A stretch of DNA of 64,000 nucleotides from Shigella phage ChubbyThor: the sequence record OL615013. One strand, 5' to 3'. This document shows, one piece after another, positions 1-64,000 of the stretch. The notes under the pieces are model-generated. The model saw nothing but the letters and a program-made list of their open reading frames with translations. It was not told where the DNA came from and did not search any database. Position numbers and translations under genes: made by a program. Within the stretch, counting starts at the first letter, position 1; each line of letters begins with the position of its first letter.

Positions 1-518
1 AAGATCTCAACCGCGAACGGGATCTTGGCCTCGTTGGAGTTCATATGGTCATACTGCTCTGCCGCCATCTCCCAATAGATGTGGCCGAGGTATGAATCAA
101 ACCGGATCGCCAGGGCTTCCTGCAACAGGGTCGGGATGTTGTTCATCTCGTCCTTGCGCTTCTCATCCCCATAGATGTTGACGGCGGTCTTGATTGCGTT
201 ATGTACAGCCTTTTGCCGCGCCCAGGTCTCTGTTTCCTTCGCCAGCCACTCTTCATTGAAGGTGTTGTCGTTGATGTTCTCCAGGGCAGATACTGCCTGG
301 TCAAACACATATTCGTTCAGCTTTGTCCGTTCAAGAATGATAGACAGTGCTTCGATGGACGGGCGGGCATTGTACTCTGCGGCATAACTGTCAATCAGGC
401 CAAAGATAACCTTTTCGCCTTCGTTGTCAAAATAATCGGCTTTCAGGTACGGCAGGATCTTTCTTTGATAATCTTCATTGTAAATCAACTGTGAAAGCAC
501 GACAGATTCGAGTAACAT
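1..518 (-). CDS. 41: DnaB-like replicative helicase gp41, N-terminal portion (rest of gene lies beyond window start)
   Basis: Minus-strand frame from ATG at ~518 reads MLLESVVLSQLIYNEDYQRKILPYL... and ...DSYLGHIYWEMAAEQ, collinear with T4 gp41 N-terminus; open to position 1; absent from ORF track only because truncated. Confidence 0.7.
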   Translation of the reverse strand, partial: MLLESVVLSQLIYNEDYQRKILPYLKADYFDNEGEKVIFGLIDSYAAEYNARPSIEALSIILERTKLNEYVFDQAVSALENINDNTFNEEWLAKETETWARQKAVHNAIKTAVNIYGDEKRKDEMNNIPTLLQEALAIRFDSYLGHIYWEMAAEQYDHMNSNEAKIPFAVEI

Positions 519-524
519 TGGCAA

Positions 525-905
525 CTACCCCACCAAAAATTTATTGTATTCCTGAGCATTACGCTGCATGAGGGTTACAAGGATATCCCCTGTCACCTCA
601 GTGAACAAGTCATTTTCTTTCAAATTCACAAACATCAGACGTAATGGTTTCTTCAATATATCGGTCACGAAAGACAGGCGGGGTTCGCCGTCCACTTCGT
701 TGATGGCAACCTTGCCGAACCGGAATTGAACGCCACGGAATTTGCCAGAAGTGATCTTGATGATCGCCAGCTGATCAGCACCAGGGTCGATGATTGTGTA
801 GTTATTGGGGGAGTTGCCTCCCCCTCCGTTGTCACTCGGATGTGTTGATAACATGGTCCATTTGCTCCAGCATGTTCGCAGGCATAACAGTACCGTTAGA
901 AACAC
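525..905 (-). CDS. hypothetical protein; start uncertain (internal Met at ~854 or later)
   Basis: ORF track 126 aa; 5' part overlaps uvsX 3' end and contains a GC hairpin; no recognisable motif. Confidence 0.3.
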   Translation of the reverse strand: MFLTVLLCLRTCWSKWTMLSTHPSDNGGGGNSPNNYTIIDPGADQLAIIKITSGKFRGVQFRFGKVAINEVDGEPRLSFVTDILKKPLRLMFVNLKENDLFTEVTGDILVTLMQRNAQEYNKFLVG

Positions 906-1917
906 CGAACATCTTCTTCACGTCATCGGCGAAGTCGACATTCTCCAGCAGCGGATACCAGAAATCATCATCCATCTGACGCTTCTGATATTTCTTTTCC
1001 TTCTCAGGATCGAAGCCGCCCTTGGCTGTACGCACATACCAGCCGGAAGACGGCATATCAACGTAACCCAGAGCACGAGCGATCTCAAGCAGGCCGCTCC
1101 AGCGGTCAATACCACCGTCGTACAGCACCGTCACAGGGAGCTTGGCTTTCTCTTTGACATGGCGACCTTTCATGATGCCGATGTTGAAGTTCCAGCCCAG
1201 CAGATCTTTGTCTTCCTTCACCTGAGAACGGGTGATGAACCAGATCAGGTTAGACGACAGGAAGCCCTGCTTGCCGCCTTTGATGTTAGGCTCGGCATAG
1301 ACGTTGCCGATCTCGTCATAGTAGGAGTTGATCCACACCAGAACGAGTTCTTTGCTGTTGATTTCGGGAGTAATGACACGCCAGAAGCTGTTGAGGGCAC
1401 GGGCACGGGTCATATCCTGTGTATCTTTACCAGCGATAGCGTCTTCAACTTCTTTGGTAGACGGCAACTGGCTGATTGAGTCGATGAACACGATGACCTT
1501 GTCACCCTTCTTGACTTCCTGAAGGATTTGCAACAGGCGGATCTTGGTCTGCTCAACGTTGTCAATCGGCACGTACAGGACGCGATCCATGTCAATACCC
1601 ATAGACGTCCAGTAATCGGCGTTGGCACCTTTCTCAGAGTCCGCGAAGATACACAGGGCATCAGGGAACTTGTCCATATACGCCTTGACATCTACCAGAC
1701 CGAACATCGTTTTGAAGGTACGGGAATCACCCACCATCATCTTGATACCGGAGATCAGGCCGCCGTCAATACGCCCGGACCAGGCGATGTCGATCAGGGG
1801 AATACCAGTAGAACAGATGATAGACGGTTCCAGAGCGTCTGATTGGGACAGCACTGAAGCCTGGTCGTCATGTTTCTTGGCAACCTTCAGCATGCGGTCC
1901 ATTAATGAACTGGCCAT
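832..1917 (-). CDS. uvsX: UvsX RecA-like recombinase
   Basis: 361 aa; RecA-fold ATPase core (GIPLIDIAWSGRIDGG..., VIVFIDSISQL, acidic C-tail) collinear with T4 UvsX. Confidence 0.9.
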   Translation of the reverse strand: MASSLMDRMLKVAKKHDDQASVLSQSDALEPSIICSTGIPLIDIAWSGRIDGGLISGIKMMVGDSRTFKTMFGLVDVKAYMDKFPDALCIFADSEKGANADYWTSMGIDMDRVLYVPIDNVEQTKIRLLQILQEVKKGDKVIVFIDSISQLPSTKEVEDAIAGKDTQDMTRARALNSFWRVITPEINSKELVLVWINSYYDEIGNVYAEPNIKGGKQGFLSSNLIWFITRSQVKEDKDLLGWNFNIGIMKGRHVKEKAKLPVTVLYDGGIDRWSGLLEIARALGYVDMPSSGWYVRTAKGGFDPEKEKKYQKRQMDDDFWYPLLENVDFADDVKKMFGVSNGTVMPANMLEQMDHVINTSE

Positions 1918-2444
1918 TTCACTTCCTCTTTATTGTTGATCGTCGTTAATAATTCTACACCCATAACCTTCTGGGACAAAATGTTAATCGCCTCTTGGAT
2001 GCTCTTCAGAGACATCATCTCAACAGGCGACGGTGCATCATTATGTCGGTCGGTTAGGTACATATTGCGCAGATTGTTGTAGTTCGTGCGGTTGATGCAC
2101 GCAGCGTTCAGCGCAATATTCAGGATATACATCATCTGTTCAATGGTTACATCCTTCGGCATGGCGTGGATGTAATAGATCGAGCCTTCGAAGTAGACGT
2201 CCAGCAGTTCATCTGGTATCTCGACGCCACCACTGGCATACTCTTCGATCATCCTGAACAGAGACTCTGGTTGCTCGCTGGCGATCTTATGCGTGACAGT
2301 CGCCGAAAGACCATCACCCAGTTTAACAGGCCTGGTGTATTCAGTGATGAATACATTATGACCGCCGCCGATGATGTGCTCGGCGAAATTAGCGGATGCG
2401 TTCGCCGCGTTGTCTGCATGATATGAAACGACGACTGTAAACAT
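1902..2444 (-). CDS. hypothetical protein
   Basis: ORF track 180 aa; no recognisable motif; stop overlaps uvsX start. Confidence 0.45.
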   Translation of the reverse strand: MFTVVVSYHADNAANASANFAEHIIGGGHNVFITEYTRPVKLGDGLSATVTHKIASEQPESLFRMIEEYASGGVEIPDELLDVYFEGSIYYIHAMPKDVTIEQMMYILNIALNAACINRTNYNNLRNMYLTDRHNDAPSPVEMMSLKSIQEAINILSQKVMGVELLTTINNKEEVKWPVH

Positions 2445-2998
2445 TAGAACTCCAGGGTCAGAGGGGTTTCTGCGGACTTGTCGTAATCCGCGCCGCCAGC
2501 AGCACGCAGACGATTGCGATCGTTCTTGCGCTTGTGTGCCAGCATGTAAGTCTCAATATCGATCTCCATGTAAGAACACGCAGCCGACAGGAAGAACATG
2601 AGGGTCTCGACACAAGGTTCGTTCATGAACTGCCCAAGGCGATACGTCACACCGCGATGCCCAACAGCACCCAAAGCAGATGGGGTGAATTCGCGACCAC
2701 CGAGGATTTCGAATTCTTCTTCGATCTCGCCTTTGGTGCGGTCCATAAGGATGAAGCACAGCATGAAGTGTACCACGTCCACCAGTTCATAGACTGCGTT
2801 CGCATGGTCAAACCCGATGTCGTTGCCATAGACCTTCCAGTCGCGGCTGGTTTCGTCAAGGAACTCTGCCCATTCACGATAGATGGAGTTGATGACTGCG
2901 TTCTGACTCCATACATTCTTCCACTCTTCCCCAAAGTAGGCCACGTTGGTGGCCTTTTGGAGTTCGAGCAGGCTTTTGATATGCCCTGCTGTGATCAT
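2444..2998 (-). CDS. 56: dNTP pyrophosphatase, all-alpha NTP-PPase family (T4 gp56 dCTPase/dUTPase-like)
   Basis: 184 aa; ELVDVVHFMLCFIL matches the ELVDIFHFVLNMF core of T4 gp56; EEW/REWAEF acidic helices typical of MazG/dimeric-dUTPase fold; 4-nt overlap with next gene. Confidence 0.6.
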   Translation of the reverse strand: MITAGHIKSLLELQKATNVAYFGEEWKNVWSQNAVINSIYREWAEFLDETSRDWKVYGNDIGFDHANAVYELVDVVHFMLCFILMDRTKGEIEEEFEILGGREFTPSALGAVGHRGVTYRLGQFMNEPCVETLMFFLSAACSYMEIDIETYMLAHKRKNDRNRLRAAGGADYDKSAETPLTLEF

Positions 2999-3564
2999 TT
3001 ACGTTCTCCGTAGAATTTAACGAACGGTGCCCAACCATCAAATGGATTGAGGAATTCGTAGTCCACTTTCATCTCGTCAATGAAAGCCTCTATATCGTCC
3101 TCTATGATACCAGCGCGGTCGGCCTTTGAAATGCGGGTGATAGGACATTTCGTACTCAGCGCCCATTCATATTCCTGAGGGGTGCGCAGATCGCTCACGA
3201 TATAATGTACATGAGGGTTCTGCTCCACCAAAGGAAGCTGGAAGCGCTTGAAGAATGCCAGGAACAGATCGGGCTGCACGTAACGCAAGCCCGTATCGCT
3301 GCCGAGATGGAGCCAGATCTGCCTTGGGGTTAAGCCCTTGGGGTTATCAGGGTGGACGTAAGGAACGTCCTTCACGGCATCCTCTACCTCCGCTGGCAGC
3401 CACGGGTAGATGTAATTGGCAACCCGGCGCAGTTCGTCTGAGAACGAAAGGCGCTGGATATCCATATCACCCTGTAGATGGTGATAGCTGATGAGGGACT
3501 CCAAACAGAAGTCCTTACCGGAGCGCTTGCGCCCCGTAAAGAATTCAAGGTTCGGGTACATCAT
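2995..3564 (-). CDS. 1: deoxynucleoside monophosphate kinase (T4 gp1-like)
   Basis: 189 aa; N-terminal FFTGRKRSGKDF is the GxKRSGKD P-loop of T4 dNMP kinase. Confidence 0.7.
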   Translation of the reverse strand: MMYPNLEFFTGRKRSGKDFCLESLISYHHLQGDMDIQRLSFSDELRRVANYIYPWLPAEVEDAVKDVPYVHPDNPKGLTPRQIWLHLGSDTGLRYVQPDLFLAFFKRFQLPLVEQNPHVHYIVSDLRTPQEYEWALSTKCPITRISKADRAGIIEDDIEAFIDEMKVDYEFLNPFDGWAPFVKFYGERK

Positions 3565-4610
3565 ACCACACCTTCCAGGAACTTAGGATCAACGATCTTG
3601 CGGTCAACTGGAGAATGGGTGAGCGCAATGTTCAAACCATGATCCTGAATCCGGTTCATGTTGATGAGCTTATCGTTCAGTTTGCAGTACAGGCAGTATG
3701 CCATTTGCATGATCAAGCCACGATCAGCATCATATTCCTTCAGGTGGGCGACCACAGTTTCCCACGGGCTACCGATATCACAGTGATGAAGCACACCAGT
3801 GAACAGATTGCGGATATGGTTCTGGTTGGTCACGTTCTTGAAGTGAATCATGGAGTTGATGAACCCAGCTTCTACTTTGGTGTCCTTCGTGATCTTGCCC
3901 AGCTGCTTCTGGCTGACTTCATTGTTATAGTAATGAAGATTGTTAGAGAAGAGCTTGTACTGGCCGACATCAACATCCAGCACCTGAGCAATCACTTCCT
4001 GAAGAATAGAGAACTCAATGAAGTTGATTGAACTCATACCCCACAGAACATCCTGTGAGCGGTTGATGACCGTCAGGTTCAGACGACCTTCAACGATGGC
4101 GAACAACAGAGCCAGGTTACACACCATGTCTTTAGTCTTCGCTTCGCCGCTCTCGCTGAACTTCGCCAGACCAGCATCTGAATCTAGAGCCGGATCATAG
4201 ATGGTGAGGTACGCCTGACGGGTGTTTGGGTTCTTGCGCAGACGGTTGATGACGCTATCCAGCTGGCCATGGGCGTACAGACGCGGACCATAAGCGGCTC
4301 GCCATGTGTGGCCGTTGTCGGAAAAGTTGGCGGCGCGGGGCAACACGCGGGACAGGAAGCGAACGTCATCGCGCCCGGACAGAACCCAGAAGGTCTCGCC
4401 GATGGCAGCGATAGCCGATGAGTTACGGCCTTCAACGGAAAGCCAGCGGTCACGGATGTCACTGACGGTGATAGTCACACCATCAAGGAATCGGGTGCCG
4501 TCCGTGTTGATCTCCGCATTACCAGGATCAGATTCAATTCCGTATTCGCGGATAGCCAAGACAGCCTGCTTCAGCATGTCATTGTTGTTAATTGCTTTGA
4601 TTTCCATCAA
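3561..4610 (-). CDS. thymidylate-synthase-family deoxypyrimidylate C5-hydroxymethylase/methylase (dUMP- or dCMP-modifying)
   Basis: 349 aa; TS core blocks recognisable: RQAYLTIYDP (cf. RRIIVSAWNV), DMVCNLALLF (catalytic Cys region), RSQDVLWGMSSINF (cf. RSCDVFLGLPFNIA), NNLHYY (cf. GDTHLY); ~100-aa N-terminal extension. Confidence 0.75.
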   Translation of the reverse strand: MMEIKAINNNDMLKQAVLAIREYGIESDPGNAEINTDGTRFLDGVTITVSDIRDRWLSVEGRNSSAIAAIGETFWVLSGRDDVRFLSRVLPRAANFSDNGHTWRAAYGPRLYAHGQLDSVINRLRKNPNTRQAYLTIYDPALDSDAGLAKFSESGEAKTKDMVCNLALLFAIVEGRLNLTVINRSQDVLWGMSSINFIEFSILQEVIAQVLDVDVGQYKLFSNNLHYYNNEVSQKQLGKITKDTKVEAGFINSMIHFKNVTNQNHIRNLFTGVLHHCDIGSPWETVVAHLKEYDADRGLIMQMAYCLYCKLNDKLINMNRIQDHGLNIALTHSPVDRKIVDPKFLEGVV

Positions 4611-5281
4611 TCAATACTCCCAAAATCACGACAGAGGAATGCCATTACAGCCTGGTCTACTGTTAGACCGTGAGACTTCATCATACCTGCGGCCACCGTA
4701 GGGAACAAGCCTTTATGGCGCTGGCGATGGTCTTGAACACGCTCCCACTTCTCTACCACGAGGCTCTCATTGAAGTCCGCACCGCCGTTACGTGATTTAA
4801 CACGGGCTATGCAGGTTTCAAGAGGGGTGTCCATGAAGAGAACAACCAGTTCGCGCGGTGGGCGCGTCAGGCGGGGGATCCAGGAACTCAGTAGAGTTGA
4901 AGGGATGATGCCTTCGAAGATCACATCGTATACCTGATATTCAGGTAGATCAGCGATGCTCAGGGCGAATAGCATTTGTTCGGTATCCTTCAGGGAATCA
5001 ACCCCCTTGGACTTTGACTTGTCATATTTGCCGATACACACCACGTTGAATGACGGGCAGACCGTCAACATAATCTTGCCATCATGCGTCACAACATACG
5101 CCTGAGGATCCCTCTCCGCCAGCTGAGACGGTACGGTGGATTTGCCGCTACCATTGGATCCTTTGACGTAATAGAGTTGCCCTCGTGCTGGGTAGATCCC
5201 CTTTACGACAGGCGGTTTAATGAATGTGTGGACGGGGCGCTTGAGCAACCCCTTGAGGGAGTAGGACATAGACTGCTCCAA
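4607..5281 (-). CDS. P-loop kinase, polynucleotide-kinase-like; candidate modified-base (5-hmdU) DNA kinase
   Basis: 224 aa; Walker A YYVKGSNGSGKST resembles T4 PseT kinase domain P-loop; basic lid region ARVKSRNGG; overlaps TS-family gene by 4 nt. Confidence 0.5.
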   Translation of the reverse strand: MEQSMSYSLKGLLKRPVHTFIKPPVVKGIYPARGQLYYVKGSNGSGKSTVPSQLAERDPQAYVVTHDGKIMLTVCPSFNVVCIGKYDKSKSKGVDSLKDTEQMLFALSIADLPEYQVYDVIFEGIIPSTLLSSWIPRLTRPPRELVVLFMDTPLETCIARVKSRNGGADFNESLVVEKWERVQDHRQRHKGLFPTVAAGMMKSHGLTVDQAVMAFLCRDFGSID

Positions 5282-5287
5282 TAAACA

Positions 5288-5318
5288 AAAGGAGCTGCTA
5301 TTATAGCAGCCCCTTCAT
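5288..5318 (-). terminator. intrinsic terminator hairpin (GCUGCUAUAAUAGCAGC) followed by U-run on minus-strand RNA
   Basis: Perfect 7-bp palindrome gctgcta-tta-tagcagc between stop of 5344..6210 gene and kinase start; U-tract on minus strand. Confidence 0.55.
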
Positions 5319-5343
5319 CTATTGAACAGCTTCTGAACTTAAA

Positions 5344-6210
5344 TTACGCGGCAGCTTTCGCTTCGGCCAGCGCCTGAGGCAACCAGGCGTTGATTGCTTT
5401 GACCAGAGACTCGGCATCGGCCTCTTTGATCTTCTGGCGTTTGGTGAAGGACTTGCCGTTCACGTACAGACTGAAGCCCCAGCCACCGGAAACGATAGGC
5501 GCGACGTCAACGTATGTGTTGGTGCGGGCATGCAGGTTTTCAGGGTTGGCCAGTTCGGTGACCGGGAACTGGAACCAGCGCATGTCTGGGTTCACGTAGC
5601 TCAGGAACACACCTGGGACAACTCCTGCTTCAATCGCAGCCAAGACCGGACCGTGGTTAGAAGCGCGAGCCGCGTCAACCATTTCTTCACGTTTGGTATG
5701 ACGGCGTTTACGCTCTTCCAGCGCCGCCTGCGGGGTCAGGGTCTTACCCTTCGCCGCTTCTTTCAGCATAGAAGACGCCAGGGAACCCACTTTCGCGTCG
5801 GACGGCTGATTACCTTCTTCCAGCGCTGCGTTGACTGCGTCTTTAACCGCGTCTACCGGGGCGTCGGACACTGGGGCTTCACCTGCGTCGGCGTTACCAG
5901 CACCAGCGGTTGCGTCGGCGGAGATCGGCGCTTCAGCAACAACGGTTTCAGCGTCTTTCAGGGATACTTCAGCGTGGGCTTGCTCTTGGGCTTGCGCCAG
6001 AGCCTGCTGAGTTTCTTCCTTCTCTTCAGCGCTCAGACCTTCAATCAGTTCGAATCCGTTGGCGGACTGAAGAACGCCTTCCACCATACGGCGCAGGGTA
6101 ACGTTGCCGATCATCAGGCCTGCTTCTTTGATTTCAGCCTGGATAGCCGTAACGTCTTTGCCTTCAATTTCAATTTTGGTTCCAGAATCTACATGAAGAA
6201 TATATGACAT
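5344..6210 (-). CDS. Ala/Glu-rich low-complexity protein, function unknown
   Basis: ORF track 5344..6312; likely true start MSYILHVDSG at ~6210 (upstream codons are leader); own promoter and terminator. Confidence 0.5.
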   Translation of the reverse strand: MSYILHVDSGTKIEIEGKDVTAIQAEIKEAGLMIGNVTLRRMVEGVLQSANGFELIEGLSAEEKEETQQALAQAQEQAHAEVSLKDAETVVAEAPISADATAGAGNADAGEAPVSDAPVDAVKDAVNAALEEGNQPSDAKVGSLASSMLKEAAKGKTLTPQAALEERKRRHTKREEMVDAARASNHGPVLAAIEAGVVPGVFLSYVNPDMRWFQFPVTELANPENLHARTNTYVDVAPIVSGGWGFSLYVNGKSFTKRQKIKEADAESLVKAINAWLPQALAEAKAAA

Positions 6211-6280
6211 AATAAAAACCCTTTCGTTATTAAGACCGTCTTCGCGGCATATTGCTGTTCTGACCGTGTAGTGAGAACAT

Positions 6281-6309
6281 AATATACTGCATTTTTCATA
6301 AATGTAAAC
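6281..6309 (-). promoter_or_regulatory. T4-type early (sigma70) promoter: GTTTAC-17 nt-TATATT
   Basis: Minus-strand reading GTTTACatttatgaaaaatgcagTATATT with A/T-rich UP-like tract upstream; ~70 nt 5' of the 6210 start. Confidence 0.55.
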
Positions 6310-6422
6310 CACTTTTTATTGAAAAGAAGTTTACACCTTAGTGTTAAACCGCGCCCAGCCAAGCGGAGCGCGAACTTGCGTGAATATTAACTTTCAACGT
6401 CAGTATTGAAAACAAGTTTCAG

Positions 6423-7166
6423 TCACTTGTTCAGCAAGTAGAAGTTGGGGATGTCTTCTGAATATTCAGCTGGCGTGAACTCCAGTTTCACTTTGGCTTC
6501 GACGTTTTCCCGAACTTTGCGAATAACTTCTTCCCTTTGTTCAGTGGCCATGACTTCTTCAATCGCGCCGTACAGAGTTTCAACAATCACGCTGATGTAA
6601 TTGTGAATCGCCCGACAGGTGTTCTGGTCATATTCCATGTCTGGGTCAATCTTCAGTTCAACCTGATCACGCCCAACCAGCAAATGCCCGTTAGACACAT
6701 TCACGGTGTGCTTGAACACATCACTCGCTTTCATGGACACGCCATCAGCCTGCGCCAGGTAAAACTCAGTCTTGGAGAACTGCTCCAGAACATCGGCAGG
6801 GAAATCGATTTGAATATCACTACGGTGGCGGCCAAGGTAATACAAGCAATGTGAAAGTCTGAGACACGCTTCTTGTGCCATCTTCACATGGGATTTTGCG
6901 TGTTCGTATCCAGCCAAGACATCACGCAAAAAGTCTGCGATTTCCTGGCTCCCATACTTGACCTGATCTTCTAAATCCAAGGCAGTAGGGCTATCCCACT
7001 CAACGCCCAAGACATCCAAGATGTTTTGTTCACGGACAGATTTACCCTGACGATTAAACCCCAGAGTGCACCCCACTTCAAACCCGGTTGGTTCAAAGGT
7101 GGTCAGTTTCACATCAAGACGAGCTGGAGTGAAATCTAGCCCGAACAGACGATAAATTTGTGACAT
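6423..7166 (-). CDS. hypothetical protein
   Basis: ORF track 247 aa; no recognisable motif. Confidence 0.45.
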   Translation of the reverse strand: MSQIYRLFGLDFTPARLDVKLTTFEPTGFEVGCTLGFNRQGKSVREQNILDVLGVEWDSPTALDLEDQVKYGSQEIADFLRDVLAGYEHAKSHVKMAQEACLRLSHCLYYLGRHRSDIQIDFPADVLEQFSKTEFYLAQADGVSMKASDVFKHTVNVSNGHLLVGRDQVELKIDPDMEYDQNTCRAIHNYISVIVETLYGAIEEVMATEQREEVIRKVRENVEAKVKLEFTPAEYSEDIPNFYLLNK

Positions 7167-7228
7167 GTTATAGCCTCATTGTTTAGGATTACCCGTTCAT
7201 GAATTATCCCTCGGAACGGGTTATAGAA

Positions 7229-7933
7229 CTATTTCTTCTTATGCATCCGACGCGCATCTTTCCAAACAGACATCTGACTCTGTTTCTGGAAGCGAGCGGT
7301 GCGCATGAAGAGGACGATCTCCCAGTACTGTGGCTCGATCTCATAGAGCTGAGTGCGGAAGCGGTCGGCGCGGTACAGCTTCACACAGTGATTGTACAGC
7401 GGGTGGTTGGCAAACCGCTTCAGAGCATCCCAAGTGAGCTTCAGACGCGTCTTTGAGCGGTACGCCCGTTCGTTGCGCAACTTGATGAGATCTTCGAACA
7501 CTAACAGCCTGAGCTTCGGTGGGAGGTAATGCATGTTCAGTCCCCAGAGGTATGTCACGCCCTTCTCTCCAAAGGTGATTCCATCACCCTTGGCAAAGTT
7601 GAAGAAGAACACCAGAGGATACATATCCCAGTACGGCAGTTCGTCCTTCGTCAGAGCATCGTATTTGAAATAGAACATGCGCCCGACCATATACCGCACA
7701 CCCTGTACGGGACGCTTGTGATCAGCGAACGCCTGTTTCATATGGTTGGGAGTCAGGTTGGCGTCCTTAGACACACGCTCCATGAACCACACATGCGAAC
7801 GGCGGATGTTGCGCTTCGCCTCTGGACCGAAGTGTTGGCGGTACTTTCGGATGTATCGCTTGACGAGTTCAGGGGCGTCCATCTCGGCCGGAAACAGCAA
7901 CGGATCTTCTTCGCCAGCTGCATTCTTTGCCAT
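7229..7933 (-). CDS. hypothetical basic protein
   Basis: ORF track 234 aa; Lys/Arg-rich C-terminus; no recognisable motif. Confidence 0.45.
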   Translation of the reverse strand: MAKNAAGEEDPLLFPAEMDAPELVKRYIRKYRQHFGPEAKRNIRRSHVWFMERVSKDANLTPNHMKQAFADHKRPVQGVRYMVGRMFYFKYDALTKDELPYWDMYPLVFFFNFAKGDGITFGEKGVTYLWGLNMHYLPPKLRLLVFEDLIKLRNERAYRSKTRLKLTWDALKRFANHPLYNHCVKLYRADRFRTQLYEIEPQYWEIVLFMRTARFQKQSQMSVWKDARRMHKKK

Positions 7934-7944
7934 TTGTCAACTCC

Positions 7945-7952
7945 TATAAATA
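7945..7952 (+). promoter_or_regulatory. T4-type late promoter TATAAATA
   Basis: Exact TATAAATA ~35 nt upstream of the GTG start at 7987; the window encodes gp55. Confidence 0.6.
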
Positions 7953-7986
7953 ACAACAGTTATCTTATTTAAGTGGAGTCCTCACC

Positions 7987-8931
7987 GTGGAAGACTATCG
8001 CAATTTTATCACACAGATGTTACAGCGGGGCTTGTCACGCAAGAACCGCTTCAGAGTGACCATCCCTCTGCCACCAGGGATCTTTGACTCCAATGCCACT
8101 CTGGCTAATGACGGAAAGGCGTACAGCACCAATTCATCTTTCGGTGACTTGTTTAAGCAGTCAGCCCGTATTGTAAACGCTTTCTTTGGAGGGACAAACC
8201 AGACTTCCCGTTCCCTTCAGATGATGTGTATGGTTGCCTCATTGCCGGGGGTTGGTATTGACACCACCCCAATGACGAACAACGGCAACCACATCAAGAT
8301 GCCGAACAACAAGTCCAACGTCGACCTCGACCTGTCATTCTTGTTGGCTAATGACTATTACGAGAAGTCTGTGATGGACAAGTGGAAGAGTCTGATCTTT
8401 GATCCATACACTACCAAGATGGGCTATTACGAAGACTTCGTCACCGACATCTGCATTGAGCAACTTGATACTGAAGATCAGGTGGTCCACCGCGTCTACA
8501 TCGTCGAGGCTCATCCGATCAACTTCAGTTCCATCGAGTTGGACAAAGGTGCTACAGATCAGTTCAACCAATACAACATCTCTTTCTCTTACAACAAAGT
8601 GCTATCGGAGACAGAATATGAAACACGCAGCCTTTCCAGCGATTTTCTTCCTCTCGGTATTGCTGACGCTCTTACCAGTGGTGACTGGGAAACTGCGGCC
8701 TCAAAAGCCGGACAGCTTTATCGGAAAGTCAAAGAAGGAAACTTCACAGGAGAGGCTCTCCTGGCTTACAAACAGCTTGACCAACTTGTAAACAACCTGG
8801 CTGGGATCAGCCTACAGGACTTCGAGCGCATCTCGGTGGGTATCTCTCGTGACATCATGGGCAACGATAACCTGACGGCGGCGGAGAAGACAAGCCTGTT
8901 GGGGATATTGCAAGATGTGATGGGCAAATAA
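7987..8931 (+). CDS. virion structural protein, tail-tube-family baseplate protein (gp48/gp54-like), late gene
   Basis: 314 aa; N-terminal NRFRVTIPLPPG resembles the opening beta-strand motif of T4 tail-tube family; late promoter upstream; plus-strand island. Confidence 0.4.
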   Translation: MEDYRNFITQMLQRGLSRKNRFRVTIPLPPGIFDSNATLANDGKAYSTNSSFGDLFKQSARIVNAFFGGTNQTSRSLQMMCMVASLPGVGIDTTPMTNNGNHIKMPNNKSNVDLDLSFLLANDYYEKSVMDKWKSLIFDPYTTKMGYYEDFVTDICIEQLDTEDQVVHRVYIVEAHPINFSSIELDKGATDQFNQYNISFSYNKVLSETEYETRSLSSDFLPLGIADALTSGDWETAASKAGQLYRKVKEGNFTGEALLAYKQLDQLVNNLAGISLQDFERISVGISRDIMGNDNLTAAEKTSLLGILQDVMGK

Positions 8932-8955
8932 AAAGCCCTCCGAAGAGGGCTTTTT
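8932..8955. terminator. bidirectional intrinsic terminator (aaaAGCCCTCcgaaGAGGGCTttttt)
   Basis: 9-bp GC stem with A-run 5' and T-run 3', between convergent genes ending at 8931 (+) and 8958 (-). Confidence 0.75.
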
Positions 8956-8957
8956 CA

Positions 8958-10004
8958 TTAGTTAGACTTGAGATACTGCTCGAAGTCGTCAATGGAAGCC
9001 GTGTTCTTGGCATCCGGTGTAGACTGAGACTGAATTTGAGTCTGAGTCTGTGACGGCGCGGCCTGCTGTTGTTTCAGGCTGTCTTGAGCAGTTGGCTGCT
9101 GGTTGACGGGCTGCTGGTGAGCAGTCTGGGTGTTAGGGGCATGTGCCATCGTGGCCGCACCACCTTCAACCAGAGGCTGGCCATCAGGGATTGCCAGAAC
9201 TTTACGCAGACGCTTTTCCAGAGAGTCGTAGTCTTTGAAGTTAGCCGGATTGAAGAATTCAAACAGGCTGTGTTCACGAGACCACACGTCTTCCATGTAG
9301 GCTTCGTCGTCGCTCAGTGGAGCCGGAGCAGCCCAACTGACGTTGGAGAAGTTGGCCACCAGACCTTCCCAGTTCCCAAACTTCTTCTGCTCACCAAAGA
9401 GCTTCAGGTTCAGGTTGGCACCTTCCCACAGATCGAACGGATCGAATTTAGGGTCGGTTGGGAATTTCGGGTTCTGCGCCTGATCCAGGATTTTCTTGAT
9501 GGCGTTACCAAACTCCAGCAGGAAGACCTTGCCGTTGTTTTCCGGTACGTTGGCATCGTTGATCACCAGGATGTTGGCGTAGTATTTGGTGTCAGGCAGA
9601 CGTTTCTTCAGGATGTCCTTCAGCTTTTCGTCGTTCGTTTCTTTCTGCTGCGCCCACAGCGGACGGTCATGGTCGCGCACCGGATCGTCGTTGCCGAACG
9701 TCTGAGGTGAGTTCTCAATGTACCAACCACCAGGTCCCTGGAACTGATGCTTCATGATCATGGCGCAAGGGGTCAGGATCTGATCTTTATCGATCGTTCC
9801 TTCTTCCTGTGCCTTGATGTCTACCAGTGGGACTGGCAGGAAGCGGATGGTGTTCTCGGAGATGCCATCTTTGTTCCAAGTCCATTTCCAGATGCGAGGA
9901 TCCTTCTGGAAGCCGGACTTCTGGCCTTGCTGTGCAAGACGCGCCTGCATTGCGTCAGCTTGCTGACCACGGGACGCTTTCAGACGATCGAATAAATTAC
10001 CCAT
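8958..10004 (-). CDS. 32: single-stranded DNA-binding protein gp32
   Basis: 348 aa; IRFLP, YYANILV, PENNGKVF, LWEGANLNLK blocks collinear with T4 gp32 (IRFLP, YWANILV, PENEGKVF, CPWEGANF); acidic Gln/Ser-rich C-tail. Confidence 0.85.
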   Translation of the reverse strand: MGNLFDRLKASRGQQADAMQARLAQQGQKSGFQKDPRIWKWTWNKDGISENTIRFLPVPLVDIKAQEEGTIDKDQILTPCAMIMKHQFQGPGGWYIENSPQTFGNDDPVRDHDRPLWAQQKETNDEKLKDILKKRLPDTKYYANILVINDANVPENNGKVFLLEFGNAIKKILDQAQNPKFPTDPKFDPFDLWEGANLNLKLFGEQKKFGNWEGLVANFSNVSWAAPAPLSDDEAYMEDVWSREHSLFEFFNPANFKDYDSLEKRLRKVLAIPDGQPLVEGGAATMAHAPNTQTAHQQPVNQQPTAQDSLKQQQAAPSQTQTQIQSQSTPDAKNTASIDDFEQYLKSN

Positions 10005-10071
10005 TTCTTAATTCCTCTGTTTCCGCCCCTCAGGGCTATTCTGTTACATGTATTTTCAGTTTGCTACAAAG

Positions 10072-10089
10072 CGGGGTAATTATACCCCG
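10072..10089 (-). repeat. palindromic stem-loop element, family A copy 1 (CGGGGTAAT-TATACCCCG) in gp32 5' leader
   Basis: 7-bp stem cggggta/taccccg; same element recurs at ~45764 and ~46325. Confidence 0.6.
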
Positions 10090-10102
10090 ATACTACATTG
10101 AT

Positions 10103-10342
10103 TTAACCTTTAAGCACTTGATTTGCTGGGTCAATTTCAATAATGTCGAACACGTCCGAAAACGTCTTCTTGCCTTCCTCGTGGGTATGGTACTCAACGA
10201 CATATGAGCGACCATCAGGGGTAACGTAACGAATACGATCCGTCTGGTCGGCATGCTCGTTCAGGCTACCCACTCGCCAGCGCATTGCGCCAGGAAGAAA
10301 CTCGGCAGCTTTCATTGCGCTGTAAATTGATTCTTTGCTCAT
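10103..10342 (-). CDS. hypothetical protein
   Basis: ORF track 79 aa. Confidence 0.4.
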   Translation of the reverse strand: MSKESIYSAMKAAEFLPGAMRWRVGSLNEHADQTDRIRYVTPDGRSYVVEYHTHEEGKKTFSDVFDIIEIDPANQVLKG

Positions 10343-10349
10343 AATAAAC

Positions 10350-10595
10350 CTACACTAATTTCTTGGACTTCAGCGTGTCTTTGATCAGGCGCGCATCGGA
10401 GCACTCAGCTGTCAGTCGCGACAACAATGGTGCTGTAATCATCTTTCTGACTTTGGTTTCGTCTATGTCGTTCTCTTCACAGACAGCAGCCAGAGTCTCA
10501 AGGATACTATCCTTGGTTTGGGCGGCGCGCAGTAGGACAATTTCAGAAAATGATTCTGGTGTCATTACAAGCGCTGGTAGTTTTTCGTCAGACAT
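10350..10595 (-). CDS. hypothetical protein
   Basis: ORF track 81 aa. Confidence 0.4.
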   Translation of the reverse strand: MSDEKLPALVMTPESFSEIVLLRAAQTKDSILETLAAVCEENDIDETKVRKMITAPLLSRLTAECSDARLIKDTLKSKKLV

Positions 10596-10833
10596 CGATC
10601 GTGTTCCCCTTGCCCGAACCCTTCTTTATCGTGCGCAAGACGTCCTTGAAGCCGTCTGGAGCCGATTGTGGTCCCTTCACCCCAGAGACAATCTTGGGAG
10701 CACCCACCACCATTTTAATCTCCCCTCCGCACTCAGTGCAGGGGTTGGATTCAGGCTCATGGCGATCTGCAATAGATTTACGCAGTGTCAACGCGTTACC
10801 ACAGCCCTTGCATTGATAATCATACAGCGGCAT
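10588..10833 (-). CDS. FmdB-type zinc-ribbon protein
   Basis: 81 aa; MPLYDYQCKGCG ... CTECGG two CxxC pairs typical of FmdB zinc ribbon. Confidence 0.5.
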   Translation of the reverse strand: MPLYDYQCKGCGNALTLRKSIADRHEPESNPCTECGGEIKMVVGAPKIVSGVKGPQSAPDGFKDVLRTIKKGSGKGNTIDV

Positions 10834-11131
10834 GGAACACCCCCACAGTTGTCAGCACAAAACGAACCATAATGATAACCAGCAGCAACACTGTAGAAAA
10901 CACAATGCGCTTAATCATTTTGTCACGGATCTGAATGAACTGATATGAGAGGATAGCCTCGGCCTGTTGATCGGCACGAACGTTCGTGTCACGATGTGGT
11001 GACAGTGTGTAGAAGTTGATCTGGTACACATACGCATGAACCAGAGTGAAGAACGACTTCACCCAGACCAAGACAACCACTAACAACAAAGCGAACGTCA
11101 GGAAGTTCGCCAACAACCAGTAATCGACCAT
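10820..11131 (-). CDS. small membrane protein (two predicted TM helices)
   Basis: 103 aa; hydrophobic stretches LLANFLTFALLLVVVLVWV and IVFSTVLLLVIIMV. Confidence 0.45.
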   Translation of the reverse strand: MVDYWLLANFLTFALLLVVVLVWVKSFFTLVHAYVYQINFYTLSPHRDTNVRADQQAEAILSYQFIQIRDKMIKRIVFSTVLLLVIIMVRFVLTTVGVFHAAV

Positions 11132-11721
11132 TATACACCTCTGTTGAAGTCTGGATTATTCTCAATGAAGTAAGAGCCACAAGCCATTATCGCAAACGAA
11201 TCCACGAGGTCATCGATTGGCTTGGGATCCTTAACTTCCAACATGTCCATTATACCGCGCATATTAACATTGAACAGCGACTCGAAGTGAGCGATCATGG
11301 CGTGTTTATCCGCGTTGCCCTTGTCGGTGAACATCTTCTTCACATGGGATGGCGTCACGATCTGGAAGTCGAAATTGTTACGGCGCAGGGCTTGCTTCAA
11401 CAGAGAGGTATTCTCTGCGGTCTGGCAGATGTTGTTGGAGTTCTTAGAGTTGCCCATGGCATACCCTTCAAGAGTGATCGCATCCGGCTTCTCGGTCAAC
11501 AGGACAGCCTCAGCCCATTTACAGATGTTATAGAAGCGCTCTTCTGGGGTCTCCCACTTCGGCTGCTTCATGATGAGGATGTTCTGGCGAATCTGAGTGC
11601 AGTACTTCTCCACAGTATAATATGCGTAGAAGCGCAGATGATCAAAATCAAGAGGGTCCTTGTCATCCCAGAAGCACAGGGATGGGCAACCATAGGAGTA
11701 GTCGATTCCGCAATATTTCAT
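11131..11721 (-). CDS. RuvC-like Holliday junction resolvase (RNase H fold)
   Basis: 196 aa; MKYCGIDYSYG (first catalytic Asp), ITLEGY (Glu), ...DDLVDSFAIMA (C-terminal acidic pair) in RuvC order. Confidence 0.5.
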   Translation of the reverse strand: MKYCGIDYSYGCPSLCFWDDKDPLDFDHLRFYAYYTVEKYCTQIRQNILIMKQPKWETPEERFYNICKWAEAVLLTEKPDAITLEGYAMGNSKNSNNICQTAENTSLLKQALRRNNFDFQIVTPSHVKKMFTDKGNADKHAMIAHFESLFNVNMRGIMDMLEVKDPKPIDDLVDSFAIMACGSYFIENNPDFNRGV

Positions 11722-11772
11722 GTAAATAGCCCATAACGAAGTTTCATTGGTGTATGGGCTATTTACGCCGGG

Positions 11773-12264
11773 TTAACGGGTGATGATTTTACCTTCAGGT
11801 AGAATCAGACCAGGGTGGTCCAGGTTCTTCTGCATCTGTTGGATACTCTGCAGGATCACGGTAGTGTCGATGTGGCGTTTCACTTTGCGAGCCTCATCAC
11901 CATAAGAGATCTGCCCCTGAGGATCGATATAATGAGCCGACACAACCTGCAGGTCATACCCGCATTTCATCAGGTACTTGGCGATGTTGCTGACTTCCAG
12001 CGACAGGGATTCACCGTCAACGCCGATGTTGGCTGAGTAGACGATAGCGCCGTTTTCTGCTGCTGTCGGGTCAAACAACACCATACCAGCGATCGTCTGG
12101 ATCAAAGGAACTCCCTCGGTATCGAAAGCCACCTGATCGAACGCACCGATGAACTCATCCGGCACTTTACCTTCGGCATCAGAAACTGTGTGTTTCATCA
12201 GGTCCAGGACGTGTTGTTGTACTTCCTCAATCGGAGCACGTTCAACGGGTTTTTCGTTTTGCAT
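11773..12264 (-). CDS. hypothetical protein (start chosen to avoid overlap with upstream ORF)
   Basis: ORF track 11773..12375; internal Met at ~12264 follows stop of 12242..12772. Confidence 0.4.
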   Translation of the reverse strand: MQNEKPVERAPIEEVQQHVLDLMKHTVSDAEGKVPDEFIGAFDQVAFDTEGVPLIQTIAGMVLFDPTAAENGAIVYSANIGVDGESLSLEVSNIAKYLMKCGYDLQVVSAHYIDPQGQISYGDEARKVKRHIDTTVILQSIQQMQKNLDHPGLILPEGKIITR

Positions 12265-12772
12265 TACTTTTCTCCAGTTCATAATCGCGCTCCACAACAT
12301 ATTGGTAGACACGCATCTTAATATAGTCGGCACCACCTGCTGAAGACAGCACCCTCCATCCACTACTGAGGGCATTCATCTTATATTGACCAACCCCCTC
12401 TTGAAAATAACTTTTAATCTGTTCCAGCTTTCGCCCACGATGATAATAAGAGATGAGTTCACCGATAACAATACAATCGGGATAATTTTTGTCAAGGGTG
12501 TCAATATTGCGGTGGACATAGACAGGCAACACTTCTTCATCGTCGATAGGGCTGTAGCACGGGTCTACGATGACCACCTGTAGGCCATACGACAATAAAT
12601 CCTTGACGCCCAGACGACAGAACTTATAATCTTCGTGCTTCATTGCCACCTGGAGAATATTCTCTTTCTTGGCATAATCGGACAGGAAGATAAAGAAGTC
12701 TGTGTTGGGATCGGGATATTGTATAGACAATTCTTTGCCTATTTCACTAAAACAAAATCCGCGCATTTTCAT
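12242..12772 (-). CDS. hypothetical protein
   Basis: ORF track 176 aa. Confidence 0.45.
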   Translation of the reverse strand: MKMRGFCFSEIGKELSIQYPDPNTDFFIFLSDYAKKENILQVAMKHEDYKFCRLGVKDLLSYGLQVVIVDPCYSPIDDEEVLPVYVHRNIDTLDKNYPDCIVIGELISYYHRGRKLEQIKSYFQEGVGQYKMNALSSGWRVLSSAGGADYIKMRVYQYVVERDYELEKSNAKRKTR

Positions 12773-12815
12773 TCCTCGTTATAATTACTCTTACAATATA
12801 CCGTGGAGATACATT

Positions 12816-13622
12816 ATGAATTTGCCATCATTGCCCAGAACAGAAAAGACATATAAAAGCGACTTTTGGCCTACTGTGATCAAATATCGCGCCTTTACTG
12901 CGGGGCAACAAACTTTATTACTTCAGGTGTCAGATCCGCAAACGCCGATTGAAGAACGCGCGGCCATGATGGAGAGCCTCTTCAGCGAATGTGTAAATGC
13001 AGGTGCGCCATTCAGCAAACTACCAATCGGTGTTGTCGAAGAAGTGTTCATCCGTATGCGCATGATCGCCATCGGCGAATTGATGAAGATTCGCTACAAG
13101 TGCAATAATCAGGTTGAAGAAACGATCGATCTGGGAGATGGCCAAGAAAAGCGCCAGATGGTTCCCTGTGAGCAGGAACTGACTCTGCCTATCCCGCTGA
13201 ACAATGTAAAATGCATTGCTCAGGACGGCTTCCAGGAGACGTTTGACCTGCCGGGTGGCTATCACCTCAAGATGCGCCAACCTTCCTTCTCGGACGCCAC
13301 GGCGCTGTCTGATGCTGTAAGTGTTGAGATGATGCTGGCCACCTTTATCGACTGCCTGTACGATGATGACGGTCAGGTGTGGAAGGTTGAGAATCCTGAA
13401 GAAATCGGGATCACTCCGGAAGAGGCTACCGAGCGCCGCCGTGTGAAAGAAGCGTTTGTTGAGTGGGTGAAGGATAACATCGAATCAGATGTCATCGACA
13501 GCATTACGAAGAACTTCTTCCACAAAATACCGCGCATCCACTACAAGAGTTCAATCAAGTGTCCGAAGTGTGGTAAGGAACACAAGATCGAATTCAATAG
13601 CATTAATGAAATTTTCATCTAA
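12816..13622 (+). CDS. hypothetical protein with C-terminal zinc ribbon (CPKCG)
   Basis: ORF track 12702..13622; likely ATG at 12816 (MNLPSLPRTEK); plus-strand island upstream of gp5. Confidence 0.45.
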   Translation: MNLPSLPRTEKTYKSDFWPTVIKYRAFTAGQQTLLLQVSDPQTPIEERAAMMESLFSECVNAGAPFSKLPIGVVEEVFIRMRMIAIGELMKIRYKCNNQVEETIDLGDGQEKRQMVPCEQELTLPIPLNNVKCIAQDGFQETFDLPGGYHLKMRQPSFSDATALSDAVSVEMMLATFIDCLYDDDGQVWKVENPEEIGITPEEATERRRVKEAFVEWVKDNIESDVIDSITKNFFHKIPRIHYKSSIKCPKCGKEHKIEFNSINEIFI

Positions 13623-13771
13623 TGTTTGAAACTGATTTACTATCCTACTTCGTGATGTGTGATGAATTGAAGTTACACGGCTATAGCATATTTGAAATCA
13701 ACGAGTCGATGCCGTGGCATCTTGACTTGTTAACCGAAGCCCTCAAGGTCAGGTTGTCTAAGAAACAGTAA
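13622..13771 (+). CDS. small ORF (49 aa), start overlapping upstream stop (TAATG)
   Basis: MFETDLLSYFVMCDELKLHGYSIFEINESMPWHLDLLTEALKVRLSKKQ; below ORF-track size cut-off; followed immediately by terminator. Confidence 0.3.
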   Translation: MFETDLLSYFVMCDELKLHGYSIFEINESMPWHLDLLTEALKVRLSKKQ

Positions 13772-13795
13772 TCCCGCTTCGGCGGGATTTTTATT
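13771..13795 (+). terminator. intrinsic terminator (ATCCCGCttcgGCGGGATTTTT)
   Basis: 7-bp GC stem, UUCG loop, T-run. Confidence 0.7.
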
Positions 13796-14090
13796 GGCTT
13801 AACTGTAAAACAGGTTAACGCGTGCTCTCTTTACCTGAAATTGTTATAATGGGCTTGTTCCTGAGTCATTTGTTGGGGATCGTCTATTTTGAATCAGATT
13901 GTCAGTAAAATACCATTTTTCAAGGAGTGTTCTGAGGTGTACAGTTATTGCCTCGCTCTTATGCCTCCATGGCATTGGAATGGTGCTGCCTGCATAAGGC
14001 GGTGTGATGAGCGAAGCGAATAGGATCGAATAACAAATAAAATGAACGGAAGCAGAGCTTCCTATAGTATATAAGGCAAAATCCGCTGCG

Positions 14091-14098
14091 CATAAATA
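14091..14098 (+). promoter_or_regulatory. late-promoter-like CATAAATA upstream of gp5
   Basis: 7/8 match to TATAAATA ~35 nt upstream of the 14133 start. Confidence 0.4.
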
Positions 14099-14132
14099 CC
14101 TTCAAATCCTTGTTTGACAACCGGAACTCAAT

Positions 14133-15743
14133 ATGTTAGACAATATGAGATGGTTTTATGGCACCGTTGAAGATGTCAACGATCCAGACCAAAACGGGCG
14201 CGTCGCCGTCCGCATCTATGGCGTCCACACTGATGACACCGTCCTCCTGCCTACGGACAAACTCCCATGGGCGAAGGTGCTGATGCCTGCTTCAAACGCC
14301 TCCTCTGCTGGTTTAGGTTGGTCTCCAACGGGTATCATTCCTGGCACTGAGGTCATGGGGTTCGCCCTTGACGAAGCATACCAGAACTTACGCATCACCT
14401 GGACTTGGCCTGGGGCAAATCCCACTGATGGAGCTGACACGAATCCGCTGGCTCTCGGACAGGTCGTTCAATCTGTAGAACGTCAGGCGTACAACGCTGT
14501 CACTGACGTTCCTGTGAAACAAGAAGACGAACCACAACCAGATCCACAACCACCTGTTGGCGGGTATGATCCTGAAAAATGGATGACCATCGCTCGTGGC
14601 GAGCTGGGTGTCAAGGAGTACGCCGGAAAGTTCAACAACAACCCGCGCATTATAGAATATCACAAGACAACCTCCCTTGGCGCTTCTGAAGATGAAGTGT
14701 CGTGGTGTGCGGCGTTCGTGGGCTGGGTTATGTTGCAGGCTGGATACACGTCTACGCGCTCCGCTCTTGCCCGATCTTACCTTACATGGGGTAGTGCACT
14801 GTCAGCACCACAATATGGTGCTATCGTAGTCTTCCGGCGCGGTAACAACCCTACATTTGGACACGTGGCGTTTGTACAGAAGTTCGACGCAAACTATGTC
14901 TGGTGTATCGGTGGCAACCAATCCGATTCAGTGAAGGTCAGCCGCTTCAGCCGTTCGTCAGTCCTGGGCTACCGCTGGCCTGGTCCGGCGAATACAGCTT
15001 CAGCCGCCCCAGCGCAACAGAACGGGAAATGGTCTGAGCCTATCCCTGATCGTACCCCAAAAGAGCAGGCAACTCCGGCTCCTACAGGGCGCGTACAGGA
15101 TATTGATAACACGGGCGAAACTATGGTTCCGGCAGCGGGTGGCTCCAAGTACCCGTACAACAACGTCATGGCATCCCGAGCAGGTCACATAATGGAGGTG
15201 GACGACACTCCTGGTGGTGAGCGTCTTCATTGGATGCACATGTCCGGTTCCTACAAACAGATGCTCCCGAACGGCGACGTCGTCAACAAGTCAGTGAAGG
15301 ATCATTATGACCTGACCATGTTTGACAAGCGCTATTATGTCGGCGGGGACCACAACCTGACGGTCAAAGGAACTGAAGTGCAGCGCAAGACTGGCGAGGT
15401 CTATCACCTTCACTCCAACAACTACTCCAACGTGGTTGCGGGTACAGCGCTGATGAAATTCAGTGACCTGGCTGAGTTGCAAGCACAGAATATTCTGCGC
15501 ATCATCTGCGAGACTCTGGAGGTCGGCGGGACGTTGAAGGTTCCTAAGATTCTGGCAACAGAGATCATCGCCGACAAACTGACGGTTGCTCAGACGATTA
15601 ATGGTAACATCATATATGCCGAAGGTGCTGGTCGCGCTTCTTCTCTGTCAGGTGCAACCCCTGCATCCCCTACGGGACCAGGTGAGATTGATATCAAGGC
15701 AGAATTAAAAGACAATGGTGGTAATTTCGGCACCGAAGAGTAA
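14133..15743 (+). CDS. 5: baseplate hub / tail-associated cell-puncturing protein gp5-like with Cys-His peptidase (CHAP/NlpC-P60-like) domain
   Basis: 536 aa; N-terminal WFYGTVEDVNDPDQNGRVAVRIYGVHTDD matches T4 gp5 OB-fold opening (WFVGVVEDVMDP...RVRVFGLHTDD); central SWCAAFVGWVM ... GHVAFV Cys/His pair instead of T4 lysozyme domain. Confidence 0.75.
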   Translation: MLDNMRWFYGTVEDVNDPDQNGRVAVRIYGVHTDDTVLLPTDKLPWAKVLMPASNASSAGLGWSPTGIIPGTEVMGFALDEAYQNLRITWTWPGANPTDGADTNPLALGQVVQSVERQAYNAVTDVPVKQEDEPQPDPQPPVGGYDPEKWMTIARGELGVKEYAGKFNNNPRIIEYHKTTSLGASEDEVSWCAAFVGWVMLQAGYTSTRSALARSYLTWGSALSAPQYGAIVVFRRGNNPTFGHVAFVQKFDANYVWCIGGNQSDSVKVSRFSRSSVLGYRWPGPANTASAAPAQQNGKWSEPIPDRTPKEQATPAPTGRVQDIDNTGETMVPAAGGSKYPYNNVMASRAGHIMEVDDTPGGERLHWMHMSGSYKQMLPNGDVVNKSVKDHYDLTMFDKRYYVGGDHNLTVKGTEVQRKTGEVYHLHSNNYSNVVAGTALMKFSDLAELQAQNILRIICETLEVGGTLKVPKILATEIIADKLTVAQTINGNIIYAEGAGRASSLSGATPASPTGPGEIDIKAELKDNGGNFGTEE

Positions 15744-15816
15744 GTTGGTATAAGTTTAGTGGCAGAGGGGCAGCATGCCTCTCTGCTCCTTATAGGCATC
15801 CTGAGAGGATCGCGAA

Positions 15817-16197
15817 ATGAAAGAGTACAAAGATGTCGATCTGAAGTTCGGCATGCACCCGGTGACCAAAGATGTCACCATGAAATCAGGCGTATACGCT
15901 GTCTTGCAATCTGTGCGGAATATTGTCATGTCTTCAGCCGGTGACTGGCCCACTTATCCTGGGATCGGCGCGGGGCTTTATGGGCTGCTGGGTGAAAACA
16001 CGACACCGACTATCCAGGTAGATGTGAAGAACAAAGTAGAGGACGCCATCGCCCTGTATGAACCCAGGGCAGAGGTAGAAGAAGTCACGGTGAGTCTGTC
16101 AGAGGATTACCACTCTCTGGGCGTGACCATCACATTCTATGTGGTCAACAATCCAGATCCAATAACAGACACCGTGTGGTTGAAAAGGACGAATTAG
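15817..16197 (+). CDS. 25: baseplate wedge protein gp25-like (GPW/gp25 family)
   Basis: 126 aa; RNIVMSSAGDWPTYPGIGAGLYGLL matches GPW/gp25 signature. Confidence 0.7.
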   Translation: MKEYKDVDLKFGMHPVTKDVTMKSGVYAVLQSVRNIVMSSAGDWPTYPGIGAGLYGLLGENTTPTIQVDVKNKVEDAIALYEPRAEVEEVTVSLSEDYHSLGVTITFYVVNNPDPITDTVWLKRTN

Positions 16198-16544
16198 AAT
16201 TTCGTCCTGAATGCCGGAGCCACGACTAACATGAAGTGGCTCAATAACCTGAACATCTCCTTACCGTTGAAGTGGTAGAGGATAATTATCGGTCTGACAC
16301 CAACTACCGAACCATCCAGCTTCTTGTTCAACACAAATCTGGAATCGACACTGACCTTCCCACTCTCTTCTTCTCCTTGTTTGTCGTAGACCACGCAACT
16401 TGTGACATAACCGATCTGAGATCCATCCTCAGACTGCAATGGTAGCATGTGCCCTTCAGACAACAGATGATGCAGGTTCTGGTATAAACCTTTGTCTGGT
16501 ATGGGGACTGCCAGCTGCATGCTCAGCTCTTTGTAATCTTGCAT
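16194..16544 (-). CDS. hypothetical protein
   Basis: ORF track 116 aa. Confidence 0.4.
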   Translation of the reverse strand: MQDYKELSMQLAVPIPDKGLYQNLHHLLSEGHMLPLQSEDGSQIGYVTSCVVYDKQGEEESGKVSVDSRFVLNKKLDGSVVGVRPIIILYHFNGKEMFRLLSHFMLVVAPAFRTKF

Positions 16545-16549
16545 GAGGA

Positions 16550-17011
16550 CTACTCCGCCAGGGTGATCACAACCATATTTAAGACTGTGTCGATAGCTCG
16601 GCCTGTTTCCTCTTCATGGAGGGTTTCGGCGCGGAGGTGTACGTCGGTGATGAAATTGTCGATGTGCATTGACGTCAGGTACGGGCGGTGCTGGCTGACC
16701 GGACGGTTGATCAGTACATAGTTGCGCAGTGTGTTGAAGTCCTGCTGAGAGCACCCTGTGGTGTCGATACGAAGGAAGCGTTCATTGTGGCTTGTCTTCA
16801 GTTCAGTTACTTTGCCGAGGTAGACCAGAGGTCCATTGCGACCGATACGGAACATAACATCAACAACAGACTTGAAGATTTCGCGTTCAATCAGTGCGGT
16901 GGGTGACCAGCAGATCTCTTCTTTGTCGTCGGCGTACAGGGTGTCGATCACCAGAGGGAGTTGAATGTAACCGAAGTTGTGCAGTGGATTGGTGAGTACT
17001 TTGTTTGTCAT
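16550..17011 (-). CDS. hypothetical protein
   Basis: ORF track 153 aa; preceded by conserved leader TTGAAAGCGGGAACTATATC-ATG. Confidence 0.5.
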   Translation of the reverse strand: MTNKVLTNPLHNFGYIQLPLVIDTLYADDKEEICWSPTALIEREIFKSVVDVMFRIGRNGPLVYLGKVTELKTSHNERFLRIDTTGCSQQDFNTLRNYVLINRPVSQHRPYLTSMHIDNFITDVHLRAETLHEEETGRAIDTVLNMVVITLAE

Positions 17012-17087
17012 GATATAGTTCCCGCTTTCAATTTGTGGCGAATGCCAATGAATTACTGGGAAGTATAAGCGCAGGGATTATAGAAGT

Positions 17088-17110
17088 AAAGCCCCTCATT
17101 GAGGGGCTTT
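17088..17110 (-). terminator. stem-loop (AAAGCCCCTCattGAGGGGCTTT), probable terminator of nrdH transcript
   Basis: 10-bp perfect stem between nrdH stop and next gene. Confidence 0.5.
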
Positions 17111-17116
17111 GACAGA

Positions 17117-17341
17117 TCAGCGTTTGAGGCTGGCGGCGAGTCCACTAACGTCGGTCACGGTCTGGTCAGCGAGGACGATTACAGGCATAGACATGCGTGG
17201 CTTACCCGTCAACTTCTGAAGTTCTTCCAGCTGGTAGTCTTTGTCCAGCTTGAGGATCTTGTGTTCCAGCCCTTTCATCTTGCACAGATTTTCAGCTGTA
17301 ACACACTGAGCGCAACCTTGTTTGGAATAGATCGTAATCAT
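17117..17341 (-). CDS. nrdH: glutaredoxin-like redoxin NrdH/NrdC
   Basis: 74 aa; MITIYSKQGCAQC CxxC active site at N-terminus; adjacent to nrdB. Confidence 0.65.
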   Translation of the reverse strand: MITIYSKQGCAQCVTAENLCKMKGLEHKILKLDKDYQLEELQKLTGKPRMSMPVIVLADQTVTDVSGLAASLKR

Positions 17342-17350
17342 TTCTCACCT

Positions 17351-18454
17351 TTAAGCGAATTTGAGGCCGTCGGATACTGAACCAGTCAGTACACCCATCA
17401 GATAATCAGGAGCTTCAGCTTCCTGCAATGCGTATTGCATTGTTTTATTATCTAGCCAGTCGTTAATCCATGGGACTGGGTTCTCCTTGCGAGGTTCACC
17501 AGGATATGGGTGTCCGATAGCCCCCATTCGATGGGTTGCCAGCCAGTCTACCATCTGATGAAGGATCTTGGCGTTCAGCCCCAGGATGGAACCGTCTTTG
17601 AACAGGTAGTTCGCCCACTCCTTCTCTTGATGAACCACGTCCAGGAACATCTGGGTCATCTCACCACGCAGTTCCTCACGGATGATTGCAAAGTCGGGGT
17701 CCATGCCAGGCAGGCGGTTTAGCAGCGTCTGGGTCAGGATCAGGTGATCTTGCTCATCACGGGCGATCTGGCGGATAATTTTAGCGTTACCCTCCATCTT
17801 CTGCTGGAACTGCATGAACGCCCAAGAACATGCAAAGGACACGTAGAAGCGGATACCTTCCAGTGTGTTGGCAGCAAACAGAGCACGCCAGAATGCACGT
17901 TTGGCATTCATCAGATCTTCTTGGGTGAAGACGCGCCCAGCCATGCGCATGCCGCTGTAACGAACCATGTCGTCGTAGTACACGCTGATCTGGTGGGCAC
18001 AGTCTACGATCTCTGCAACGTCCAGCACGTGGTCAAACACGATACCAGGATCGTTCACAGTATTGCGCAGGATGTGGGTGTAAGACAGAGAGTGGATGGC
18101 TTCCTGGCGCGTCCATTCAAGGACAGCGAACTGCATTTCAGGGGTGGAAGCCCATGGGCCAAACGCCTCGAACGGAGCCGCACCCTGAATAGAATCCAGC
18201 ATGGTCTGGCGCTTCAGGTTGCTGAAGTAGACGTGCTTCTCTGCTTCATTCAGAGTAGCAAAGTCGGCCTTGTCCTTGGTGATGTCTACCTCTTCAGGGC
18301 GCCAGAACTGGCTGAGGCCTTTTTCATACCACTTCTGTACGAATGGCCAGGCCACGACGTCGTAGCGCTGGATGCTCACTGGGTCACCGAAGAACGGCAG
18401 ACCAGTGTTGTTCGAGCTTGGGTCGAATACGGAGAATTGTTTCTGTTCGCTCAT
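17351..18454 (-). CDS. nrdB: ribonucleotide reductase class Ia beta subunit NrdB
   Basis: 367 aa; di-iron ligand helices (EAIHSLSYTHI etc.); directly downstream of nrdA. Confidence 0.85.
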   Translation of the reverse strand: MSEQKQFSVFDPSSNNTGLPFFGDPVSIQRYDVVAWPFVQKWYEKGLSQFWRPEEVDITKDKADFATLNEAEKHVYFSNLKRQTMLDSIQGAAPFEAFGPWASTPEMQFAVLEWTRQEAIHSLSYTHILRNTVNDPGIVFDHVLDVAEIVDCAHQISVYYDDMVRYSGMRMAGRVFTQEDLMNAKRAFWRALFAANTLEGIRFYVSFACSWAFMQFQQKMEGNAKIIRQIARDEQDHLILTQTLLNRLPGMDPDFAIIREELRGEMTQMFLDVVHQEKEWANYLFKDGSILGLNAKILHQMVDWLATHRMGAIGHPYPGEPRKENPVPWINDWLDNKTMQYALQEAEAPDYLMGVLTGSVSDGLKFA

Positions 18455-18472
18455 GTTTCTTTCCTGATTAAT

Positions 18473-18492
18473 AGGGGTGATCTCTCACCCCT
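18473..18492 (-). repeat. intercistronic stem-loop between nrdA and nrdB (AGGGGTGAtctcTCACCCCT)
   Basis: 8-bp stem, no U-tract. Confidence 0.45.
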
Positions 18493-18523
18493 GATGATAT
18501 AACGGCAGCAGATTTAGACCAAT

Positions 18524-20812
18524 TTATACAACACAGCTATCGCACTGAGTTTCCTCAGCCTGCTTCAGCTCTTCGTCTTCCTTGGCGTCCTTGTTTGTGT
18601 TGTAATACAGAGTCTTGCCACCCCACATATAGAACGACAGGATATCCTGCATCATCTTGGCGCGAGGGATCTTGCCATCTGGGTACTTCTCTGGGTCATA
18701 CCACGTGTTGGTACTGATGGACTGGTCAACCCAGCGCTGGATGACAGCAGCGGTCTTCAGGTACTCAATGCAGTCCAGGTCCCACTTGAGGTCATACAGC
18801 GGTCCAAGGGTCTCTACATCCGGAACAACCTGCTTGTATGCTCCGTCCTTGCTTCCTTTGACGCTCACCAAGCCCTTCGGTGGCTCAATGCCGTTCGTTG
18901 CGTTGAGGACTTGTGAGGAGCTTTCGGTAGGGGCTACCGCCAACAGAGTGGCATTGCGGATACCATAGGTCTTCAGGTCATCCTTCAGCTCATCCCAATC
19001 CAGCCCGTATGCCAGCCCTTCCGGCTTCTTACCATTTGGCAGGATGTCGAGTGGAAGCGGCTGAAGATCGGCGGTGACCTGCCCATTATTGTGGATGGTT
19101 CCGCGTTTACAAGCCCCGAACTTCATAGCCAGACGGTTGGATGCTTTGACCAGATAGAAGTGAAGGTGTGCCATCCACGCATCCAGCATCTCGAGGCCAG
19201 CTGGTGAACCGTAGCCCGTGAAGTTCTTGGCCAGGAAGTGAGCCACGTTCACGATACCAACACCCAGAGGACGATAGTCTTCAACAGCTTTACGAGCCTG
19301 AATCGCTGGATAGTCCTGATATTCCAACAGCATGTCCAGCGCAGACACCAACACGAACGCCACGTCTTCCATTTCCGTAGGATCTTCGAACGCCGTCAGG
19401 TTAAAGGAAGCCAGGGTACACAGAGCCACGCGTCCGTTTTCATCGTTGTACTGCTCGAACTCACGGGTCGGCAGGGTGATTTCAAGACACAGGTTGGAGC
19501 TGTAGATGGTGTCGAGGTTGAATGGGCTGTATTCATTCATGTGATCGACAAATGCGATGTAGATGCGGCCTGTGTCTGAACGCTGGTCTAACAGCATCTG
19601 GAACACTTCTTCGGCCTGCAGCTTCTTAGAACGAACCAGGCCTGCATCGGCGGCCTTGATCATGTTCTCATACAGAGTACGGAACTTGTCAACGTCGGCG
19701 AAGTATGCTTCGTACATTTCGCGGTTGTCTTTCGGGTCGAACAGATACAGAGGCTGCTTGGCAACCAGGCGCTCAAACATCACGCGGTTGATCTGAATAC
19801 CGTAGTCGATACGGCGTTCGCGGTTTTCTTCAGTGCCACGGTTATTCTTCAGTACAACGACGTCATCGAACTGGTAATGCCACAGAGGGATGTACGCTGT
19901 CGCCGCACCACCACGAATGCCGCCCTGGGAGCACGACTTGAGCGCCCCAGTGAGATACTTGATGAATGGGATCAGGCCTGTGTGAACCATCTCTCCACCG
20001 CGAATAGGACTGCCAATCCCACGGATAGCCCCGACGTCAAAGCCGATACCCGCACGTTTGGACACATAGTCAACGATGGTCTTGGCCGTTGCGTTGATAG
20101 AGTCCAGGGTGTCACCAGTTTTGATCAGGACACAGGAACTGAACTGACGGGTAGGAGTACGAACACCTGCCATAATCGGGGTGGGAAGACTGAACTTGCC
20201 TGTGCTGGCATATTCATAGAACTTCTTCACCATCTCCAGGCGGCTGTCTTTGTCCCAGTTAGAGAACAACGCCATGGCGATGCCCATGTACATGACCTGT
20301 GGGGTTTCGTAGAAGATCTTGCTGTCTTTCTTGGAACGGTCGCGCAGCAGATACTTCTCTGTCAGCTGGCCCATGGCCGCCCACGTGAAGTTCTTATCGC
20401 GTTTGTGGTTAATGACATCGTTCAGCTCGTTGAACTCTTCGGTCGTGTAGAGATCAAGGAACTCACGATCATACACGCGCTGTTTGATGTTCTTGACGAA
20501 GATATCCAGCAGGTGAGGCGGCTTGTACTGGCCATAGACAGCCTTGCGCAGATCATATGACTTCAGACGAGCAGCCACATACTGGTAATTGGGTTTGTCT
20601 ACAGAGATCAGTGAAGCCGCAGCCTGGATGAGGATATCCTGAATGCGATCTGTTCTCATGTTGTCGGTGAACTGAATCTTCGATGCAGCGATTACCTCTG
20701 ACATTGATACACCAGTCAGGCCGTCACATGCGCGGTCTACGACTGCGTGTAGTTTCTCAATATCAAAGGGGACAGAAGATCCGTCACGTTTAATAACGTT
20801 AATTTCGCTCAT
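18524..20812 (-). CDS. nrdA: ribonucleotide reductase class Ia alpha subunit NrdA
   Basis: 762 aa; ATP-cone N-terminus, SNLCLEITLPT active-site loop, C-terminal CxxC...C tail. Confidence 0.9.
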   Translation of the reverse strand: MSEINVIKRDGSSVPFDIEKLHAVVDRACDGLTGVSMSEVIAASKIQFTDNMRTDRIQDILIQAAASLISVDKPNYQYVAARLKSYDLRKAVYGQYKPPHLLDIFVKNIKQRVYDREFLDLYTTEEFNELNDVINHKRDKNFTWAAMGQLTEKYLLRDRSKKDSKIFYETPQVMYMGIAMALFSNWDKDSRLEMVKKFYEYASTGKFSLPTPIMAGVRTPTRQFSSCVLIKTGDTLDSINATAKTIVDYVSKRAGIGFDVGAIRGIGSPIRGGEMVHTGLIPFIKYLTGALKSCSQGGIRGGAATAYIPLWHYQFDDVVVLKNNRGTEENRERRIDYGIQINRVMFERLVAKQPLYLFDPKDNREMYEAYFADVDKFRTLYENMIKAADAGLVRSKKLQAEEVFQMLLDQRSDTGRIYIAFVDHMNEYSPFNLDTIYSSNLCLEITLPTREFEQYNDENGRVALCTLASFNLTAFEDPTEMEDVAFVLVSALDMLLEYQDYPAIQARKAVEDYRPLGVGIVNVAHFLAKNFTGYGSPAGLEMLDAWMAHLHFYLVKASNRLAMKFGACKRGTIHNNGQVTADLQPLPLDILPNGKKPEGLAYGLDWDELKDDLKTYGIRNATLLAVAPTESSSQVLNATNGIEPPKGLVSVKGSKDGAYKQVVPDVETLGPLYDLKWDLDCIEYLKTAAVIQRWVDQSISTNTWYDPEKYPDGKIPRAKMMQDILSFYMWGGKTLYYNTNKDAKEDEELKQAEETQCDSCVV

Positions 20813-20871
20813 TTATATTTCCTGGATTTATTGGTGAATGAACTCCACCCCAATAATAAACTCTTCGGGGC

Positions 20872-21531
20872 TTATTGACTTACAAACTCTAACCACTCTG
20901 GGTCGGCTTTGGGATTCCACCCAGATTTAAATTTATTAATCATTGTGAAATGCGGAGTCGTCTTGTTTTTGAACCCAAACGCTTTCGCCATGAACGTGCA
21001 ACCTTTTTGGTTGCACAACCACCAATCATAATATTCGTCGGCGCGTTTCCATATATCCAAAGACTCTTTGGTGGCATGGTTACTTTCCCAAGGTTGTTTT
21101 ATCACGCAGATATTGTTTTCCTTCAAACGTTTAGACTGTATTTCCCGCAAATGAGGATACTTTACATGTGTCTGTTTCATTTGATCGGAACGAATTTTCC
21201 TCAAATTAGGGTTGTCTTTGTACATCTGTTTATTGGAATGAGAAAGTTTTCTCCGCAACCAACCGAATAATTTGTTACAAGATCTACCGGAGAATTCATT
21301 GTTTACGCACATAGCATTAGCTGCAAATGCTAATTTGAAATTTTTGGGATATATTTTGACTAACAATTGATGTGCCAAATAATGTTCTTCTGGTGTCAAC
21401 TCCACCAGATTATGTTTGTCATCTTTCCCTCCCATACATCTAGGGATAATATGGTGGGTTTCAGAATAACCAACCAATGAACGGGTCTTGGCTCTTTGTA
21501 TCAGAGAGTCATAGATATTTTGATAATTCAT
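20872..21531 (-). mobile_element. free-standing HNH homing endonuclease gene
   Basis: 219 aa; ETHHIIPRCMGG...HN...EEHYLAH HNH motif; AT-richer than flanks; sits between nrdA and phoH. Confidence 0.7.
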
Positions 21532-21600
21532 GATTAGTCTCGGAACATATTATACGCCGCCCTCGTAGATTGAAGGCGGCGGGGAGTGTTGGTGAGTTAC

Positions 21601-22443
21601 TTAAATGTCGTACAGATCGTTGACTTCCAGCATCAGGCGGGTGAAGTCACCACGCCCGTTGCGGTCGGACTTGTCGAATTCGATGATACTGAACGGCTGG
21701 ACCCATTCAGGGTACTCATCACCGACACCAACACCATCGATCTTCAGAGTTCCGGCCTCCAGCTTGGCGTTGAAGTCGCGGAAGGAACCGACGTACCTTT
21801 CCAGGGCGCTATCACGCAGGCGCTTGTTGGACTGTTTGATGTCACCGTTGACAAAGATGTAGGTTGAATCAGATGCGCGGGTCAGCAGGTTCTTCAGCTG
21901 CTCCATATCGCATTCTTGGGCTTCTTCGATGATCAAGAAGGTGTCGTCAAAGGTCATCCCCTTGATGGTCTCCAGATCCTGGATCTCGATGATCCGCTTC
22001 TCCCACAGGTAGTTGAAGAAACCGTCGCTGCCAGTATCGGTCTTCAGCACCTTCTTCAACGTCTGAATCAGGGGCATCAGGTATGGCATGAGCTTTTCGT
22101 ACGTGTCGCCAGGACGGAAGCCTGCTGTCTGACCTGTTGGCAGCGGAGAGCGCGTGATGACGATCTTGCTGACAACTTTATCGATCAGTAGCTTGGCGGC
22201 GGCTGAGGCACCACAGTACGATTTACCTGTACCAGCAGGACCGATCGCGATGGTGAGGTTTTCTTCAAGAGCAGATTGATATGCGAGGTTCTGATTCTCT
22301 GAGAGGCCATTGAACGGAGCGATTCTAAAGTCACCTTTGGAGAACTTCATCCAGTCATCTTCTTTCTGAACAGTCTCCTTCTTACGTGCTGACTTGGTCT
22401 TGCCCGCTGGCTTCATACTTACAACTTTGGTGGCAGATTGCAT
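21601..22443 (-). CDS. phoH: PhoH-like ATPase
   Basis: Walker A IAIGPAGTGKSY and PhoH-type C-terminal blocks; start taken at internal Met (~22443). Confidence 0.8.
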   Translation of the reverse strand: MQSATKVVSMKPAGKTKSARKKETVQKEDDWMKFSKGDFRIAPFNGLSENQNLAYQSALEENLTIAIGPAGTGKSYCGASAAAKLLIDKVVSKIVITRSPLPTGQTAGFRPGDTYEKLMPYLMPLIQTLKKVLKTDTGSDGFFNYLWEKRIIEIQDLETIKGMTFDDTFLIIEEAQECDMEQLKNLLTRASDSTYIFVNGDIKQSNKRLRDSALERYVGSFRDFNAKLEAGTLKIDGVGVGDEYPEWVQPFSIIEFDKSDRNGRGDFTRLMLEVNDLYDI

Positions 22444-22522
22444 GGGAACCTTCCTATATCTCAGGGGTGTCATCAACCTTAATTAAGGCGACACACCCAG
22501 CATACCCGAGGGGTGGATAAAG

Positions 22523-22544
22523 AAAAAGGCCGTTTCCGGCCTTT
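22523..22544 (-). terminator. intrinsic terminator (GGCCGgaaaCGGCC + U-run on minus RNA)
   Basis: Between endolysin stop and phoH start. Confidence 0.6.
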
Positions 22545-22547
22545 GAG

Positions 22548-23360
22548 TTAACTGAAACTCTTGTATGCAGCAGCGAGCTTCGTGTCGTACTGGTTCTTGG
22601 CATACGCCGGACCATTATAGCGCCGCGCAAACTCAGCCCAGTTCTTGTCCTTCAGAGCCTGCCAGAGCTTGGCGTCGGCCTTGATGAACTTCACGAATGC
22701 CATCAGATGAGCACGTTCGCCCGTCAAGAAGTCATTGAACATCTCCTTGGCGTTGGCGTACCCACAGACCTGGCAGTTGAAGCCCATGATCTGGAAGAGG
22801 CCGTAAGAGGCGCTCTCGTACGCACAATCCTCGTCGATGTTAATGGCTGCATGGAGTCGATCCAACTCCGCGTCGCCGCCCGTGTACCCGCCTGCCACTG
22901 GACTGACAAGGGTTGGATACATTTGACCAGCCGCGTTCGCCCGAGCCTGCCCGAACTTCGCCATCATCTTCTTGTACATGATGTGACGCTCAAACAACGT
23001 CTTGATCTTACCAGACTTGGTGAAGCCAGTGCCACGGGATTCAACCTGATTGACTGCCTTCACAGAGGCGAGGTCAACTCCCAGCTGGTTGGCTGCGTCG
23101 ATAAGGTCAGCCTCAGTCAGGTGATCCTGATGGGCGTCTCCGGCGTTGCGAATAGCATAGGAGGTCTTTGGACCCACAATACCATCAATGACAAGCCCCG
23201 CACCCGCCTGAACAGTCTTGACAGCGTTCTCTGTTGCCTTACCAAAGATGCCGTCAGCGACGAGGGTGAAGCCGATTTTGTTGAGGCTCTGCTGAAGTGA
23301 TTTGACTTCAGTGCCACGGTTGCCAAGTTTTAGAATGGCCATAAGAAAATACCTCCGCAA
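22548..23360 (-). CDS. endolysin: two N-terminal peptidoglycan-binding repeats plus C-terminal N-acetylmuramidase-like domain
   Basis: 270 aa; repeats GFTLVADGIFGKATENAVKTVQ / GLVIDGIVGPKTSYAIRNAG; catalytic region GLFQIMGFN. Confidence 0.75.
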   Translation of the reverse strand: MRRYFLMAILKLGNRGTEVKSLQQSLNKIGFTLVADGIFGKATENAVKTVQAGAGLVIDGIVGPKTSYAIRNAGDAHQDHLTEADLIDAANQLGVDLASVKAVNQVESRGTGFTKSGKIKTLFERHIMYKKMMAKFGQARANAAGQMYPTLVSPVAGGYTGGDAELDRLHAAINIDEDCAYESASYGLFQIMGFNCQVCGYANAKEMFNDFLTGERAHLMAFVKFIKADAKLWQALKDKNWAEFARRYNGPAYAKNQYDTKLAAAYKSFS

Positions 23361-23411
23361 TGAATGCGAAGGTATTTAAAGTGAAAGTGAACTACTTGAG
23401 GAACTGCTGCA

Positions 23412-23711
23412 CTACATCGATTCGAGCATGGAGTTATATTTGGCTATCTTTCGACCAAAGCCTTGCTTCATGCCATTATAAGCACCGACCGCAGTGTCAT
23501 ACCCCTTTGTGGACATGTACTGATTTATGTCGTCGGTGCGCGCTAACCAATGACCTTCCTGCTGCCTGTAAATCAGAGTCAGGATAGAAGACTCGGACGT
23601 TACCATGATTCTGCCCGTAATCCTGATTACGGATGATACCCAGACTTTGCCCGTCACTTCTTTAAGGTGGGCGCAAGAGGCTTCGGCCAATTGCTCAAGA
23701 GTCATTTTCAT
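23412..23711 (-). CDS. hypothetical protein
   Basis: ORF track 99 aa. Confidence 0.4.
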   Translation of the reverse strand: MKMTLEQLAEASCAHLKEVTGKVWVSSVIRITGRIMVTSESSILTLIYRQQEGHWLARTDDINQYMSTKGYDTAVGAYNGMKQGFGRKIAKYNSMLESM

Positions 23712-23893
23712 CTTGCCACCACAGGCATGACTTCGTTGAAGGACGTACGAACTTCAGTGTCGTACCCGTATTTTTCCAGGACTGCTAACATCGCCTGCTC
23801 GAGTTCCTCTTGGAACTGAGGGAAGACTTTGTTCGGAATGCGGTCAGCAACCCAGAGAGCGCCTGAAGAGGCTTGAATGACAGCGCGGGGCAT
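23708..23893 (-). CDS. hypothetical protein
   Basis: ORF track 61 aa. Confidence 0.35.
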   Translation of the reverse strand: MPRAVIQASSGALWVADRIPNKVFPQFQEELEQAMLAVLEKYGYDTEVRTSFNEVMPVVAR

Positions 23894-23922
23894 GGTAATC
23901 TCCTACCAAAAATCTGAATGAG

Positions 23923-23940
23923 AGGGGAGTTGCCTCCCCT
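23923..23940 (-). repeat. stem-loop element family B copy (AGGGGAG-GCAA-CUCCCCU on minus RNA, GNRA tetraloop)
   Basis: Identical 18-mer also at ~49833; near-identical at ~807. Confidence 0.6.
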
Positions 23941-23954
23941 GTTATGCGTCTGGC

Positions 23955-24443
23955 TTAGGCCAGTTTGCTCACCAGAGCTTCAACTGCGTCGGCGCTCAGT
24001 TTACCCATTTTGACGTACTGGGTTTTGGCTTCGCCGCCTGCTGCTTTCACGATGTCTTCGTTTGCGTAGCCTTTCTTAGGGAAGACCATCACAGAGAAGG
24101 AACCGTTGTTCAGCGGGTTCAGCTGGATGCGACCTTTACCAACTACGATGGTGCCGTAAGTTTCGGTGTTCGCTTCGACGACGTGGATGTCGTGACCCAG
24201 GTCTTTCAGCATGCCAACTTTGTCGGCGGTCTTAGCAACCACAGCTTTGTCAACCACAACCTGCTCTACCAGGGTGAAGCCGTTAGTCGCTTTCACTTTG
24301 CCGTTCAGCAGGTTCATGAAGGAAGTTTTACCACCAGTGAAGCCAGCTGCCTGAGCGATGCGGAACATTTCAACTTTAGCAACTTCGGTGTTCAGTTCGA
24401 AAGAGATGGTGCCGTTGGTGATCAGAGTTTTGGTAGTAGCCAT
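23955..24443 (-). CDS. hypothetical protein, probably highly expressed early product
   Basis: ORF track 23955..24479; start at MATTKT (~24443); strong promoter and leader upstream. Confidence 0.5.
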   Translation of the reverse strand: MATTKTLITNGTISFELNTEVAKVEMFRIAQAAGFTGGKTSFMNLLNGKVKATNGFTLVEQVVVDKAVVAKTADKVGMLKDLGHDIHVVEANTETYGTIVVGKGRIQLNPLNNGSFSVMVFPKKGYANEDIVKAAGGEAKTQYVKMGKLSADAVEALVSKLA

Positions 24444-24516
24444 GATGTAATTCCTCATAATGTAGTTGGTTCGTTTCACTTTTCATTCGGCGGTGTGTTG
24501 CCGCCCTATGTGAACT

Positions 24517-24546
24517 ATAATAGTGCATCATTATTGAAGAGTAAAG
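24517..24546 (-). promoter_or_regulatory. sigma70/T4-early-type promoter (TTTACT-17 nt-TATTAT) with AT-rich UP-like tract
   Basis: Minus-strand motif ~80 nt upstream of the 24443 start. Confidence 0.5.
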
Positions 24547-24582
24547 TCTTTTTCAATAAATTTTTAAAATAATTTTGAAGTA

Positions 24583-24610
24583 TTTTAAAAGGCCTCATTC
24601 GACGAGGCCT
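24583..24610 (-). terminator. intrinsic terminator (AGGCCUCgucgaauGAGGCCU + UUUU)
   Basis: Follows stop of 24639..24845 gene. Confidence 0.55.
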
Positions 24611-24638
24611 GGAGGGAGGTGATGTGAAGTAAAAAGTT

Positions 24639-24845
24639 TTAGCTCGGGCGAACTCTTACAAACTCTCTGGCCAATTCGGCCTGCTCAGCGCTGATAGGAA
24701 CCCCATGGAAGTCCACCTGGCCATTCTTCCAGCCGTGGATGAAACTCGGGGACTCTTCCCCAGATAGGACATACCCCTCACGAGATTTCAAGTATCCCCG
24801 CACGATCTCCCCGTCGTCCAGTTTGTTCAGTTCTTCTAACGTCAT
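24639..24845 (-). CDS. hypothetical protein
   Basis: ORF track 68 aa. Confidence 0.4.
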   Translation of the reverse strand: MTLEELNKLDDGEIVRGYLKSREGYVLSGEESPSFIHGWKNGQVDFHGVPISAEQAELAREFVRVRPS

Positions 24846-25900
24846 TTCACTTTCCTCAGTTCAGCGAATTGTAATGAAGCGGCCATACCCTGGTAGACGT
24901 TCTTGGCGATCAGCTTCAGGAGGTCTTGTATCGGCATGTTGCCCTTTGATGGCATGACCATGTCGTTGATATCCTTCCACGGAACGTCCGGTGGGAACAG
25001 CACGACCTTGACACCTTTATCTATCATCTTCTGAATACCATCACAGACCTGCGGGTTCCGGTACTGGTTGTCAGGGATATAGATGTCGCCCTTCACGCTC
25101 AACAAGTCGGCATCTGCTGACGCCATACAATTCGGCAGGAAGAGGCTATCAATCGGACCTTCCACCACCAGCTTGGTCTTGTGAATGTTCACCCGGTCTT
25201 CCCCATAGACTTTGGTGTCCTCGTCCTTGGGCTTGACTGTCGCGTATCGCAGGGTCGCGTTCTTGTCGAATGCACGCCCCTGAACGACCTTCATCCGCCC
25301 GTCTTGCGTCCAGAATGGAATCACCAGCCGTTCGTCATCAGGGATCTTCAGTTGCTTTTCGGGGTCTGTTTCAAACAGCTTCAGGTCTTCACGAAAGCGC
25401 TGTGTGTAGTACAGTAAGGACCAAGTGCTCTCCGGCAGCCCTCGCCACTGTACGTACTGTCGAGCCTTATGGTCAGGCGGTAGTAGATCAAGCCGGAGCA
25501 TATTGCCGAGGAGGCTTTCGTCGCGTTTTGCCGCCACTGAGCCAATACGGGCGGTCTGTGTCAGCTTTGGCAACGGCTTCAGGGAAGGAAGTGGTCTGCC
25601 TGACGTATCACCCAGCAGGCGGAACTTCTCCATGTTGTACTCTGTTGAGAGGCGTTCGTCGAACTTCTTCAGCCAGAACTCAAATGACCAGCCATTCATC
25701 TGGTTGCAGTTGTGGCACTTGAACCGGAAGCAGTCATGATCCCGATCATAGAAGAAGTATCCACGGCGCTTGTTAGCAGACTTCGTGGAGTCACCACACA
25801 GGGGACAACGGAAGTTTGCGACAGTACCAACGCGCTCCCACTTGAACTTGTCAAGGCGGGGCGACACGTTGTTGATAAATTGCTCGTCAAGAAATTTCAT
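24842..25900 (-). CDS. 61: DNA primase gp61
   Basis: Cys4 zinc ribbon CPLCGDS...CHNCN followed by TOPRIM VEGPIDSLFLPN; start at MKFLDEQ (~25900). Confidence 0.75.
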   Translation of the reverse strand: MKFLDEQFINNVSPRLDKFKWERVGTVANFRCPLCGDSTKSANKRRGYFFYDRDHDCFRFKCHNCNQMNGWSFEFWLKKFDERLSTEYNMEKFRLLGDTSGRPLPSLKPLPKLTQTARIGSVAAKRDESLLGNMLRLDLLPPDHKARQYVQWRGLPESTWSLLYYTQRFREDLKLFETDPEKQLKIPDDERLVIPFWTQDGRMKVVQGRAFDKNATLRYATVKPKDEDTKVYGEDRVNIHKTKLVVEGPIDSLFLPNCMASADADLLSVKGDIYIPDNQYRNPQVCDGIQKMIDKGVKVVLFPPDVPWKDINDMVMPSKGNMPIQDLLKLIAKNVYQGMAASLQFAELRKVK

Positions 25901-26511
25901 TAGATCTTCGGCCTCTGGAACACTTCGGTCACAGTATAGTCTACACCACGACTTTGAGCTATACACAGTTGGCGCCAAGCCCCATACAGGATATTCTGCT
26001 CCCCAGCCGTGTTGCGCTCAAAGTGGGCGAAGCCGTCGAGGAGTTCCATGTAGCTGCGCATATGTCGGGTAACGGTTCTTCCTCTCTTGATCTGTTCATC
26101 AAGATACTTCTGATAATGCTCTGGTGATGACAATGAAGAGTACTGCATGTCTGGCACATGAACTGGCATCAGGGACTTGCGGGGTGTGAAGTAGAACAAC
26201 CCCCACTTTGGTGGCAGGTCTTCAACCCTGATCACATCCTGAGGGCAGACATAAAAGCGGTATGCGCCCATCCCTGTTGTGGGGTCCATCCGATGGGGCT
26301 TCTTCTTGTCAGTGAGGAAGTCGGCGCGGGACACCTTCACTTCCATCAGGACAGAGCACCCGCCTGAACGAAACCCGATGGCATCAGGTGATTCTTTGTT
26401 GTCAAACGAATTTGGCTCGATGAAGACAGCGCCGCAGTTCATGCGACCGCGCAGGTAGTTGGCCGCGATCTCACATCCTTCACGATGTGTCGGGGTAAAG
26501 ATTTTGCTCAT
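25900..26511 (-). CDS. putative PD-(D/E)xK-family nuclease
   Basis: PDAIGF...SVLMEVKVSRADF (D...E-x-K arrangement); start at MSKIFTPT (~26511). Confidence 0.35.
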   Translation of the reverse strand: MSKIFTPTHREGCEIAANYLRGRMNCGAVFIEPNSFDNKESPDAIGFRSGGCSVLMEVKVSRADFLTDKKKPHRMDPTTGMGAYRFYVCPQDVIRVEDLPPKWGLFYFTPRKSLMPVHVPDMQYSSLSSPEHYQKYLDEQIKRGRTVTRHMRSYMELLDGFAHFERNTAGEQNILYGAWRQLCIAQSRGVDYTVTEVFQRPKI

Positions 26512-26568
26512 TGTCCTTTCCTTTCGGTGAATAATGAGCAAAATTATATGCCTTTATTTCGTATTGAC

Positions 26569-26922
26569 TTACGACAGCTGCTTCAGTTTGTAGATCGTCT
26601 GATAGCACAGCGTCTTGATTTCATCAAGCGTGTTCTGAAGGTGGGAGTCACACTGCCTGTAGATGCCATCGACGTCTATCACCACGCTGTTGACATAGGA
26701 GATAGGGTCTGGGTTATAGAGCTTGATGTTCTCAAACGACGGAACGTACTGGCCACCCGCACCGATGTATGCTTCGGTAAACGTGTCCAGCAAGTCCTCC
26801 AGTTCCCCGTAGAACTCCCCGAGTGCCTTGTGCTTGGCGTAGGACGTTGTAACGAAGTGCAGGGCATGAGAGTGGGCTATAGCAAGCAGTCCACGGTTGA
26901 TGAAAATACTCGCGTTAACCAT
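26569..26922 (-). CDS. hypothetical protein
   Basis: ORF track 117 aa. Confidence 0.4.
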   Translation of the reverse strand: MVNASIFINRGLLAIAHSHALHFVTTSYAKHKALGEFYGELEDLLDTFTEAYIGAGGQYVPSFENIKLYNPDPISYVNSVVIDVDGIYRQCDSHLQNTLDEIKTLCYQTIYKLKQLS

Positions 26923-26971
26923 GATGTTGTCCTCAGAAAAAGAAATCCCCCTGTATTTAGGGGGATTGTCA

Positions 26972-27211
26972 TCACGGCTTGACCAGAGTCATCTTGACGG
27001 TTTCACCCGTGTCGGTGTCTGTCAGGGTCATGACGTCTTGTGCGTTCACAGACTTCACTTTCCCTTGTCTCTTGTCGCCGTTGCGATTGTAGTAGTCGAT
27101 CAGTTCGCCTTTGGTTGGGCGGCCAACATCGGTGATGTCATACTGTCCACGCTTGCCCAGCGCCCGGTGGTCGACCTTTGCCTCTGTCAGGAAGTCTTTA
27201 AACCCTTTCAT
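26972..27211 (-). CDS. hypothetical protein
   Basis: ORF track 79 aa. Confidence 0.4.
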   Translation of the reverse strand: MKGFKDFLTEAKVDHRALGKRGQYDITDVGRPTKGELIDYYNRNGDKRQGKVKSVNAQDVMTLTDTDTGETVKMTLVKP

Positions 27212-27220
27212 ACAACCTCC

Positions 27221-27790
27221 TTAGACAGGCTTGACGCCGAGGAACTTGGCGATATCAGCAGCCAGGTTTTTACCCTTGCTGATGTCGTGTTCTTTACCGC
27301 CGACAGTAACGATCACATATGGGTCGTCTTCACCGCCGAAGTTCACAGACACAGCCTTACCATGGCCGGGGATGCCAGAGTATTCGAACTCAGTGCGACC
27401 ACTCTTGCGAGACTTGCCAACACCCAGTGCTTTACCGATCATCTTGTCCATGTTCGCCAGTTCCTGAGCATAGGCTTCGGTCACCTGGCCTTTGTCAGCA
27501 GACTTGCCAAAGAAGAATTCGAAGCCGTCATGGACAGCAACGACTTCCTGACCTTGGGAGATACCGTGAGTCTGGTCTGGGGTCAGCTTCACCTTGATGG
27601 TATTGCCGTTGGTTAACTCCAGGTTGTAGACATCCGCCTGATTGTCAGGAGTGATCTGGGTCACGGTAGCACCGGAGCACCACTGAGTGCCGTCAGCTTG
27701 CTTGGTGATGGATACGCTTTTGCCCTGGACACCAGCATGGGTCTGAGGCTGAGCAGCTTGTTCTTTAAAGTATTGAAGGAACGGTTTCAT
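27221..27790 (-). CDS. hypothetical protein, probable late (virion-associated?) product
   Basis: 189 aa; minus-strand TATAAATA ~26 nt upstream of start. Confidence 0.45.
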   Translation of the reverse strand: MKPFLQYFKEQAAQPQTHAGVQGKSVSITKQADGTQWCSGATVTQITPDNQADVYNLELTNGNTIKVKLTPDQTHGISQGQEVVAVHDGFEFFFGKSADKGQVTEAYAQELANMDKMIGKALGVGKSRKSGRTEFEYSGIPGHGKAVSVNFGGEDDPYVIVTVGGKEHDISKGKNLAADIAKFLGVKPV

Positions 27791-27815
27791 CTCGAATCTC
27801 CTCGGGGATTTCAGT

Positions 27816-27823
27816 TATTTATA
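27816..27823 (-). promoter_or_regulatory. T4-type late promoter TATAAATA (minus strand), overlapping a GC hairpin
   Basis: Plus-strand tatttata; hairpin AAGCCCCcgaaGGGGCTT immediately 3' on plus. Confidence 0.5.
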
Positions 27824-27865
27824 AGCCCCCGAAGGGGCTTTATTCTGTTCAAGTCCAGCTAGTTT

Positions 27866-29917
27866 TCACCAAACATTCAGAAATAGTGCATGACCCATAC
27901 CACCGTTTGACTGAAGAGACCATTTTCCTGTTTCTCTTCCCAGGCGTTCTATGTTGTTGAGTTGGTTTATCGACAATTCAGAAGAGTCAAATAATACCAC
28001 ATCACGTTTTTTGGGTTCTCTCAAATAAGGTCCGAGATCAATATCAATCATCCGGTTTATAAATTCTACTACTTCGGCTTGTTTCTTTGGTAATGTGATA
28101 TCCGGATTGTTTGTCACTTTCTCCAAGCGTTTATTTTCTGCGCTTATCATGGATAGCATAATTTGTGTAACTTTGCCGTCAGACAAGTTGTAATCGTTCC
28201 AAATCACTTCACCTTTATCCGTGATGGTTATATCATTCAAGAAAACCTGGTTTGGGTTGTATGTCTGACTTTTCAACTGTTGGAGGTTTCTGGAAAGATA
28301 TTCCATTTTTGATGAGATTTCATTAATCACACTCTGGACCAAATCTTTGTTCAAAGGAAGTTCATATGTCTTCGGATTGTTCAGGGTACGCCCTTTCTGA
28401 GAGACAATTGGGGTGAATGCAACTTTGCCTTTGTCATGATAATAGGTTACGTTGGTTATCATAGAAGTACCGGCATATTTTCCCGTTTCGGGGAAATTGA
28501 TTCCAGACCAAGTGATGGACATGCCGTTCTCTGTTTCCCCGAACACTGATGCGTTTTTCGGGATTCGCAGGTCTTTGGAACTGATAGTTGGGCCAGAAGA
28601 ATACTTCTTATACAGGTCGTGGAACTGGGCGACAATCGCCTGCGCCGCACTTTTGAAGTCGCGGTATTTCAGATCTGCTGCTTTATCTACCAGTTTACCA
28701 TCTTTATAAACCAGGTAATCTGATTTGATGGTGGTGTCAGAAGGTTCCCAAGCAGCGCCAGTAGCACTGATCAAAATCTCACTGAACTTGGAAGACAGGA
28801 CGAAAACATGATCGTCTTTGCGGCGTATATTAGAATCAAGTTTGTTGATCTCAGCCCAAACTTTGTCCGCCTTCGCTTTCGCCACATAGTTGTTACGGGC
28901 TGTGGTAGAAAGACCTGGAGGAGGGATAATGTCATCACCCTGGATACTGGTTGCCCCCACCCCAAATTCGACGTATGCGATGATCTTACCACCAGACTTC
29001 AGTTCCCAACCCATACCCTGACGGTCAGACGCTGCCATCAGTTTGCGGTCCACTTCACCACGACCAACATACTCTTTGTTGAACACAGTTACCTGGGCGA
29101 TGGTTTGGGTGCGGGCAATCTTCGCCATTGCGCCGTCTTTGACCATGATGGCCAGATCATTGGAACTCAGAGTCACGTCGTTGGCACCGACTACCTTCAC
29201 AACAGAACTGAAGATACCGTTGGATTTTGCCATGACGGAGATGTTCCAGTCGGGGTTGTTTGACGAAGTCCCCACATCAGGGGTGTTGTTCTGAACCGGA
29301 ACGTCACCGACCTTGTCCGGGTCATCCCAGGTGATACCCTGCATCTTCGGACCGTCGAATACCTGAGCCGGATCTTTACCCTTACGAACGAGCCACACAT
29401 AACCACGGTCAGGGACAGGCGCGTAGGTCAGGTCCATCACGTTCAGCTTCTGCTTCAGGCCGGACTGGCGGATGATCTTAGGAATCAGGGTCATCCCGCG
29501 TTCCAGCGCTTTCTTAGAGAAGTTGACAGCATAACCATCGATGGTCTTGCCCAGAGGGGTCGCCAGGAACTGCTTGGTCGCTTCGATCATGGAGGCGATG
29601 ACGCGCATTGGGTTCTTGAAGCGAGCGATGGCATCAGGATAAACAGAGCCGCGCTTCTGGCCGATGAAGACCTGACGAACGTTCTTGCCCAGCCCCTGAG
29701 GGGTATAGAACTGAATGCGGTATTCCTTTTCATCTTCGTCGATGAAGGTGAAGAACACATCGCCTGCGTTCTTCTTGCCCATGGTCAGCTCATACGGAGC
29801 AGAGTTGAACGCTTCGTCCAACTGATCCTTTTCCTGCATGAACTGAAGGAAATTTGGCTTTGACATTTTGTATCTCCTGATGGAATTATGGCGGTTTCTT
29901 CTAATTAGCGAAACCAA
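27866..29917 (-). CDS. large hypothetical protein (about 666 aa from internal start MSKPNFLQF)
   Basis: ORF track 683 aa; no recognisable catalytic motif. Confidence 0.5.
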   Translation of the reverse strand: MVSLIRRNRHNSIRRYKMSKPNFLQFMQEKDQLDEAFNSAPYELTMGKKNAGDVFFTFIDEDEKEYRIQFYTPQGLGKNVRQVFIGQKRGSVYPDAIARFKNPMRVIASMIEATKQFLATPLGKTIDGYAVNFSKKALERGMTLIPKIIRQSGLKQKLNVMDLTYAPVPDRGYVWLVRKGKDPAQVFDGPKMQGITWDDPDKVGDVPVQNNTPDVGTSSNNPDWNISVMAKSNGIFSSVVKVVGANDVTLSSNDLAIMVKDGAMAKIARTQTIAQVTVFNKEYVGRGEVDRKLMAASDRQGMGWELKSGGKIIAYVEFGVGATSIQGDDIIPPPGLSTTARNNYVAKAKADKVWAEINKLDSNIRRKDDHVFVLSSKFSEILISATGAAWEPSDTTIKSDYLVYKDGKLVDKAADLKYRDFKSAAQAIVAQFHDLYKKYSSGPTISSKDLRIPKNASVFGETENGMSITWSGINFPETGKYAGTSMITNVTYYHDKGKVAFTPIVSQKGRTLNNPKTYELPLNKDLVQSVINEISSKMEYLSRNLQQLKSQTYNPNQVFLNDITITDKGEVIWNDYNLSDGKVTQIMLSMISAENKRLEKVTNNPDITLPKKQAEVVEFINRMIDIDLGPYLREPKKRDVVLFDSSELSINQLNNIERLGRETGKWSLQSNGGMGHALFLNVW

Positions 29918-29943
29918 AAGAGAGCCGAAGCTCTCTTGTCAGA

Positions 29944-30315
29944 TCATGCCCAGGTGGATTTACTTACGGAAAGGTAGTGATCTTTAGACTCGATCAGTTC
30001 TTTACCGGATTTGACGATGGCGTCCATGGAGTAGAATCCAATCTGGAACCCATCTTTCAGGAAGATCGTGTGGTGCATGTGGTCAACTGGCAAACCATTC
30101 ACTGGGGAATTTTTGAAATTCCAACCTTCAGCCAGGAATTTTGCGTGGACCGCTTTCATCGTAGCGTCGCGATCACCGTTTGTCATGATACCCATTTCAA
30201 CGTTGTCTGCCAAACCACGGTCAACAATCTGACCTTCGAGGGTTACAACGCCGAAGCCAAGGGATTCAAGGATAGACATTTCTGGTTTGGTGAAATCTGT
30301 TTTGATCGCGTTCAT
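29944..30315 (-). CDS. hypothetical protein
   Basis: ORF track 29944..30336; first 7 codons are the conserved leader (TTGAAACGAAGGAACTATATC), true start ATG ~30315. Confidence 0.5.
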   Translation of the reverse strand: MNAIKTDFTKPEMSILESLGFGVVTLEGQIVDRGLADNVEMGIMTNGDRDATMKAVHAKFLAEGWNFKNSPVNGLPVDHMHHTIFLKDGFQIGFYSMDAIVKSGKELIESKDHYLSVSKSTWA

Positions 30316-30389
30316 GATATAGTTCCTTCGTTTCAAGTTGGTGTCGTACTGCTTATGGAATGAAGTATAGGGAAGGATATTGAAGAAGT

Positions 30390-30410
30390 AAAGGGGCGAA
30401 AGCCCCTTTT
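30390..30410 (-). terminator. intercistronic hairpin/terminator (AGGGGCgaaaGCCCCT with flanking A/T runs)
   Basis: Between stop at 30423 and conserved leader of next gene. Confidence 0.5.
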
Positions 30411-30422
30411 ATTGAATTATTT

Positions 30423-31061
30423 TTACGGCGTTGGGTTCACCACAGGAATATGGAATCTGATCCCGGCGATGATATCCTTCAGCTGAGGCTTCCAACCATC
30501 CACCAAACGGGGGAGAGCGATAGCACCAGGCTGAACTAAAATGATGTCGCTGCCTGTGATATTGTGCTGAGGGAACTGGGCAAGGTACTGCTCCATGGTG
30601 ACACCCTCATCAATCAGAACCGCACCGACGTCAGACGATGCGTAGGTTGCACCCAGACCGTCAACGCCCCACGCCAAGATGCCCCAGTCAGGGATGTTGG
30701 CTTCAGATGTGATGGTGAATCCAAACACGGTGTTCAGGGAGGTGAAGGAATAGACATCGTGAGTTATGTCATACACCAGATACCCCTTGGCCAGCATATC
30801 GGCAAAGATCGCGTCCGTATCTCCCGCCGCCGGAGTTGGCACAGAAAACAACAGCTCGCCCTCAGGAGGGGCAGGATACGTGCCGAGGGCATAGAGGCAC
30901 CATGCATCAATGCACTTCTTAATGAATGCCTCGGGTGCGACGTAATCGGCAAGGCGCACAGTCCCCGAGTACTCGGATACGATGATGCCTTCCTTCGCGC
31001 CCTGTAGAGCGATGAAGACCAAGATATGTTCATATCCGGTCTGAGATGGAGTGATGTTCAT
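30423..31061 (-). CDS. hypothetical protein
   Basis: ORF track 30423..31157; start at MNITPSQ (~31061) abutting upstream stop. Confidence 0.45.
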   Translation of the reverse strand: MNITPSQTGYEHILVFIALQGAKEGIIVSEYSGTVRLADYVAPEAFIKKCIDAWCLYALGTYPAPPEGELLFSVPTPAAGDTDAIFADMLAKGYLVYDITHDVYSFTSLNTVFGFTITSEANIPDWGILAWGVDGLGATYASSDVGAVLIDEGVTMEQYLAQFPQHNITGSDIILVQPGAIALPRLVDGWKPQLKDIIAGIRFHIPVVNPTP

Positions 31062-31675
31062 TATCTTGTCCTCTTCAGTTTCTCTATCGTGCGCTTGTTC
31101 ATGGCGATCACCCGAGGATCTACCTCGGAGATGGTCCGGCCTTTGAAGGACACACATTTCTGAAGATATTTAGCTTTCTTCACGACGTCAGCGGCATAAG
31201 CGTTCGATGCGGGATTACGGGCGAAGCCAGCATTGTAAGAGGAGAGGGATTTGCGTACATTCTGCTTGTGATATGTCAGCCAGAACTGCATCTCATCGAG
31301 GGCGGCTTGCGCGGCATATTCTTGGTCGGTCAACAACTTGATGGCGACATTGGCATAGCACTTGCGATTCTTACAACCTTCGCGATCACCAACTGTCTTC
31401 ACCTTGTTCTGAAAGGCTCCCATGTTGGCCGCCTTGAGACCGTAGCGCATTGACACTACATCTTCACCAGCACGGCTCTCTCGCCAAGATATGGCAGCCA
31501 GGGTGTAACCAAGATCTTGTGTCTTGCCTATGTGATAGGCAGTTGCCAGCGTATTAAGTTGTTGCTCGGAGAAATCATAAACACATTGACTTGTATTTTG
31601 GGAAGCGTGCACATTCCCGCTGGCAATGGTAAAGGTCACGGACAAGGCCATGGCCTTCAACGTTGTCATCGTCAT
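31061..31675 (-). CDS. secreted soluble lytic transglycosylase-like protein
   Basis: 204 aa; signal peptide MTMTTLKAMALSVTFTIASGNVHA; SLT motifs ISWRESRAG and SSYNAGFARN. Confidence 0.65.
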   Translation of the reverse strand: MTMTTLKAMALSVTFTIASGNVHASQNTSQCVYDFSEQQLNTLATAYHIGKTQDLGYTLAAISWRESRAGEDVVSMRYGLKAANMGAFQNKVKTVGDREGCKNRKCYANVAIKLLTDQEYAAQAALDEMQFWLTYHKQNVRKSLSSYNAGFARNPASNAYAADVVKKAKYLQKCVSFKGRTISEVDPRVIAMNKRTIEKLKRTR

Positions 31676-31774
31676 GATGGCGTTCCTTATGTGGATTGTC
31701 GACTTGCAGCTCGCTTGAGCCTCCTGACAGGGGTTAAAAGATAAAGGGCACGTGGTATTTAGTGCCCTTTGGCC

Positions 31775-32053
31775 TCATTCATAGATGAGGTGGTAGGATT
31801 CTTCGATGCACTCCAGCCAGCCGTAGACGAACTGTAGAGGGTCATCCCAGTCACACGCCTTGCCGATCGTGAACTGACCGTCTAGACAATCCCCGCGCTC
31901 GTAGAAGTTCACGGTGCCATCAATCGTGATAACGTTTCCAGTCTGCATCACTGTTTTGACACCAACCGCAACCTTGTGGTGTTTATGTTTCGCATTCCAG
32001 GTATCAGCAGCAATCTGGCCTGCCGAAAACAGTTCAACGTTGTCTTCTTTCAT
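31775..32053 (-). CDS. hypothetical protein
   Basis: ORF track 92 aa. Confidence 0.4.
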   Translation of the reverse strand: MKEDNVELFSAGQIAADTWNAKHKHHKVAVGVKTVMQTGNVITIDGTVNFYERGDCLDGQFTIGKACDWDDPLQFVYGWLECIEESYHLIYE

Positions 32054-32429
32054 ACGTTTGTCTCAGGTGTTCAGTAAAGGATTTACCCAGCTTGCGGAAT
32101 AGTTTAATACGACCAATGACTTTGACGTAAACATCTCCGTGGCAGGGGCGTGGCTTACACCAGCACCCCAATACCTTCCCGTCAAGCTCAAGGAGTTCAT
32201 CCTCGGTGATATCCCCTTCAATCAGGCGCACATACAGGTCTTCTTCAAACAGTTCGATGCAGACGCCTCGTCCATGGTCTTTGACCTCGAACGGGTTCCC
32301 CCATTTACCAGGCCGACCAATGTAGACGTCATATGGCTCCTTCTTGAAGTGGACGACTTTCATTTGAAGATCTCTACAGCGAACCCAATCGCGAAGTAGA
32401 GGGCGGCCACGCCGATAAGAGAGCAGCAC
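32034..32429 (-). CDS. conserved small protein with GKWGNPF and CWCxPxPCH motifs, function unknown (likely starts at internal MKVVHF)
   Basis: ORF track 131 aa; motif pattern typical of a widespread uncharacterised phage/bacterial domain. Confidence 0.4.
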   Translation of the reverse strand: MLLSYRRGRPLLRDWVRCRDLQMKVVHFKKEPYDVYIGRPGKWGNPFEVKDHGRGVCIELFEEDLYVRLIEGDITEDELLELDGKVLGCWCKPRPCHGDVYVKVIGRIKLFRKLGKSFTEHLRQTYERRQR

Positions 32430-32529
32430 ACCATCTCCCTGACTTTGGACTCCCTGCTCATCTCGTATACCCCCAGTAACGCGTCAAAGAACATGAAGAC
32501 ACTAATGGCCAACAACAGATGATCCCAGT

Positions 32530-32844
32530 TCATGACATATCCTCATGGTTAGACAGACTGATCAAGAAGGACAGATTCCGGTCATGTATGAGGTCAATGG
32601 CCTTGCGGCTGCCCACGGCATCACATGTCCAACAACTGTAATTCCCCGCGATCTTCAATGCTAATCTGACGACATGGCGTCTCATATTGTACTGAGCCAA
32701 CTGATATCGGGCACGTGTCTTCTTGCGCCAGCACTGATTCTCAGCAATGTATTTGTAGAGAATCATCAACCGGACGGCTTTGTACAGGCGCTTTTCAGCG
32801 CCCTTGGATTTCTTTGAAACACGGATCAGACTACCCATGATCAA
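32530..32844 (-). CDS. hypothetical basic protein
   Basis: ORF track 104 aa. Confidence 0.4.
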   Translation of the reverse strand: MIMGSLIRVSKKSKGAEKRLYKAVRLMILYKYIAENQCWRKKTRARYQLAQYNMRRHVVRLALKIAGNYSCWTCDAVGSRKAIDLIHDRNLSFLISLSNHEDMS

Positions 32845-35177
32845 TCCTTCTTGATAACTTCGGTCAGGCCGTTGCGCAGGCCATAGCGGATGTTGTGAGG
32901 GAAGTACTCTTGGAACTCCTGCTCACGCTGACTGATGACAAACAGGTTGTTCCCGCCGAACTTATGCTTCAGCATCTCAACCGATTCCTGCACCCCGCGC
33001 TCGCTCATGTTCTCAAGGATTTCGTCCAGGACAAACAGGTTACATTGCACCGATGCCTTGAGGTTAGCCACGTCACGCAGAGCTAATGTCACAGCCAGGT
33101 TCAGGCGGCTGCGCTGGCCAGTAGACAGGGAGAAGATGCTCTGTCCCTTGCGGCCTGCTGCGCTCATGGTGATCTCAAAGGTATCGTCAACAACGATGTC
33201 CAGGAACATGTTGAGGGCTTCAAGATACTCGTTGATCTTGCTATTGAGGAATGGCAAGTACAGGGCGATGATACGCGCCTTGGTCTGGTCATCCTTCAGG
33301 AAGAATAACAGGTGCTGTAGATCCTGGAGTTCCTCATCTGCATCTTCACGTAGTTCATACAGAGCCTCCAGTTCACCTTCCAACGCAGCGATAGAGTTCT
33401 CCAGGTCGGCGGTAGGCGTCGGCTGTACAGCCAATTTACGCTCCAGATCGGCAATGGACGCCACGAGAGGAGCACGACGGGCTTTCAGCTCGGCGATCTT
33501 ATCATCGACGGCTTTAATCCCGCTGACGGCATTCTCTCGCGTCTGTTGCAGCGACGCAGTGATATCTTCAAAACGAACGTTCAGCGCCTTGCGGATGTCA
33601 AGAATCTTCTGTTGGCATTCACGGTTCAGCGAATTACACTCAATCGTGGCCGCTTCATGGAAGCCCTGAATGTCACGGTGCAGCTGCTTGATGTTGTCAA
33701 CGATTTCGTCGGCCTGCTTGCGCATTGCATCCAGTTCGGCATCCAACACAGCAATGTCAGCAACCAGCTTGTCGTCCTGAGCCTTGTGACCATCAATCAG
33801 GGTTGTGACATCGGCAGTGACCTTATCCAGCTGATCCAACTTCGCCTGCAGTTCCTGTATCTGAGGGCTGTACTCGCTCTCAATGCGCGCTTTGGTATCG
33901 TCGGACACCAGCTGGGTGCATGTTGGGCAAGTCCCCATATCGTGGAAGCGCTTGATGGCCGCTTGATGACCATCCATTTCTGTTTGGAAACGGATACGGA
34001 AGTTCTCACCCTGTTGGCGGCGCTGGATAGCAGCGTTCAGGGTGTCCAGGTTGGCGTTGCGTTCGGTGAGCAGGGTGTTCTTGCTTTCGGCCACTGTAAA
34101 GGCACGGTCACGCAAGACCTGAAGATCATGCTCCGCAGTAGACACTTCGATGCGCTCATAATCATCGGCCTTTTCCTGAGCGGCATCCTTCACCGCCTGG
34201 ATCTTGGCTTCAAAGTCTTTCTTGACAGCCTCGATCTCCACCATGGATTCGTCATGAAGGCGGCTTTCCACCGTCTTCATTTCCTGAGTGGCTTCGAATT
34301 CCACGGCAGTGAGACGGGTTCGTTCTTCATTCTGGGCAGCGATGTCTGCATCCAGGGAATTCAGGGCTTCCTGTTGCTGTACAAGGATATCGGCCGACTG
34401 CTGTTGGATAAGGGCATTGGATTGCTCTATCTGCTGCAGCTGCGTCTTCTTGTTGGTGTGGTCAACAACCTTCAACGCACATTCATTCGCGATCGTGTCC
34501 AGCTTTTCGTTCGCTTTCTTGATGGATGCCTTGACATCTTCGTTCATCAGGCTGAAGAAGCCCAAGTCCCAGATAGTCTCCACCATGGCGCGGCGGTCGG
34601 CTGTGTACATCTCCGTGAACGGAATGAACTTCTCTTTGCCCAGCACCAGAGAGTTCTCAAACATCTTCTGGTCCACGCCGATGAGGTTCACGATGTACTT
34701 GTTCATGTCGGCTTTGGCTGCTTCGTTATCGATCTGCAACCACTTGCCGTCCACCATCTGGTAGACTTCAACAAAGTCAGGTTTAATGCCACGGCGAACC
34801 TTCCATTCGCTACCACGGCAGGCAAACTCCACCTCACCCACACATTCCTTGCGGCTCTGTGAGTTTACCAGGCCTGCCTTCTTCTCCTTCTTGCTGTACG
34901 TGTCGTTGTACAGTACGAAGAATAGCAACCACACCAGCATCGTGGATTTACCCGCGCCGTTATCGTCAGACGTGACGAGGGTAGCCGGGTTGCGCTGGTA
35001 ATCAATCTCCATGAACTGATTACCGATGGAGCGGAAGTTCTTTGCGCGGCCTTTGCGGAAGGTCAGTTTGTGCGTAATGTTGTCACGCACTTCAAATGGG
35101 ACTTCGACCTCAACCGGAGTGTCGGCTTCCTTCAAAAGATTGCCAAATTTGGCCAGGATATCTGTGCTCTGAGTCAT
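32841..35177 (-). CDS. 46: recombination endonuclease subunit gp46 (Rad50/SbcC-like ATPase)
   Basis: 778 aa; Walker A SDDNGAGKST, long coiled coil, zinc hook CPTC, C-terminal LSTGQRSRLNLAV...LFVLDEIL signature/Walker B. Confidence 0.85.
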   Translation of the reverse strand: MTQSTDILAKFGNLLKEADTPVEVEVPFEVRDNITHKLTFRKGRAKNFRSIGNQFMEIDYQRNPATLVTSDDNGAGKSTMLVWLLFFVLYNDTYSKKEKKAGLVNSQSRKECVGEVEFACRGSEWKVRRGIKPDFVEVYQMVDGKWLQIDNEAAKADMNKYIVNLIGVDQKMFENSLVLGKEKFIPFTEMYTADRRAMVETIWDLGFFSLMNEDVKASIKKANEKLDTIANECALKVVDHTNKKTQLQQIEQSNALIQQQSADILVQQQEALNSLDADIAAQNEERTRLTAVEFEATQEMKTVESRLHDESMVEIEAVKKDFEAKIQAVKDAAQEKADDYERIEVSTAEHDLQVLRDRAFTVAESKNTLLTERNANLDTLNAAIQRRQQGENFRIRFQTEMDGHQAAIKRFHDMGTCPTCTQLVSDDTKARIESEYSPQIQELQAKLDQLDKVTADVTTLIDGHKAQDDKLVADIAVLDAELDAMRKQADEIVDNIKQLHRDIQGFHEAATIECNSLNRECQQKILDIRKALNVRFEDITASLQQTRENAVSGIKAVDDKIAELKARRAPLVASIADLERKLAVQPTPTADLENSIAALEGELEALYELREDADEELQDLQHLLFFLKDDQTKARIIALYLPFLNSKINEYLEALNMFLDIVVDDTFEITMSAAGRKGQSIFSLSTGQRSRLNLAVTLALRDVANLKASVQCNLFVLDEILENMSERGVQESVEMLKHKFGGNNLFVISQREQEFQEYFPHNIRYGLRNGLTEVIKKD

Positions 35178-35178
35178 G

Positions 35179-36294
35179 TTATGCGTCCAGTTTGTTCAGG
35201 CGTTGTTGGGCAGCATTGTAGAAGTGCTCTGCCAGTTTACAGACGTTGTCAGGGCGCTGGATGTTGTTCCCGGCGCGGATATCCTTCTTCAGGACTTCCA
35301 CTGCATCGGTTGCCACCATCTCTTCGGTGACCTCAACCTTCTCAGCCGCCACGGTGATAGTCCGGTCGATGAAGTTGTAGTCAATGCACTTGCAGCGCTT
35401 CATGGCATCACAGAACTTTTCATAATGCTTAGCATTGTCGCGGTTCTGTACGATAACCTTAACGATCTGTCCTTCAATACCCAAGCCTGTGTTCAGCCAT
35501 TCCGGGTCGATCCAGTTACCCTCATCGTCTGAGGACAACTTGGTGTAGTCATACTCCACATAGCGGAACAACGTCTGGTGCTCGCTGTTGGGGATGAATA
35601 CCTCGCCGCCGCGCATATCGTCTACATAGAAACCACGGTTGGTGCCGTCTTTGTAGTCTTCCCAGTTCAGGTGATACGGAGTCCCAATATATTGAATGTT
35701 ACCTTCCATCGAACGGGTATGGAAATGTCCCGTGTCGACCCTGGTAAACTTGGAAAGCAGAGCAACGTCGATCTGACCGTGATCACAAGTAGAAGACTGG
35801 TACATTTTGAACCCTGCCAGCTCCAGATGCGCAAAACAGTACTCGGCGTCTGTATCTTGTATCGCTTTAATAGACGCATCATAGTTCTCCTTGTTGATCC
35901 AAGGCAGCAGCAGAGTCTTGACACCCTCGATCATCACTTCGGTCGGTTCGCTGTAGTAGCAGTACACATCTGGGTCGAGTTCGTTCAGGTAGGATGGCCA
36001 GTTGATGCGGTTGGACTCTTCCAGGGTGATGTCGTGGTTGCCAACAATGCCATTCCACTTGATGTCAGCCGCTTTCAGCGCTGGAGTTAATTCATCCTTC
36101 AGCCAGTCTTTGTCGCGCCCGTACATGAATTTTCGGACGTCAAACGTGTCACCCAATTGCCAGACCTCATGGATGTCCGAGTCGACAAGCTCGGGGATGA
36201 AATAGTTGATGAGGTAGTTCTTGATGAAGTCGCGAACGTAACGGGAACCATTACGGCTCCCGATATGCAGATCGCCTATTTTAGCAATCGCCAT
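35179..36294 (-). CDS. 47: recombination endonuclease subunit gp47 (Mre11/SbcD-like phosphoesterase)
   Basis: 371 aa; IGDLHIG, GDTFDV, GNHD metallophosphatase motifs. Confidence 0.85.
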   Translation of the reverse strand: MAIAKIGDLHIGSRNGSRYVRDFIKNYLINYFIPELVDSDIHEVWQLGDTFDVRKFMYGRDKDWLKDELTPALKAADIKWNGIVGNHDITLEESNRINWPSYLNELDPDVYCYYSEPTEVMIEGVKTLLLPWINKENYDASIKAIQDTDAEYCFAHLELAGFKMYQSSTCDHGQIDVALLSKFTRVDTGHFHTRSMEGNIQYIGTPYHLNWEDYKDGTNRGFYVDDMRGGEVFIPNSEHQTLFRYVEYDYTKLSSDDEGNWIDPEWLNTGLGIEGQIVKVIVQNRDNAKHYEKFCDAMKRCKCIDYNFIDRTITVAAEKVEVTEEMVATDAVEVLKKDIRAGNNIQRPDNVCKLAEHFYNAAQQRLNKLDA

Positions 36295-37022
36295 TATTCT
36301 GTTTCTCCTTCGGTTTCGTCCAAATCGAATTGGGTTTTGCCAAAGTCCTGATCTGAATTGTCTTCGGCCTGCGCTGTTACCGTATTCTTAGCCTGCGCCA
36401 TGTATTGAAGTATGCCTTTCGCAATCTTTTTATTCGATTCTGCGAGACGAGCCGCCTCCACCTTCTCTCGCTCCTTCTGCCTTTGAGCGTCCTTTTTGTT
36501 CTCAAAGTTACCGATACGTTCACGGAAGTCCATGCCAATCCCTGTCGCGTCAACAAAGATCTCTTGTTGGAAGTCGGGATCGTCTGCCAGGCCTGCGAAC
36601 CCACCCGCCTCTTCAAATGAGCGCAATTTGATGTACGTGTGTTCTTCTTCGATGTTCAGTTTACGAGCAAATGAGCGATCCGCACACATGGTCACCCAAG
36701 AGAAGAAGTTGATCTTCCCTTTCTTTCCAATGTGGTCGACGTCAAAGGTGTGGAGGTAACGCAGGATGTTGACGATTGCTTCAGAGACCATGTCTTCACG
36801 GAAGGGATAGTCGCGATAGTTGTAGCGGGTGCTCATCTTGGTGATGATGCGCTGGACCTGTAGAGCAACATAGTTGGGGATCTTTGGAAGCCTGGTGCCT
36901 TCAGCCAGAGCCTTCTTACGAGCAGGGATCCAATCACGAAGGATACTGATGACACGCTCGTTATCTTCGTCCGTGAAATATTTGACGACATTCTCGCCAC
37001 GATCAACATAATTCATACCCAT
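36294..37022 (-). CDS. 55: late transcription sigma factor gp55
   Basis: 242 aa; blocks VISILRDW, PNYVALQVQRIITKMSTRYNYRDY, NFFSWVTMCADRSFARK collinear with T4 gp55; acidic C-terminal extension. Confidence 0.7.
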   Translation of the reverse strand: MGMNYVDRGENVVKYFTDEDNERVISILRDWIPARKKALAEGTRLPKIPNYVALQVQRIITKMSTRYNYRDYPFREDMVSEAIVNILRYLHTFDVDHIGKKGKINFFSWVTMCADRSFARKLNIEEEHTYIKLRSFEEAGGFAGLADDPDFQQEIFVDATGIGMDFRERIGNFENKKDAQRQKEREKVEAARLAESNKKIAKGILQYMAQAKNTVTAQAEDNSDQDFGKTQFDLDETEGETE

Positions 37023-37033
37023 TGTGGGAACCC

Positions 37034-37561
37034 TCAGATACCGATAAATTCATCAAAAGATCCAACAACCTTCTTCACTGAGATCTTGTCATTCTCAATC
37101 AGGAAGTTGCTGTCGTTTTTGGCTGCTGTGGCCCAGTCATCGGCAAGTTCGTTACCTTCGTGCCCCGCATGACCCTTAACCCATTTTAGTTCAACTTCAC
37201 AAATTGAACAAACGAGATCATAGATTCTGAACAGATCTTTGATGAGTTCAACGTTCTTGTCTGGGAAGCCCTGATACTCCCACTTCGCTCGCCATTCGGT
37301 GACGCTCTTGATGGTGTATTGACTGTCAGACCAAATTGTTGCCTTTGGTATTCTGCGCTCACCCTTTCCTGAGAATGCCCACAGCAGCTTCAATGCGTTG
37401 GTCACACCCAACAACTCGGCGATGTTGTTGGTGGACGGGGGAGGTAGGTGACCGAAGAACACCTTCCATTGCATACCCGATATTGGCCTGATGACAAATG
37501 CCCATCCTGCGGCCTGGTTGGTCTTCGGGTTAGAACCCCCGTCAGAATAAATTTCTATCAT
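37034..37561 (-). CDS. rnh: RNase HI-type ribonuclease H
   Basis: ORF track 37034..37657; start MIEIYSDGG; catalytic blocks YSDGGS, NNIAEL, WSDSQY, KWVKGHAGHEGNELADDWA. Confidence 0.8.
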   Translation of the reverse strand: MIEIYSDGGSNPKTNQAAGWAFVIRPISGMQWKVFFGHLPPPSTNNIAELLGVTNALKLLWAFSGKGERRIPKATIWSDSQYTIKSVTEWRAKWEYQGFPDKNVELIKDLFRIYDLVCSICEVELKWVKGHAGHEGNELADDWATAAKNDSNFLIENDKISVKKVVGSFDEFIGI

Positions 37562-37563
37562 GA

Positions 37564-37571
37564 TATAAATA
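37564..37571 (+). promoter_or_regulatory. T4-type late promoter TATAAATA
   Basis: Exact octamer ~36 nt upstream of ATG 37607; lies in the divergent region next to the rnh start. Confidence 0.45.
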
Positions 37572-37606
37572 TCCCAAACTGGTTTTATAGAAAGAGGAAT
37601 GAAACT

Positions 37607-38374
37607 ATGGCACCCCGCGCATATCGTTTCAGTCTCACCGCCCCGCAGATTGAGCAATTGCTCCTTTCTATCAATGATGCTATCAAGTCAGAAGATATCA
37701 TCTATGATTATGCTGCAGGTGGGACTGTTGGGCAAGTCGCAGCAGCGTCTGCCGTCAAGAACATGTGGTTGAAGCTCAACGAGATGGTAACAGGCCAAGG
37801 CCTCAAAGATGCCATCAACGCTGCAGAAGACAGCAACGTGTTCACCGACTATTATAAGTCTTTACTGGATCGCGAAGGCTGGAAATTTATTGGGTCTCCG
37901 GCAGATGAACTTGAGCGAGGCGACATCGACACCGCGAACTTCACGGGTGGTGAGGTCATTCTACTTCAGAAGAACGCTTCAGGCAACCCCGAATTCCAAT
38001 ACTGGAAGCGTACCCCGGTTGCTGGGGGTGATCCGACCTTCGCCTGGGCTTCGGTCTATGAAGGGAACTCCAACGACTCCAGCATCGAAATCCCGGTGAT
38101 TGGCACCAGCGTCCTCAAAGACATTCCCAAGGCTCTCTTCCATATGGTGGAGTTCCGGGTTCATGTCTATGATGAAACGCTGGGGCACTGGCAAGATACA
38201 GATGGCAAGGTGGGGTATCGTGGCGAGGATCTGTTCTACAGCACGTATAACCATGTGCAGACCAAACCGCTCGCCACCATTGACTTCAGTCAAGACACAG
38301 ATAGCATGACAGTCTCTGTGACTTCCCTGGAGCCGAATGTCAAATGCCATCTGTCGTTTATCGCTGGTTACTAA
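37607..38374 (+). CDS. hypothetical protein, probable late/structural product
   Basis: ORF track 37448..38374; ATG at 37607 with RBS aaagaggaa; plus-strand island. Confidence 0.5.
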   Translation: MAPRAYRFSLTAPQIEQLLLSINDAIKSEDIIYDYAAGGTVGQVAAASAVKNMWLKLNEMVTGQGLKDAINAAEDSNVFTDYYKSLLDREGWKFIGSPADELERGDIDTANFTGGEVILLQKNASGNPEFQYWKRTPVAGGDPTFAWASVYEGNSNDSSIEIPVIGTSVLKDIPKALFHMVEFRVHVYDETLGHWQDTDGKVGYRGEDLFYSTYNHVQTKPLATIDFSQDTDSMTVSVTSLEPNVKCHLSFIAGY

Positions 38375-40089
38375 ACCTCAAACACGGCATCAGTAAACCA
38401 AGCGGGGAAGAACTCTGGGTTGCGCATCATCAGTGATTCAAAAGAAGAATCAAGGATGTATGTCGCAGCCCAGTCATTCACGCCCCTGACCGAACGCCCG
38501 CACATCTGAACGATACGCAGTACCGCCATCCTGAAGTACGCCGATGGGTCTACACTGTTGACGTGAGCCACCAGAGGATCACCAAGGTAATCGTATGGAA
38601 CCTTGATCAAGATCTGAAATCGGCTGTAATCGCCTTTGAAGTCATACCCCTCTTCCATAGCCGGACTGGCGATGACACAAGGCGTCTTCGTCCGGAACGC
38701 GTGTTCCATGATGTCCATCAGAGCCTTACGAGTACGAGGAACGTGAATCATATTCCGGTACTTGCTAAACTTCTGTAGAGCCAGGGCGCGGTCATAGCTG
38801 ACGGTGTGGATGATACCAGACTGACCGGGGTGGAATGCGATGATCTCGTCCACGTATTCAGCCAGCTTCTTCATCTCATAGTCACCCATGTTGGACGACA
38901 TCTTCATGACGGGCATGTAGTTGACTTTGCGGTTCTCAATCGGGATAGGGTTGCCGATCTGAATCTTGTGGTACTCACCATCACGGATACCCAGTGACCG
39001 AGCGTACGAGTCAATCCCACAAATGGTCGCCGACATGTGAACATGATAGTCACCCTTGCGGAACAGGCCGAACTGAGACACATCAGAGGCAATGACAGGC
39101 TTGAACTGGATCATGCCCTTGTCCTTCTCCTGCACGATGAAGGTGCTGGCGTTGGTCTGCCCCATGATACCACAGTAGTCACTGAGGTTGTGAAGGGTGT
39201 CAATGATGTCAGACAACTTCATCACCTGGGCTTCAGTCAGGCGCTCGTCCTCTACCAGTTCCTCAAGGGTTTCTAAGAGGGCTTCAACCTTGTCATGCAG
39301 GTCGTCAAAGATCGCATGCATCTCACCTGTCAGTGAGTACAGCTTACCCAACTCGTAATTCTCTGTGCGTCTGACGATATCCGTGATGATCTCCACGATA
39401 GGCACCCCCTCGGGGATTGTCAGCAACCCCCTTACAGCATTTATGCTGTATTCCATGATCGTGTGCTCTAGGAGCGTAGAGGGCATTTTATGGCACTCGT
39501 CAAGGATCAGCATATCGGCGCGGTTTTCCGGCTTCATACAGATCGTCGTGCACATCTCCACCATCATGGCGGCGTTGGTGCAGCGCAGAGAAGAGATGTC
39601 CGTCCAAAGACGACGAGCCTGAACATATGGGCAACGATTTTTATTACAGTGGCCATCTCGGCATGCCATACGGCACTGGATAGCGTTGTAATACAGGTCA
39701 GGACTGATATGACAACGATAGTTCTTCTTGCCCTTCAGGATGTCTATCGCCACGGCTTTCTCCGCCGCATACTGATCTTGTAACCCTTTGGTCGGCGTCG
39801 TGATAGACGTGCGGAACTGACCATACGGATTGCGCTCAAGAACCAGATGGCGAAGCACGTTATGGATGGTAGTGCCAATGAGGGATTTGCCCACACCAGT
39901 CGGAGCCTCGATGATCACGTGTTTGAATTTCTTATTCACAAGGGCATCAACGGCTTCAACGATGCACTCCATCTGGCCGGGGTTGGCGGTGTCGTATGGG
40001 AAGGACTCAGTGGCAAGAGACTTGATGCGGTCTATGCTAACTGGTCCGACGCCATCAAGCGCCTTGGTATATTGGTTGAATGCTGTCAC
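38371..40089 (-). CDS. DinG/Rad3(XPD)-like Fe-S ATP-dependent DNA helicase
   Basis: 572 aa; Walker A EAPTGVGKS, DECH box, Cys cluster CRMACRDGHCNKNRCP (Fe-S domain), C-terminal helicase motifs (QMCGRSVRG). Confidence 0.6.
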   Translation of the reverse strand: MTAFNQYTKALDGVGPVSIDRIKSLATESFPYDTANPGQMECIVEAVDALVNKKFKHVIIEAPTGVGKSLIGTTIHNVLRHLVLERNPYGQFRTSITTPTKGLQDQYAAEKAVAIDILKGKKNYRCHISPDLYYNAIQCRMACRDGHCNKNRCPYVQARRLWTDISSLRCTNAAMMVEMCTTICMKPENRADMLILDECHKMPSTLLEHTIMEYSINAVRGLLTIPEGVPIVEIITDIVRRTENYELGKLYSLTGEMHAIFDDLHDKVEALLETLEELVEDERLTEAQVMKLSDIIDTLHNLSDYCGIMGQTNASTFIVQEKDKGMIQFKPVIASDVSQFGLFRKGDYHVHMSATICGIDSYARSLGIRDGEYHKIQIGNPIPIENRKVNYMPVMKMSSNMGDYEMKKLAEYVDEIIAFHPGQSGIIHTVSYDRALALQKFSKYRNMIHVPRTRKALMDIMEHAFRTKTPCVIASPAMEEGYDFKGDYSRFQILIKVPYDYLGDPLVAHVNSVDPSAYFRMAVLRIVQMCGRSVRGVNDWAATYILDSSFESLMMRNPEFFPAWFTDAVFEV

Positions 40090-40138
40090 TTTCTTCCTCC
40101 TATGGGATTCGCCTTTAGTTTAACCGATTCCCAGGAAC

Positions 40139-40175
40139 GAAAAAGCCGGAGTACAATGCTCCGGCTTTCTCTTTT
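40139..40175 (-). terminator. intrinsic terminator (AGCCGGAGcauuguaCUCCGGCU + U-run), symmetric
   Basis: Between HU stop and helicase start; A-run and T-run on both sides. Confidence 0.7.
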
Positions 40176-40218
40176 GTCACGCCCCCGCGTTGCAGAGGCC
40201 GGACCGAACCAGGTTGAA

Positions 40219-40497
40219 TTACTTGCCGTTGGCAGCGTTCTTCAGACCTTCGCCCACTTTAAATTTCACAACGTTTTTCGCTTCGATCTGAATGGTCTGA
40301 CCGTTCAGAGGGTTACGACCTTCACGAGCTTCCTGGTGCTTCACTTCGAACGCGCCGAAGCCGACCAGCTGTACAGATGCGCCTGCAGCAACTGCAGTTT
40401 TAACGCCGTCGATAAAGGATGCCACTACTTTCTCCGCTTCGCCTTTGGTGATGTTCTGGGTCGAAGCAATGTGGGCAACAAATTCAGTACGATTCAT
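40219..40497 (-). CDS. HU/IHF-family histone-like DNA-binding protein
   Basis: 92 aa; NRTEFVAHIA...GFGAFEVKHQEAREGRNPLNGQTIQI HU signature. Confidence 0.8.
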   Translation of the reverse strand: MNRTEFVAHIASTQNITKGEAEKVVASFIDGVKTAVAAGASVQLVGFGAFEVKHQEAREGRNPLNGQTIQIEAKNVVKFKVGEGLKNAANGK

Positions 40498-40587
40498 CTG
40501 GATTTCTCCGTTGGGTTAATGTTTACTTTCATGTTCACTACAAGAGGACTACAGTTTAACTAACAAATTTTATTGAATAAAGCGGAA

Positions 40588-40872
40588 TTATTGGGTGTTT
40601 CCTTTGGAGATGAATGATTCCATGTCTTCCCGAGAAATAATCGTTTCCACACGATCTTCATCGATCAACATTTCGTTCAGAAGGTCATAGCCCAGGACTT
40701 TCACACCACGCACGCCCCAAGACTTTTCCCTCAGCTCTGACTCAATACTGAGAACTCTCTGAACCGTCAGGCCACCAGAAGAGAATGGGACCGGAAAGAA
40801 AGCAGAACACACTTGGGCGCACCCATTTACACTGTAACGAACCAGCAAGACATCACACCATACGCCAGCCAT
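40588..40872 (-). CDS. hypothetical protein
   Basis: ORF track 94 aa. Confidence 0.35.
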   Translation of the reverse strand: MAGVWCDVLLVRYSVNGCAQVCSAFFPVPFSSGGLTVQRVLSIESELREKSWGVRGVKVLGYDLLNEMLIDEDRVETIISREDMESFISKGNTQ

Positions 40873-40873
40873 G

Positions 40874-41557
40874 TTACACCTCCACCGCGTGAGACTTCAG
40901 GAGTTCATCAATCGCTTTCTGACCCATGTAGGAGAATGGGGTGCGCTGGTAGAATGCCCACAGAACCAACTGAACTACAGCGCGGGAACGGGTTTCGGCT
41001 CGCATCACCAGGTCGCTGAAATGAGGAGACTCAGCCGTCCATTGGATCTCTTCGCCCAGGTCTTGATTACAGGTCACAGAGATGCGGAACTTGTTGCACA
41101 GATTGTCGACTTCTTTGTACGCATCGGTAGACACCCGAAGTTGGTCTGCATGCGCCCATGGTGTCGTGACGATTCTTTCTCCCATCACTTTATCAGAGAT
41201 AAACCAATCAATGGATTCAACAAACTTGCCGAAATGGTCGATGCGATAAATGCAGTCTCCCCCTTCCATAGAACGCATGGCATGATAGCGAGCGTCGATT
41301 TCGTTGTTGTGCATCGCGTTGAAGTCGATGAACACGCGACGCGCCAACACAACATCTTCCGGCTCCAGAGGGATGTATTCCCCTTCGTTGCTAGACCTCC
41401 GGATGTTCGGATAATGTAGAATGCCGCTTAAATGCCCAGTGCAATATACATAACGAGGTCCAACACCCCCGACACGAGCATGAGCGACATAGGATGGTTC
41501 TGTGAATCGCAAGTGGCCTTGATCGGCACCGACGATAATAGAATAAAGGTTTTCCAT
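40874..41557 (-). CDS. hypothetical protein
   Basis: ORF track 227 aa; preceded by conserved leader ...TTTGAGAGAACTATATC-ATG. Confidence 0.5.
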   Translation of the reverse strand: MENLYSIIVGADQGHLRFTEPSYVAHARVGGVGPRYVYCTGHLSGILHYPNIRRSSNEGEYIPLEPEDVVLARRVFIDFNAMHNNEIDARYHAMRSMEGGDCIYRIDHFGKFVESIDWFISDKVMGERIVTTPWAHADQLRVSTDAYKEVDNLCNKFRISVTCNQDLGEEIQWTAESPHFSDLVMRAETRSRAVVQLVLWAFYQRTPFSYMGQKAIDELLKSHAVEV

Positions 41558-41614
41558 GATATAGTTCTCTCAAATGAAAGGGCGACCTTATGATAAGCCG
41601 CCCTGGATTATTGA

Positions 41615-42523
41615 TTATTGGAAATCGCCGACATACATGTTCAGCTTGTCATCCCAGTTCAGAACGATGCGGATCGTTCCGGAATCTTCAGGGAATGACA
41701 GCTTAGAGCACATGGCGCGATTGACATAAGTCCCGCTCTGGTTGACGTTGTAGTCCTTGCCTTGCATAATACCGAAGCGCTTGAAGTCGCGAGTGACCAT
41801 CATGTTCAACGTGGTCCACGGAATGATGTCACGCAAGGCTTTACACAGGATGATCTTGCCATCCGACCTGAACGACACAAACAGCTCGTTGGCGATACGA
41901 CGGCGAGCAGGCGGCTCGAGTTCGCGCAGGGAGATAAATTCAGAGGGATCGTCCAATGCACCCAGGGTGATCATGTCTTCGCGAACTTTATTGACAATTT
42001 CAGTTACTGCTGACACGACTTCAACTGCCGGATTCGTCTTAAATGGCTCAACAGTCGTGGACATCTTGGATACAGACATCCCGTTGCCGTTGCGCTTCTC
42101 TGCATATTGCTCGACGGACTTGTCGCTCACCGGAGGCAGTTTGGTGGCAGGAGTTATGACCGGGCTTGCATCTGGTTTCGCCTTTGGGGTACTCCGAGCC
42201 GCACGCAGCTTTTCCTGGGCTTCCAGAATGCGCTCTTGACGAGAAAGTGGAGCCTTTGGGGTGATCTTCGTACTGAAATCTGAAACGCCGACCCAATCAC
42301 CCTGGTCATTACGCTTGGCGACCAGAGTCAGTTTGTGGATGATGCCCTGAAGTTTGCTCTCACGCAAGTTGTCGGCATACCAGAACTTCGCGCCCATCTC
42401 GAACTTCTCGGCGAAGATCACGCGAGCGTCTTCGTGTACCAACATAACTTTGGCTGTGTTGGGGGCAAAAGCCTTATTCTTTTCGATAATCGCCGCAGCG
42501 ATTGATTTGGTCAGGAGCATCAC
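41615..42523 (-). CDS. hypothetical two-domain protein with Ala/Pro/Lys-rich linker
   Basis: ORF track 302 aa. Confidence 0.45.
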   Translation of the reverse strand: MMLLTKSIAAAIIEKNKAFAPNTAKVMLVHEDARVIFAEKFEMGAKFWYADNLRESKLQGIIHKLTLVAKRNDQGDWVGVSDFSTKITPKAPLSRQERILEAQEKLRAARSTPKAKPDASPVITPATKLPPVSDKSVEQYAEKRNGNGMSVSKMSTTVEPFKTNPAVEVVSAVTEIVNKVREDMITLGALDDPSEFISLRELEPPARRRIANELFVSFRSDGKIILCKALRDIIPWTTLNMMVTRDFKRFGIMQGKDYNVNQSGTYVNRAMCSKLSFPEDSGTIRIVLNWDDKLNMYVGDFQ

Positions 42524-42571
42524 AGTGTATTCCTTCAGTTCACAATGTAGGGCTAAATTTTAACCCGAAAC

Positions 42572-42889
42572 TTATTTTTGAAATCCGACAAAGTCCTGGG
42601 CAATCCCCCGACAATACATCAAGTCTTTCTTCGTTTGTGGGCTGTTTTCGGCCGCAGACATCATCATTGGTAGGTCCAGCGCATTCTCTATCTGATCAAC
42701 ACTGAACAGATCAAGGCGCTTCAGCTCTCCCTCGAAGTCAGACAGGAGGATAGATGTATCTTTGTCGTCCGGATGGAATTGCTGGTACGTCTCCATCCAG
42801 GCGGCGCAGGTATTCAGTTTAGACGGTGGTGTGGCGTTTACACACCCGGCCATCAGTAACAGCAGGAGTAGGATTTTACCTTTCATCAC
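42572..42889 (-). CDS. lipoprotein, candidate o-spanin
   Basis: 105 aa; signal peptide with lipobox LLMAGC, Pro-rich mature N-terminus; start overlaps stop of upstream secreted-protein gene. Confidence 0.4.
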   Translation of the reverse strand: MMKGKILLLLLLMAGCVNATPPSKLNTCAAWMETYQQFHPDDKDTSILLSDFEGELKRLDLFSVDQIENALDLPMMMSAAENSPQTKKDLMYCRGIAQDFVGFQK

Positions 42890-43572
42890 TCGTTCTCCTT
42901 CATCATATTGTCGCAGTCAACACGAGTCTGCTGGAGTTCGCGCGACATGCGAGGATCATCAAGGTTCACGCTCAGATTCGTGGCCAAGTCTTTCAGACCG
43001 TTCTGAACACGATCCTCAAAATAATGGTCGTTCTCAACCAGCCAGGCTCTGAGGCCAAGAGCGCGAGTACGCCATTCCTTCTTCAGGACGCGATCAGAGG
43101 TCTGCGTAGCGCTGTATTCGAATACTTTGATGCACTGATTGCCATCGTTGATGAGGTTCAGGTGACGGCGGCCTATCTGCACACCCTTCTGTAATGCCGG
43201 AGAAGGGAGAGAACGGCACTGTCTGACTGTCATGCGGCCTTGGGTGCCCATTCGACCAGTCATGATAAGATCGCCAGCCTCCATGCCGCCTCGGTTAAAT
43301 TCGTCGTCATTGAGGTAGCCCTTGAGGTTATAGGCTCCCTGTTTGTATCGGTTGAACTCAATCCCGGCGTTAACAACAGCAGTGGAGACGTTGCCTGTGT
43401 TCCAGAGTTCAGCAAAGTTCTCTATGGAACCAGACTTGTCGATGGCGACTGCCTGGGAGAACCCAGCACAGTAGGAAAGATCAGACCACAGTTTGTCACC
43501 TGTGGAGTTCAGCTTGGCGGCGGCGGGTAATGCCAGACCAGCCAGCACGACCCCGAGGATTAAACGTTTCAT
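42886..43572 (-). CDS. secreted/periplasmic protein, candidate i-spanin partner
   Basis: ORF track 42886..43698; start at MKRLILGVVLAGLALPAAA signal/anchor; overlaps the lipoprotein gene in spanin-like arrangement. Confidence 0.3.
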   Translation of the reverse strand: MKRLILGVVLAGLALPAAAKLNSTGDKLWSDLSYCAGFSQAVAIDKSGSIENFAELWNTGNVSTAVVNAGIEFNRYKQGAYNLKGYLNDDEFNRGGMEAGDLIMTGRMGTQGRMTVRQCRSLPSPALQKGVQIGRRHLNLINDGNQCIKVFEYSATQTSDRVLKKEWRTRALGLRAWLVENDHYFEDRVQNGLKDLATNLSVNLDDPRMSRELQQTRVDCDNMMKENE

Positions 43573-43657
43573 GGTGATTCTCCTTATTTCATTGGATGAA
43601 ATGATAGGCGGCTCACCATGTTGAGTAAAGGGTTTCAATAAACTATCGTATTCAGAA

Positions 43658-44488
43658 TCATTGGAATTCAACTCCATACCTTTCAAGCCATTTATCACAA
43701 GTTAAAGGATCCCAACCATTATCTAACCTTCGAATAATCGGATTCACTTTAGCCCAGATCCCAGAAGAATTGGAACCGAATACTTCTTTAATGGCTTCTC
43801 CCTTGGTCTTACCTTTCAATATATGGTAATGTATGTGGGCTGCCCAACACCACCAATTATCCCTATCCGGAGTCCATCTTGGCTTCTCCCAAGGCATTTG
43901 CTCTCTGGAGGTTCTGGTAAAAGCCTCAACACGTTTCCTTTCTTGGTCCGATGTCAATTTATTGGTTAGGCTCTTTCCATAACAGTGATGGTGCTCTCCT
44001 CTCTTGACACCTGCATTTCTCTTCGCAAAGAATTGTTTCAGTTCAGGGTCTTCCTTGCGCTTGTCTTCATAGAATTTCAGCAGTGAATCTGAAGTTGCAT
44101 CTTTGGCTGCCTGAGACTTCTTTTTACCATACATCGGGTTGTTAGCCCCTCTGTTCTCTTCGGACAATCTCGCGGCGTATTTCTTACGCATTTTGGCGAA
44201 GAGATGTGAATTAACTCTGTGGCCATTCCTTCTCAGGATCATCAGCGCCTTTACCATACACGTATCCGGCAGCGCCAGAGCGAGACACACGTGAGCAATA
44301 TAGTGGACGCGGTGTGGTAATTTGATTAAATTGTTCTTATCTTTCTTGAATTGAGGAAATAGGGCGGCTGGAAGGATGTGGTGAAATTCTCCTTCCCCGT
44401 TGTAATCTGAATAGGCTGAAAGCAATTTCACATATTTGCCTACAAAGTGCGGTTTGCCACCTATTGTTAAAAGATATTCTCTTTTCAT
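43658..44488 (-). mobile_element. free-standing HNH homing endonuclease gene
   Basis: 276 aa; EFHHILPAALFP...HRVHYIAH HNH motif plus basic repeat region. Confidence 0.65.
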
Positions 44489-44946
44489 TTGTAGTGACTA
44501 TCACTGACCGTCCGGTACTTCACACCCTTGAACTGCTTGGCGACCTTGACGAACTCCATCGCTGGCATGCCCACTTTGTAGACCTTGATGCGCTGGCGGT
44601 CATCCATGTTCAGGGCGGCGACATAGCGGTGTGAGCCGTCGACCACATAGTTATCAGAAGACACCCAAACCCGACCCATGGGCTTCTTGTTTCTGATGTT
44701 CTTCATGATCTTCCAGACCTTCATCTTGTTGATTTCGTTCTGGGTGAGACGGAGCGATTTGATAGGAACCTGACCAGCGTCGATGGTGATGCCAAGTTCC
44801 TCCAAGTAGTCATGGAACGCCTGCTGCTTGTCATCGTCGATCTGTGGCATAGAAGAACGAGAAAGCCCGAGGTTTCCAACAGGAATCCTCAGGCCGTTGA
44901 TAATGTTCAACCAGTCTATGAAGGAAGACATGAACATGAGATTCAC
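44485..44946 (-). CDS. ParB/sulfiredoxin-fold nuclease-domain protein
   Basis: 153 aa; LRLTQNEINK and VVDGSHRYVAA (DGxHR-type motif). Confidence 0.4.
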   Translation of the reverse strand: MNLMFMSSFIDWLNIINGLRIPVGNLGLSRSSMPQIDDDKQQAFHDYLEELGITIDAGQVPIKSLRLTQNEINKMKVWKIMKNIRNKKPMGRVWVSSDNYVVDGSHRYVAALNMDDRQRIKVYKVGMPAMEFVKVAKQFKGVKYRTVSDSHYK

Positions 44947-44970
44947 CTCGGGATATGGATTATCCCTTAG

Positions 44971-45081
44971 TTAGGCGTGAAAAGTCTTACACAGGACGGC
45001 TCCGAGATATTCACACAACAAAACGATCACGACGCCCAATGAACACCCAATAAGCCAACCCCAAAATTCAATACTCACCAT
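44971..45081 (-). CDS. small hydrophobic peptide (~36 aa), translationally coupled (TGATG) to upstream gene
   Basis: MVSIEFWGWLIGCSLGVVIVLLCEYLGAVLCKTFHA; below ORF-track cut-off. Confidence 0.3.
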   Translation of the reverse strand: MVSIEFWGWLIGCSLGVVIVLLCEYLGAVLCKTFHA

Positions 45082-45368
45082 CACACCTCGTCTTCTTCAG
45101 GTCCACCATCAATCAGGATACGAGCGGTGTCGAAACCTTCCCCGCCTGTGTTCAACAGCTTGGTCAGATCATCAAGGGTATCGACAGGACCAAGATCAGC
45201 CTTGCGCAGAATGAACTCGAGAAGGCCGTAGAGCGCTGTTTTGTACCGTTCACCGTCGATATCGTTTTTGACTTTCATTAAGTCAATAATCGCGTCTGTC
45301 TCCCTGAAACCTGTTTCAACTTCACTGCGCACCATAGAGAATAGAGCGAGTTCTTCGTCCCTTTTCAT
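45081..45368 (-). CDS. hypothetical acidic protein
   Basis: ORF track 95 aa. Confidence 0.4.
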   Translation of the reverse strand: MKRDEELALFSMVRSEVETGFRETDAIIDLMKVKNDIDGERYKTALYGLLEFILRKADLGPVDTLDDLTKLLNTGGEGFDTARILIDGGPEEDEV

Positions 45369-45739
45369 AACGTACCCCCAACAGAGATCATGAACTCTTC
45401 TTCAATGGTCGTGACAGGGCGGCGGTTGCGGGTTTCGATCATGAAGCCCCAGCCGCCGTCGGCGACGTTGCCAAAGGTCTTGACGCCAAAGGTCTTCTTC
45501 CCGTTGGAGCAGGCATAGAAGTCCAAGATGAACGGACTGCCCTGATTGTCGATCCCACGGTTTACACCATCCGCTACACAGCGCTCAATCATCTTCCCGT
45601 TCTTATACAGAACGAGGTCTTGACCATATGCCTTGAAAGCATAAACGCCGTTGGTAGACACTCCGGTGATGACAGGAGGAGCGGAAACAGCAGAGAAGGA
45701 AGCGCCCAGCAGGGCAACGGCGAGGATTAACTTTTTCAT
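45365..45739 (-). CDS. secreted protein (signal peptide), function unknown
   Basis: ORF track 45365..45931; start at MKKLILAVALLGASFSAVSA (~45739); conserved leader upstream. Confidence 0.5.
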   Translation of the reverse strand: MKKLILAVALLGASFSAVSAPPVITGVSTNGVYAFKAYGQDLVLYKNGKMIERCVADGVNRGIDNQGSPFILDFYACSNGKKTFGVKTFGNVADGGWGFMIETRNRRPVTTIEEEFMISVGGTL

Positions 45740-45763
45740 GATATAGTCTCTTGGTTTCAAATG
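45740..45763 (-). promoter_or_regulatory. conserved translation-initiation leader (TTTGAAACCAAGAGACTATATC-ATG)
   Basis: Member of a recurrent leader family seen also at ~17012, 30316, 41558, 46299, 46598. Confidence 0.55.
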
Positions 45764-45785
45764 GGCGGGGTAATCATACCCCGCC
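45764..45785 (-). repeat. palindromic stem-loop element family A copy 2 (GGCGGGGTAAT-CA-TACCCCGCC)
   Basis: 9-bp stem; near-identical to copies at ~10072 and ~46325. Confidence 0.65.
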
Positions 45786-45791
45786 GTGGGT

Positions 45792-46298
45792 TTATAGGGT
45801 AACAAGTGATACGGTAAAAACCATCGTCCCGTCTGTTGCCATTTTTCTTGAAACTGGTATGACGCGAGGCTGGCAGAATATCCATTCTTTCTCCATGGAC
45901 GCCAAGTCCAGCATATCCATTTCTGATTCATCGCCTTTGTTCACAAATTTTTCTAGAGAACCATAGACATTAAGCCCCTCCGGGAGTCCGTTTCGATGTT
46001 TGTAACAAATGCGGGCAACAGCTTTGGTTCCGTACGATTTAGAAAATTGTTTGGCCACATGCTTCAGTTCACTGAAGCTAAGACAAGAATCCCATGTCTG
46101 GAACATGTCGCCTCGTTCAAACAACATCTCTAAACGCGCAACGTCCTCCTTAGGCAGCCCGCGATAAAGTGTGGTCGTCTGTGGCTCGCGTAATTCTTGC
46201 ACCAGATCACGGACGGCAGGGGAAACAGTACCGGGGCGCATGATGTGGGACTTATCATGGGCGAGGTAAAATAAATCTTGAATTTGTTGATCGGTCAT
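45792..46298 (-). CDS. candidate mono-ADP-ribosyltransferase (R-S-E type), low confidence
   Basis: 169 aa (start MTDQQIQ); ordered motifs TTLYRG (aromatic-Arg), WDSCLSFS (STS-like), GDESEMD/MEKEWIF (ExE candidates). Confidence 0.3.
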   Translation of the reverse strand: MTDQQIQDLFYLAHDKSHIMRPGTVSPAVRDLVQELREPQTTTLYRGLPKEDVARLEMLFERGDMFQTWDSCLSFSELKHVAKQFSKSYGTKAVARICYKHRNGLPEGLNVYGSLEKFVNKGDESEMDMLDLASMEKEWIFCQPRVIPVSRKMATDGTMVFTVSLVTL

Positions 46299-46322
46299 GA
46301 TATAGTTCCTGCATTTCAAATA
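46299..46322 (-). promoter_or_regulatory. conserved translation-initiation leader (TTTGAAATGCAGGAACTATATC-ATG)
   Basis: Same leader family. Confidence 0.55.
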
Positions 46323-46324
46323 GA

Positions 46325-46342
46325 CGGGGTAATCATACCCCG
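46325..46342 (-). repeat. palindromic stem-loop element family A copy 3 (CGGGGTAAT-CA-TACCCCG)
   Basis: Identical core to copy 2. Confidence 0.65.
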
Positions 46343-46357
46343 CCCAAAGTTATAGAA

Positions 46358-46597
46358 TTAACTGATGTGCTTCAGAAGAGCGAAGAGGATCGCGGCCTTG
46401 GCTTTCACCTTGCCGACGACGCCTGTCTCAACATCGACTTCTTCAGCAACCCACTCTTTGCCCTTCTTGCTGATGATAACGTCACGGCGCTGGGCATATA
46501 CCTCTTTGGTCGCATACACACGACGGAACCCTTTAGCGCGGAGCAAGCCCCAATTGCGATCAATCTCTACTGAAGTTTCGACCATTTTGTTCTTCAT
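46358..46597 (-). CDS. hypothetical basic protein
   Basis: ORF track 79 aa; leader variant GTTGAAAGGTAAGATTATATC-ATG. Confidence 0.45.
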   Translation of the reverse strand: MKNKMVETSVEIDRNWGLLRAKGFRRVYATKEVYAQRRDVIISKKGKEWVAEEVDVETGVVGKVKAKAAILFALLKHIS

Positions 46598-46720
46598 GAT
46601 ATAATCTTACCTTTCAACCTGGTGAACCCCATCGTTCGCCAGTTATTGAATAATAGGATATTCCTTAGAGGAAGTAAACCCCTAAAAGTAAAAATCCCCA
46701 ACAAACGTTGGGGACTTCTG

Positions 46721-47047
46721 TTATTTGCGCAGGGCAACCACGAGTTCAGCGAGTTCGCCCATGGTAGGGTCATCGCCTTTACTACCCAGCCAGCCGTCGT
46801 CGATTTCGACCTGAAACTCTTCTTCGAGGTCCATTACAATTTCGATAGCGTCCAGTTCGTCGCCGCCGAGATCCTTCTTGGTGCGGAGACCAGCCAGCTT
46901 GTCCAGGGCATCGTTGATTACCACTTCGGCATCGACGATCCCTTTGATGCTACTCTTGTCCTCATCACTGACTTCCAGATTCAGATTGTCAGTGGCGTAC
47001 TGAGCCAGATGACGCATGACTTCAACATATGTTGGTTTACTGCTCAT
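46721..47047 (-). CDS. acyl-carrier-protein homolog lacking the phosphopantetheine-attachment Ser (GGDELD instead of GADSLD)
   Basis: 108 aa; ACP helix II signature KDLGGDELDAIEIVMDLEEEFQVEI; acidic. Confidence 0.6.
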   Translation of the reverse strand: MSSKPTYVEVMRHLAQYATDNLNLEVSDEDKSSIKGIVDAEVVINDALDKLAGLRTKKDLGGDELDAIEIVMDLEEEFQVEIDDGWLGSKGDDPTMGELAELVVALRK

Positions 47048-47089
47048 GCTACTTCTCCCAAAGAAAGGCGGGTTGCCCCGCCCGTTGGA

Positions 47090-49294
47090 TTAGATTTTGA
47101 TCTCTTTCTCTGCCAGTTCGGCAGTGACCTTGTACTTCACGCCATCCACTTCAACTTCCATGGTTGACTCTTCCAGGTCGAGGTCGGTGAACCAGCCGTG
47201 GCCAGCAACGATACCATACACCACTTTAGACAGCGTCTTGTTCAAGGCGCGGACTTCAGTGATGGCCGCCTTGGCAGCAGCGTCGATCCAGTTTTCGATC
47301 AGCTGTTTCTGTACGGCTTCAGGCACGGCAGTGATCGCAGGAGACTTCACGAATGCTTCGTATTCCTTCAGAGCATTGGCGATGAACAAGTCACCCGCAT
47401 TGAGTTTCTTGTTCTCGGCAATCTTCTTCTGTACTGCCGCGATGCTAGGCAGAGAAGACGCTCCAGCGATCTTAACGTTCAGCTCACGGCTCATGTAGAC
47501 ATCCGTGGAGTCCTTCAGTTCGGTCTTCGGTGAGAAGCCGTAATCGCGGATGCCGTAGGAGGACAGGAACTCTGCCGCCTCAGCGCCGTACTGTACTGCC
47601 AGGCCTTTGGCGTTACCTTTGCCAACCAGTTCATCACGGAAGAACTTCAGCACCTTCTGCTTGCCTTTCAGGGCTTCCAGACGGACATTATCCGCAAAGA
47701 ACTGAGCAGCACTGATGTTCTTGACCATGGCGCGGTTGACCAGCGGTACGCTTTCCAGGTTCAGGACAAACACTTCCGGACCACCGAACACATGGACGCC
47801 CATCTGGCACAGATTGGTTACAACTTCAACATCAGCCCTGAACGGCAGAGTCTTCACGTTGATGATGCCGTCTTTGACGATGGTGTAGTTGCGCCACTGG
47901 AAAGTATCCAGTTCTTCAGGCAGACCGAACTTCTTCTGCACGAACTCCGGAATCGCCACAGTGCCGTGCTGGACAGTGCGTACACTGATATTAGGGCGTT
48001 CGGAGTTATAGACCAAATCGCTGATTGGCACAACACCCAGATCGTTGTTAGGTTCGAACGTCGGGTTCCACTCTTCGTGCTCGGCCAGCTTGAGAGCCAG
48101 GGCTTTGCGCTCTTCTTTGGACTCGGCGTTCGCGATCTGTTCTGCCAGCTTGTCTTCGGTATCGTCCAGTTTCTGAGCCGTACCGCGACCGATGCTCTTG
48201 TAGGAGAACATAGGATGTTTGGTAGCAACACACACGCCAGCTTCAGCCAGATACGTCAGCACGTCAACGACGGTCGTCGCATCTTCAGCTGGAACCAGGT
48301 CATAATCAATACCGTCAACGCCGCGCAGCTGGTCATCAACGATGGCCTGGGTCAGATCAACTTTGATGTTGGAGTAGTCCTGCTTGGTGAAGCAGTTGCT
48401 GTACTGTTTGATGAAGCGAACGTCACCCGTTTTCTTCAGGGCAGCCCACACCAGGTCTGCGTCCATGATGTGTACGCCGTAGAACGCCAGCACGTATGCC
48501 GCCTGGATGTCCGCCAGCGCATCAAGCTGGTCGATCATGTTAGGATTGACGACCCACAGCTTCGTGACGCTCTCAGGGATGCTCACGTGGCCGATAGGAT
48601 GGTCTTCATCCGGCTGTACCGCCAGCACAGTTGCTACGCCGTTTTCAACGTAGATGGCATGATCATACAGCAACGGAACATCAACAACCACTTTCGGCAC
48701 CGAGGACTTCAGTACGTTTTCCAGCTCGGTCTGATATTCGGTCTGGCCTTCGGCGAACACGTGAGTCGCGCCGGAACGTTCAGACATCAGAGCCAGCAGT
48801 TCGCGGTTACAGTACCAGCCGTATTCGATGAATGTGACGTTGTCGAAAGCGGAAGGAAGTTTTTCGGCGGTCTCCAGGATCTCATTGGAGCGCCAGCAGT
48901 TGTCATAACCATCGGTCATGAACGCCAGGTTGTTGACGTAGCCGGGTTTCTTCAGGTCACGCGCAGTATCCATCGCCAGTTTCAATGGTTCAACAAAACC
49001 AGTACAGCCGGATGGTTGTAGGAAGCGGTCGATCAGTTTGTTCAGCTCGCTCAGGTCAGATGCTGCACTAACCTGACGGCCAGCGAACACAGTACCAAAG
49101 TCGCCACGGGATGAGAAATACAGAACACTCACAGTATCTTCCGGTTTCACCAGAGAAGGCAGGTTCTCCTTCAGATGCTTACGGACTTCAGGGAGCGCAC
49201 GGTACATCGAATAAGAGATGTCCACAACGATTACATGGTTGGACGGGGCAGCAGTCGCAACCGCATTCTTAAATTCTAATGATTCAATCATCGT
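47090..49294 (-). CDS. von Willebrand factor A (vWA) domain protein, large
   Basis: ORF track 47090..49375; start MIESLEF; MIDAS motif VVDISYSM (DxSxS) near N-terminus; rest unassigned. Confidence 0.55.
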   Translation of the reverse strand, partial: TMIESLEFKNAVATAAPSNHVIVVDISYSMYRALPEVRKHLKENLPSLVKPEDTVSVLYFSSRGDFGTVFAGRQVSAASDLSELNKLIDRFLQPSGCTGFVEPLKLAMDTARDLKKPGYVNNLAFMTDGYDNCWRSNEILETAEKLPSAFDNVTFIEYGWYCNRELLALMSERSGATHVFAEGQTEYQTELENVLKSSVPKVVVDVPLLYDHAIYVENGVATVLAVQPDEDHPIGHVSIPESVTKLWVVNPNMIDQLDALADIQAAYVLAFYGVHIMDADLVWAALKKTGDVRFIKQYSNCFTKQDYSNIKVDLTQAIVDDQLRGVDGIDYDLVPAEDATTVVDVLTYLAEAGVCVATKHPMFSYKSIGRGTAQKLDDTEDKLAEQIANAESKEERKALALKLAEHEEWNPTFEPNNDLGVVPISDLVYNSERPNISVRTVQHGTVAIPEFVQKKFGLPEELDTFQWRNYTIVKDGIINVKTLPFRADVEVVTNLCQMGVHVFGGPEVFVLNLESVPLVNRAMVKNISAAQFFADNVRLEALKGKQKVLKFFRDELVGKGNAKGLAVQYGAEAAEFLSSYGIRDYGFSPKTELKDSTDVYMSRELNVKIAGASSLPSIAAVQKKIAENKKLNAGDLFIANALKEYEAFVKSPAITAVPEAVQKQLIENWIDAAAKAAITEVRALNKTLSKVVYGIVAGHGWFTDLDLEESTMEVEVDGVKYKVTAELAEKEIKI

Positions 49295-49511
49295 TATTGC
49301 CTTCTTCAGGGTTGTCTTCGGCCTCACCTTCCGGCTTGACCAGCATATGTTCAAGGAAATCGCGATTGAGTTCAATCTGACTCATCAGCGTTTCCGATGG
49401 GCTAAAGCGGCGGTCGAGGTTGTCGACGCCCGCACGTTCAAATGGTTTGGCCATATCAGCCGCCCTTGACTTCAGTAACGCCAGGGATCGACCGCAGGGC
49501 TTGGCGAACAT
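49284..49511 (-). CDS. small acidic protein (start uncertain)
   Basis: ORF track 75 aa; overlaps vWA gene start. Confidence 0.3.
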   Translation of the reverse strand: MFAKPCGRSLALLKSRAADMAKPFERAGVDNLDRRFSPSETLMSQIELNRDFLEHMLVKPEGEAEDNPEEGNNDD

Positions 49512-49815
49512 CGGCGACCTTGTCCTTCTCCACAGTCACCACAATGAACGAGAAGTTCCTTTGTTTACGCCATTTCTTGAAGTGTGAGACAAGCTGTACT
49601 TCGTTTTCTTCTGCGCCGCTTCCCCCTTCTACAGGGACGTAAACGACACCAGATTCAATAACTACATCGGCGTCATCGGGGATATCTGCGTCTACATCTT
49701 CGCGATATTCACCATTGACTTTGATGCAATGATCGTCGTGCCAAGCGCCGTTCACCCAATATTCATCATCGTGGTAGTACGCATTGAACTCGACACCTTT
49801 CATCTTCACAGACAT
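49456..49815 (-). CDS. hypothetical acidic protein
   Basis: ORF track 119 aa. Confidence 0.45.
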   Translation of the reverse strand: MSVKMKGVEFNAYYHDDEYWVNGAWHDDHCIKVNGEYREDVDADIPDDADVVIESGVVYVPVEGGSGAEENEVQLVSHFKKWRKQRNFSFIVVTVEKDKVADVRQALRSIPGVTEVKGG

Positions 49816-49832
49816 CAGGATTCCCTCGAAAC

Positions 49833-49850
49833 AGGGGAGTTGCCTCCCCT
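49833..49850 (-). repeat. stem-loop element family B copy (AGGGGAG-GCAA-CUCCCCU)
   Basis: Identical 18-mer to ~23923. Confidence 0.6.
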
Positions 49851-49857
49851 TCGGTTA

Positions 49858-51522
49858 TCAGATTTGTGATGCCAGTTCTACTACGAGAGGAGCGGCACGG
49901 ACACGCGCATCTTCCAGAGTTTGAGTGTTGAAGAACTTGCCGTCACGATACACCAGCTGGTGCTGGTTGTCGGCGTCTTGCACCTGATCAAAGGTGATAC
50001 CGTCAACCAACACTAGTTTACCCTGAGAGTCTTTAATGACTTTAAGGAAACCACGCGCAGACTTTTTAGTCCCGCCTTTGTCGGTCTTCGGCTCTTTGAA
50101 GATCTCACGGAATTCGCCGTTCACCTTACCAGCCGTTGCTTTCACCGCCGTGCCAGTACTGTCACGGGTGTTCATCTGGTAGGTGTAGGAACCGATACCG
50201 AACACCACGTTGATGGAAGCGAAGTTCCGGCCAGCCAGACGACTAAAGATCTGGTCTTCACGTGCCAGGGTGATGGAGTCACCGTAGATCAGACCGATGT
50301 GTTCGTCCAACAGGAAGTGGCCAGTTTCAGTTTGAGTACCGCCAAAGATCTCCCACAGGCGCTGGATAGAGCCGACTGCTTCAGAACGGCTGATGATATT
50401 ACGGTCGTCTGCCATCAGAGAGTTGATCGTGCCTTCGCCTGTGATCAGGTGATAGGTGTTCGTCTCTTCGATGTGAATGACTTCAGTGCTGCTAGACACG
50501 CCGCTGATGTTCAGCGTGGCGCGGTCTTTGAACCCCTCAATGCGGTAGCCGCCGACGATATGAACTGGGTCGCCCGAGTCAGGGCGGATCACGACTTTAC
50601 CGTTACGCGCCATGATAATGTCTTTCAGGCGAGGGAGATAGTCGTCGATGACCTGCCAGTAATCCCACGCATCAGACACGATGCTGACGATGCCATCAGG
50701 ATACACGTCCTGCACCAGGCGGCGGAAGGTTTCGAATTCGCCATCCTTCGTACCCATACACATCACGGCGTGTTCGGTAGCCGCAACAGAACCAGCAACG
50801 ACATAGTCTTCGTCGATGTCTGCGCCATAATACTCTTCTACGAAGTCCAGGGCAGGGTTGGTATCGGTGCCTTTGAAGAACACCAGATGACCGGAACCGG
50901 AAGACGCCGCGTCATGCCATCCACTCATGCCACGGAAGGAGAAGTCGTGGCCTTGGTAGTCGATGAACCAATGGTCCGGCGACACGCCTGTAGCGAGGGC
51001 AGCTTTCACCATCAGTGCCTTGTAATGCAGGGCGATGGTGGCGTTCGTCATCGGCTTCCAGATCTCAGAGCTGAACACAGTCTCCAGATAGTTGGTCAGC
51101 CAGTAGAACTCCGGCAGGGTGTTGAACATCACATACACCGGAACGCCATATGGGCACATGGTGCCTTCAGGCAGAGCACGGACTTCGATAGGCAGGTAGC
51201 CGAGGTCATGCAGGGCTTCAATATGCTCTGTGCCGACGCGGCCTGGACCCAGGACTTTGTTCATGCGACGGGCATACTTCTTCAACACCTTGGCCTTTGG
51301 GCGCTGGAAGAATGCTTCGTCAAACAGTTCGTGGAACCAGGTCATGAAGCCCTGGATGCCCCAGACCACCACGCCGTTCTTCGGCAGGTGAGAGTTGAAC
51401 AGTTTGTTGGAGCGCGGAGTTCCGTTGGAGAACACCAGCTCGCTGCCTTCAGGGAACTGATAGATGTGCCCTGATTTGTAGAAGTCGATTGCATGGATTG
51501 GGTCTAAGTGGCGCATGCTCAT
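49858..51522 (-). CDS. nicotinamide phosphoribosyltransferase-family enzyme (NadV/Nampt-like; candidate nicotinamide ADP-ribose transferase of an NAD+ reconstitution pathway)
   Basis: 554 aa; Nampt blocks HDFSFRGMSG, GTDTNPALD, VVIRPDSGDP; 4-nt overlap with upstream Prs-like gene. Confidence 0.8.
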   Translation of the reverse strand: MSMRHLDPIHAIDFYKSGHIYQFPEGSELVFSNGTPRSNKLFNSHLPKNGVVVWGIQGFMTWFHELFDEAFFQRPKAKVLKKYARRMNKVLGPGRVGTEHIEALHDLGYLPIEVRALPEGTMCPYGVPVYVMFNTLPEFYWLTNYLETVFSSEIWKPMTNATIALHYKALMVKAALATGVSPDHWFIDYQGHDFSFRGMSGWHDAASSGSGHLVFFKGTDTNPALDFVEEYYGADIDEDYVVAGSVAATEHAVMCMGTKDGEFETFRRLVQDVYPDGIVSIVSDAWDYWQVIDDYLPRLKDIIMARNGKVVIRPDSGDPVHIVGGYRIEGFKDRATLNISGVSSSTEVIHIEETNTYHLITGEGTINSLMADDRNIISRSEAVGSIQRLWEIFGGTQTETGHFLLDEHIGLIYGDSITLAREDQIFSRLAGRNFASINVVFGIGSYTYQMNTRDSTGTAVKATAGKVNGEFREIFKEPKTDKGGTKKSARGFLKVIKDSQGKLVLVDGITFDQVQDADNQHQLVYRDGKFFNTQTLEDARVRAAPLVVELASQI

Positions 51523-52373
51523 TTTACACGTCCTGTATTTTCAGTTTTGAAAGGAAGACCGTCGGCGGTGATATTCTCCCACCAGACAGTGTCGGCATAC
51601 ACAGCATCGTAAATCCCGTCGAAAACAGAGAGACCTTTGCTGAAGATGCCATGGGTAACGAAGAGCGTCATGTGTTTGGGCTTGTGCTTCTGAAGCTCTT
51701 TGCCTAACTCAACGAACGTGCGCCCACCGTCGCAGATATCATCAACCACAACCAGATAGCGGTCTTTGATCAGTTCAGGGTTTGTAATGCTCACCCCAAT
51801 GATCTCACCAGTCTTGGTGTCACGGTTCTTGTGTCCGTAGACAACAGGAACACCATCCAGAGACAGGCTGAGGGCTTCGGTCTTCTTCGCCGCGCCACCG
51901 TCAGGGGCTACCAACACAGCATTGTTCCCACGGATGAACCAGCCCAGATACTGACGCACGATGTAATCTTGCGGGACAACATGGACGTTGTTGATCAGAG
52001 AAGTCACAACATGGCTGTGAGGGTCTTTGATCGCCACGCGGTCAAAGTTCATGCTATTGATGAACTCAGCCGCCCACTTCACAGACAGAGGCTCGCCGAA
52101 GTCGCAATGGCGGTCCTGGCGAGCATACGGGAAGTAAGGGATATACGCATGGAATGTCGTCAGACGATCCACGTTGCCCAGGCCACGCACGGCGTTTACC
52201 AGAAGCGCCAGCTCAATGAAGTCGGCTGATGATTTGATGTGAGCATCAATCACCACGTTCTGGACGTGACCGACAGGGATGCCAGCCTTTTGGATCTTGA
52301 TATGTTCCTCACCACCTGGGAAGGTGAAGTGCTTGTAGAACACATCTTGGTCGTTCAATTTCAAACGAAACAT
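51519..52373 (-). CDS. ribose-phosphate pyrophosphokinase-family enzyme (Prs-like; candidate ADP-ribose pyrophosphokinase)
   Basis: 284 aa; IPYFPYARQDRH (cf. IPYFGYARQDRR) and PRPP-binding loop VVVDDICDGGRT. Confidence 0.8.
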   Translation of the reverse strand: MFRLKLNDQDVFYKHFTFPGGEEHIKIQKAGIPVGHVQNVVIDAHIKSSADFIELALLVNAVRGLGNVDRLTTFHAYIPYFPYARQDRHCDFGEPLSVKWAAEFINSMNFDRVAIKDPHSHVVTSLINNVHVVPQDYIVRQYLGWFIRGNNAVLVAPDGGAAKKTEALSLSLDGVPVVYGHKNRDTKTGEIIGVSITNPELIKDRYLVVVDDICDGGRTFVELGKELQKHKPKHMTLFVTHGIFSKGLSVFDGIYDAVYADTVWWENITADGLPFKTENTGRVK

Positions 52374-52483
52374 AATGTAGCCTCATGGTGTATTGTACAG
52401 CCGTATTATACTGTGATGCACAAATTGAAACACCCAGCAAATATACTGGGCGTCATTGATATTGAAGGAGTTTGATAATTCAG

Positions 52484-53278
52484 TTATTTGTAGGAATCGA
52501 CGATGGCCTTGAACAGCGCGTCCTTCTGGTCGGTTGGGATATAATCCGCCGGAGCCAGCAAGAGCCGCCTGATGTCTTCACAGCAGCCTTTCTGCTCTTC
52601 GGCGCTCATCTTATCCCAAGTGGTGGCATTAAAGTAGATCCCACCCTTGTAAGCCGCCGTGCAAGTCTTGGCCAGGCGAACAACGAGTTCTGAATACAGT
52701 TCATCAGGCCGCATGTGTGAACGCAAATATGTTTCCACTCTGGCCTGGACTTTGCTGTTGTGTTGGTCATTGTGAAGTTCGTTGTCGGTATGAATAAATT
52801 CAGCACCGAATCCGCGACTTGGGTCTCGTGGATGATGGAACACGAAAGACTGGCTATGACCTTTCAAGAATTCCATCCCAGCCATATGATTTATCTTCCC
52901 CCTTTCGGAGATGTACTGCAAGATATCTATCTTCGCATCGGCGGTGGCCGCCTCCAACATCTGCTTCTCCACGACGGCGCGGTAGGCTTCCAGTTCCCAC
53001 AACTGGGAGAAAGTCTTGTCATAGGCCAGCTTCTTACCCAACTCTTCATCAAAGTTGGCAGGGTCGATGGAAGTAGAGCTATTCTTGCCCCAGACGACAA
53101 AGCCGTTGTCCATCTTGAAATGGCAGGTGATGACACGATGACCGCCGACTTCACGGTCTTCATAGATGACTTCAGCAATGTGGGACTTCAGGAGGTCTGG
53201 AGACAGCTTCAGACCTTCGCGAACAGATTTACCCTTCAGCTCAACACCTTTGGGTTCATTACGATTGATGGTTGCCAT
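52484..53278 (-). CDS. hypothetical protein
   Basis: ORF track 52484..53311; start MATINRNEPK. Confidence 0.45.
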   Translation of the reverse strand: MATINRNEPKGVELKGKSVREGLKLSPDLLKSHIAEVIYEDREVGGHRVITCHFKMDNGFVVWGKNSSTSIDPANFDEELGKKLAYDKTFSQLWELEAYRAVVEKQMLEAATADAKIDILQYISERGKINHMAGMEFLKGHSQSFVFHHPRDPSRGFGAEFIHTDNELHNDQHNSKVQARVETYLRSHMRPDELYSELVVRLAKTCTAAYKGGIYFNATTWDKMSAEEQKGCCEDIRRLLLAPADYIPTDQKDALFKAIVDSYK

Positions 53279-53660
53279 TCTGTGTTTCCCGTAATTGGTT
53301 GCATACAACAACTACTTTACGGCACATGTCGATATCGAACAAGCCGATATGGCAATCACGCTTCTTGATCCCCAGCTTATGCGCCAGCCAACTGTAAGCG
53401 TCGCTCCTGCTCCTCTCTCCGCTTTTCCACAATGGGTCAAACGATCTATGGGCTTTTCGCTTCTCGGCACGGAGAGCGGCATTCGCCATCCTTCCCAGAG
53501 GTTGTCTGCCGTCGCCATGGGCATGGCAACCGACACGAGCGTCACATGGAGTGCATACCCAGAACTTCAGATTGCGGAGGTCAGGGCGATGAGGGTGGAG
53601 GACGTCACCACCGACGAATTCGGCTGGGTGGCCGCAGTAATCACAGATGACAGGTTTCAT
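53259..53660 (-). CDS. zinc-ribbon protein
   Basis: ORF track 53259..53687; MKPVICDYCGHP ... WVCTPCDARVGCHAH Cys/His cluster. Confidence 0.4.
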   Translation of the reverse strand: MKPVICDYCGHPAEFVGGDVLHPHRPDLRNLKFWVCTPCDARVGCHAHGDGRQPLGRMANAALRAEKRKAHRSFDPLWKSGERSRSDAYSWLAHKLGIKKRDCHIGLFDIDMCRKVVVVCNQLRETQNGNHQS

Positions 53661-53720
53661 ATTCTTTGTCCAAAAGAAACCCCGCACATGGCGGGGTTGC
53701 TCAGGCCGAGGCCAACAGGG

Positions 53721-54092
53721 TTATTTCAGCAGCGCTTCCAGTTCTTCAACAGATTTGCCTTCCAGCTCCTGCTGTTTCTTACGCTGGATCAGCTCCAGGA
53801 TAACCTGGTTGTTCGCCTTACGCTCTGCCGCGTCTTTGCTGTCGTCACGCTCTTTCAGCTTAACGCCGATGATGTGCTTGACAACGTCGAAGCGCAGCTG
53901 CAGTTCGGAGTCAACGTTGCTTTTGGTGCCGATGAAATCTTCTTCATCGGTTTCCGCTGCCTTCACCTGACGGCTCAGACCTTTGGCCATTTCGTTCAGG
54001 GCGGTCAGGCTAAGGTCCCAGACCTGCTCAACAGACAGCAGACCTTTGTTGGATTCGAAGCGCAGTTTCAGACGGGTTGCTTTATCAAACAT
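53721..54092 (-). CDS. hypothetical coiled-coil protein
   Basis: ORF track 123 aa. Confidence 0.45.
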   Translation of the reverse strand: MFDKATRLKLRFESNKGLLSVEQVWDLSLTALNEMAKGLSRQVKAAETDEEDFIGTKSNVDSELQLRFDVVKHIIGVKLKERDDSKDAAERKANNQVILELIQRKKQQELEGKSVEELEALLK

Positions 54093-54136
54093 TTTACTAT
54101 CCTCAATGATGAATGGGTTACAATTTCAAATCAGGT

Positions 54137-56155
54137 TTAGAACACAACTTTCACAGTGCGGTTGAACGAGCCGCTCACCTTCACGAACACGTGGTTGCGT
54201 TGGGTGGTAGAGAAGCCCAGACCGGACAGCTGCTCAGTGCTTGGCTGTACTTTAATCTTACCACCTAACATTTCAAAAACCTTGCGGTGTTTATCAAGTT
54301 CCGGCTTCAGATATTCGTTGTAGAAGCCACGGGTGCCGACAGGGTTAGCACAACCTTCCAGGATGAAGAACACGTGCTTGTTGCCCGTCTGCTCGCCGTC
54401 CCAATGGTTTGGTGAGTTCAGAACCAGCTGTACCTTCTGGAAGACGGAGGTCTTGATGCCCCAGATTTCCTGAGAGCGAGCGTCGTCTTTCAGGGTAGAA
54501 CTGATGTCGACCACCTGACCAGCGCGTACCTGAACCACAACAGCCAACGTGCGGTCTTTGTTTCCCAGACCAGGATGCGAGAAGCGCTTGGTCTGGCCTT
54601 TGTATTCAACTTCGATTTCGAAGCCCACATCGCAGGTTTCGCGCTTGCTGTAGTTGGTGACATAGAACTCATAGTTCCCGTCACGCAGCTTGCATTCATC
54701 GCTGAAGAAGATGTTCTCCACCGGACGGCGGTTCGGGTCAATACCGTCCATACCGTTCATGTCGATGTCCAGGGTTGCACCAGTTGCCGAACGACGGTTG
54801 TTGAAATACACGTGGTTGTGAAGAGGATCGTTCAGGCTCAGATCCAGGTCGTCGTTGTTATGCCAAGCCAGCGACACACGGAGGAAGCTGTCGACGTTGC
54901 CGCCTGCGGTCTTCACGCGCTCTTTGATGGAGTCGGCCACTTCACCGTTGTATGACCAGCTGAAGCCGTTGTTCCACTTGAACAGGTTAGGAGCACCTGC
55001 CGTAGCCGGAGCGATCAGGGACATCAGGTTGCCAGTGTGAGAGTTTTCAACCAGCACTTCCAGGGAATGCGCCTTTGGCAACACGTTGGTCAGGAAGTCG
55101 TCGATGGTGATCTCTTCAACCTTGTCCAGGGACTTGGTCGGAGTCTTCACTTCAGACGCCAGCTGAGCAAACGGGTCCATCTTCTTCTGCGCTGCCAGGT
55201 CGGCGAACAGAACGTTGTTGATGGTCAGATCGTCATACACGGCATAACGGCGACCCAGTGAATCGGTCAGACCCAGCGCTTCGACTTCTTTCTGCGCGTT
55301 TTCAATCATGGACTTCGTGACCAGCGCGGTTGGGCGCTTGTAGTTCGTCGGAGCGACTTTGGCTTCAAAGGACTTCACGGCGGTTTCCAGATCCCGACCT
55401 TCATTGAGGTCTACCAACAGAGAGCCAATCACGGTATTGCGGATGCCGTGAGGGGTGTGTCCGTTTGCACGGTAGCCAGTACGCCAAGCCCACAGAGCGC
55501 GTTTCTCTTCTGCAGTTTGTTCGTACAGGGTCTTGCTCGTCACGAACGCCTGTACTGCTGCTTTGTGCTCTTCACCACGATACAGAGAATTCTGATCAAT
55601 CAGTTCCAGAACGATTTCGGCCGATTCCAGAGACAGTTCACGCAGGCCGCGCTCAAACACTTCAATCGCCTGGCGGATTTCACCCTTCTTAGAAGCGATG
55701 ACATCAGCCCGCAGAACATAGCTGGGCAGCAGGTCGGTGTGGAAGTGGTTGTAGGTGCGGACATTACCGTCTTTCATTTCGTGATTCGACTCAACACCGA
55801 CTTTCTTGGTATCGTTGAAGTACACGTCGACGATTGCGTGTTGCTTGACATACGCAGACAGCGCCGCGGCGACAACGTCGTATTCGTTACCCAGCTGAAT
55901 GTTATCCCAGATAGAGATCACGTTCAGGTCGGCGTCGATGGTCACCACACCGCCGATGTTACGGATGAATTGTTTACAGCAGGTGCAGTCGTGCTCGGTG
56001 CGCTCACGGTAGAGCGGGTTGGTGCCAGCAGGGAAAGAAGACAGATACAGATCCCACAGAGCATCTTTATCGATGTTGGTCATGAACAGACCAGTTGCTG
56101 ACATGGCCAGCACATTATTGTTTACAGCTACTGCGAAGGGCTTAAATTCTGACAT
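54137..56155 (-). CDS. large hypothetical protein (672 aa)
   Basis: ORF track; no motif recognised by eye. Confidence 0.55.
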   Translation of the reverse strand: MSEFKPFAVAVNNNVLAMSATGLFMTNIDKDALWDLYLSSFPAGTNPLYRERTEHDCTCCKQFIRNIGGVVTIDADLNVISIWDNIQLGNEYDVVAAALSAYVKQHAIVDVYFNDTKKVGVESNHEMKDGNVRTYNHFHTDLLPSYVLRADVIASKKGEIRQAIEVFERGLRELSLESAEIVLELIDQNSLYRGEEHKAAVQAFVTSKTLYEQTAEEKRALWAWRTGYRANGHTPHGIRNTVIGSLLVDLNEGRDLETAVKSFEAKVAPTNYKRPTALVTKSMIENAQKEVEALGLTDSLGRRYAVYDDLTINNVLFADLAAQKKMDPFAQLASEVKTPTKSLDKVEEITIDDFLTNVLPKAHSLEVLVENSHTGNLMSLIAPATAGAPNLFKWNNGFSWSYNGEVADSIKERVKTAGGNVDSFLRVSLAWHNNDDLDLSLNDPLHNHVYFNNRRSATGATLDIDMNGMDGIDPNRRPVENIFFSDECKLRDGNYEFYVTNYSKRETCDVGFEIEVEYKGQTKRFSHPGLGNKDRTLAVVVQVRAGQVVDISSTLKDDARSQEIWGIKTSVFQKVQLVLNSPNHWDGEQTGNKHVFFILEGCANPVGTRGFYNEYLKPELDKHRKVFEMLGGKIKVQPSTEQLSGLGFSTTQRNHVFVKVSGSFNRTVKVVF

Positions 56156-56270
56156 GATGTAGTCTTCCTGTTTCAGTTCAAATGTGCGCCCCGTTTGCCA
56201 GGGCGCTTCGTTTAAGTGAGGTCAATAATACGTTGAAAAAAGTTATTGAAGAATGAAGTAAAGGGAATCT

Positions 56271-57494
56271 TTATTCAGGTTTCTTCAAACGGTCCAGCAA
56301 ATTGACGGAACCACGTTTGAGCACGACTTCATCACAGCGCTTTTTGTATTCCCCACCGCCGTCATAGCTGACCTTGCCCCGAGGTTTTTCACCGCGCCCA
56401 ACCGCCTCAACACAGCGAGTGTACTTGCTCAGTTCACAGAACATGTTCTCCAGCTGCATGACGTTCATGCATTGGTCTACAGGCTCTTCGGCCGACCAGA
56501 ATTGCTCGCGAACATACCCATATTGGGAGTATACCGCGTCCTGATTATCCCGTAGCCAGAATATGCATTCTTCGTGAGTCATGCCGTCCTTGTTCAGGAA
56601 CAGCAGATCAATACCTGCGCGACAGCCCGGTCCGGCGATCGTGAAGTGATTCTCGCTGAACGGATAACCAGGCATGTACGTGAAATCAACCCAGATCTGA
56701 TAGGCCAGGAATGGACCAAGCCCTTCAATGTCGTCGTACATGCGCTGGTATACTTCCAGAGGAGTATCAAGACGCAGCAGGTCATGGAAGTAATTTGGGT
56801 GCTTGTTGACGAATGCCTTCAGGGAACGGATAACACGCATCGGCATGTATGGTTCCCATCCCTCGATGGTATATTCACCAGGATTCTCTTCGACCAGCTT
56901 CTTGGCGACCTTGTAGTCCATCTCGTCCACAATACCCTGGCCAACGCGATACACTTTCACCATCATCCCACCGAAGCGCTGCTCCTTGTGGTTGACAACC
57001 AGCTCAGGGAAAGCCAGGCATTGCTTCAGGCCGCCTGTGTTGAAGGCATTGGTGAACACCTTGCCGCCGTCGGCCTCGAACTTCTGAAGTCGTTCGCGGG
57101 TTGCGTCAAGGTTGATCTTGGCGAAGTCTTTGATCGTCATCGCGCCGCCGATAGCCTGGATCGGATCCCAGAGGTTGAACATGCGGAACAGAACGCAGTT
57201 GAACATCTTGTCTGCCATGCCCAGAGCATCGTTCTTGACGATGTTATTGATCAGGTTGAGAGACTGCCTGTCGTGCTCTCTCCGGACGTTACAGAACTTG
57301 ACCTGCCGTAGTATAGGATTATTGGTCCAAGGGGCAGGAAGACGCTGGACGTCCTTCTTGACGTGGATCTTATAGCGCTCGCTCATCCATTCGTAAGACA
57401 GGCGGGTATGGGTCGGACTGAGAACCGGTTTGGCCGACTTTATCTTTTCTTCACGGACACCGCAGTACGGGACGTCCAGGGCTTTATCTTTCAT
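56271..57494 (-). CDS. hypothetical protein (407 aa)
   Basis: ORF track; no motif recognised by eye. Confidence 0.55.
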   Translation of the reverse strand: MKDKALDVPYCGVREEKIKSAKPVLSPTHTRLSYEWMSERYKIHVKKDVQRLPAPWTNNPILRQVKFCNVRREHDRQSLNLINNIVKNDALGMADKMFNCVLFRMFNLWDPIQAIGGAMTIKDFAKINLDATRERLQKFEADGGKVFTNAFNTGGLKQCLAFPELVVNHKEQRFGGMMVKVYRVGQGIVDEMDYKVAKKLVEENPGEYTIEGWEPYMPMRVIRSLKAFVNKHPNYFHDLLRLDTPLEVYQRMYDDIEGLGPFLAYQIWVDFTYMPGYPFSENHFTIAGPGCRAGIDLLFLNKDGMTHEECIFWLRDNQDAVYSQYGYVREQFWSAEEPVDQCMNVMQLENMFCELSKYTRCVEAVGRGEKPRGKVSYDGGGEYKKRCDEVVLKRGSVNLLDRLKKPE

Positions 57495-57510
57495 GGTATC
57501 CTCTTAGAAT

Positions 57511-57540
57511 ACGAAAAACAGAGGCCATTATAGCCTCTGT
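57511..57540 (-). terminator. intrinsic terminator (ACAGAGGCuauaaugGCCUCUGU + UUUUU)
   Basis: Between stop at 57564 and start at 57494. Confidence 0.65.
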
Positions 57541-57563
57541 TGTTTAGTGAATAACTGTATATC

Positions 57564-58445
57564 TTAATCGATACGGGTCAGCTGGGTGATAGATGATTGC
57601 ACTGGGCTGGCCACATAGATACGGACGTTGGCTTTCCATTCACCCCAGATCAACGGCAGAGTTGGGAAGTTGTCTTCATTGAAAACAAACACGGGAATAT
57701 AACTCTCGACTGTTTCACCAGAGAACGCCTGGAAGCCCATCTTGGCGTACCCCATAATCTCGTCAACAAAGTCGAACGGAGCGAAGGCAACACCAGCGTG
57801 TTCGTTGCATCCGAGTCGACCTGGGGTAGCCGTGCCCGTCAGAATGATTTCGGTTATCTGGCGCTTAGGCTCGGTGGTCAACATATCAGAGAAGTCCGGC
57901 TCTTTGAATGCTGCCATGTTCTTCAGGAACTTGCCAGCCGGGTACTCTTTGCCGTCGACGGTGATGGTGTCTACCACTTTGATGCACGCCTGGGGGAATT
58001 CCCCTTCGATGCGTAGACTTTCGCGTGGGAAGCCTTTGTTGTAGTAGTAATCCAGTGCAGGCACAACTTCACCTTCATTACGAATGAACTTGCTCATGTT
58101 GGAAGCATAAACGCGCTGTAGGCACTCATCGCCGTCGAAACCAGCAATGTGAGCCACGCCGTCATTGACGGTGGTGATATCACCCTGGGCGTCCATGATC
58201 TTTTTCATGGCATTGATACGAGCTTCCGGATCAGCATAAACCGGGTTATCGCTCGGCTTGGGGGTGACAGACAGAGTCAATGCCACGTCATGGTCAAAGA
58301 ATGCCGCTTCCATCAGTTCGCGGGTTTCTTCCAGCACCAGTTTCGCCTGATTGCGGATCTTACCAAAGTCGGGCGATGTGACGTCGCCCTTTGCATTACC
58401 GAAAGCCAGATTCAGATTCACGTTCTTAGAAAATGTAGTTGTCAT
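57564..58445 (-). CDS. hypothetical protein (293 aa)
   Basis: ORF track. Confidence 0.5.
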   Translation of the reverse strand: MTTTFSKNVNLNLAFGNAKGDVTSPDFGKIRNQAKLVLEETRELMEAAFFDHDVALTLSVTPKPSDNPVYADPEARINAMKKIMDAQGDITTVNDGVAHIAGFDGDECLQRVYASNMSKFIRNEGEVVPALDYYYNKGFPRESLRIEGEFPQACIKVVDTITVDGKEYPAGKFLKNMAAFKEPDFSDMLTTEPKRQITEIILTGTATPGRLGCNEHAGVAFAPFDFVDEIMGYAKMGFQAFSGETVESYIPVFVFNEDNFPTLPLIWGEWKANVRIYVASPVQSSITQLTRID

Positions 58446-58461
58446 GATTTAGCGACTCCAG

Positions 58462-58857
58462 TTATTCGCTTTTGGCCTTTGTAGGCCGGATAATGTATTT
58501 TGGAACCAGCTTCCATTCAGGAACCTGATCGTGTTTAACCACTTTAATGCGTGACATATCGGCGGCTTCGGTGACCTGCTCGGGATGAATGACCTTCACC
58601 ATGTTCCACTGCTCAAGCAGCTTGATGATGCGGTTCATCCTCAGGACATCTTCGCGGTTAAACCCGTTGTAATGCCCGTCCAGCATAAACAGATGCTTGA
58701 AGTGGACGATATAATACTTGCCATACTTATGAAGAATATGACAAGTCTGATACAGAGTATTCGGCTCTTGGCGCGTGTTTACCCCAATTCGGCTCAGTGT
58801 TTCCTTGATCCCCAGGAATATTCCTGGCCGATCTTGGTTCAATTGAACTTCAACCAT
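58462..58857 (-). CDS. regA: RegA translational repressor
   Basis: LYQTCHILHKYGKYYIVHFKHLFMLDG and PEWKLVPKYIIRP match T4 RegA (LYQSCHILQKKGLYYIVHFKEMLRMDG, HEWKLVPKYTIG); start at internal Met (track 58462..58926). Confidence 0.8.
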   Translation of the reverse strand: MVEVQLNQDRPGIFLGIKETLSRIGVNTRQEPNTLYQTCHILHKYGKYYIVHFKHLFMLDGHYNGFNREDVLRMNRIIKLLEQWNMVKVIHPEQVTEAADMSRIKVVKHDQVPEWKLVPKYIIRPTKAKSE

Positions 58858-58955
58858 ACAATCAACGATGCTGGCCTCATCGTTGACGGCTGAAATGTTC
58901 AATATGTCTAGCGTATTGCGCGCCATGACTCATTCCCCTTTTACAATAGTTTGAA

Positions 58956-59378
58956 CTACTTAGCCTTGCGCGGTTTCGCTTTGGCGTTCAGCTCAGTACG
59001 TCCCATCTTCTCGCGTATCTCGGCCAGGACTTCCTTCGGCAAGAAACGGACGTACTCGGATGCCTTCTCCATGCTGATGTAGAAGTACTCGGAGAGTAAC
59101 TTCACGTCAGGATCAATCGGACCTTTCTTAGACCATTTGTCGTAGCGTTTCCGCGCCGGAATGGTGTGAAAGGCATATGACCATTGCATCCATGGAGTGA
59201 CAGCATGCAGCTTGTTCATCTGCTGTGCAGTCACCAGAGTGTCTTTGCTCTGAGCTAAACCACGCCGCGTCATAAACGGGTCGAATCCTTTCAACACTTC
59301 TGGGTCATCAGACTGCAGAAGGTTTTCTTTGCTGCTGTTCAGAGCAGCCAGGTAATCGAACAATCCAGGGGCGGCCAT
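58956..59378 (-). CDS. 62: clamp-loader small subunit gp62-like
   Basis: 140 aa; RKRYDKWSKKG (cf. T4 RGKRYGKWAKL); position between gp44 and regA as in T4. Confidence 0.5.
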   Translation of the reverse strand: MAAPGLFDYLAALNSSKENLLQSDDPEVLKGFDPFMTRRGLAQSKDTLVTAQQMNKLHAVTPWMQWSYAFHTIPARKRYDKWSKKGPIDPDVKLLSEYFYISMEKASEYVRFLPKEVLAEIREKMGRTELNAKAKPRKAK

Positions 59379-59382
59379 AGTA

Positions 59383-60372
59383 TCACTTCCACTTGATGTT
59401 GAGCATGACGTTTGTCAGGAAAAACACAGCATGCAGCCAGACATCGCCGACCTGACGGTGTTCAATCTGAGACTGACCACATACGCATACCAGATCAGGG
59501 ATAGACTCATTCTGAACCAGCATCGGCTTCTCTTTATCCTGTGGTACACAGAACTGGAAGAAGCGGGAATAGAAGTCTTCGGTGATGTAGTTCTGGTTGT
59601 CAGTCACCCACTGCTTCATGCCAGCCCAGTCATTGGCTTTCAACATAGCAACCAGCGTACCGAGGTCAGCCGCTTTCAATACAGCCAGAGCGCGTTCGTC
59701 GATCTTGCCATAGGTGGTGACGTTGTCCTGTAGGGCACCCATGATGCGGCGGTTGTCAGGGAAGTTGCGCTTGACGATGGCGGCCAACACCTGAGGAACG
59801 AACTCAACACCTTCGGCGCGAAGGATTTCAACGCAACGGAGGCAGAACTTGTTCTGAACTTCCAGTGCTTCCTGCTCGTTCCAGATAAAGTCGATCTCAC
59901 GGCAACGGGAGCGCAGAGGTTCGTTGACACGCTGCTTGGCGTTGGTGGTCAGAATGAACGAGCAGTTCTTGGAGACCTTCTCTACGATACCCTTCAGAGA
60001 CTCCTGCGCCGCCATAGACAGGCGCTCCACTTCGTCGAGGATAACGACTTTGCGACCACCGAAGACACTCACGCCAGTAGAGTACTGAATCACGCGATCA
60101 CGGATAACATCAATGCTGTTGTCCAGGGATGCGTTGATCAACAGAGGTTGCTTACAGCCGATTTCGTTACACACGGCCAGAGCAGAGGTGGTCTTGCCAG
60201 TACCAGGTCCAGGGGAGTAGAACAGCATCGAAGGGATGTTGCCGTTGCCACTTGTGATATAACCGTGGATTTTAGCGCGGACGTCCTGGGGGATGATGAT
60301 CTCATCCAGGTTGTCTGGACGATATTTGTTTTCCCATGCGTACTGGTCGGAAACGATAGTGATATTAGACAT
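59383..60372 (-). CDS. 44: clamp-loader ATPase gp44 (AAA+)
   Basis: Walker A SPGPGTGKTT, DEVERL Walker B, SRC motif (LRSRCREI); start MSNITIV (track 59383..60426). Confidence 0.85.
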   Translation of the reverse strand: MSNITIVSDQYAWENKYRPDNLDEIIIPQDVRAKIHGYITSGNGNIPSMLFYSPGPGTGKTTSALAVCNEIGCKQPLLINASLDNSIDVIRDRVIQYSTGVSVFGGRKVVILDEVERLSMAAQESLKGIVEKVSKNCSFILTTNAKQRVNEPLRSRCREIDFIWNEQEALEVQNKFCLRCVEILRAEGVEFVPQVLAAIVKRNFPDNRRIMGALQDNVTTYGKIDERALAVLKAADLGTLVAMLKANDWAGMKQWVTDNQNYITEDFYSRFFQFCVPQDKEKPMLVQNESIPDLVCVCGQSQIEHRQVGDVWLHAVFFLTNVMLNIKWK

Positions 60373-60451
60373 TTCAGCCTCTTGTAGAAGAATCATTTCA
60401 AACGGGCGGGAAAGCCCCGCCCACACATTATAGCATCAGGCTGGAGATTGA

Positions 60452-61120
60452 TTACTCAATCTGTGCGCCGACGAAGTAATTGATCGTCGCATCGGAGGAC
60501 TGGAAGTTCACCATCTGCAGTTCGGCACAGGCGCGCAGAGTGTAGTTGCCTTCGATCATCTTCAGGTTGGCAACGTCCAGCGGCATTACGAAGTCCGGCA
60601 ACGCGGTTTCACCCAGCTCAACAGTGTAGTTGTTGGAGTTATCCAGGGTAGTGGTGGTCGCAACCAGACGAGTTTTGCCGCCCTGAGCAACCAGACGCAC
60701 TGTCTTGTGACCGAGGGTAGAACAGGCGCGGGTCAGTTCTTTCATCTTCTCTGGAGTGATGATCGCTTCAAAGTCGACAGACGGCAGTTCAATGGTGTCA
60801 GCCGGAACGACAGTGAGTTCTTTAGCAGAACGCCAGAATTGCAGCTGAGAGCTTTCGCCTTTCAACAGGATGTAGTCCTGATGGAATTCGGCTTTACCGC
60901 CTTTGAAGGAAGGCAGGCGCTGGATGGCCAGAAGTTTGGTCAGGTCCAGGATAGGGAACTCAAACGGGAAGTCTTCTTCGATCTGTGCCACGGCGATAAC
61001 AGTAGACGAATCGTTGATGCTGCGCAGCATCTTACCCGGTGTCAGAACGATAGATGGGTTGATGGTCTCAAAGTTGGCCAGCAACTGGAGTGTACGTTCG
61101 GAGAGAGTGATCTCTTGCAT
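60452..61120 (-). CDS. 45: sliding clamp gp45
   Basis: 222 aa; N-terminus TLQLLANFETINPSIVL (cf. T4 TALLKNFATINSGIML); upstream of gp44 as in T4. Confidence 0.7.
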   Translation of the reverse strand: MQEITLSERTLQLLANFETINPSIVLTPGKMLRSINDSSTVIAVAQIEEDFPFEFPILDLTKLLAIQRLPSFKGGKAEFHQDYILLKGESSQLQFWRSAKELTVVPADTIELPSVDFEAIITPEKMKELTRACSTLGHKTVRLVAQGGKTRLVATTTTLDNSNNYTVELGETALPDFVMPLDVANLKMIEGNYTLRACAELQMVNFQSSDATINYFVGAQIE

Positions 61121-61226
61121 TTATGTATCCTCAAAATATAGTGGGGTTCAAGTCATGTTTGACGCAATCTAGTATCGCTGTGTTGTGCTTATAGAACAAG
61201 TGGCAAATTGCGCTACGCGTTATTAA

Positions 61227-61246
61227 TAAATGCCTTCGGCATTTAT
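61227..61246. repeat. UUCG-tetraloop hairpin (TAAATGCCttcgGGCATTTA) within AT-rich control region
   Basis: 8-bp stem in the 320-bp noncoding gap between gp45 and the 61461 gene. Confidence 0.45.
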
Positions 61247-61310
61247 GGACTTTATTAAAGATAATAACCTTTATTAATCCTATTCGCTTCGCTCATAAAA
61301 CAAATACTCG

Positions 61311-61426
61311 TTGTTCGTTAACACTCACAACTCGTATAATACCACGCCATTTGTTCAACAGGAAAGCAATTTTTATTCAACAGCAAAATTAATTTATTTG
61401 GTCTAAACATGCACGCGAAATAATAT
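61311..61426 (+). promoter_or_regulatory. two tandem sigma70-like promoters (TTGTTC-18-TATAAT; TTGGTC-17-TAATAT)
   Basis: Read directly; upstream of the plus-strand gene starting at 61461. Confidence 0.45.
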
Positions 61427-61460
61427 GTATGTCATGTTAACCAACACACGAGAGTAATAT

Positions 61461-61838
61461 ATGAAACAGTTCGTAGGATTATATGCGGTCGGATGCAGTA
61501 AGCCAGACGCCATCCTCACCGCAGGGCAATTTGTCACAGGCACCCCAGTTTATCTGGCGCAGCTGGCGTCAGACAAGAACTTACCATCGGAGCCGCGATT
61601 TGTCCCTCTGGGTTTGATGACAGGCCTGAAAGTTGGTCTGTATGTCGGTGTGGTGACGTTTGAAAACGGCGTCGAAGCGAAAGTTCTGCCATTCAAATTG
61701 GGCAGCGAACAAATGCTGAAGGATACGATCAGTGAACACCTGAACACACAATGTCTGGCTTCTCTGGACAAATTGTTCGGCGCAGTATCTGATGAAGGCG
61801 AGGCCACCCCCGCCTATGTGAATCAAGATCAGTCGTGA
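61461..61838 (+). CDS. hypothetical protein
   Basis: ORF track 125 aa; RBS gagag upstream. Confidence 0.5.
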   Translation: MKQFVGLYAVGCSKPDAILTAGQFVTGTPVYLAQLASDKNLPSEPRFVPLGLMTGLKVGLYVGVVTFENGVEAKVLPFKLGSEQMLKDTISEHLNTQCLASLDKLFGAVSDEGEATPAYVNQDQS

Positions 61839-63334
61839 TTACCCAGCGCCACCTTCATGAACTCCACAGGGTGGCGCTCTGTCAGGTAGAACTTGTAACG
61901 CTCATGAGAGTGCCTGATAGCGTGGTTCGTGCTGGCGTTGTACGACACATCATCCACTAAGTCCCATATCCACGCGACGTCCTTGGAGGAGTGCTGACGC
62001 ATCAGACGACCCAATGTCTGTATGACGCGGATATATGACTTGCTCGGGTGCGCCAGTACAAGGTGGTGTAGCTTCTTGATTGACACACCCTGTTGCATTG
62101 TCCCGTATGAAGCCAACAACGTGATATCCTCTCCATCCTCCATCGCTTTCTGTATGCGGCGGCGGTCTTCGATCTTCACTTCCCCGTTGATGACAAACAC
62201 GTTGGGCTTGACTGCGCTCAGCATATCGTACACAACCATCATGTGGGCGTCAATACGCTCGAACATGATGGCCACGTTCCCTTTCAGATTCAGTGCCATC
62301 TTGGCGATCAGTTCGTTGCGGGACTGGTGTGTAATAAGGTATTCTATTTCCTTGGTATAATCCCCGTCCAGACCAACAGCATCCGCCGGAGTGTGCTTCA
62401 ACTGAATCATCTTCACTTTGATGTCAGTGGCGTACCCGAGATTGATAAGGTCGCGAGCCGTGATGATCTTATGGTACGCCCCGAAGTGAGCCACCACCTG
62501 AAGCCCGGCAACTTTGGTGTTCGACAGCGTACCTGTAACCCCCAGGCGCTGGTCGGCGTAGATGCAGTTGTTGAGGATGTAGGACAGTTTCTCAGACTTG
62601 GAGGTATGCACTTCATCCACCACGATGTCGCCGAACTGGTGGAACCATTCTTTCGGCTGGTCTTGAATGCCCTGCCATGTACTGATGACGATTGGTTTGC
62701 TGATTTCCTTTGTCGCGCCCTCAAAGATCAACTGAGTGTTGGCAACGGGCTTCCAATCGCTGCCGTGTGCGTACTCTTCAAAGTTGTCGTACAGCTGAGT
62801 GACCAGGTGAATCGACGGCACCACGATAAGCGTCTTCAGAGGACTTTCGAGAGCTTCTCTGCGCTGCCTGTAGTACCGCGCCATGACATACAGAATAAAG
62901 GACTTACCAGCACTCGTAGCCAGTTCACAGACGCATCTGGTTTGACGCATAGCCTTGGCGATGGTGTCGTACTGATAGTCGCGGGTCTCAGCATCGATGT
63001 ATTCGTGATTTTCGGTGCGGATCTTTGGATGGAGACTGTCGATGAAGTCATGGATTTCTTGATCTGGGATGTCCTGAATGTACTTCAGAGCCGGATCCAG
63101 TTCAATGGTGTATTTGTTGTTCTTGCAGAACTTGAACACCTCAAACAGTAGGCCGATATCAATCAGACCGGATGACTTGGTGAACAAGCGAACAACCCCG
63201 TCCCATTTAGAGAAGGGGTTGGGAACGAAGTTCGGGTCTTCGAATTTGAAGTAGTCATTCAGCTCTTCCCTGATAGAAAGATCTGCGATGCAACGCATGC
63301 GGACTTCGTTAACCTTAACAATCTGAATGTCTGC
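61829..63334 (-). CDS. uvsW: UvsW-like SF2 DNA helicase
   Basis: Walker A ELATSAGKS, DEVH box, C-terminal helicase motifs (QTLGRLMR); start MADIQIV (track 61829..63430). Confidence 0.75.
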   Translation of the reverse strand, partial: ADIQIVKVNEVRMRCIADLSIREELNDYFKFEDPNFVPNPFSKWDGVVRLFTKSSGLIDIGLLFEVFKFCKNNKYTIELDPALKYIQDIPDQEIHDFIDSLHPKIRTENHEYIDAETRDYQYDTIAKAMRQTRCVCELATSAGKSFILYVMARYYRQRREALESPLKTLIVVPSIHLVTQLYDNFEEYAHGSDWKPVANTQLIFEGATKEISKPIVISTWQGIQDQPKEWFHQFGDIVVDEVHTSKSEKLSYILNNCIYADQRLGVTGTLSNTKVAGLQVVAHFGAYHKIITARDLINLGYATDIKVKMIQLKHTPADAVGLDGDYTKEIEYLITHQSRNELIAKMALNLKGNVAIMFERIDAHMMVVYDMLSAVKPNVFVINGEVKIEDRRRIQKAMEDGEDITLLASYGTMQQGVSIKKLHHLVLAHPSKSYIRVIQTLGRLMRQHSSKDVAWIWDLVDDVSYNASTNHAIRHSHERYKFYLTERHPVEFMKVALGNHD

Positions 63335-63365
63335 CATACAAAATCTCCCAAGGAATATGGGGTAT

Positions 63366-63989
63366 TTAGCGATCCGGCCAGACTCCGTTCTGTTCTTTAT
63401 CCATGCGATGGTACAGACGAACACGCTCAAACATCTTTGTCAGGATGTCATCGCGGTTGAACTCTATGATGGTTGGCGTCAACGATGACTCGTTGGCAAT
63501 CACATTGATGAGGCGGGTGATCTTGACACCGAACATCTGCTGGAACATAACAGAGTACAAGCACAGCTGGATACTGTAGTCCTCGATCATTCCCCGCGTC
63601 TTCATGGTGTTCGATGTCTTGAAGTCGATGATAGCAGGCTTACCCTCATAAACCCCGATAAGGTCCACTCGACCTGCGAGACCAAGCACCTCGCTATATA
63701 ACGGGATCTCCTGAGCATAGATCTTTGTCATCTTGTTCAGATAGGGGAACAGCTGCTTGAACATGAACATGTATTCGCCAGCCGCTTCCAACACTTCTTT
63801 CATTGGGCGGTTCTTCAAATACAGTTCACATGCAAGGTGCAGCTTCTCCCCTCGGTCAGCGCAACGCATGGTCTCAAGGTCGGCGGCCTCTGCACCCAGC
63901 TTCTCCCTCCAAGCCTCAAGCCATTCATGATCACCAGTACGCCCCAGCATCGTCGTGACAGACGTCAGCTTGACACCAGTTGGTGACAC
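63366..63989 (-). CDS. putative PD-(D/E)xK nuclease (RecB/Cas4-like exonuclease fold); may extend beyond window end
   Basis: 207 aa; GRVDLIGVYEGKPAIIDFKTS (D...D/E-x-K); ORF start within 11 nt of window end. Confidence 0.35.
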   Translation of the reverse strand: MSPTGVKLTSVTTMLGRTGDHEWLEAWREKLGAEAADLETMRCADRGEKLHLACELYLKNRPMKEVLEAAGEYMFMFKQLFPYLNKMTKIYAQEIPLYSEVLGLAGRVDLIGVYEGKPAIIDFKTSNTMKTRGMIEDYSIQLCLYSVMFQQMFGVKITRLINVIANESSLTPTIIEFNRDDILTKMFERVRLYHRMDKEQNGVWPDR

Positions 63990-64000
63990 ATAATGACGAC

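Follow-up and report, generated by a model that had tools for sequence, protein, structure and literature searches.

A gp5-type spike protein with a predicted NlpC/P60-CHAP hydrolase domain in place of lysozyme in an Ag3-like Shigella phage

Genes and signals at the gp5 locus

The DNA analysed here, a stretch of 64,000 nucleotides (the window), is 98.4% identical at the nucleotide level to Shigella phage Ag3, a ViI-like phage of the genus Agtrevirus (Ackermannviridae). It encodes a gp5-type central spike or baseplate hub protein (Table 1) that is 100% identical to gp5 of Ag3 and is present at full length in at least 279 database phages. The next gene encodes gp25, which matches the Pfam family GPW_gp25 (PF04965; E = 1.6e-8, 34.7 bits against a cutoff of 27.2, aa 28-113), phrog_261 (E = 8e-33) and phrog_43 (E = 2e-24), and shares 34% identity with T4-type gp25 in a tblastn comparison. 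A sequence-only reading of the window had called both open reading frames with the limits, strand and lengths given in Table 1, had placed gp25 directly after gp5 and had described this order as unlike that of T4; all three statements hold. The corresponding order in RB14 is 53-5-5.1-5.4-6-7, and the distance from gp5 to gp25 is about 35 kb in both AV119 and ZZ1.

Upstream of gp5, in a separate transcription unit, lies a gp26-like gene with a 49-aa ORF on its 3' side, for which a Pfam search at E <= 10 returned nothing. This gp26/orf83 unit is closed by a hairpin terminator, and about 340 nt of non-coding DNA separate the hairpin from gp5. An Rfam scan of positions 13600-16400 gave sub-threshold matches only, over the terminator hairpin; a regulatory RNA in the 340-nt gap was considered and rejected, the Rfam matches there being sub-threshold. 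About 36 nt before the gp5 ATG stands the late-promoter-like motif CATAAATA, which differs by one mismatch from the T4 late promoter TATAAATA and, judged from its sequence, may function as a promoter. In the Ag3 genome paper (PMC3121705), Porf084 is given as a putative late promoter ahead of gp5. It seems that gp5 and gp25 are transcribed together as one late unit of two genes.

The order gp26 - small ORF - gp5 - gp25 is also found in Kuttervirus and Taipeivirus. The adjacency of gp5 and gp25 is a clade-wide synteny trait and no special feature of this locus. It was also considered as a functional fusion or a novel module, a reading that was rejected because the pair simply follows the conserved clade order and because two other genes separate gp5 from gp25 in Vibrio phage K397.

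Table 1. Positions in the window of the features discussed in the text
Feature	Position	Strand	Basis
gp26-like baseplate hub gene, 270 aa	12810..13622	+	Pfam T4_baseplate E = 1e-45, aa 16-269; phrog_150 E = 4e-55
Bidirectional GC-rich hairpin terminator closing the gp26/orf83 unit	13770..13789	.	8-bp stem, 5 GC pairs, then TTTATT
Putative promoter CATAAATA	14090..14097	+	read from sequence
gp5-type central spike / baseplate hub protein, 536 aa	14133..15743	+	
N-terminal OB-fold domain, aa 1-100	14133..14432	+	Pfam Gp5_OB; phmmer to T4 gp5
Linker 1, aa 101-142	14433..14558	+	composition
Predicted TIGR02594 / CHAP (NlpC-P60 superfamily) peptidoglycan-hydrolase domain, aa 143-288	14559..14996	+	
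Cys192 codon, predicted catalytic nucleophile (SWC motif)	14706..14708	+	invariant in 18- and 120-sequence alignments
His244 codon, predicted catalytic base (GHV motif)	14862..14864	+	invariant in 18- and 120-sequence alignments
Asn262-Gln263 codons (GGNQ motif), candidate third polar triad residue	14916..14921	+	spacing
Linker 2, aa 289-336	14997..15140	+	composition; alignment with T4-type gp5
gp5C-like region, aa 337-440	15141..15452	+	phmmer; identity to K397
C-terminal 96 aa (aa 441-536) and stop codon	15453..15743	+	unmatched in T4 beta-helix repeats and Pfam
gp25 baseplate wedge / sheath-initiator protein, 126 aa	15817..16197	+	Pfam GPW_gp25, phrogs
Modular endolysin, PG_binding_1 + N-acetylmuramidase	22548..23360	-	Muramidase PF11860 E = 7e-59; PG_binding_1 E = 9e-15

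Domains of the spike protein

Both ends of the enzyme domain are flanked by segments recognizable from T4 gp5. The N-terminal domain matches Gp5_OB (E = 3.5e-13, 50.4 bits against a cutoff of 25), and the T4 gp5 chains 1pdl and 1k28 align to aa 3-94 with a domain E of 6e-15 (phmmer). In T4 gp5, the OB domain is the part that docks onto the gp27 hub. It is followed by linker 1, an acidic segment with 17% Pro (…KQEDEPQPDPQPPVGG) that is missing from the enzyme-free K397 gp5 in the alignment. Linker 2, on the far side of the enzyme domain, is rich in Pro, Ala and Thr and matches in position the linker of T4 gp5 that is cleaved during assembly, as aligned with T4-type gp5; in T4 the active site is occluded by that linker. 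The gp5C-like region comprises a conserved SKYPYNN…GHIMEVDDTPGGERLHW block and the start of a beta-helix; residues 337-433 match T4 gp5 residues 385-478 (phmmer, domain E = 1e-14), and the region is 47% identical to residues 145-220 of K397 gp5.

The C-terminal 96 aa, presumed to be the spike tip, are the least conserved part of gp5, with 69% identity across Agtrevirus, Taipeivirus and Kuttervirus. A Pfam search with the C-terminal 138 aa returned nothing at E <= 10, and the Pfam beta-helix repeats Gp5_C and Gp5_trimer_C were not detected in gp5, though Gp5_C was detected in K397. A single-sequence AlphaFold model of the full-length protein had a mean pLDDT of 33 and was unusable.

The sequence-only reading had proposed that gp5 keeps its N-terminal OB fold and that its central region carries a Cys/His pair in a CHAP/NlpC-P60-like context rather than a T4-lysozyme fold. 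The peptides that it quoted are present (WFYGTV at aa 7, RVAVRIYGVH at aa 23, SWCAAF at aa 190 and GHVAFV at aa 243), the OB fold is borne out by the Gp5_OB match, and its proposal for the central region agrees with both profile searches and structure prediction. Only aa 1-94 and 337-433 of the protein can be aligned with T4 gp5 structures, and T4 gp5 residues from about 100 to 384, the lysozyme region, have no counterpart in it in the phmmer comparison with these structures. The middle domain matches TIGR02594 over its full length (E = 5.3e-38, 130.3 bits against a curated cutoff of 70.55, profile positions 2-132 of 132) and CHAP (PF05257; E = 8.4e-11, 42.7 bits against a cutoff of 26), and no lysozyme domain was matched in Pfam or NCBIfam.

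Searches of the PDB by sequence, with the domain as a single sequence or as a 120-sequence profile, gave marginal matches (E = 0.1-0.8), so that a comparison of folds was needed. The domain model has a pLDDT of 95.7 and a pTM of 0.91. Its best Foldseek matches are NlpC/P60 and CHAP enzymes, with no fold other than NlpC/P60-CHAP among them; the best structural scores belong to the NlpC/P60 DL-endopeptidases Acd24020, LytE and CwlO and to a Thermus D,L-endopeptidase. The model thus predicts a papain-like alpha+beta fold for the middle domain. Given this fold and the lack of a lysozyme match, the widespread database label 'tail lysozyme' is a misnomer for the gp5 protein; the label has also been carried over to small CHAP lysins unrelated to it, ICP1 gp207 among them. 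The term 'peptidase' is suggested by the family matches and the model at the level of the fold; CHAP/NlpC-P60 enzymes may also be MurNAc-L-Ala amidases.

The Cys/His pair singled out earlier, C192 and H244, is the invariant pair of the TIGR02594 family. Cys192 aligns with the Cys of the DCSSF motif of the DL-endopeptidase CwlO, and His244 with the GHV found both in CwlO and in the lytic domain of the hub of phage 812, in each case within marginal sequence matches. Because matches to solved CHAP/NlpC-P60 structures are weak, the equivalence of the triad at residue level rests on motif alignment and family invariance. N262, invariant in 120 homologues, and Q263, conserved in at least 90% of them, lie 18-19 residues past His244, a spacing that makes them candidates for the third triad residue. 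Their distance from His244 resembles that between His117 and Glu134 of LysK CHAPK.

The replacement of lysozyme by a CHAP domain in gp5 is already known: it was published in 2011 for the CBA120 orthologue, which is without lysozyme and whose aa 150-282 form a CHAP/TIGR02594 domain (Kutter et al. 2011, PMC3184105), and it is common to hundreds of sequenced relatives. As the phage itself has also been sequenced and published, the substitution carries little weight as a discovery. What is added here to the 2011 work is the variable middle slot of gp5, the separate muramidase endolysin and the failure to detect a PAAR tip gene in the window, where a motif regex found none and where K397 PAAR and RB14 gp5.4, used as tblastn and phmmer queries, gave a best E of 1.5. 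In the literature searched, neither biochemical or structural work on an Ackermannviridae spike nor an enzymatic assay of gp5 from Ag3 or any orthologue was found, an absence that is no proof.

Role of the enzyme domain

The favoured reading, with a probability of about 0.82, is that gp5 is the central spike with which a ViI-like myovirus (Ackermannviridae) punctures the cell, and that in this spike a Cys-His wall hydrolase replaces the lysozyme. Mass spectrometry of LIMEstone1 virions has revealed the orthologues of both gp5 and gp25, one Vi01-like virion yielded a 'tail associated lysozyme', and the ViI gp5 orthologue was seen in proteomics (cited in Kutter et al. 2011, PMC3184105). On the model of T4 gp5, three copies would trimerise, with their N-terminal OB domains beneath the gp27 hub where the tail tube ends and their C-terminal parts intertwined into a needle, around the shaft of which the three enzyme domains would be held on flexible Pro-rich linkers. 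Sheath contraction would drive the needle through the outer membrane, and the enzyme domains would then open the peptidoglycan locally, allowing the tube to reach the inner membrane. At this step a papain-like Cys-His hydrolase of the TIGR02594 branch would cut the wall peptide, whereas the GH24 lysozyme of T4 cuts the glycan strand. The target bond is most likely gamma-D-Glu-meso-DAP, by analogy with the closest structural neighbours.

An active domain might instead be an N-acetylmuramoyl-L-alanine amidase or an endopeptidase of the mDAP-D-Ala cross-link, a possibility that deserves some weight though it is the less likely one. Pfam classes CHAP as 'amidohydrolase/peptidase', and in SD25, a Vibrio relative, the corresponding slot of gp5 is occupied by a genuine Amidase_2, so an amidase is clearly workable in that position. 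The best structural scores, which go to DL-endopeptidases, and the gamma-D,L-glutamate specificity that Kutter et al. (PMC3184105) assigned from family membership both speak for the gamma-D-Glu-mDAP bond, but neither is decisive. It is considerably harder to believe that the domain is an inactive remnant, serving as a structural or peptidoglycan-binding collar while penetration is purely mechanical. The gp5 of K397 consists of OB domain and beta-helix only, aligning to Ag3 aa 6 to about 100 and 338-413, so that an enzyme is not obligatory for such tails. Degenerate enzyme domains, however, normally lose their catalytic residues, and here the catalytic-motif residues Cys, His and Asn (C192, H244 and N262) do not vary among 120 homologues, nor among the Agtrevirus, Taipeivirus and Kuttervirus orthologues. 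The CHAP block is, moreover, the best-conserved part of gp5, at 90% identity in the three genera against 72% for the OB domain.

A main role for the enzyme in lysis or lysis-from-without as infection ends, and not in entry, is very improbable. This role is suggested by the report that no endolysin, and indeed no holin or lysis enzyme, was identified in CBA120 (Kutter et al. 2011, PMC3184105), and free-standing TIGR02594 proteins do serve as endolysins. The window, however, holds a typical endolysin of PG_binding_1 and muramidase type, a gene also annotated in Vi01-like phages, and the gp5 enzyme is therefore not the sole wall hydrolase of the phage. In addition, gp5 orthologues are virion proteins, and the domain is embedded between spike domains in a gene that lies downstream of a late-promoter-like motif and next to gp25.

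As to the origin of the spike-borne hydrolase, the domain is 50-58% identical to free-standing TIGR02594 proteins of 140-220 aa, some of which also carry PG_binding_1, SH3 or LysM, and 40% identical to ICP1 gp207, a homologue of which, Lysqdvp001, has been described as an endolysin. Elsewhere the family occurs as a putative endolysin adjoining a holin and as a VgrG-linked T6SS effector. The gp5 enzyme domain looks like a captured copy of such a free-standing small lysin module. Across relatives, the middle slot of gp5 holds CHAP, Amidase_2, nothing or lysozyme. By comparison with the 'evolved' VgrG spikes of T6SS, this may be a general swappable cargo slot, which Ackermannviridae and their Vibrio relatives fill with a hydrolase suited to the host. 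A cut in the Pro/Ala linker may further set the Ag3 peptidase free in the periplasm, where, in the manner of a Tae-type effector of T6SS, it could attack a less expected bond, such as the cross-link or the Lpp-peptidoglycan attachment. Taken jointly, the cargo slot and the freed peptidase make an unlikely proposal. If it is true, the Ag3 protein would be the first entry enzyme of the endopeptidase type to be demonstrated in a tailed phage of Gram-negative bacteria; according to a 2017 review, phi6 P5 is the only Gram-negative phage entry enzyme with demonstrated endopeptidase activity. A muropeptide assay on this abundant and easily grown phage family would fill that gap, and the gp5 proteins with CHAP, Amidase_2, no enzyme or lysozyme form a natural series that bears on the need of a contractile tail for a wall enzyme and on when that need arises.

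Comparison with known systems

The gp5 proteins of CBA120 (537 aa), ViI, LIMEstone1 and other Ackermannviridae have the same OB-CHAP-gp5C architecture at 85-100% identity; there is no difference of substance from these orthologues, and the copy in the window is the Ag3 (Agtrevirus) allele. With T4 gp5 (PDB 1K28, 1PDL, 5IV5) the protein shares a homologous OB domain and beta-helix start (each with a domain E of about 1e-14), an enzyme domain held on linkers between the two and, presumably, the role of a trimeric needle with local wall digestion. It differs in its enzyme, a predicted Cys-His NlpC/P60-CHAP hydrolase in Ag3 and a GH24 lysozyme in T4. The T4 gp5 enzyme is a relative of that phage's exit lysozyme and is reported, from mutants, to be dispensable under laboratory conditions; the Ag3 gp5 enzyme is unrelated to the endolysin of its own phage. 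The Ag3 protein is also without detected Gp5_C repeats, its last 96 aa being unrelated to T4 gp5, and no gp5.4 PAAR gene is detectable within the window. The neighbours of gp5 are gp26 and gp25 in the window but 53, 5.1, 5.4 and 6 in the T4 type.

Among contractile machines, hub proteins with lytic domains are also known from the diffocin Hub-Hydrolase CD1368 (PDB 8V3W) and from Staphylococcus phage 812/K (9EUF, 9EUM); these carriers, however, are not of the gp5 type, their targets are Gram-positive and identity is only about 19%. The same catalytic domain, at 40-58% identity and with the same invariant residues, is found in the free-standing TIGR02594 proteins (ICP1 gp207/Lysqdvp001 and VgrG-linked T6SS effectors), whose known or predicted substrate is Gram-negative peptidoglycan. 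Those proteins are small and soluble (140-240 aa), whereas the Ag3 domain sits as an insertion within a structural protein, the spike.

Domain organization and fold of gp5

As the sequence-only reading had proposed, gp5 keeps the N-terminal OB fold (Pfam Gp5_OB at residues 35-97, E = 3.5e-13) and carries a CHAP/NlpC-P60-like domain rather than a T4 lysozyme (Pfam CHAP at residues 187-262, E = 8.4e-11). The TIGR02594 family is matched over its full length at residues 150-282, with 130.3 bits (NCBIfam cutoff, 70.55 bits). Among solved structures, the chains of T4-type gp5 match residues 1-94 and 337-433 only, and nothing in gp5 corresponds to the ~170-residue T4 lysozyme domain in these alignments. 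Both open reading frames, and all motifs quoted in that reading, are where it placed them.

Features of the gp5 region and of the endolysin gene (nucleotide positions in the window; aa, gp5 residues)
Feature	Position	Strand	Details
gp26	12810-13622		upstream of gp5
Strong hairpin terminator	13770-13789		ends the unit of gp26 and the 49-codon ORF
gp5 ORF	14133..15743	+	536 aa
OB domain	aa 1-100		Pfam Gp5_OB, T4-type gp5 alignment
Linker 1, Pro/acidic	aa 101-142		composition, 17% Pro
CHAP/TIGR02594 domain	aa 143-288		Pfam, NCBIfam
Linker 2, Pro/Ala/Thr	aa 289-336		composition
Conserved 'SKYPYNN…GHIMEVDDTPGGERLHW' block and beta-helix start	aa 337-440		
C-terminal tail	aa 441-536		without any match
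gp25	15817..16197	+	126 aa; Pfam GPW_gp25, E = 1.6e-8
Modular endolysin	22548-23360	-	PG_binding_1 and N-acetylmuramidase PF11860 (E = 7e-59 for the latter)

The CHAP domain, modelled with 119 homologues, reached a pLDDT of 95.7 and a pTM of 0.91; a single-sequence model of whole gp5 was unusable (pLDDT 33). The top Foldseek matches of the domain model in the PDB are exclusively NlpC/P60 and CHAP enzymes (Acd24020, MepS and the CHAP domains of LysGH15 and LysK), with no lysozyme among the PDB matches. The proposed Cys/His pair corresponds to Cys192 (SWC) and His244 (GHV), which are invariant, together with Asn262 (GGNQ), in 120 homologues; the Cys and His motifs also align, in a weak profile match, with those of the DL-endopeptidase CwlO. 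Conservation in gp5 is highest in the CHAP block, which is 90% identical across Agtrevirus, Taipeivirus and Kuttervirus orthologues; the OB domain reaches 72% and the C-terminal tail 69%. The invariant motifs and this conservation argue for a predicted active enzyme under selection. As far as fold and motifs go, the profile searches and structure prediction give neither a lysozyme nor a non-catalytic fold. The original observation is confirmed, far beyond chance, and its interpretation is supported.

Mass spectrometry identifies orthologues of gp5 as virion proteins. If it works like its T4 homologue, gp5 would trimerise, its OB domains docking under gp27 and its C-terminal parts forming the needle, with three enzyme domains tethered by flexible linkers; once the sheath has contracted, the enzyme would make a local opening in the murein. 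Judging by the fold neighbours, the most likely activity is that of an endopeptidase cutting the gamma-D-Glu-mDAP bond, which occurs in enterobacterial peptidoglycan. An amidase or DD-endopeptidase is possible, as MepS and Tae/Tse are among the fold neighbours and an Amidase_2 domain occupies the same gp5 slot in Vibrio phage SD25.

Distribution and origin of the enzyme module

Megablast of positions 12700-16300 matched 266 phage records, nearly all from ViI-like phages of Salmonella, Klebsiella, Escherichia, Dickeya and Shigella. Identity to Shigella phage Ag3 (phiSboM-AG3; Agtrevirus, Ackermannviridae) is 98.4% over the full length, and Ag3 orf00084 is 100% identical to the 536-aa protein. 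In their 'Baseplate Lysozyme' section, Kutter et al. (2011; PMC3184105) described a 537-aa gp5 homologue in phage CBA120 from which the usual lysozyme is missing; a putative CHAP domain occupies its residues 150-282 (TIGR02594 family, NlpC/P60 superfamily), flanked by the two regions present in T4 gp5. The present finding duplicates theirs, and at least one GenBank record (phage A221) labels the orthologue 'cell wall-associated hydrolase'. The CHAP-bearing gp5 is already known and common to hundreds of sequenced phages.

The gp5 of the related Vibrio phage K397 (L007 3477-4367; 296 aa, Gp5_OB and Gp5_C repeats) has no detectable enzyme domain and aligns with Ag3 gp5 only on either side of the linker-CHAP-linker block (residues 6-~100 and 338-413), so the block behaves as a clean insertion. 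The homologue in Vibrio phage SUMAE, also a relative (L006 3498-4589; 363 aa, OB only by Pfam) likewise has no detectable enzyme domain. That of Vibrio phage vB_VpaS_SD25 (Ackermannviridae; L003 4001-7051; 1016 aa, Gp5_OB) has Amidase_2 where Ag3 has CHAP, another way of filling this slot, and ends in a Peptidase_S74 intramolecular-chaperone domain.

The CHAP domain has its closest relatives (50-58% identity) in free-standing proteins of 140-220 aa, which number in the hundreds, are labelled TIGR02594 where named at all, and in some cases carry PG_binding_1, SH3 or LysM domains. Proteins of this kind adjoin holins in Pseudomonas phages, where the annotation is putative endolysin (PMC5418858); those in Stenotrophomonas are annotated as type VI effectors linked to VgrG (PMC13055248). 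ICP1 gp207 (PG_binding_1 and CHAP) shares 40% identity with the Ag3 domain, and its homologue Lysqdvp001 was described as a modular endolysin (PMC6463129). The occurrence of this domain in free-standing endolysin- or effector-annotated proteins suggests that the spike has captured a portable wall-hydrolase module. The labels of ICP1 gp207 (L002 3752-4468) and of two Pseudomonas phage matches (H68, H70) look transferred from Ackermannviridae gp5, seemingly via the shared CHAP domain; gp207 is without the OB or beta-helix part and lies among nrd/PhoH genes.

Expression, gene order and the endolysin

A 49-codon ORF lies alongside gp26 upstream of gp5. The unusually long non-coding gap that follows their terminator (13790-14132, ~340 nt) holds an extended -10-like TTGTTATAATGGG at ~13840 and a minus-strand hairpin at 14048-14062, and no Rfam family at threshold. 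It also contains a T4-late-promoter-like CATAAATA 36 nt 5' of the gp5 ATG; in the Ag3 genome paper, too, gp5 is assigned a putative late promoter. Given this motif, the 73 nt between the gp5 stop and the gp25 start, and the terminator annotated at the end of gp25 in the Ag3 record, gp5 and gp25 look like a two-gene late unit. The Ag3 record gives gp26 as 218 aa (equivalent to 12966-13622); its start codon is probably called ~52 codons too late, because Pfam T4_baseplate covers residues 16-269 of the 270-aa ORF from ATG 12810, and the annotated length in Kuttervirus and Taipeivirus records is 267 aa.

Within the 64-kb window (1-64000), no gp5.4/PAAR spike-tip homologue was found (best tblastn E = 1.5); the unmatched C-terminal 96 residues of gp5 might serve as the tip instead. 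A PAAR gene lies between gp5 and gp25 in K397 (L007 4879-5178). Salmonella phages, the bulk of Ackermannviridae records, were absent from the top organism tallies of a database-wide PAAR search.

The endolysin gene adjoins PhoH, and a 219-aa ORF without a Pfam match (20872-21531, minus strand) lies between nrdA and PhoH. PhoH lies ~420 nt away from where the Ag3 record, in which a homing endonuclease adjoins it, would place it; the window therefore differs from Ag3 hereabouts by an indel or mobile gene.

The immediate succession of gp5 and gp25 is, as claimed, not the T4 arrangement: the order is 53-5-5.1-5.4-6-7 in T4-type RB14, ~35 kb separate the two genes in AV119 and ZZ1, and gp25 does not follow gp5 in cyanophage S-RIM2. 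Kuttervirus BSP101 and Taipeivirus FKP10 share the window's order (gp26, small ORF, gp5, gp25), whereas in K397 two genes stand between gp5 and gp25 (gp26, gp5, hypothetical, PAAR, gp25). The adjacency is a clade-wide synteny of no evident special meaning. With a separate endolysin present, the gp5 enzyme would not be the lysis enzyme; none was identified in CBA120 in 2011 (PMC3184105). The gp5 enzyme and the endolysin are unrelated here, whereas T4 uses related enzymes for entry and exit.

Follow-up and report, generated by a model that had tools for sequence, protein, structure and literature searches.

The feature examined here is very probably a free-standing homing-endonuclease cassette of 744 nucleotides (nt) that has spread among phages of the family Ackermannviridae by intronless homing, with co-conversion of the DNA on either side. 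The cassette holds one fixed site in this family, within the 5' leader of nrdA and directly after a hairpin and TATAATA sequence that follow phoH. Its gene probably encodes an enzyme of two modules, an N-terminal HNH nuclease of the T4 Mob type with a beta-beta-alpha-metal fold and a C-terminal recognition module. Below, 'the window' denotes the entire 64,000-nt stretch of Shigella phage ChubbyThor DNA (record OL615013) that was analysed, and the features of the locus are collected in Table 1.

The open reading frame (ORF) and its motif string (ETHHIIPRCMGG...HN...EEHYLAH) are exactly as described in the original prediction, which was made from the sequence before any comparison with other genomes. 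The ORF is free-standing, as it lies in the intergenic space between the phoH stop codon and the nrdA start codon, and the ChubbyThor record annotates a 100% identical 219-aa protein as a 'putative HNH endonuclease'. This cannot be considered a chance ORF, because the probability of 219 stop-free codons at the composition of the cassette is ~3e-7, database homologs number 2465 at E <= 1e-5, and dN/dS among orthologs is ~0.07-0.12. A dN/dS ratio near 0.1 also indicates purifying selection on the protein, and every ortholog translated retains an intact ORF of 219-220 aa. An apparently truncated copy in rabagast, annotated as a 187-aa protein, was rejected as such: the DNA, in a region identical to S118, encodes the full 219-aa ORF, and the shorter form is therefore a start-codon annotation artefact. 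The predicted local enrichment in AT is evident across positions 20800-21600, where GC content in 400-nt windows is 0.365-0.395 versus ~0.52 in the flanks and 0.505 in the whole window. Comparison with the flanking genes, which had been suggested as a check, likewise shows the HNH gene to be foreign in composition, whichever genus carries it (GC3 of 0.32-0.44 versus 0.45-0.68 in the flanks).

Table 1. Features of the phoH-nrdA locus in the window.
Feature	Position	Strand	Details
nrdA (762 aa), uninterrupted, directly downstream of the cassette	18524..20812	-	Pfam ATP-cone, Ribonuc_red_lgN, Ribonuc_red_lgC 1-522/523
Clustered synonymous differences from MK-13	20786..20795	-	three (20786, 20789, 20795), in nrdA codons 6-10
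Whole cassette (segment specific to occupied alleles)	20804..21547	-	744 nt, GC 0.382; alignments to empty and occupied alleles
Cassette-borne first three nrdA codons	20804..20812	-	ATG AGC GAA (MSE)
Cassette-borne spacer, HNH stop codon to nrdA	20813..20871	-	small hairpin, 20847-20871; nrdA ribosome-binding site AGGAAA, 20818-20823
HNH ORF	20872..21531	-	ATG to TAA; 219 aa plus stop
C-terminal W-rich helical module, aa 141-219	20875..21111	-	
N-terminal Mob-type HNH catalytic module (predicted), ~aa 1-110	21202..21531	-	homology to MobB/MobE, conserved columns, AF2 model
Cassette-specific leader of the HNH ORF	21532..21547	-	TGTTCCGAGACTAATC, with a weak GAGA Shine-Dalgarno-like element
Element common to both alleles, just upstream of the cassette	21548..21581	-	10-bp GC-rich hairpin after phoH (21555-21581), then TATAATA (21548-21554); cassette starts immediately after
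phoH-like ATPase gene, directly upstream of the cassette	21601..22443	-	Pfam PhoH, 2.6e-38; an 843-nt CDS in relatives
Patch of substitutions in the phoH 3' end	21649..21715	-	8 differences from MK-13 and Ag3, with identical sequence around

The bounds of the cassette were established by aligning the window to empty alleles (MK-13 and Ag3) and to other occupied alleles (pSal-SNUABM-02 and Coodle), and pairs from Taipeivirus and Kuttervirus agree with them. The locus had been described as an insertion, which holds in that a discrete cassette occupies a fixed site, but it is not a pure insertion: 35 nt of the empty allele (AAACCTGCTTATAACACAAACCGAGGATCGCT plus ATG), including the nrdA start codon, have been exchanged for the cassette. 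In all four genera, the native nrdA leader and ATG are replaced by a ribosome-binding site, an ATG and two extra codons that belong to the cassette. NrdA proteins from occupied alleles begin with MSE, MSD, MSQ or MNE followed by I-N/K, whereas those from the empty alleles of Agtrevirus, Limestonevirus, Taipeivirus and Kuttervirus begin with MIN(V/I)IKRDG, and, within a genus, the annotated nrdA of occupied genomes exceeds that of empty genomes by 6 nt. The annotated nrdA start in Coodle is an internal Met codon. The displaced leader is unusually conserved among empty alleles (CCTGC.TATAACACAAACCGAGGATCGCT-ATG), with a variant form, GTAAACAAACCCGAGGAACACC, in Limestonevirus. We regard nrdA as the likely beneficiary or target region of the cassette.

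The element that borders the cassette on the phoH side occurs in all four genera, whether the allele is empty or occupied, and its RNA is predicted to fold with a dG of -22.1 kcal/mol (z -4.56). No sigma-70-type promoter was called on the minus strand at this TATAATA element, and a consensus promoter scan found none on the gene's strand near the cassette. We infer that the HNH gene is expressed by read-through within a phoH-nrdA transcription unit. pSal-SNUABM-02 and Coodle conserve the short leader of the ORF, and comparable GAGA elements precede the gene in May, UTK0005 and S118. The hairpin in the spacer before nrdA is weak by itself (z -0.57). The two strands of its stem covary from genus to genus (CCCCGA/TTGGGG in the window, CCTCTAT/ATAGAGG in May and CCCCAAT/ATTGGGG in UTK0005). 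Terminator-like sites inside the HNH gene were found by consensus scan on the opposite strand only.

An endonuclease encoded within an intron or intein was considered and rejected. An Rfam scan of the whole window returned no family at threshold, group I introns included. The Pfam domains confirm that nrdA and nrdB are continuous, as the original prediction had held, and the intein site of NrdA (Cys442 codon, 19487-19489), which carries an intein in Limestonevirus NrdA, is empty here.

Relatives of the window with an empty site were anticipated, and they are found among its nearest neighbours; a complete lack of empty alleles, which would have spoken against the prediction, is clearly not what is seen. 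MK-13, Ag3, P46FS4 and SKML-39, the closest relatives, all carry empty alleles, as do JA15, Menlow, Vi01 and most others; some of these empty relatives share 97-99% identity with the window here. The nrdA flank of MK-13 is 99.8-100% identical to that of the window up to ~20 nt from the insertion. Occupied alleles are present in 22 records (15 distinct phages) of ~280 Ackermannviridae records, or ~8%, and always between phoH and nrdA. These carriers belong to Agtrevirus, Limestonevirus (one of 19 Dickeya phages), Taipeivirus and Kuttervirus, with the addition of Yersinia phage CAU_YEP3, and the insertion boundaries are identical in all four genera. The site is therefore fixed, and its occupancy is polymorphic among close relatives.

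Comparison of the cassette with its surroundings in these relatives shows that it has recently moved between phage genomes. Cassettes that are 99.6-100% identical reside in carriers whose adjacent nrdA genes are 87.9%, 96.6%, 98.1% and 99.6% identical to that of the window. Up to position 20785, nrdA is 99.8% identical in MK-13 (2 mismatches in 985 nt) and 87.6% identical in pSal-SNUABM-02, and yet the ends of the cassette are 100% identical to those of pSal-SNUABM-02 despite its divergent nrdA. In L010, one of the carriers, the backbone resembles pSal02, but a conversion tract of ~1.8-2.1 kb centred on the cassette resembles the window and MK-13. Two smaller patches are putative co-conversion tracts on either side of it. 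The cluster of three nrdA differences lies in sequence that is otherwise 99.8-100% identical to MK-13, and the same three variants accompany the cassette in L010 and L008, which they do not do in L005, L007 or L009. The patch in the phoH 3' end is common to carrier L009 and is shared in part with Coodle and pSal-SNUABM-02.

The HNH gene and its flanks are discordant in synonymous divergence, and the discrepancy runs both ways. The divergence of the HNH gene is higher between the window and Coodle (dS of 1.30, versus 0.22 for phoH and 0.28 for nrdA) and between UTK0005 and S118 (2.56, versus 0.107 for phoH), and it is lower between the window and pSal02 (0.25, versus 0.32 and 0.53 for the flanks). 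The nrdA genes of UTK0005, which is occupied, and Vi01, which is empty, differ by a dS of 0.003. The history of the cassette is thus discordant with that of the flanking genes. Nevertheless, much of this history may be vertical, with homing mostly within genera, because cassette identity between genera is 82%, 75% and 70% and its divergence broadly follows genus boundaries.

The predicted catalytic module contains a beta-beta-alpha core at aa 24-60 that includes H26/H27, C32, N41, H50 and H54. In an alignment of 72 sequences, N41, H50 and H54 are invariant, while conservation at H26, H27 and C32 is 90% or higher. An AF2 model (strands at 24-27 and 42-45 and a helix at 47-60, pLDDT ~95) places the conserved residues on the scaffold typical of the superfamily. 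The protein matches T4 MobB over aa 1-109 (50% identity, E 3e-32), RB9 MobE over aa 1-113 (47% identity, E 6e-30) and PHROG 655, 'homing endonuclease' (3.8e-66), and five places in the T4 record match it. More general searches gave marginal results. The match to Pfam HNH (PF01844; aa 23-43, E 0.0031) is below the gathering score at 18.1 versus 21.4 bits, and an NCBIfam search gave nothing useful, just a 14.7-bit partial match to IscB. A PDB sequence search returned marginal HNH matches (McrA and Cas8-HNH, E 0.37-0.47) over the pattern HH..P....GG......N...L....H, and a Foldseek structure search returned a local, non-significant HNH match (probability 0.9, E 0.7). Assignment to the IPA-HNH class of ICP1 phages was rejected, as T4 is without that class (PMC10448857) and the protein is clearly Mob-like; its aa 1-63 match ICP1 genes at 51%.

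Beyond ~aa 115, no similarity to MobE or MobB was detected. The C-terminal module is instead characterized by conserved residues that include several tryptophans (P147, W148, T154, W161, A164, W171, F201, G204, W205, P207, D210 and W213), and it is common to paralogs in Ackermannviridae and to PHROGs 26163, 25551 and 7504. A Pfam search with the C-terminal half alone gave no match, and the module has more than 2000 relatives while lacking a Pfam family or a solved homolog. We presume that it probably supplies DNA binding and sequence specificity. A literature search that included the ChubbyThor papers found no publication on this protein.

The original prediction had placed the gene in the nrd neighbourhood favoured by homing endonucleases of T4-type phages. 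The homology to Mob domains and the adjacency to nrdA support this comparison, but the phage itself belongs to Ackermannviridae (Agtrevirus-like) and is not T4-type, as established by the identity of the protein to that of ChubbyThor. The parallel with T4, in which mobE lies beside nrdA, is therefore one of analogy and domain homology rather than of the same locus. MobE of T4 and other T-even phages has a homologous N-terminal HNH domain, and both genes are free-standing beside nrdA, oriented with their neighbours, sporadic among relatives and apparently without a promoter of their own. T4 MobE is mobile and promoterless, nicks nrdB, co-converts flanking sequence and drives its own inheritance (PMC2790892). 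The two differ in their C-terminal halves, which are unrelated, and in site, which is nrdA|nrdB in Straboviridae and the phoH|nrdA leader in Ackermannviridae; mobE overlaps the nrdA stop codon, whereas the present cassette replaces the nrdA start. Of the two Mob proteins compared directly, MobB scores better and falls in the same PHROG 655. However, it is longer (264 aa), has another C-terminal region and resides at another locus (alpha-gt/alpha-gt.2), and Table 1 of PMC2988022 gives both its activity and its target as not determined or unknown. Intronless homing, and the host regulatory signals that can be embedded in such genes, have been reviewed (PMC2988022).

Closer relatives in architecture exist within the family. 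A search of the window with the HNH protein (tblastn) found one other relative only, a full-length member of the same family at a different site (43658..44488) that aligns over both modules (hhalign probability 96.5%, E 8e-10). Ag3 orf00096 is 48% identical over its full length, and a member of the family in Ag3 sits between phoH and an endolysin gene. These PHROG 655 paralogs, along with the 'F-Lim' genes of Limestonevirus, have the same Mob-type HNH and W-rich organization but are inserted at other sites, and NUMOD3 repeats are added in some of them. We know of no Ackermannviridae paralog of this family that has been biochemically characterized. An ORF under another AT-rich island of the window, near position 12400, belongs to a PHROG of no assigned function and is not a nuclease. 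I-HmuI of Bacillus phage SPO1 is an intron-encoded, monomeric HNH enzyme that nicks one strand, and its extended DNA-binding tail is modular, with NUMOD-type helices and a C-terminal helix-turn-helix. By analogy, it is a plausible working model for the present protein; the resemblance is one of architecture only, and sequence and fold searches gave no significant match to I-HmuI.

The original prediction of a free-standing homing-endonuclease gene is thus supported at the level of sequence, where everything expected of such a gene was observed: the empty alleles, the ~8% occupancy, the decoupled history, the conversion tracts, the conserved motif under purifying selection and the homology to MobB and MobE. 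We propose that homing would begin when one cell is infected by both an occupied and an empty phage. The predicted enzyme would nick or cut the empty allele at or near the 35-nt nrdA leader, a target position that we deduce only from what the cassette displaces, and the break would be repaired by recombination from the occupied genome, copying the cassette with variable lengths of phoH and nrdA flank. The occupied allele would be immune to cutting because the leader and start-codon segment is replaced. Retention of the cassette would also be favoured, since it supplies the ribosome-binding site, the ATG and two codons of nrdA, and its simple deletion would disable this important gene.

A more specific version of this proposal, which we offer tentatively and consider rather doubtful at present, is that the displaced conserved leader is itself the recognition or cleavage site, and that the W-rich module reads it as a new sequence-specific DNA-binding domain. 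If so, a single substitution would give the element both self-immunity and an anchor against deletion. This reading predicts a cut within ~50 bp on either side of CCTGCTTATAACACAAACCGAGGATCGCTATG, and a resistant target at the variant leader of Limestonevirus would go with the low occupancy there (1/19). Free-standing T4 endonucleases often cut hundreds of base pairs from their insertion sites (PMC2988022).

The same locus could also be explained if the cassette were a passive passenger whose nuclease no longer drives mobility, or instead cuts competitor or host DNA, with the mosaics produced by a high rate of general recombination at conserved flanks between co-infecting Ackermannviridae. Such recombination between co-infecting phages could yield mosaics without any nuclease, the activity of the HNH protein is itself a prediction, cassette-unrelated mosaics occur in the same loci (for example, at nrdA 18950-19100 and at 23350-23700), and the breakpoints beside the cassette differ among carriers. 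We nevertheless judge this explanation unlikely. The strong purifying selection extends over the whole protein, including the catalytic residues, and argues for a working enzyme; moreover, the patches that were exchanged have the cassette at their centre, several backbones have acquired this same cassette, and the homologous MobE of T4 drives its own inheritance (PMC2790892).

It is very improbable that the gene has been a vertical resident since the ancestor of the family, with empty alleles arising by many independent deletions. The insertion boundaries shared by four genera, and cassette identities that rank between genera as the flank identities do, would fit such a history. However, a conserved stretch of 35 nt is found in empty alleles and is missing from occupied ones, and therefore neither allele is a simple deletion of the other. 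Near-identical cassettes in backbones that are 88-99.6% identical, and a pair of alleles with saturated dS within Kuttervirus backgrounds that differ in phoH by a dS of 0.107, are also difficult to reconcile with vertical descent, which would require that ~92% of genomes have lost the gene. A domesticated nuclease that serves phage housekeeping (regulation of the nrd operon, DNA packaging or degradation of host DNA) rather than itself would be expected to be intact and under purifying selection, as this gene is, and its position as the first cistron ahead of nrdA could suggest a role of this kind. We find this barely credible for a gene that is missing from ~92% of related phages, including relatives that are 97-99% identical in the region, that retains a foreign composition in every host genus, and that has a full-length paralog elsewhere in the window and another family member between phoH and the endolysin gene in Ag3.

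It is already established that homing-endonuclease genes are numerous in Ackermannviridae and vary in their presence (PMC8472413, PMC10791037): Aglimvirinae genomes are reported to contain 14-25 of them (PMC8472413), and their presence in Agtrevirus does not follow phylogeny (PMC10791037). GenBank records also already label this gene as an HNH or homing endonuclease, and one more ordinary selfish gene of the T4 Mob type matters little on its own. The locus is, however, an exceptionally clear case in nature of intronless homing beyond the T4 group, with empty and occupied pairs that have near-identical flanks in two genera, a site that is fixed across four genera, natural conversion tracts, and an element that gives an important gene a new translation start. 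It is therefore a convenient system for the study of homing, co-conversion and marker exclusion in phages under development for biocontrol and therapy. The locus may also serve to define the specificity of the predicted C-terminal DNA-binding module, and to explain the local mosaicism that is seen around nrd genes when these genomes are compared.

The original prediction placed a free-standing HNH homing endonuclease gene between nrdA and phoH, and both the open reading frame (ORF) and its quoted motif, ETHHIIPRCMGGKDDKHNLVELTPEEHYLAH, are present there. Given a probability of ~3e-7 for 219 stop-free codons at the composition of the cassette (the segment specific to alleles carrying this ORF), and 2465 homologs with E <= 1e-5 in a database search, we consider the ORF to be a gene rather than a chance occurrence. 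The AT-richer local sequence that had been noted is evident (GC 0.365-0.395 over 20800-21600, 0.382 in the cassette, versus ~0.52 in the flanks and 0.505 in the window), and nrdA and nrdB appear uninterrupted, as proposed: the Pfam domains of NrdA run end to end, and no Rfam family, group I introns included, reached threshold anywhere in the window. The reference to T4-type phages was inaccurate, in that the flanks resemble Agtrevirus (Ackermannviridae) phages MK-13, Ag3, P46FS4 and SKML-39 (96.9-97.1% identity over 25 kb), and the protein is that of ChubbyThor (100% identity), annotated as 'putative HNH endonuclease'. Other AT-rich islands (GC < 0.42 in 500-nt windows) are located at ~6100-6600, 12400-12900, 13500-14100, 27700-28600 and 60900-61600. 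The single ORF scanned among these, 12242..12772 at the island near 12400, belongs to PHROG 3957 (function unknown) and is not a nuclease. The island at 27700-28600 falls mostly within the 3' stretch that encodes the C-terminal region of a 683-aa ORF on the minus strand (27866..29917).

Features of the window discussed in the text
Feature	Coordinates	Strand	Remarks
nrdB	17351..18454		next after nrdA
nrdA	18524..20812	minus	762 aa; downstream of HNH ORF; Pfam ATP-cone, all-alpha and barrel domains
Small hairpin	20847-20871	minus	after HNH stop; energetically weak, z -0.57
HNH ORF	20872..21531	minus	ATG to TAA, 219 aa
phoH-like gene	21601..22443	minus	upstream of HNH ORF; Pfam PhoH 2.6e-38
ORF in block 23350-23700	23412..23711	minus	99 aa, PHROG 10386, function unknown
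Second homing-endonuclease gene	43658..44488	minus	276 aa; PHROG 655 family, 1.7e-43

The HNH protein is covered over its full length by PHROG 655, 'homing endonuclease' (3.8e-66). Its Pfam HNH score of 18.1 bits lies below the gathering score of 21.4, and neither an NCBIfam search nor fold searches with the full model gave an informative match. In a 72-sequence alignment, residues N41, H50 and H54 do not vary and conservation is at least 90% at H26, H27 and C32, and the AlphaFold model (pLDDT 89.7) includes a beta-beta-alpha core at aa 24-60. The first ~110 aa share 50% identity with MobB of T4 (E 3e-32; the T4 locus was taken as mobB by its position beside alpha-gt, PMC2988022 Table 1) and 47% with MobE of T-even phage RB9 (E 6e-30), both encoded by free-standing HNH genes, and similarity to either is absent past aa ~115. 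The same two-module architecture is found in the product of the second homing-endonuclease gene (hhalign probability 96.5%, E 8e-10), which combines a Mob-type HNH, a Pfam NUMOD3 and the same W-rich C-terminal module; the start of this gene and the stop of the ParB-like ORF upstream of it (44485..44946) overlap. It is also found in Ag3 orf00096 (L002 3487-4179, 230 aa, 48% full-length identity), which sits between phoH and the endolysin gene. The corresponding spacer (~22444-22547 in the window) is empty in the window and MK-13, and thus one endonuclease family occupies neighbouring intergenic sites in different isolates.

Alignment with empty and occupied alleles (phoH-nrdA junctions without and with the cassette) delimits the occupied-specific segment to 20804-21547 (744 nt). 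In the sense of the genes, the phoH stop is followed by a GC-rich 10-bp hairpin (dG -22 kcal/mol, z -4.6), TATAATA, the cassette, and then ATT AAC..., where nrdA continues. The cassette starts with a 16-nt leader containing a weak ribosome-binding element, GAGA; then come the HNH ORF, the small hairpin, AGGAAA and ATG AGC GAA. Empty alleles instead carry past TATAATA a 32-nt leader of their own (AAACCTGCTTATAACACAAACCGAGGATCGCT in MK-13) and then ATG ATT AAC. Therefore, the gene does lie between phoH and nrdA as predicted, but the cassette is a replacement of the empty-allele segment rather than a pure insertion. It supplies nrdA with a different ribosome-binding site and ATG and lengthens it by two codons, such that the annotated gene is 6 nt longer in occupied genomes and NrdA begins with MSE, MSD, MSQ or MNE rather than MIN(V/I)IKRDG. 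This replacement was seen in all four genus pairs examined, and the empty leader is strikingly conserved across three of the genera (Agtrevirus, Taipeivirus and Kuttervirus) and deviates somewhat in Limestonevirus. The pairing of the small hairpin is maintained by stem covariation in three genera (CCCCGA/TTGGGG in the window, CCTCTAT/ATAGAGG in May, CCCCAAT/ATTGGGG in UTK0005), and the S118-type allele lacks the hairpin. Possible roles are those of a terminator, processing site or stabiliser.

Querying with the cassette recovered orthologs from 22 records, which represent 15 distinct phages; in every case the element sits between phoH and nrdA. Carriers are pSal-SNUABM-02 and the ChubbyThor-type window in Agtrevirus; Coodle alone among 19 Dickeya phages (Limestonevirus); May, 0507-KN2-1, UPM 2146 and Croc_ER14 in Taipeivirus; SJ2, UTK0005, S115, S118, rabagast, Mutine, FSL SP-029 and AKM_ssTn in Kuttervirus; and Yersinia phage CAU_YEP3. 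The empty junction used as query matched 282 Ackermannviridae records, and in an even sample of 60 of these, only five have a ~1500-nt span and the others one of ~800 nt. Empty alleles are thus plentiful among relatives, where the original prediction suggested looking for them, which decisively argues against universal presence of the gene. Every ortholog translated is an intact ORF of 219-220 aa, this site yielded no decayed copy, and dN/dS is 0.07-0.12 for the whole gene and for each third. A 187-aa rabagast protein considered as a truncated copy proved to be a start-codon annotation artefact.

Several observations indicate that the cassette moves. The window nrdA (19801-20785) is 99.8% identical to that of the empty MK-13 and only 87.6% to that of the occupied pSal-SNUABM-02, with which the cassette ends are 100% identical. 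Beside the cassette, the window differs from MK-13 at three synonymous positions clustered in codons 6-10 of nrdA (20786, 20789 and 20795) and by an eight-substitution patch at the phoH 3' end (21649-21715), and matches it outside these patches, which look like short conversion tracts. Six more contigs carry the cassette, five of them assembled from public sequencing runs and one taken from an NCBI assembly. In these, the cassette is 97.7-100% identical (99.6-100% in five), and adjacent nrdA, where covered, ranges from 87.9% (L010) through 96.6% (L006), 98.1% (L005) and 99.0% (L009) to 99.6% (L007) identity to the window; the variants at the junction do not always accompany the cassette. Contig L010 is pSal-SNUABM-02-like in nrdA (20100-20450) and the endolysin gene, and window/MK-13-like from ~20450 across the cassette to ~22250 or further, a patch of ~1.8-2.1 kb with the cassette at its centre.

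Synonymous divergence (dS) of the HNH gene and its flanks is discordant in both directions. Values for HNH, phoH and nrdA 5' are 1.30, 0.22 and 0.28 for the window versus Coodle; 2.56, 0.107 and 0.91 for UTK0005 versus S118 (both Kuttervirus); and 0.25, 0.32 and 0.53 for the window versus pSal-SNUABM-02. For UTK0005 (occupied) versus Vi01 (empty), phoH gives 0.058 and nrdA 5' 0.003. The HNH gene is itself a mosaic, with ends identical to pSal-SNUABM-02 and only 77-88% identity over 21100-21400, where residues NNEFSG and NLRKIRS are common to the window and the S118 allele. Its GC3 is 0.32-0.44 in every host genus versus 0.45-0.68 in the flanks.

Among the possible readings, intronless homing in the sense established for the seg and mob genes of T4 (PMC2988022) has the best support. 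During mixed infection, the enzyme would nick or cut an empty allele, and recombinational repair would copy in the cassette with variable lengths of flank. The characterised homolog, MobE, is mobile and lacks a promoter; it nicks nrdB on a specific strand and gives polymorphisms among the progeny that are consistent with double-strand-break repair (PMC2790892). Purely vertical descent with repeated loss is contradicted by the cassette-end identity to pSal-SNUABM-02 despite an MK-13-like nrdA, the apparent conversion tracts, the mismatch among carrier contigs, the L010 patch, the discordant dS and an empty-specific 35-nt segment. Passive hitchhiking on general phage recombination seems improbable to us, as it leaves unexplained both the strong selection on catalytic residues and the cassette-centred exchange patches, and a housekeeping role is unlikely for a gene missing from ~92% of relatives.

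If homing operates, the recognition or cleavage site may lie in or close to the displaced leader, because this leader and its ATG are the sole systematic difference between empty and occupied alleles (nrdA codons beyond ATT AAC show no allele-specific differences), and because some carriers have MK-13-type sequence as close as ~20 nt to the cassette on the nrdA side and ~100 nt on the phoH side. This suggestion is a weak one, given that later recombination can erase tracts and that the free-standing enzymes of T4 frequently cleave away from their insertion sites. Since the cassette carries the nrdA translation start, a simple deletion could not remove it cleanly and recombination with an empty allele would be needed, a parallel to the host promoters embedded in such genes of T4, which favour gene retention (PMC2988022). 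No sigma-70-like promoter was found near the cassette on the strand of the HNH gene, whose expression presumably relies on read-through or on the TATAATA element that both alleles share.

Other variable sites surround this locus. NrdA of the Limestonevirus phages Coodle and JA15 has a ~305-aa insertion that bears intein hallmarks (...SSNL|CFTGET...VHN|CLEI...) and encloses an HNH-like motif, and annotated nrdA is 3201-3303 nt in intein-bearing Limestonevirus versus 2289 nt in the window, which is intein-free at the Cys442 codon (19487-19489); a second type of mobile element has therefore hit nrdA in relatives. The nrdB-nrdA spacer, only 69 nt in the window (18455-18523) and MK-13, holds an extra ~96-97-aa ORF in Ag3 (L002 1-157), Vi01 (L023 1695-1982) and a further carrier contig (L006 3424-3717), a further indel polymorphism of the nrd cluster. 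Just beyond the endolysin gene, block 23350-23700 is only ~25-50% alignable to MK-13, Ag3, pSal-SNUABM-02 and Coodle, with 97-100% identity on both sides, and forms another replaceable small-gene slot. In S118, whose cassette allele is deeply divergent, the entire neighbouring nrdA (L022 2023-4305) shares only 72-90% identity with that of Vi01 (L023), versus 95-98% for phoH and 99-100% for parts of nrdB. This bubble of divergence spans one gene, has the endonuclease gene as its border and is reminiscent of the 'HEG-island' idea (PMC10448857).

Aglimvirinae genomes reportedly carry 14-25 homing endonuclease genes at variable positions (PMC8472413), variation of the 'homing nucleases' in Agtrevirus is uncorrelated with phylogeny (PMC10791037), and several GenBank records already label orthologs of the present gene as homing endonucleases. 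Boundaries that stay fixed over four genera, a cassette that supplants the start of nrdA, and naturally occurring conversion tracts appear to be undescribed so far at this site; all the same, they represent ordinary homing-endonuclease biology.

Follow-up and report, generated by a model that had tools for sequence, protein, structure and literature searches.

Why should a short G-rich RNA hairpin stand directly behind the stop codon of three different genes of one phage? The question arises from Shigella phage ChubbyThor (OL615013), in which an earlier note had picked out two exact copies and one near-exact copy of a GNRA-capped stem and proposed a part in termination or attenuation. The window analyzed here, a stretch of 64,000 nucleotides with a G+C content of 50.5%, is 97-99% identical to the Agtrevirus phages (Ackermannviridae) P46FS4, Ag3, MK-13, SKML-39, and Gloob.

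Three copies of one hairpin behind three stop codons

All three copies are present on the minus (coding) strand where the earlier note had put them. AGGGGAGGCAACTCCCCT occurs exactly at 23923-23940 and at 49833-49850, and GGGGGAGGCAACTCCCCC, the third copy, lies at 807-824, its 2 differences from the others amounting to a compensatory change of the basal pair from A-U to G-C. The copies and the genes and signals around them are as follows.

807..824, minus strand: site 1, GGGGGAG-GCAA-CUCCCCC, 7 nt 3' of the uvsX stop and within the downstream gene
832..1917, minus strand: uvsX (RecA-like recombinase), upstream of site 1, from the ORF list and the UvsX/RecA-like annotation of relatives
525..854, minus strand: 109-aa gene after uvsX, containing site 1, with its probable start at ATG 854-852 and a 23-nt overlap with uvsX
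23923..23940, minus strand: site 2, AGGGGAG-GCAA-CUCCCCU, 14 nt past the stop of the 162/174-aa gene, next ATG 29 nt on
23955..24479, minus strand: gene upstream of site 2, 174 aa from GTG or 162 aa from ATG 24443 (Ag3 annotation)
24517..24556, minus strand: sigma-70-like promoter ahead of that gene, Ag3 counterpart Porf100
24590-24610, minus strand: hairpin and T-run preceding that promoter, Ag3 counterpart Torf101
23708..23893, minus strand: 61-aa gene directly downstream of site 2, first in a variable cluster of small ORFs
49833..49850, minus strand: site 3, AGGGGAG-GCAA-CUCCCCU, 7 nt past the TGA of the Nampt-like gene, next ATG 17 nt on
49858..51522, minus strand: Nampt/NAPRTase-family gene upstream of site 3 (Pfam PF04095, E = 6.7e-32)
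49456..49815, minus strand: 119-aa gene downstream of site 3, with a different gene there in some relatives

The stop codons preceding the hairpins are TGA 832-834, TAA 23955-23957, and TGA 49858-49860 at sites 1, 2, and 3, and the measured spacings of 7, 14, and 7 nt fall within the 7-15 nt that had been claimed. The stem is indeed 7 bp long and capped by GCAA, but it is not made of G/C pairs throughout as described: an internal A-U pair is present in all three copies, and in two of them the basal pair is A-U as well. Each hairpin has a purine-only, G-rich 5' arm and a C-rich 3' arm. The energies at sites 1, 2, and 3 are -14.6, -12.9, and -12.9 kcal/mol, and when the flanks are folded along with it, the MFE and centroid structures alike contain the hairpin at 3/3 sites.

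A chance origin of the three copies is ruled out by dinucleotide-preserving shuffles of the window (n = 100), which gave 0 matches even with up to 3 mismatches allowed. The relaxed pattern GGGGAG-N4-CTCCCC matches the window at these three sites only, against an expectation of 0.09. No Rfam family matches: a covariance-model search of the window returned nothing at gathering score, and near the three sites it gave matches at chance level only (E of 0.5 or more).

Stable hairpins are common at gene ends in this DNA: about 30 genes of the window end in one of -10 kcal/mol or lower, many with UUCG or GNRA tetraloops. Others in the window, for example at 8930-8955, 22525-22544, and 29918-29937, have A/U-rich flanks and resemble canonical or bidirectional terminators, and sites 1-3 are without such flanks. 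At 47066-47083 on the minus strand, 6 nt past the stop of ORF 47090..49375, stands a fourth hairpin capped by GCAA, whose stem is not that of the family (GGGCGGG-GCAA-CCCGCCU). Behind it comes UUCUUUGGG, a reasonable U-tail such as the family copies lack, and the hairpin is the counterpart of Torf144 in Ag3.

The surroundings of site 2 have features of their own. With the sigma-70-like promoter in front and the site-2 hairpin behind, the 162/174-aa gene is bracketed by a promoter and a hairpin. A small 5'-UTR hairpin, GGCGG-CAACACA-CCGCC, also lies ahead of it at 24489-24505 on the minus strand, and the whole forms a compact unit in the order hairpin and T-run, promoter, 5'-UTR hairpin, gene, and site-2 hairpin. 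The cluster of small ORFs that follows (23412-23893, minus strand) is hyperplastic among relatives, which gain or lose a 38-40-aa CxxC...CxxC ORF between the site-2 hairpin and the 61/62-aa gene. A 65-aa "MTAYEMC..." ORF is inserted or deleted at the same place, and behind the 61/62-aa gene unrelated versions of a 92-101-aa gene are substituted for one another.

Conservation in place across the Ackermannviridae

Relatives were collected by way of the three upstream proteins. The comparative genomics that the earlier note had suggested as a check finds each site kept at its orthologous position in four genera (Agtrevirus, Limestonevirus, Kuttervirus, and Taipeivirus), and this conservation persists though the flanks, and even the downstream genes, change. 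At site 2, the hairpin is present in 19/19 relatives from the four genera, with a basal pair of A-U, G-U, or G-C and a loop of GCAA or GAAA; one Kuttervirus lineage has the shifted variant AAGGGGGA-AACC-UCCCCCUU. At site 1, GGGGGAG/CUCCCCC is kept in 18 of the 20 relatives under the loops GCAA, GAGA, GUGA, GUAA, GUGG, and UCAC. The two most distant relatives there carry compensated stems, GGGGAGGG-GAAG-CCCUCCCC and GGGGGAC-UACUC-GUCCCCC (as DNA, GGGGAGGG/CCCTCCCC and GGGGGAC/GTCCCCC). At site 3, the stem is kept with GCAA, GAGA, GAAA, or GGAA, and two distant relatives have a different hairpin at the position.

Over these 52 orthologous instances the loop is a GNRA tetraloop in 39, in six variants (GAGA 13, GAAA 12, GCAA 11, and GUGA, GUAA, and GGAA 1 each), and it is the class, on the RNA strand, that is conserved rather than one sequence. 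Over the 28 distinct sequences, pairing extends to 97.4% of the stem cells, and A-U, G-C, and G-U account for 11, 11, and 2 of the basal pairs. Away from the basal pair the stem hardly varies, so support from covariation is modest.

Gloob, at 99.4% identity, has five copies in its complete genome. Its extra ones lie after gp6, on the plus strand, and after gp189, the latter (AAGGGGAG-GAAA-CUCCCCUU, 146140-146159) being followed by the U-tail UCUUUUGG. In 5/5 Gloob copies the GNRA loop is on the coding strand, including the one copy on the opposite DNA strand, and at the three sites of the window Gloob has the loops GCAA, GAAA, and GAGA.

The repeated "family" of the earlier note thus survives as a set of recurring GNRA hairpins of the sense-strand RNA behind stop codons, but not as a set of recent duplicates, the copies being conserved in place. 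Since the GNRA loop at a given site changes between close relatives, the match of two window copies at 18/18 positions is for the most part a chance agreement in loop variant over a stem that is conserved; by the variant frequencies, the probability of three identical loops is roughly 0.1. Gene conversion unifying the loops to GCAA is unneeded, GAGA, GAAA, and GCAA being about equally common among the orthologues. A mobile repeat of the REP/MITE kind, or a recent duplication, is ruled out by the unrelated flanks and by the occupation of each locus in nearly all relatives.

Part of this family has been published before under another description. Table S2 of Anany et al. 2011 (PMC3121705; Virol J 8:242) gives 40 predicted rho-independent terminators of Shigella phage phiSboM-AG3 (Ag3), among which Torf100 (gggggaggaaactcccctccttatt) is the orthologue of site 2, Torf149 (ggggaggcaactcccctgtttt) is the orthologue of site 3, and Torf009 (ggggaggaaactcccctattt) is a further copy of the same hairpin family from outside the window. 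The site-1 copy at uvsX is absent from that table. The Ag3 terminators were predicted with MFOLD and WebGeSTer, their loop variants differ from those of the window, and the paper is silent on the shared stem, the GNRA drift, and the missing U-tracts.

A hairpin inside the gene after uvsX

The uvsX copy does lie within the predicted ORF 525..905, as had been noticed, and the doubt that this cast on the start of the ORF was partly justified: GTG 905 is probably the wrong start, but the hairpin is still inside the ORF when it is read from ATG 854. In 20/20 relatives an ATG lies in frame 20 nt ahead of the uvsX stop (17 nt ahead of it in L160), and it is kept as xAT-G although the UvsX residue encoded there varies between H, N, and D. 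The annotated starts of CBA120 orf067 and Klebsiella phage May gp072 coincide with this overlapping ATG; the Gloob annotation of the same gene starts at the GTG equivalent to 905. On the grounds of the family-wide conservation and the CBA120 and May annotations we prefer the former, and the gene after uvsX most likely starts at ATG 854-852 rather than at GTG 905. The sequence downstream of the hairpin is clearly coding (NYxIIDPGxDQLxII...), and between the hairpin and this conserved protein sequence there is no start codon. A Pfam search with the 109-aa protein (525..854) gave no match.

Read from ATG 854, the hairpin makes up codons 11-16 (G G G N S P). In 15 distinct sequences the fourfold-degenerate codons of the stem, GGG, GGA, UCC, and CCC, have zero variation at the third position, and variation within the hairpin is restricted to the nucleotides of the loop, while the fourfold codons just past the hairpin are all variable, with entropies of 0.57-0.92 bits. 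We read this pattern as direct evidence that site 1 is an RNA structure constraining the synonymous positions of a coding sequence.

Recoding at the end of uvsX, whether by read-through, +1 frameshift, or bypass, was considered and ruled out. There is no slippery codon and none for landing, the GAG-TGA at the uvsX end having no matching in-frame landing codon. A recoding stimulator is also ruled out by the unconserved type of the stop, TGA in the window and TAA in most relatives, and by the conserved ATG that the downstream gene has of its own.

The same hairpin in other viruses and in cells

The exact 18-mer of sites 2 and 3 has at least 120 matches in IMG/VR viral contigs, and the matches listed represent at least 87 distinct flank contexts, on contigs of 27-60% G+C and with unrelated flanks. 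Among the 87 listed viral contexts, 58 place the 18-mer only 3' of a sense gene and 1 only antisense, with 18 between convergent genes, and in 49/87 the following 8 nt contain 5 T or more. In cellular genomes (596 Gb) it occurs 59 times, where a random 18-mer would be expected about 17 times (2 x 5.96e11 / 4^18), in sense orientation 27 times versus 3 times antisense, and with U-tails in 30 of 55 contexts. It is not a bacterial repeat family.

As controls we used GCAA-capped hairpins of 7 bp that matched the 18-mer in base composition. A permuted purine arm (AGGAGGG/CCCTCCT) had 65 viral matches, swapped arms 12, and mixed G/C arms 8. Phages thus generally favor purines in the 5' arm and pyrimidines in the 3' arm of such hairpins, a polarity that is marked in the viral contigs (at least 120 and 65, against 12 and 8). 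The stem of sites 2 and 3 is a popular solution of this kind, at which they have arrived many times over by convergence.

Terminators without U-tracts, or protected 3' ends?

At 3/3 sites a gene is followed, on the transcribed strand, by a GC-rich hairpin, and the most familiar explanation would be that these are efficient canonical Rho-independent terminators ending transcription units, as the Ag3 annotation implies. Like canonical intrinsic terminators, the window hairpins have a GC-rich stem and a stable tetraloop and lie on the sense strand, just past a stop, and orthologues were predicted as terminators in Ag3 (Torf100, Torf149, and Torf009). Relatives at site 3 have GUUUUG after the stem, the same core is joined to a real U-tract at other loci, and the gene upstream of site 2 has its own promoter. 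The tails that follow the stems in the window, however, are AAUAACUA, CUCAUUCA, and GUUUCGAG, whose first 8 nt contain 2, 3, and 3 U, short of the roughly 5 or more in 8 nt that make a U-tract, and hairpin-plus-U (consensus terminator) scans of the window flagged none of the three copies. With no U-tract at any of them, efficient intrinsic termination is unlikely. The copies also differ from canonical terminators in having no A-tract and no promoter behind. We found no promoter-like site between a hairpin and the next gene, only spacers of 17-29 nt with a Shine-Dalgarno sequence (SD), so the downstream genes would have to be reached by read-through. It counts further against canonical terminators that site 1 lies within an essential-looking reading frame and that, across relatives, the hairpin is conserved and the composition of its tail is not. 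We therefore consider this explanation unlikely. The termination or attenuation proposed at the outset retains its basis in sense-strand GNRA hairpins right after stops, but given the missing U-tract a leaky or protective role fits better.

Our preferred explanation, to which we give a probability of about 0.6, is that the hairpins are intra-operon elements that form or protect the mRNA 3' end of the upstream message. Each hairpin would define and protect that 3' end within a string of co-directional genes, and it could do so by either of two routes or by both operating together. A minority of RNA polymerases may stop at the hairpin, a weak and leaky event for want of a U-tract, or transcripts may be ended or cut further downstream and then trimmed by 3'->5' exonucleases (PNPase, RNase II/R) up to the hairpin. 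With U-tracts missing from 3/3 copies, the termination route may contribute little. The expected outcome would be that the UvsX, promoter-proximal 162/174-aa early protein, and Nampt cistrons accumulate above the genes behind them. At site 1, ribosomes on the downstream gene would have to melt the hairpin, and the effect there could be sensitive to translation.

That these hairpins belong to the 3'-end/terminator class is suggested by the occurrence of the same core with a U-tail elsewhere, both in Gloob at 146140-146159 and in 49/87 of the listed viral contexts, and the 3'-end reading is supported by terminator predictors having picked up the Ag3 orthologues. What the analysis itself shows is the sequence and its fold, the conservation in place, a loop that drifts yet stays GNRA, the strand specificity, the placement with respect to stops and SDs, and the missing U-tract. 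A literature search found no transcript-end maps (Term-seq or RNA-seq) for Ackermannviridae, and that the hairpins mark RNA 3' ends, and by which route, we infer. Counting against this reading is site 1, where a 3' end would truncate the mRNA of the next gene after codon 16.

A close parallel for a protected end comes from E. coli, where Rho-dependent transcripts end precisely at stable stem-loops that lack a U-tract and shield them from PNPase and RNase II (Dar & Sorek 2018, NAR 46:6797, PMC6061677). The window hairpins are likewise stable and not followed by U-rich sequence, and the role proposed is the same, an exonuclease barrier fixing a precise 3' end. In E. coli, however, a rut site lies immediately downstream, whereas in the window the C>G skew is inconsistent and the RNA is translated. 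Downstream of site 2 the difference (C-G)/80 nt reaches the 90th percentile, a weak C>G skew; at site 1 it is at the 84th percentile in the first window of 80 nt and near the median past it; and at site 3 the sequence is G-rich, at the 1st-5th percentile at 3 of 4 offsets and at the 26th at the other. Composition gives no support to a route of Rho termination followed by trimming.

Tuerk et al. (in PNAS in 1988) reportedly described intercistronic C(UUCG)G tetraloop hairpins in phage T4, and Newbury et al. in 1987 are said to have described REP-type intra-operon stabilizers. Both kinds were proposed to stabilize the upstream message and to aid termination. The window hairpins resemble them in being very stable and in standing between cistrons, and the window also has UUCG-capped hairpins. 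They differ in their loop class, GNRA, in sharing one specific, conserved stem that occurs only about five times in a genome, and in being known from sequence.

Other readings of the same features

The position of the hairpins could instead point to translation, the hairpin behind the stop insulating the next ribosome-binding site or steering the terminating ribosomes. At uvsX, ribosomes could be steered back to the ATG 20 nt upstream, or elongation could be tuned. The tight, conserved spacing to the stop (7 nt behind uvsX and the Nampt-like gene, 4-8 nt in the majority of orthologues), the SD within 5-20 nt after the hairpin at sites 2 and 3, the placement of the site-1 hairpin 27 nt past the conserved overlapping start codon, and the SD-like GGAGG that the 5' arm and the first base of the loop always spell would all suit such devices. 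But no fold has the hairpin including or pairing with the downstream SD or start codon, and an alternative in which the 3' arm pairs with that SD reaches about 4 bp at best, appears in none of the folds, and was rejected. The geometry is also inconsistent, with the next start upstream of the hairpin at site 1 and downstream of it at sites 2 and 3, and with a site-2 spacer of 14 nt in Agtrevirus and 18 nt in L160, and in many other contexts this hairpin, followed by a U-tract, serves as a plain terminator. Translational devices are in our view quite unlikely. Recognition of the GGGGAG/CUCCCC stem by a protein of the phage or of the host (an antiterminator, RNA chaperone, or nuclease guide, for instance) would account for a stem that is almost invariant over genera and five loci and that has retained its internal A-U pair, though drift to G-C via G-U is easy. 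This invariance exceeds what stability alone demands and so leaves room for sequence-specific recognition. The CBA120 paper (PMC3184105) reports that early and middle regulation in the ViI-like family is not understood and that anti-termination has been suggested, and the LIMEstone paper leaves the regulation similarly unexplained; the two papers give predicted terminators or none. A protein site is difficult to reconcile with a loop that drifts freely within GNRA and becomes AACC, UCAC, or GUGG in some lineages, or with the identical hairpin in a large number of unrelated phages and bacteria that have no such protein in common. The permuted purine-arm hairpin, too, is common, with 65 viral matches, which suggests that a hairpin type is preferred and not one sequence, and the "RegB" label of a relative lacks Pfam support. 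As a general explanation such sites appear very unlikely. A related reading, in which RGGGGAG-GNRA-CUCCCCY would be a sequence-specific module of the Ackermannviridae (for example the target of an antiterminator or RNA-binding factor) and the uvsX copy possibly a translation-sensitive attenuator, we regard as a long shot. If it were true, the uvsX copy would set the ratio of UvsX to the downstream protein and the gp41-type helicase.

A role at the level of DNA, as dispersed repeats of a mobile element, as recombination cassettes, or as cruciform or single-stranded DNA signals, is the least probable of the explanations considered, and we would give it hardly any weight. It has in its favor two copies identical at 18/18 positions in one genome and a gene content that differs among relatives just downstream of sites 2 and 3. 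Against it, the flanks have no similarity, terminal repeats and target duplications are absent, and every site is ancient and fixed in position. The sense-strand bias of the GNRA loop (5/5 in Gloob, 58 versus 1 in the listed viral contexts) argues for a role at the RNA level. Among cassettes of this kind are the promoter-early stem-loops (PeSLs) of T4-type phages, in which a terminator stem-loop is joined to an early sigma-70 promoter and flanks exchanged segments (Arbiol 2010, PMC2839356; Comeau 2014, PMC4122927). The window hairpins are like PeSLs in being repeated intergenic stem-loops that border variable gene cassettes, but both defining features fail: no promoter follows the stem-loop, and the indels have no second hairpin copy at their boundary. 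At site 2 the indels among relatives begin after the hairpin and SD, and no second copy bounds them. We accordingly rejected identity with PeSLs.

A second class of intergenic hairpin, with a -10-like hexamer (TATAAT three times, TATGAT twice, TATCAT, and TATATT) in its loop or upper stem, was noticed in the window at the following positions.

5288-5316, 10072-10089, 41579-41604, 45764-45785, 46321-46346, 52429-52454, and 57517-57541, minus strand: hairpins with a -10-like hexamer

These look like composite terminator/promoter (PeSL-like) elements and, with TATAAT in the loop, fit the PeSL description better than the GNRA hairpins do. Ag3 offers a likeness in its early promoter Porf067, which overlaps the terminator Torf069.

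A connection with the GGAG nuclease RegB was also considered; RNA structure is known to protect GGAG from this enzyme (PMC3014915). In Gloob, gp95, the orthologue of the window gene at 31061-31675 (minus strand), is annotated "putative endoribonuclease RegB." For the product of 31061-31675 Pfam gives only a sub-threshold match to an SLT transglycosylase (E = 3.7e-4, below gathering score). With that label unsupported and the window orthologue giving this weak SLT match only, we discarded a link to a RegB-type nuclease.

Implications for annotation and gene expression in ViI-like phages

The hairpins are a real, conserved RNA-level element of a well-known and ordinary kind, the terminator-like 3'-end hairpin, and for sites 2 and 3 the Ag3 counterparts had appeared earlier in a list of predicted terminators (Anany 2011). 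What is new is that the U-tract is missing, so that the label "terminator" probably claims too much; that the GNRA loops drift on a stem common to all, a feature both family-wide and convergent; and that the uvsX copy is embedded in the next gene, which starts at the conserved overlapping ATG.

The practical value of these results lies mainly in annotation and housekeeping. About five hairpins in each ViI-like phage genome share one conserved RNA-level stem, their label as "rho-independent terminators" is shaky in the face of the missing U-tract, and the start of the gene after uvsX is corrected, with the copy inside it providing a clean example of RNA structure limiting synonymous sites in a coding sequence. 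The ViI-like phage family has few recognizable promoters and no known middle-mode regulators (PMC3184105). If the hairpins set intra-operon 3' ends, they would help to explain graded expression along its long gene strings.
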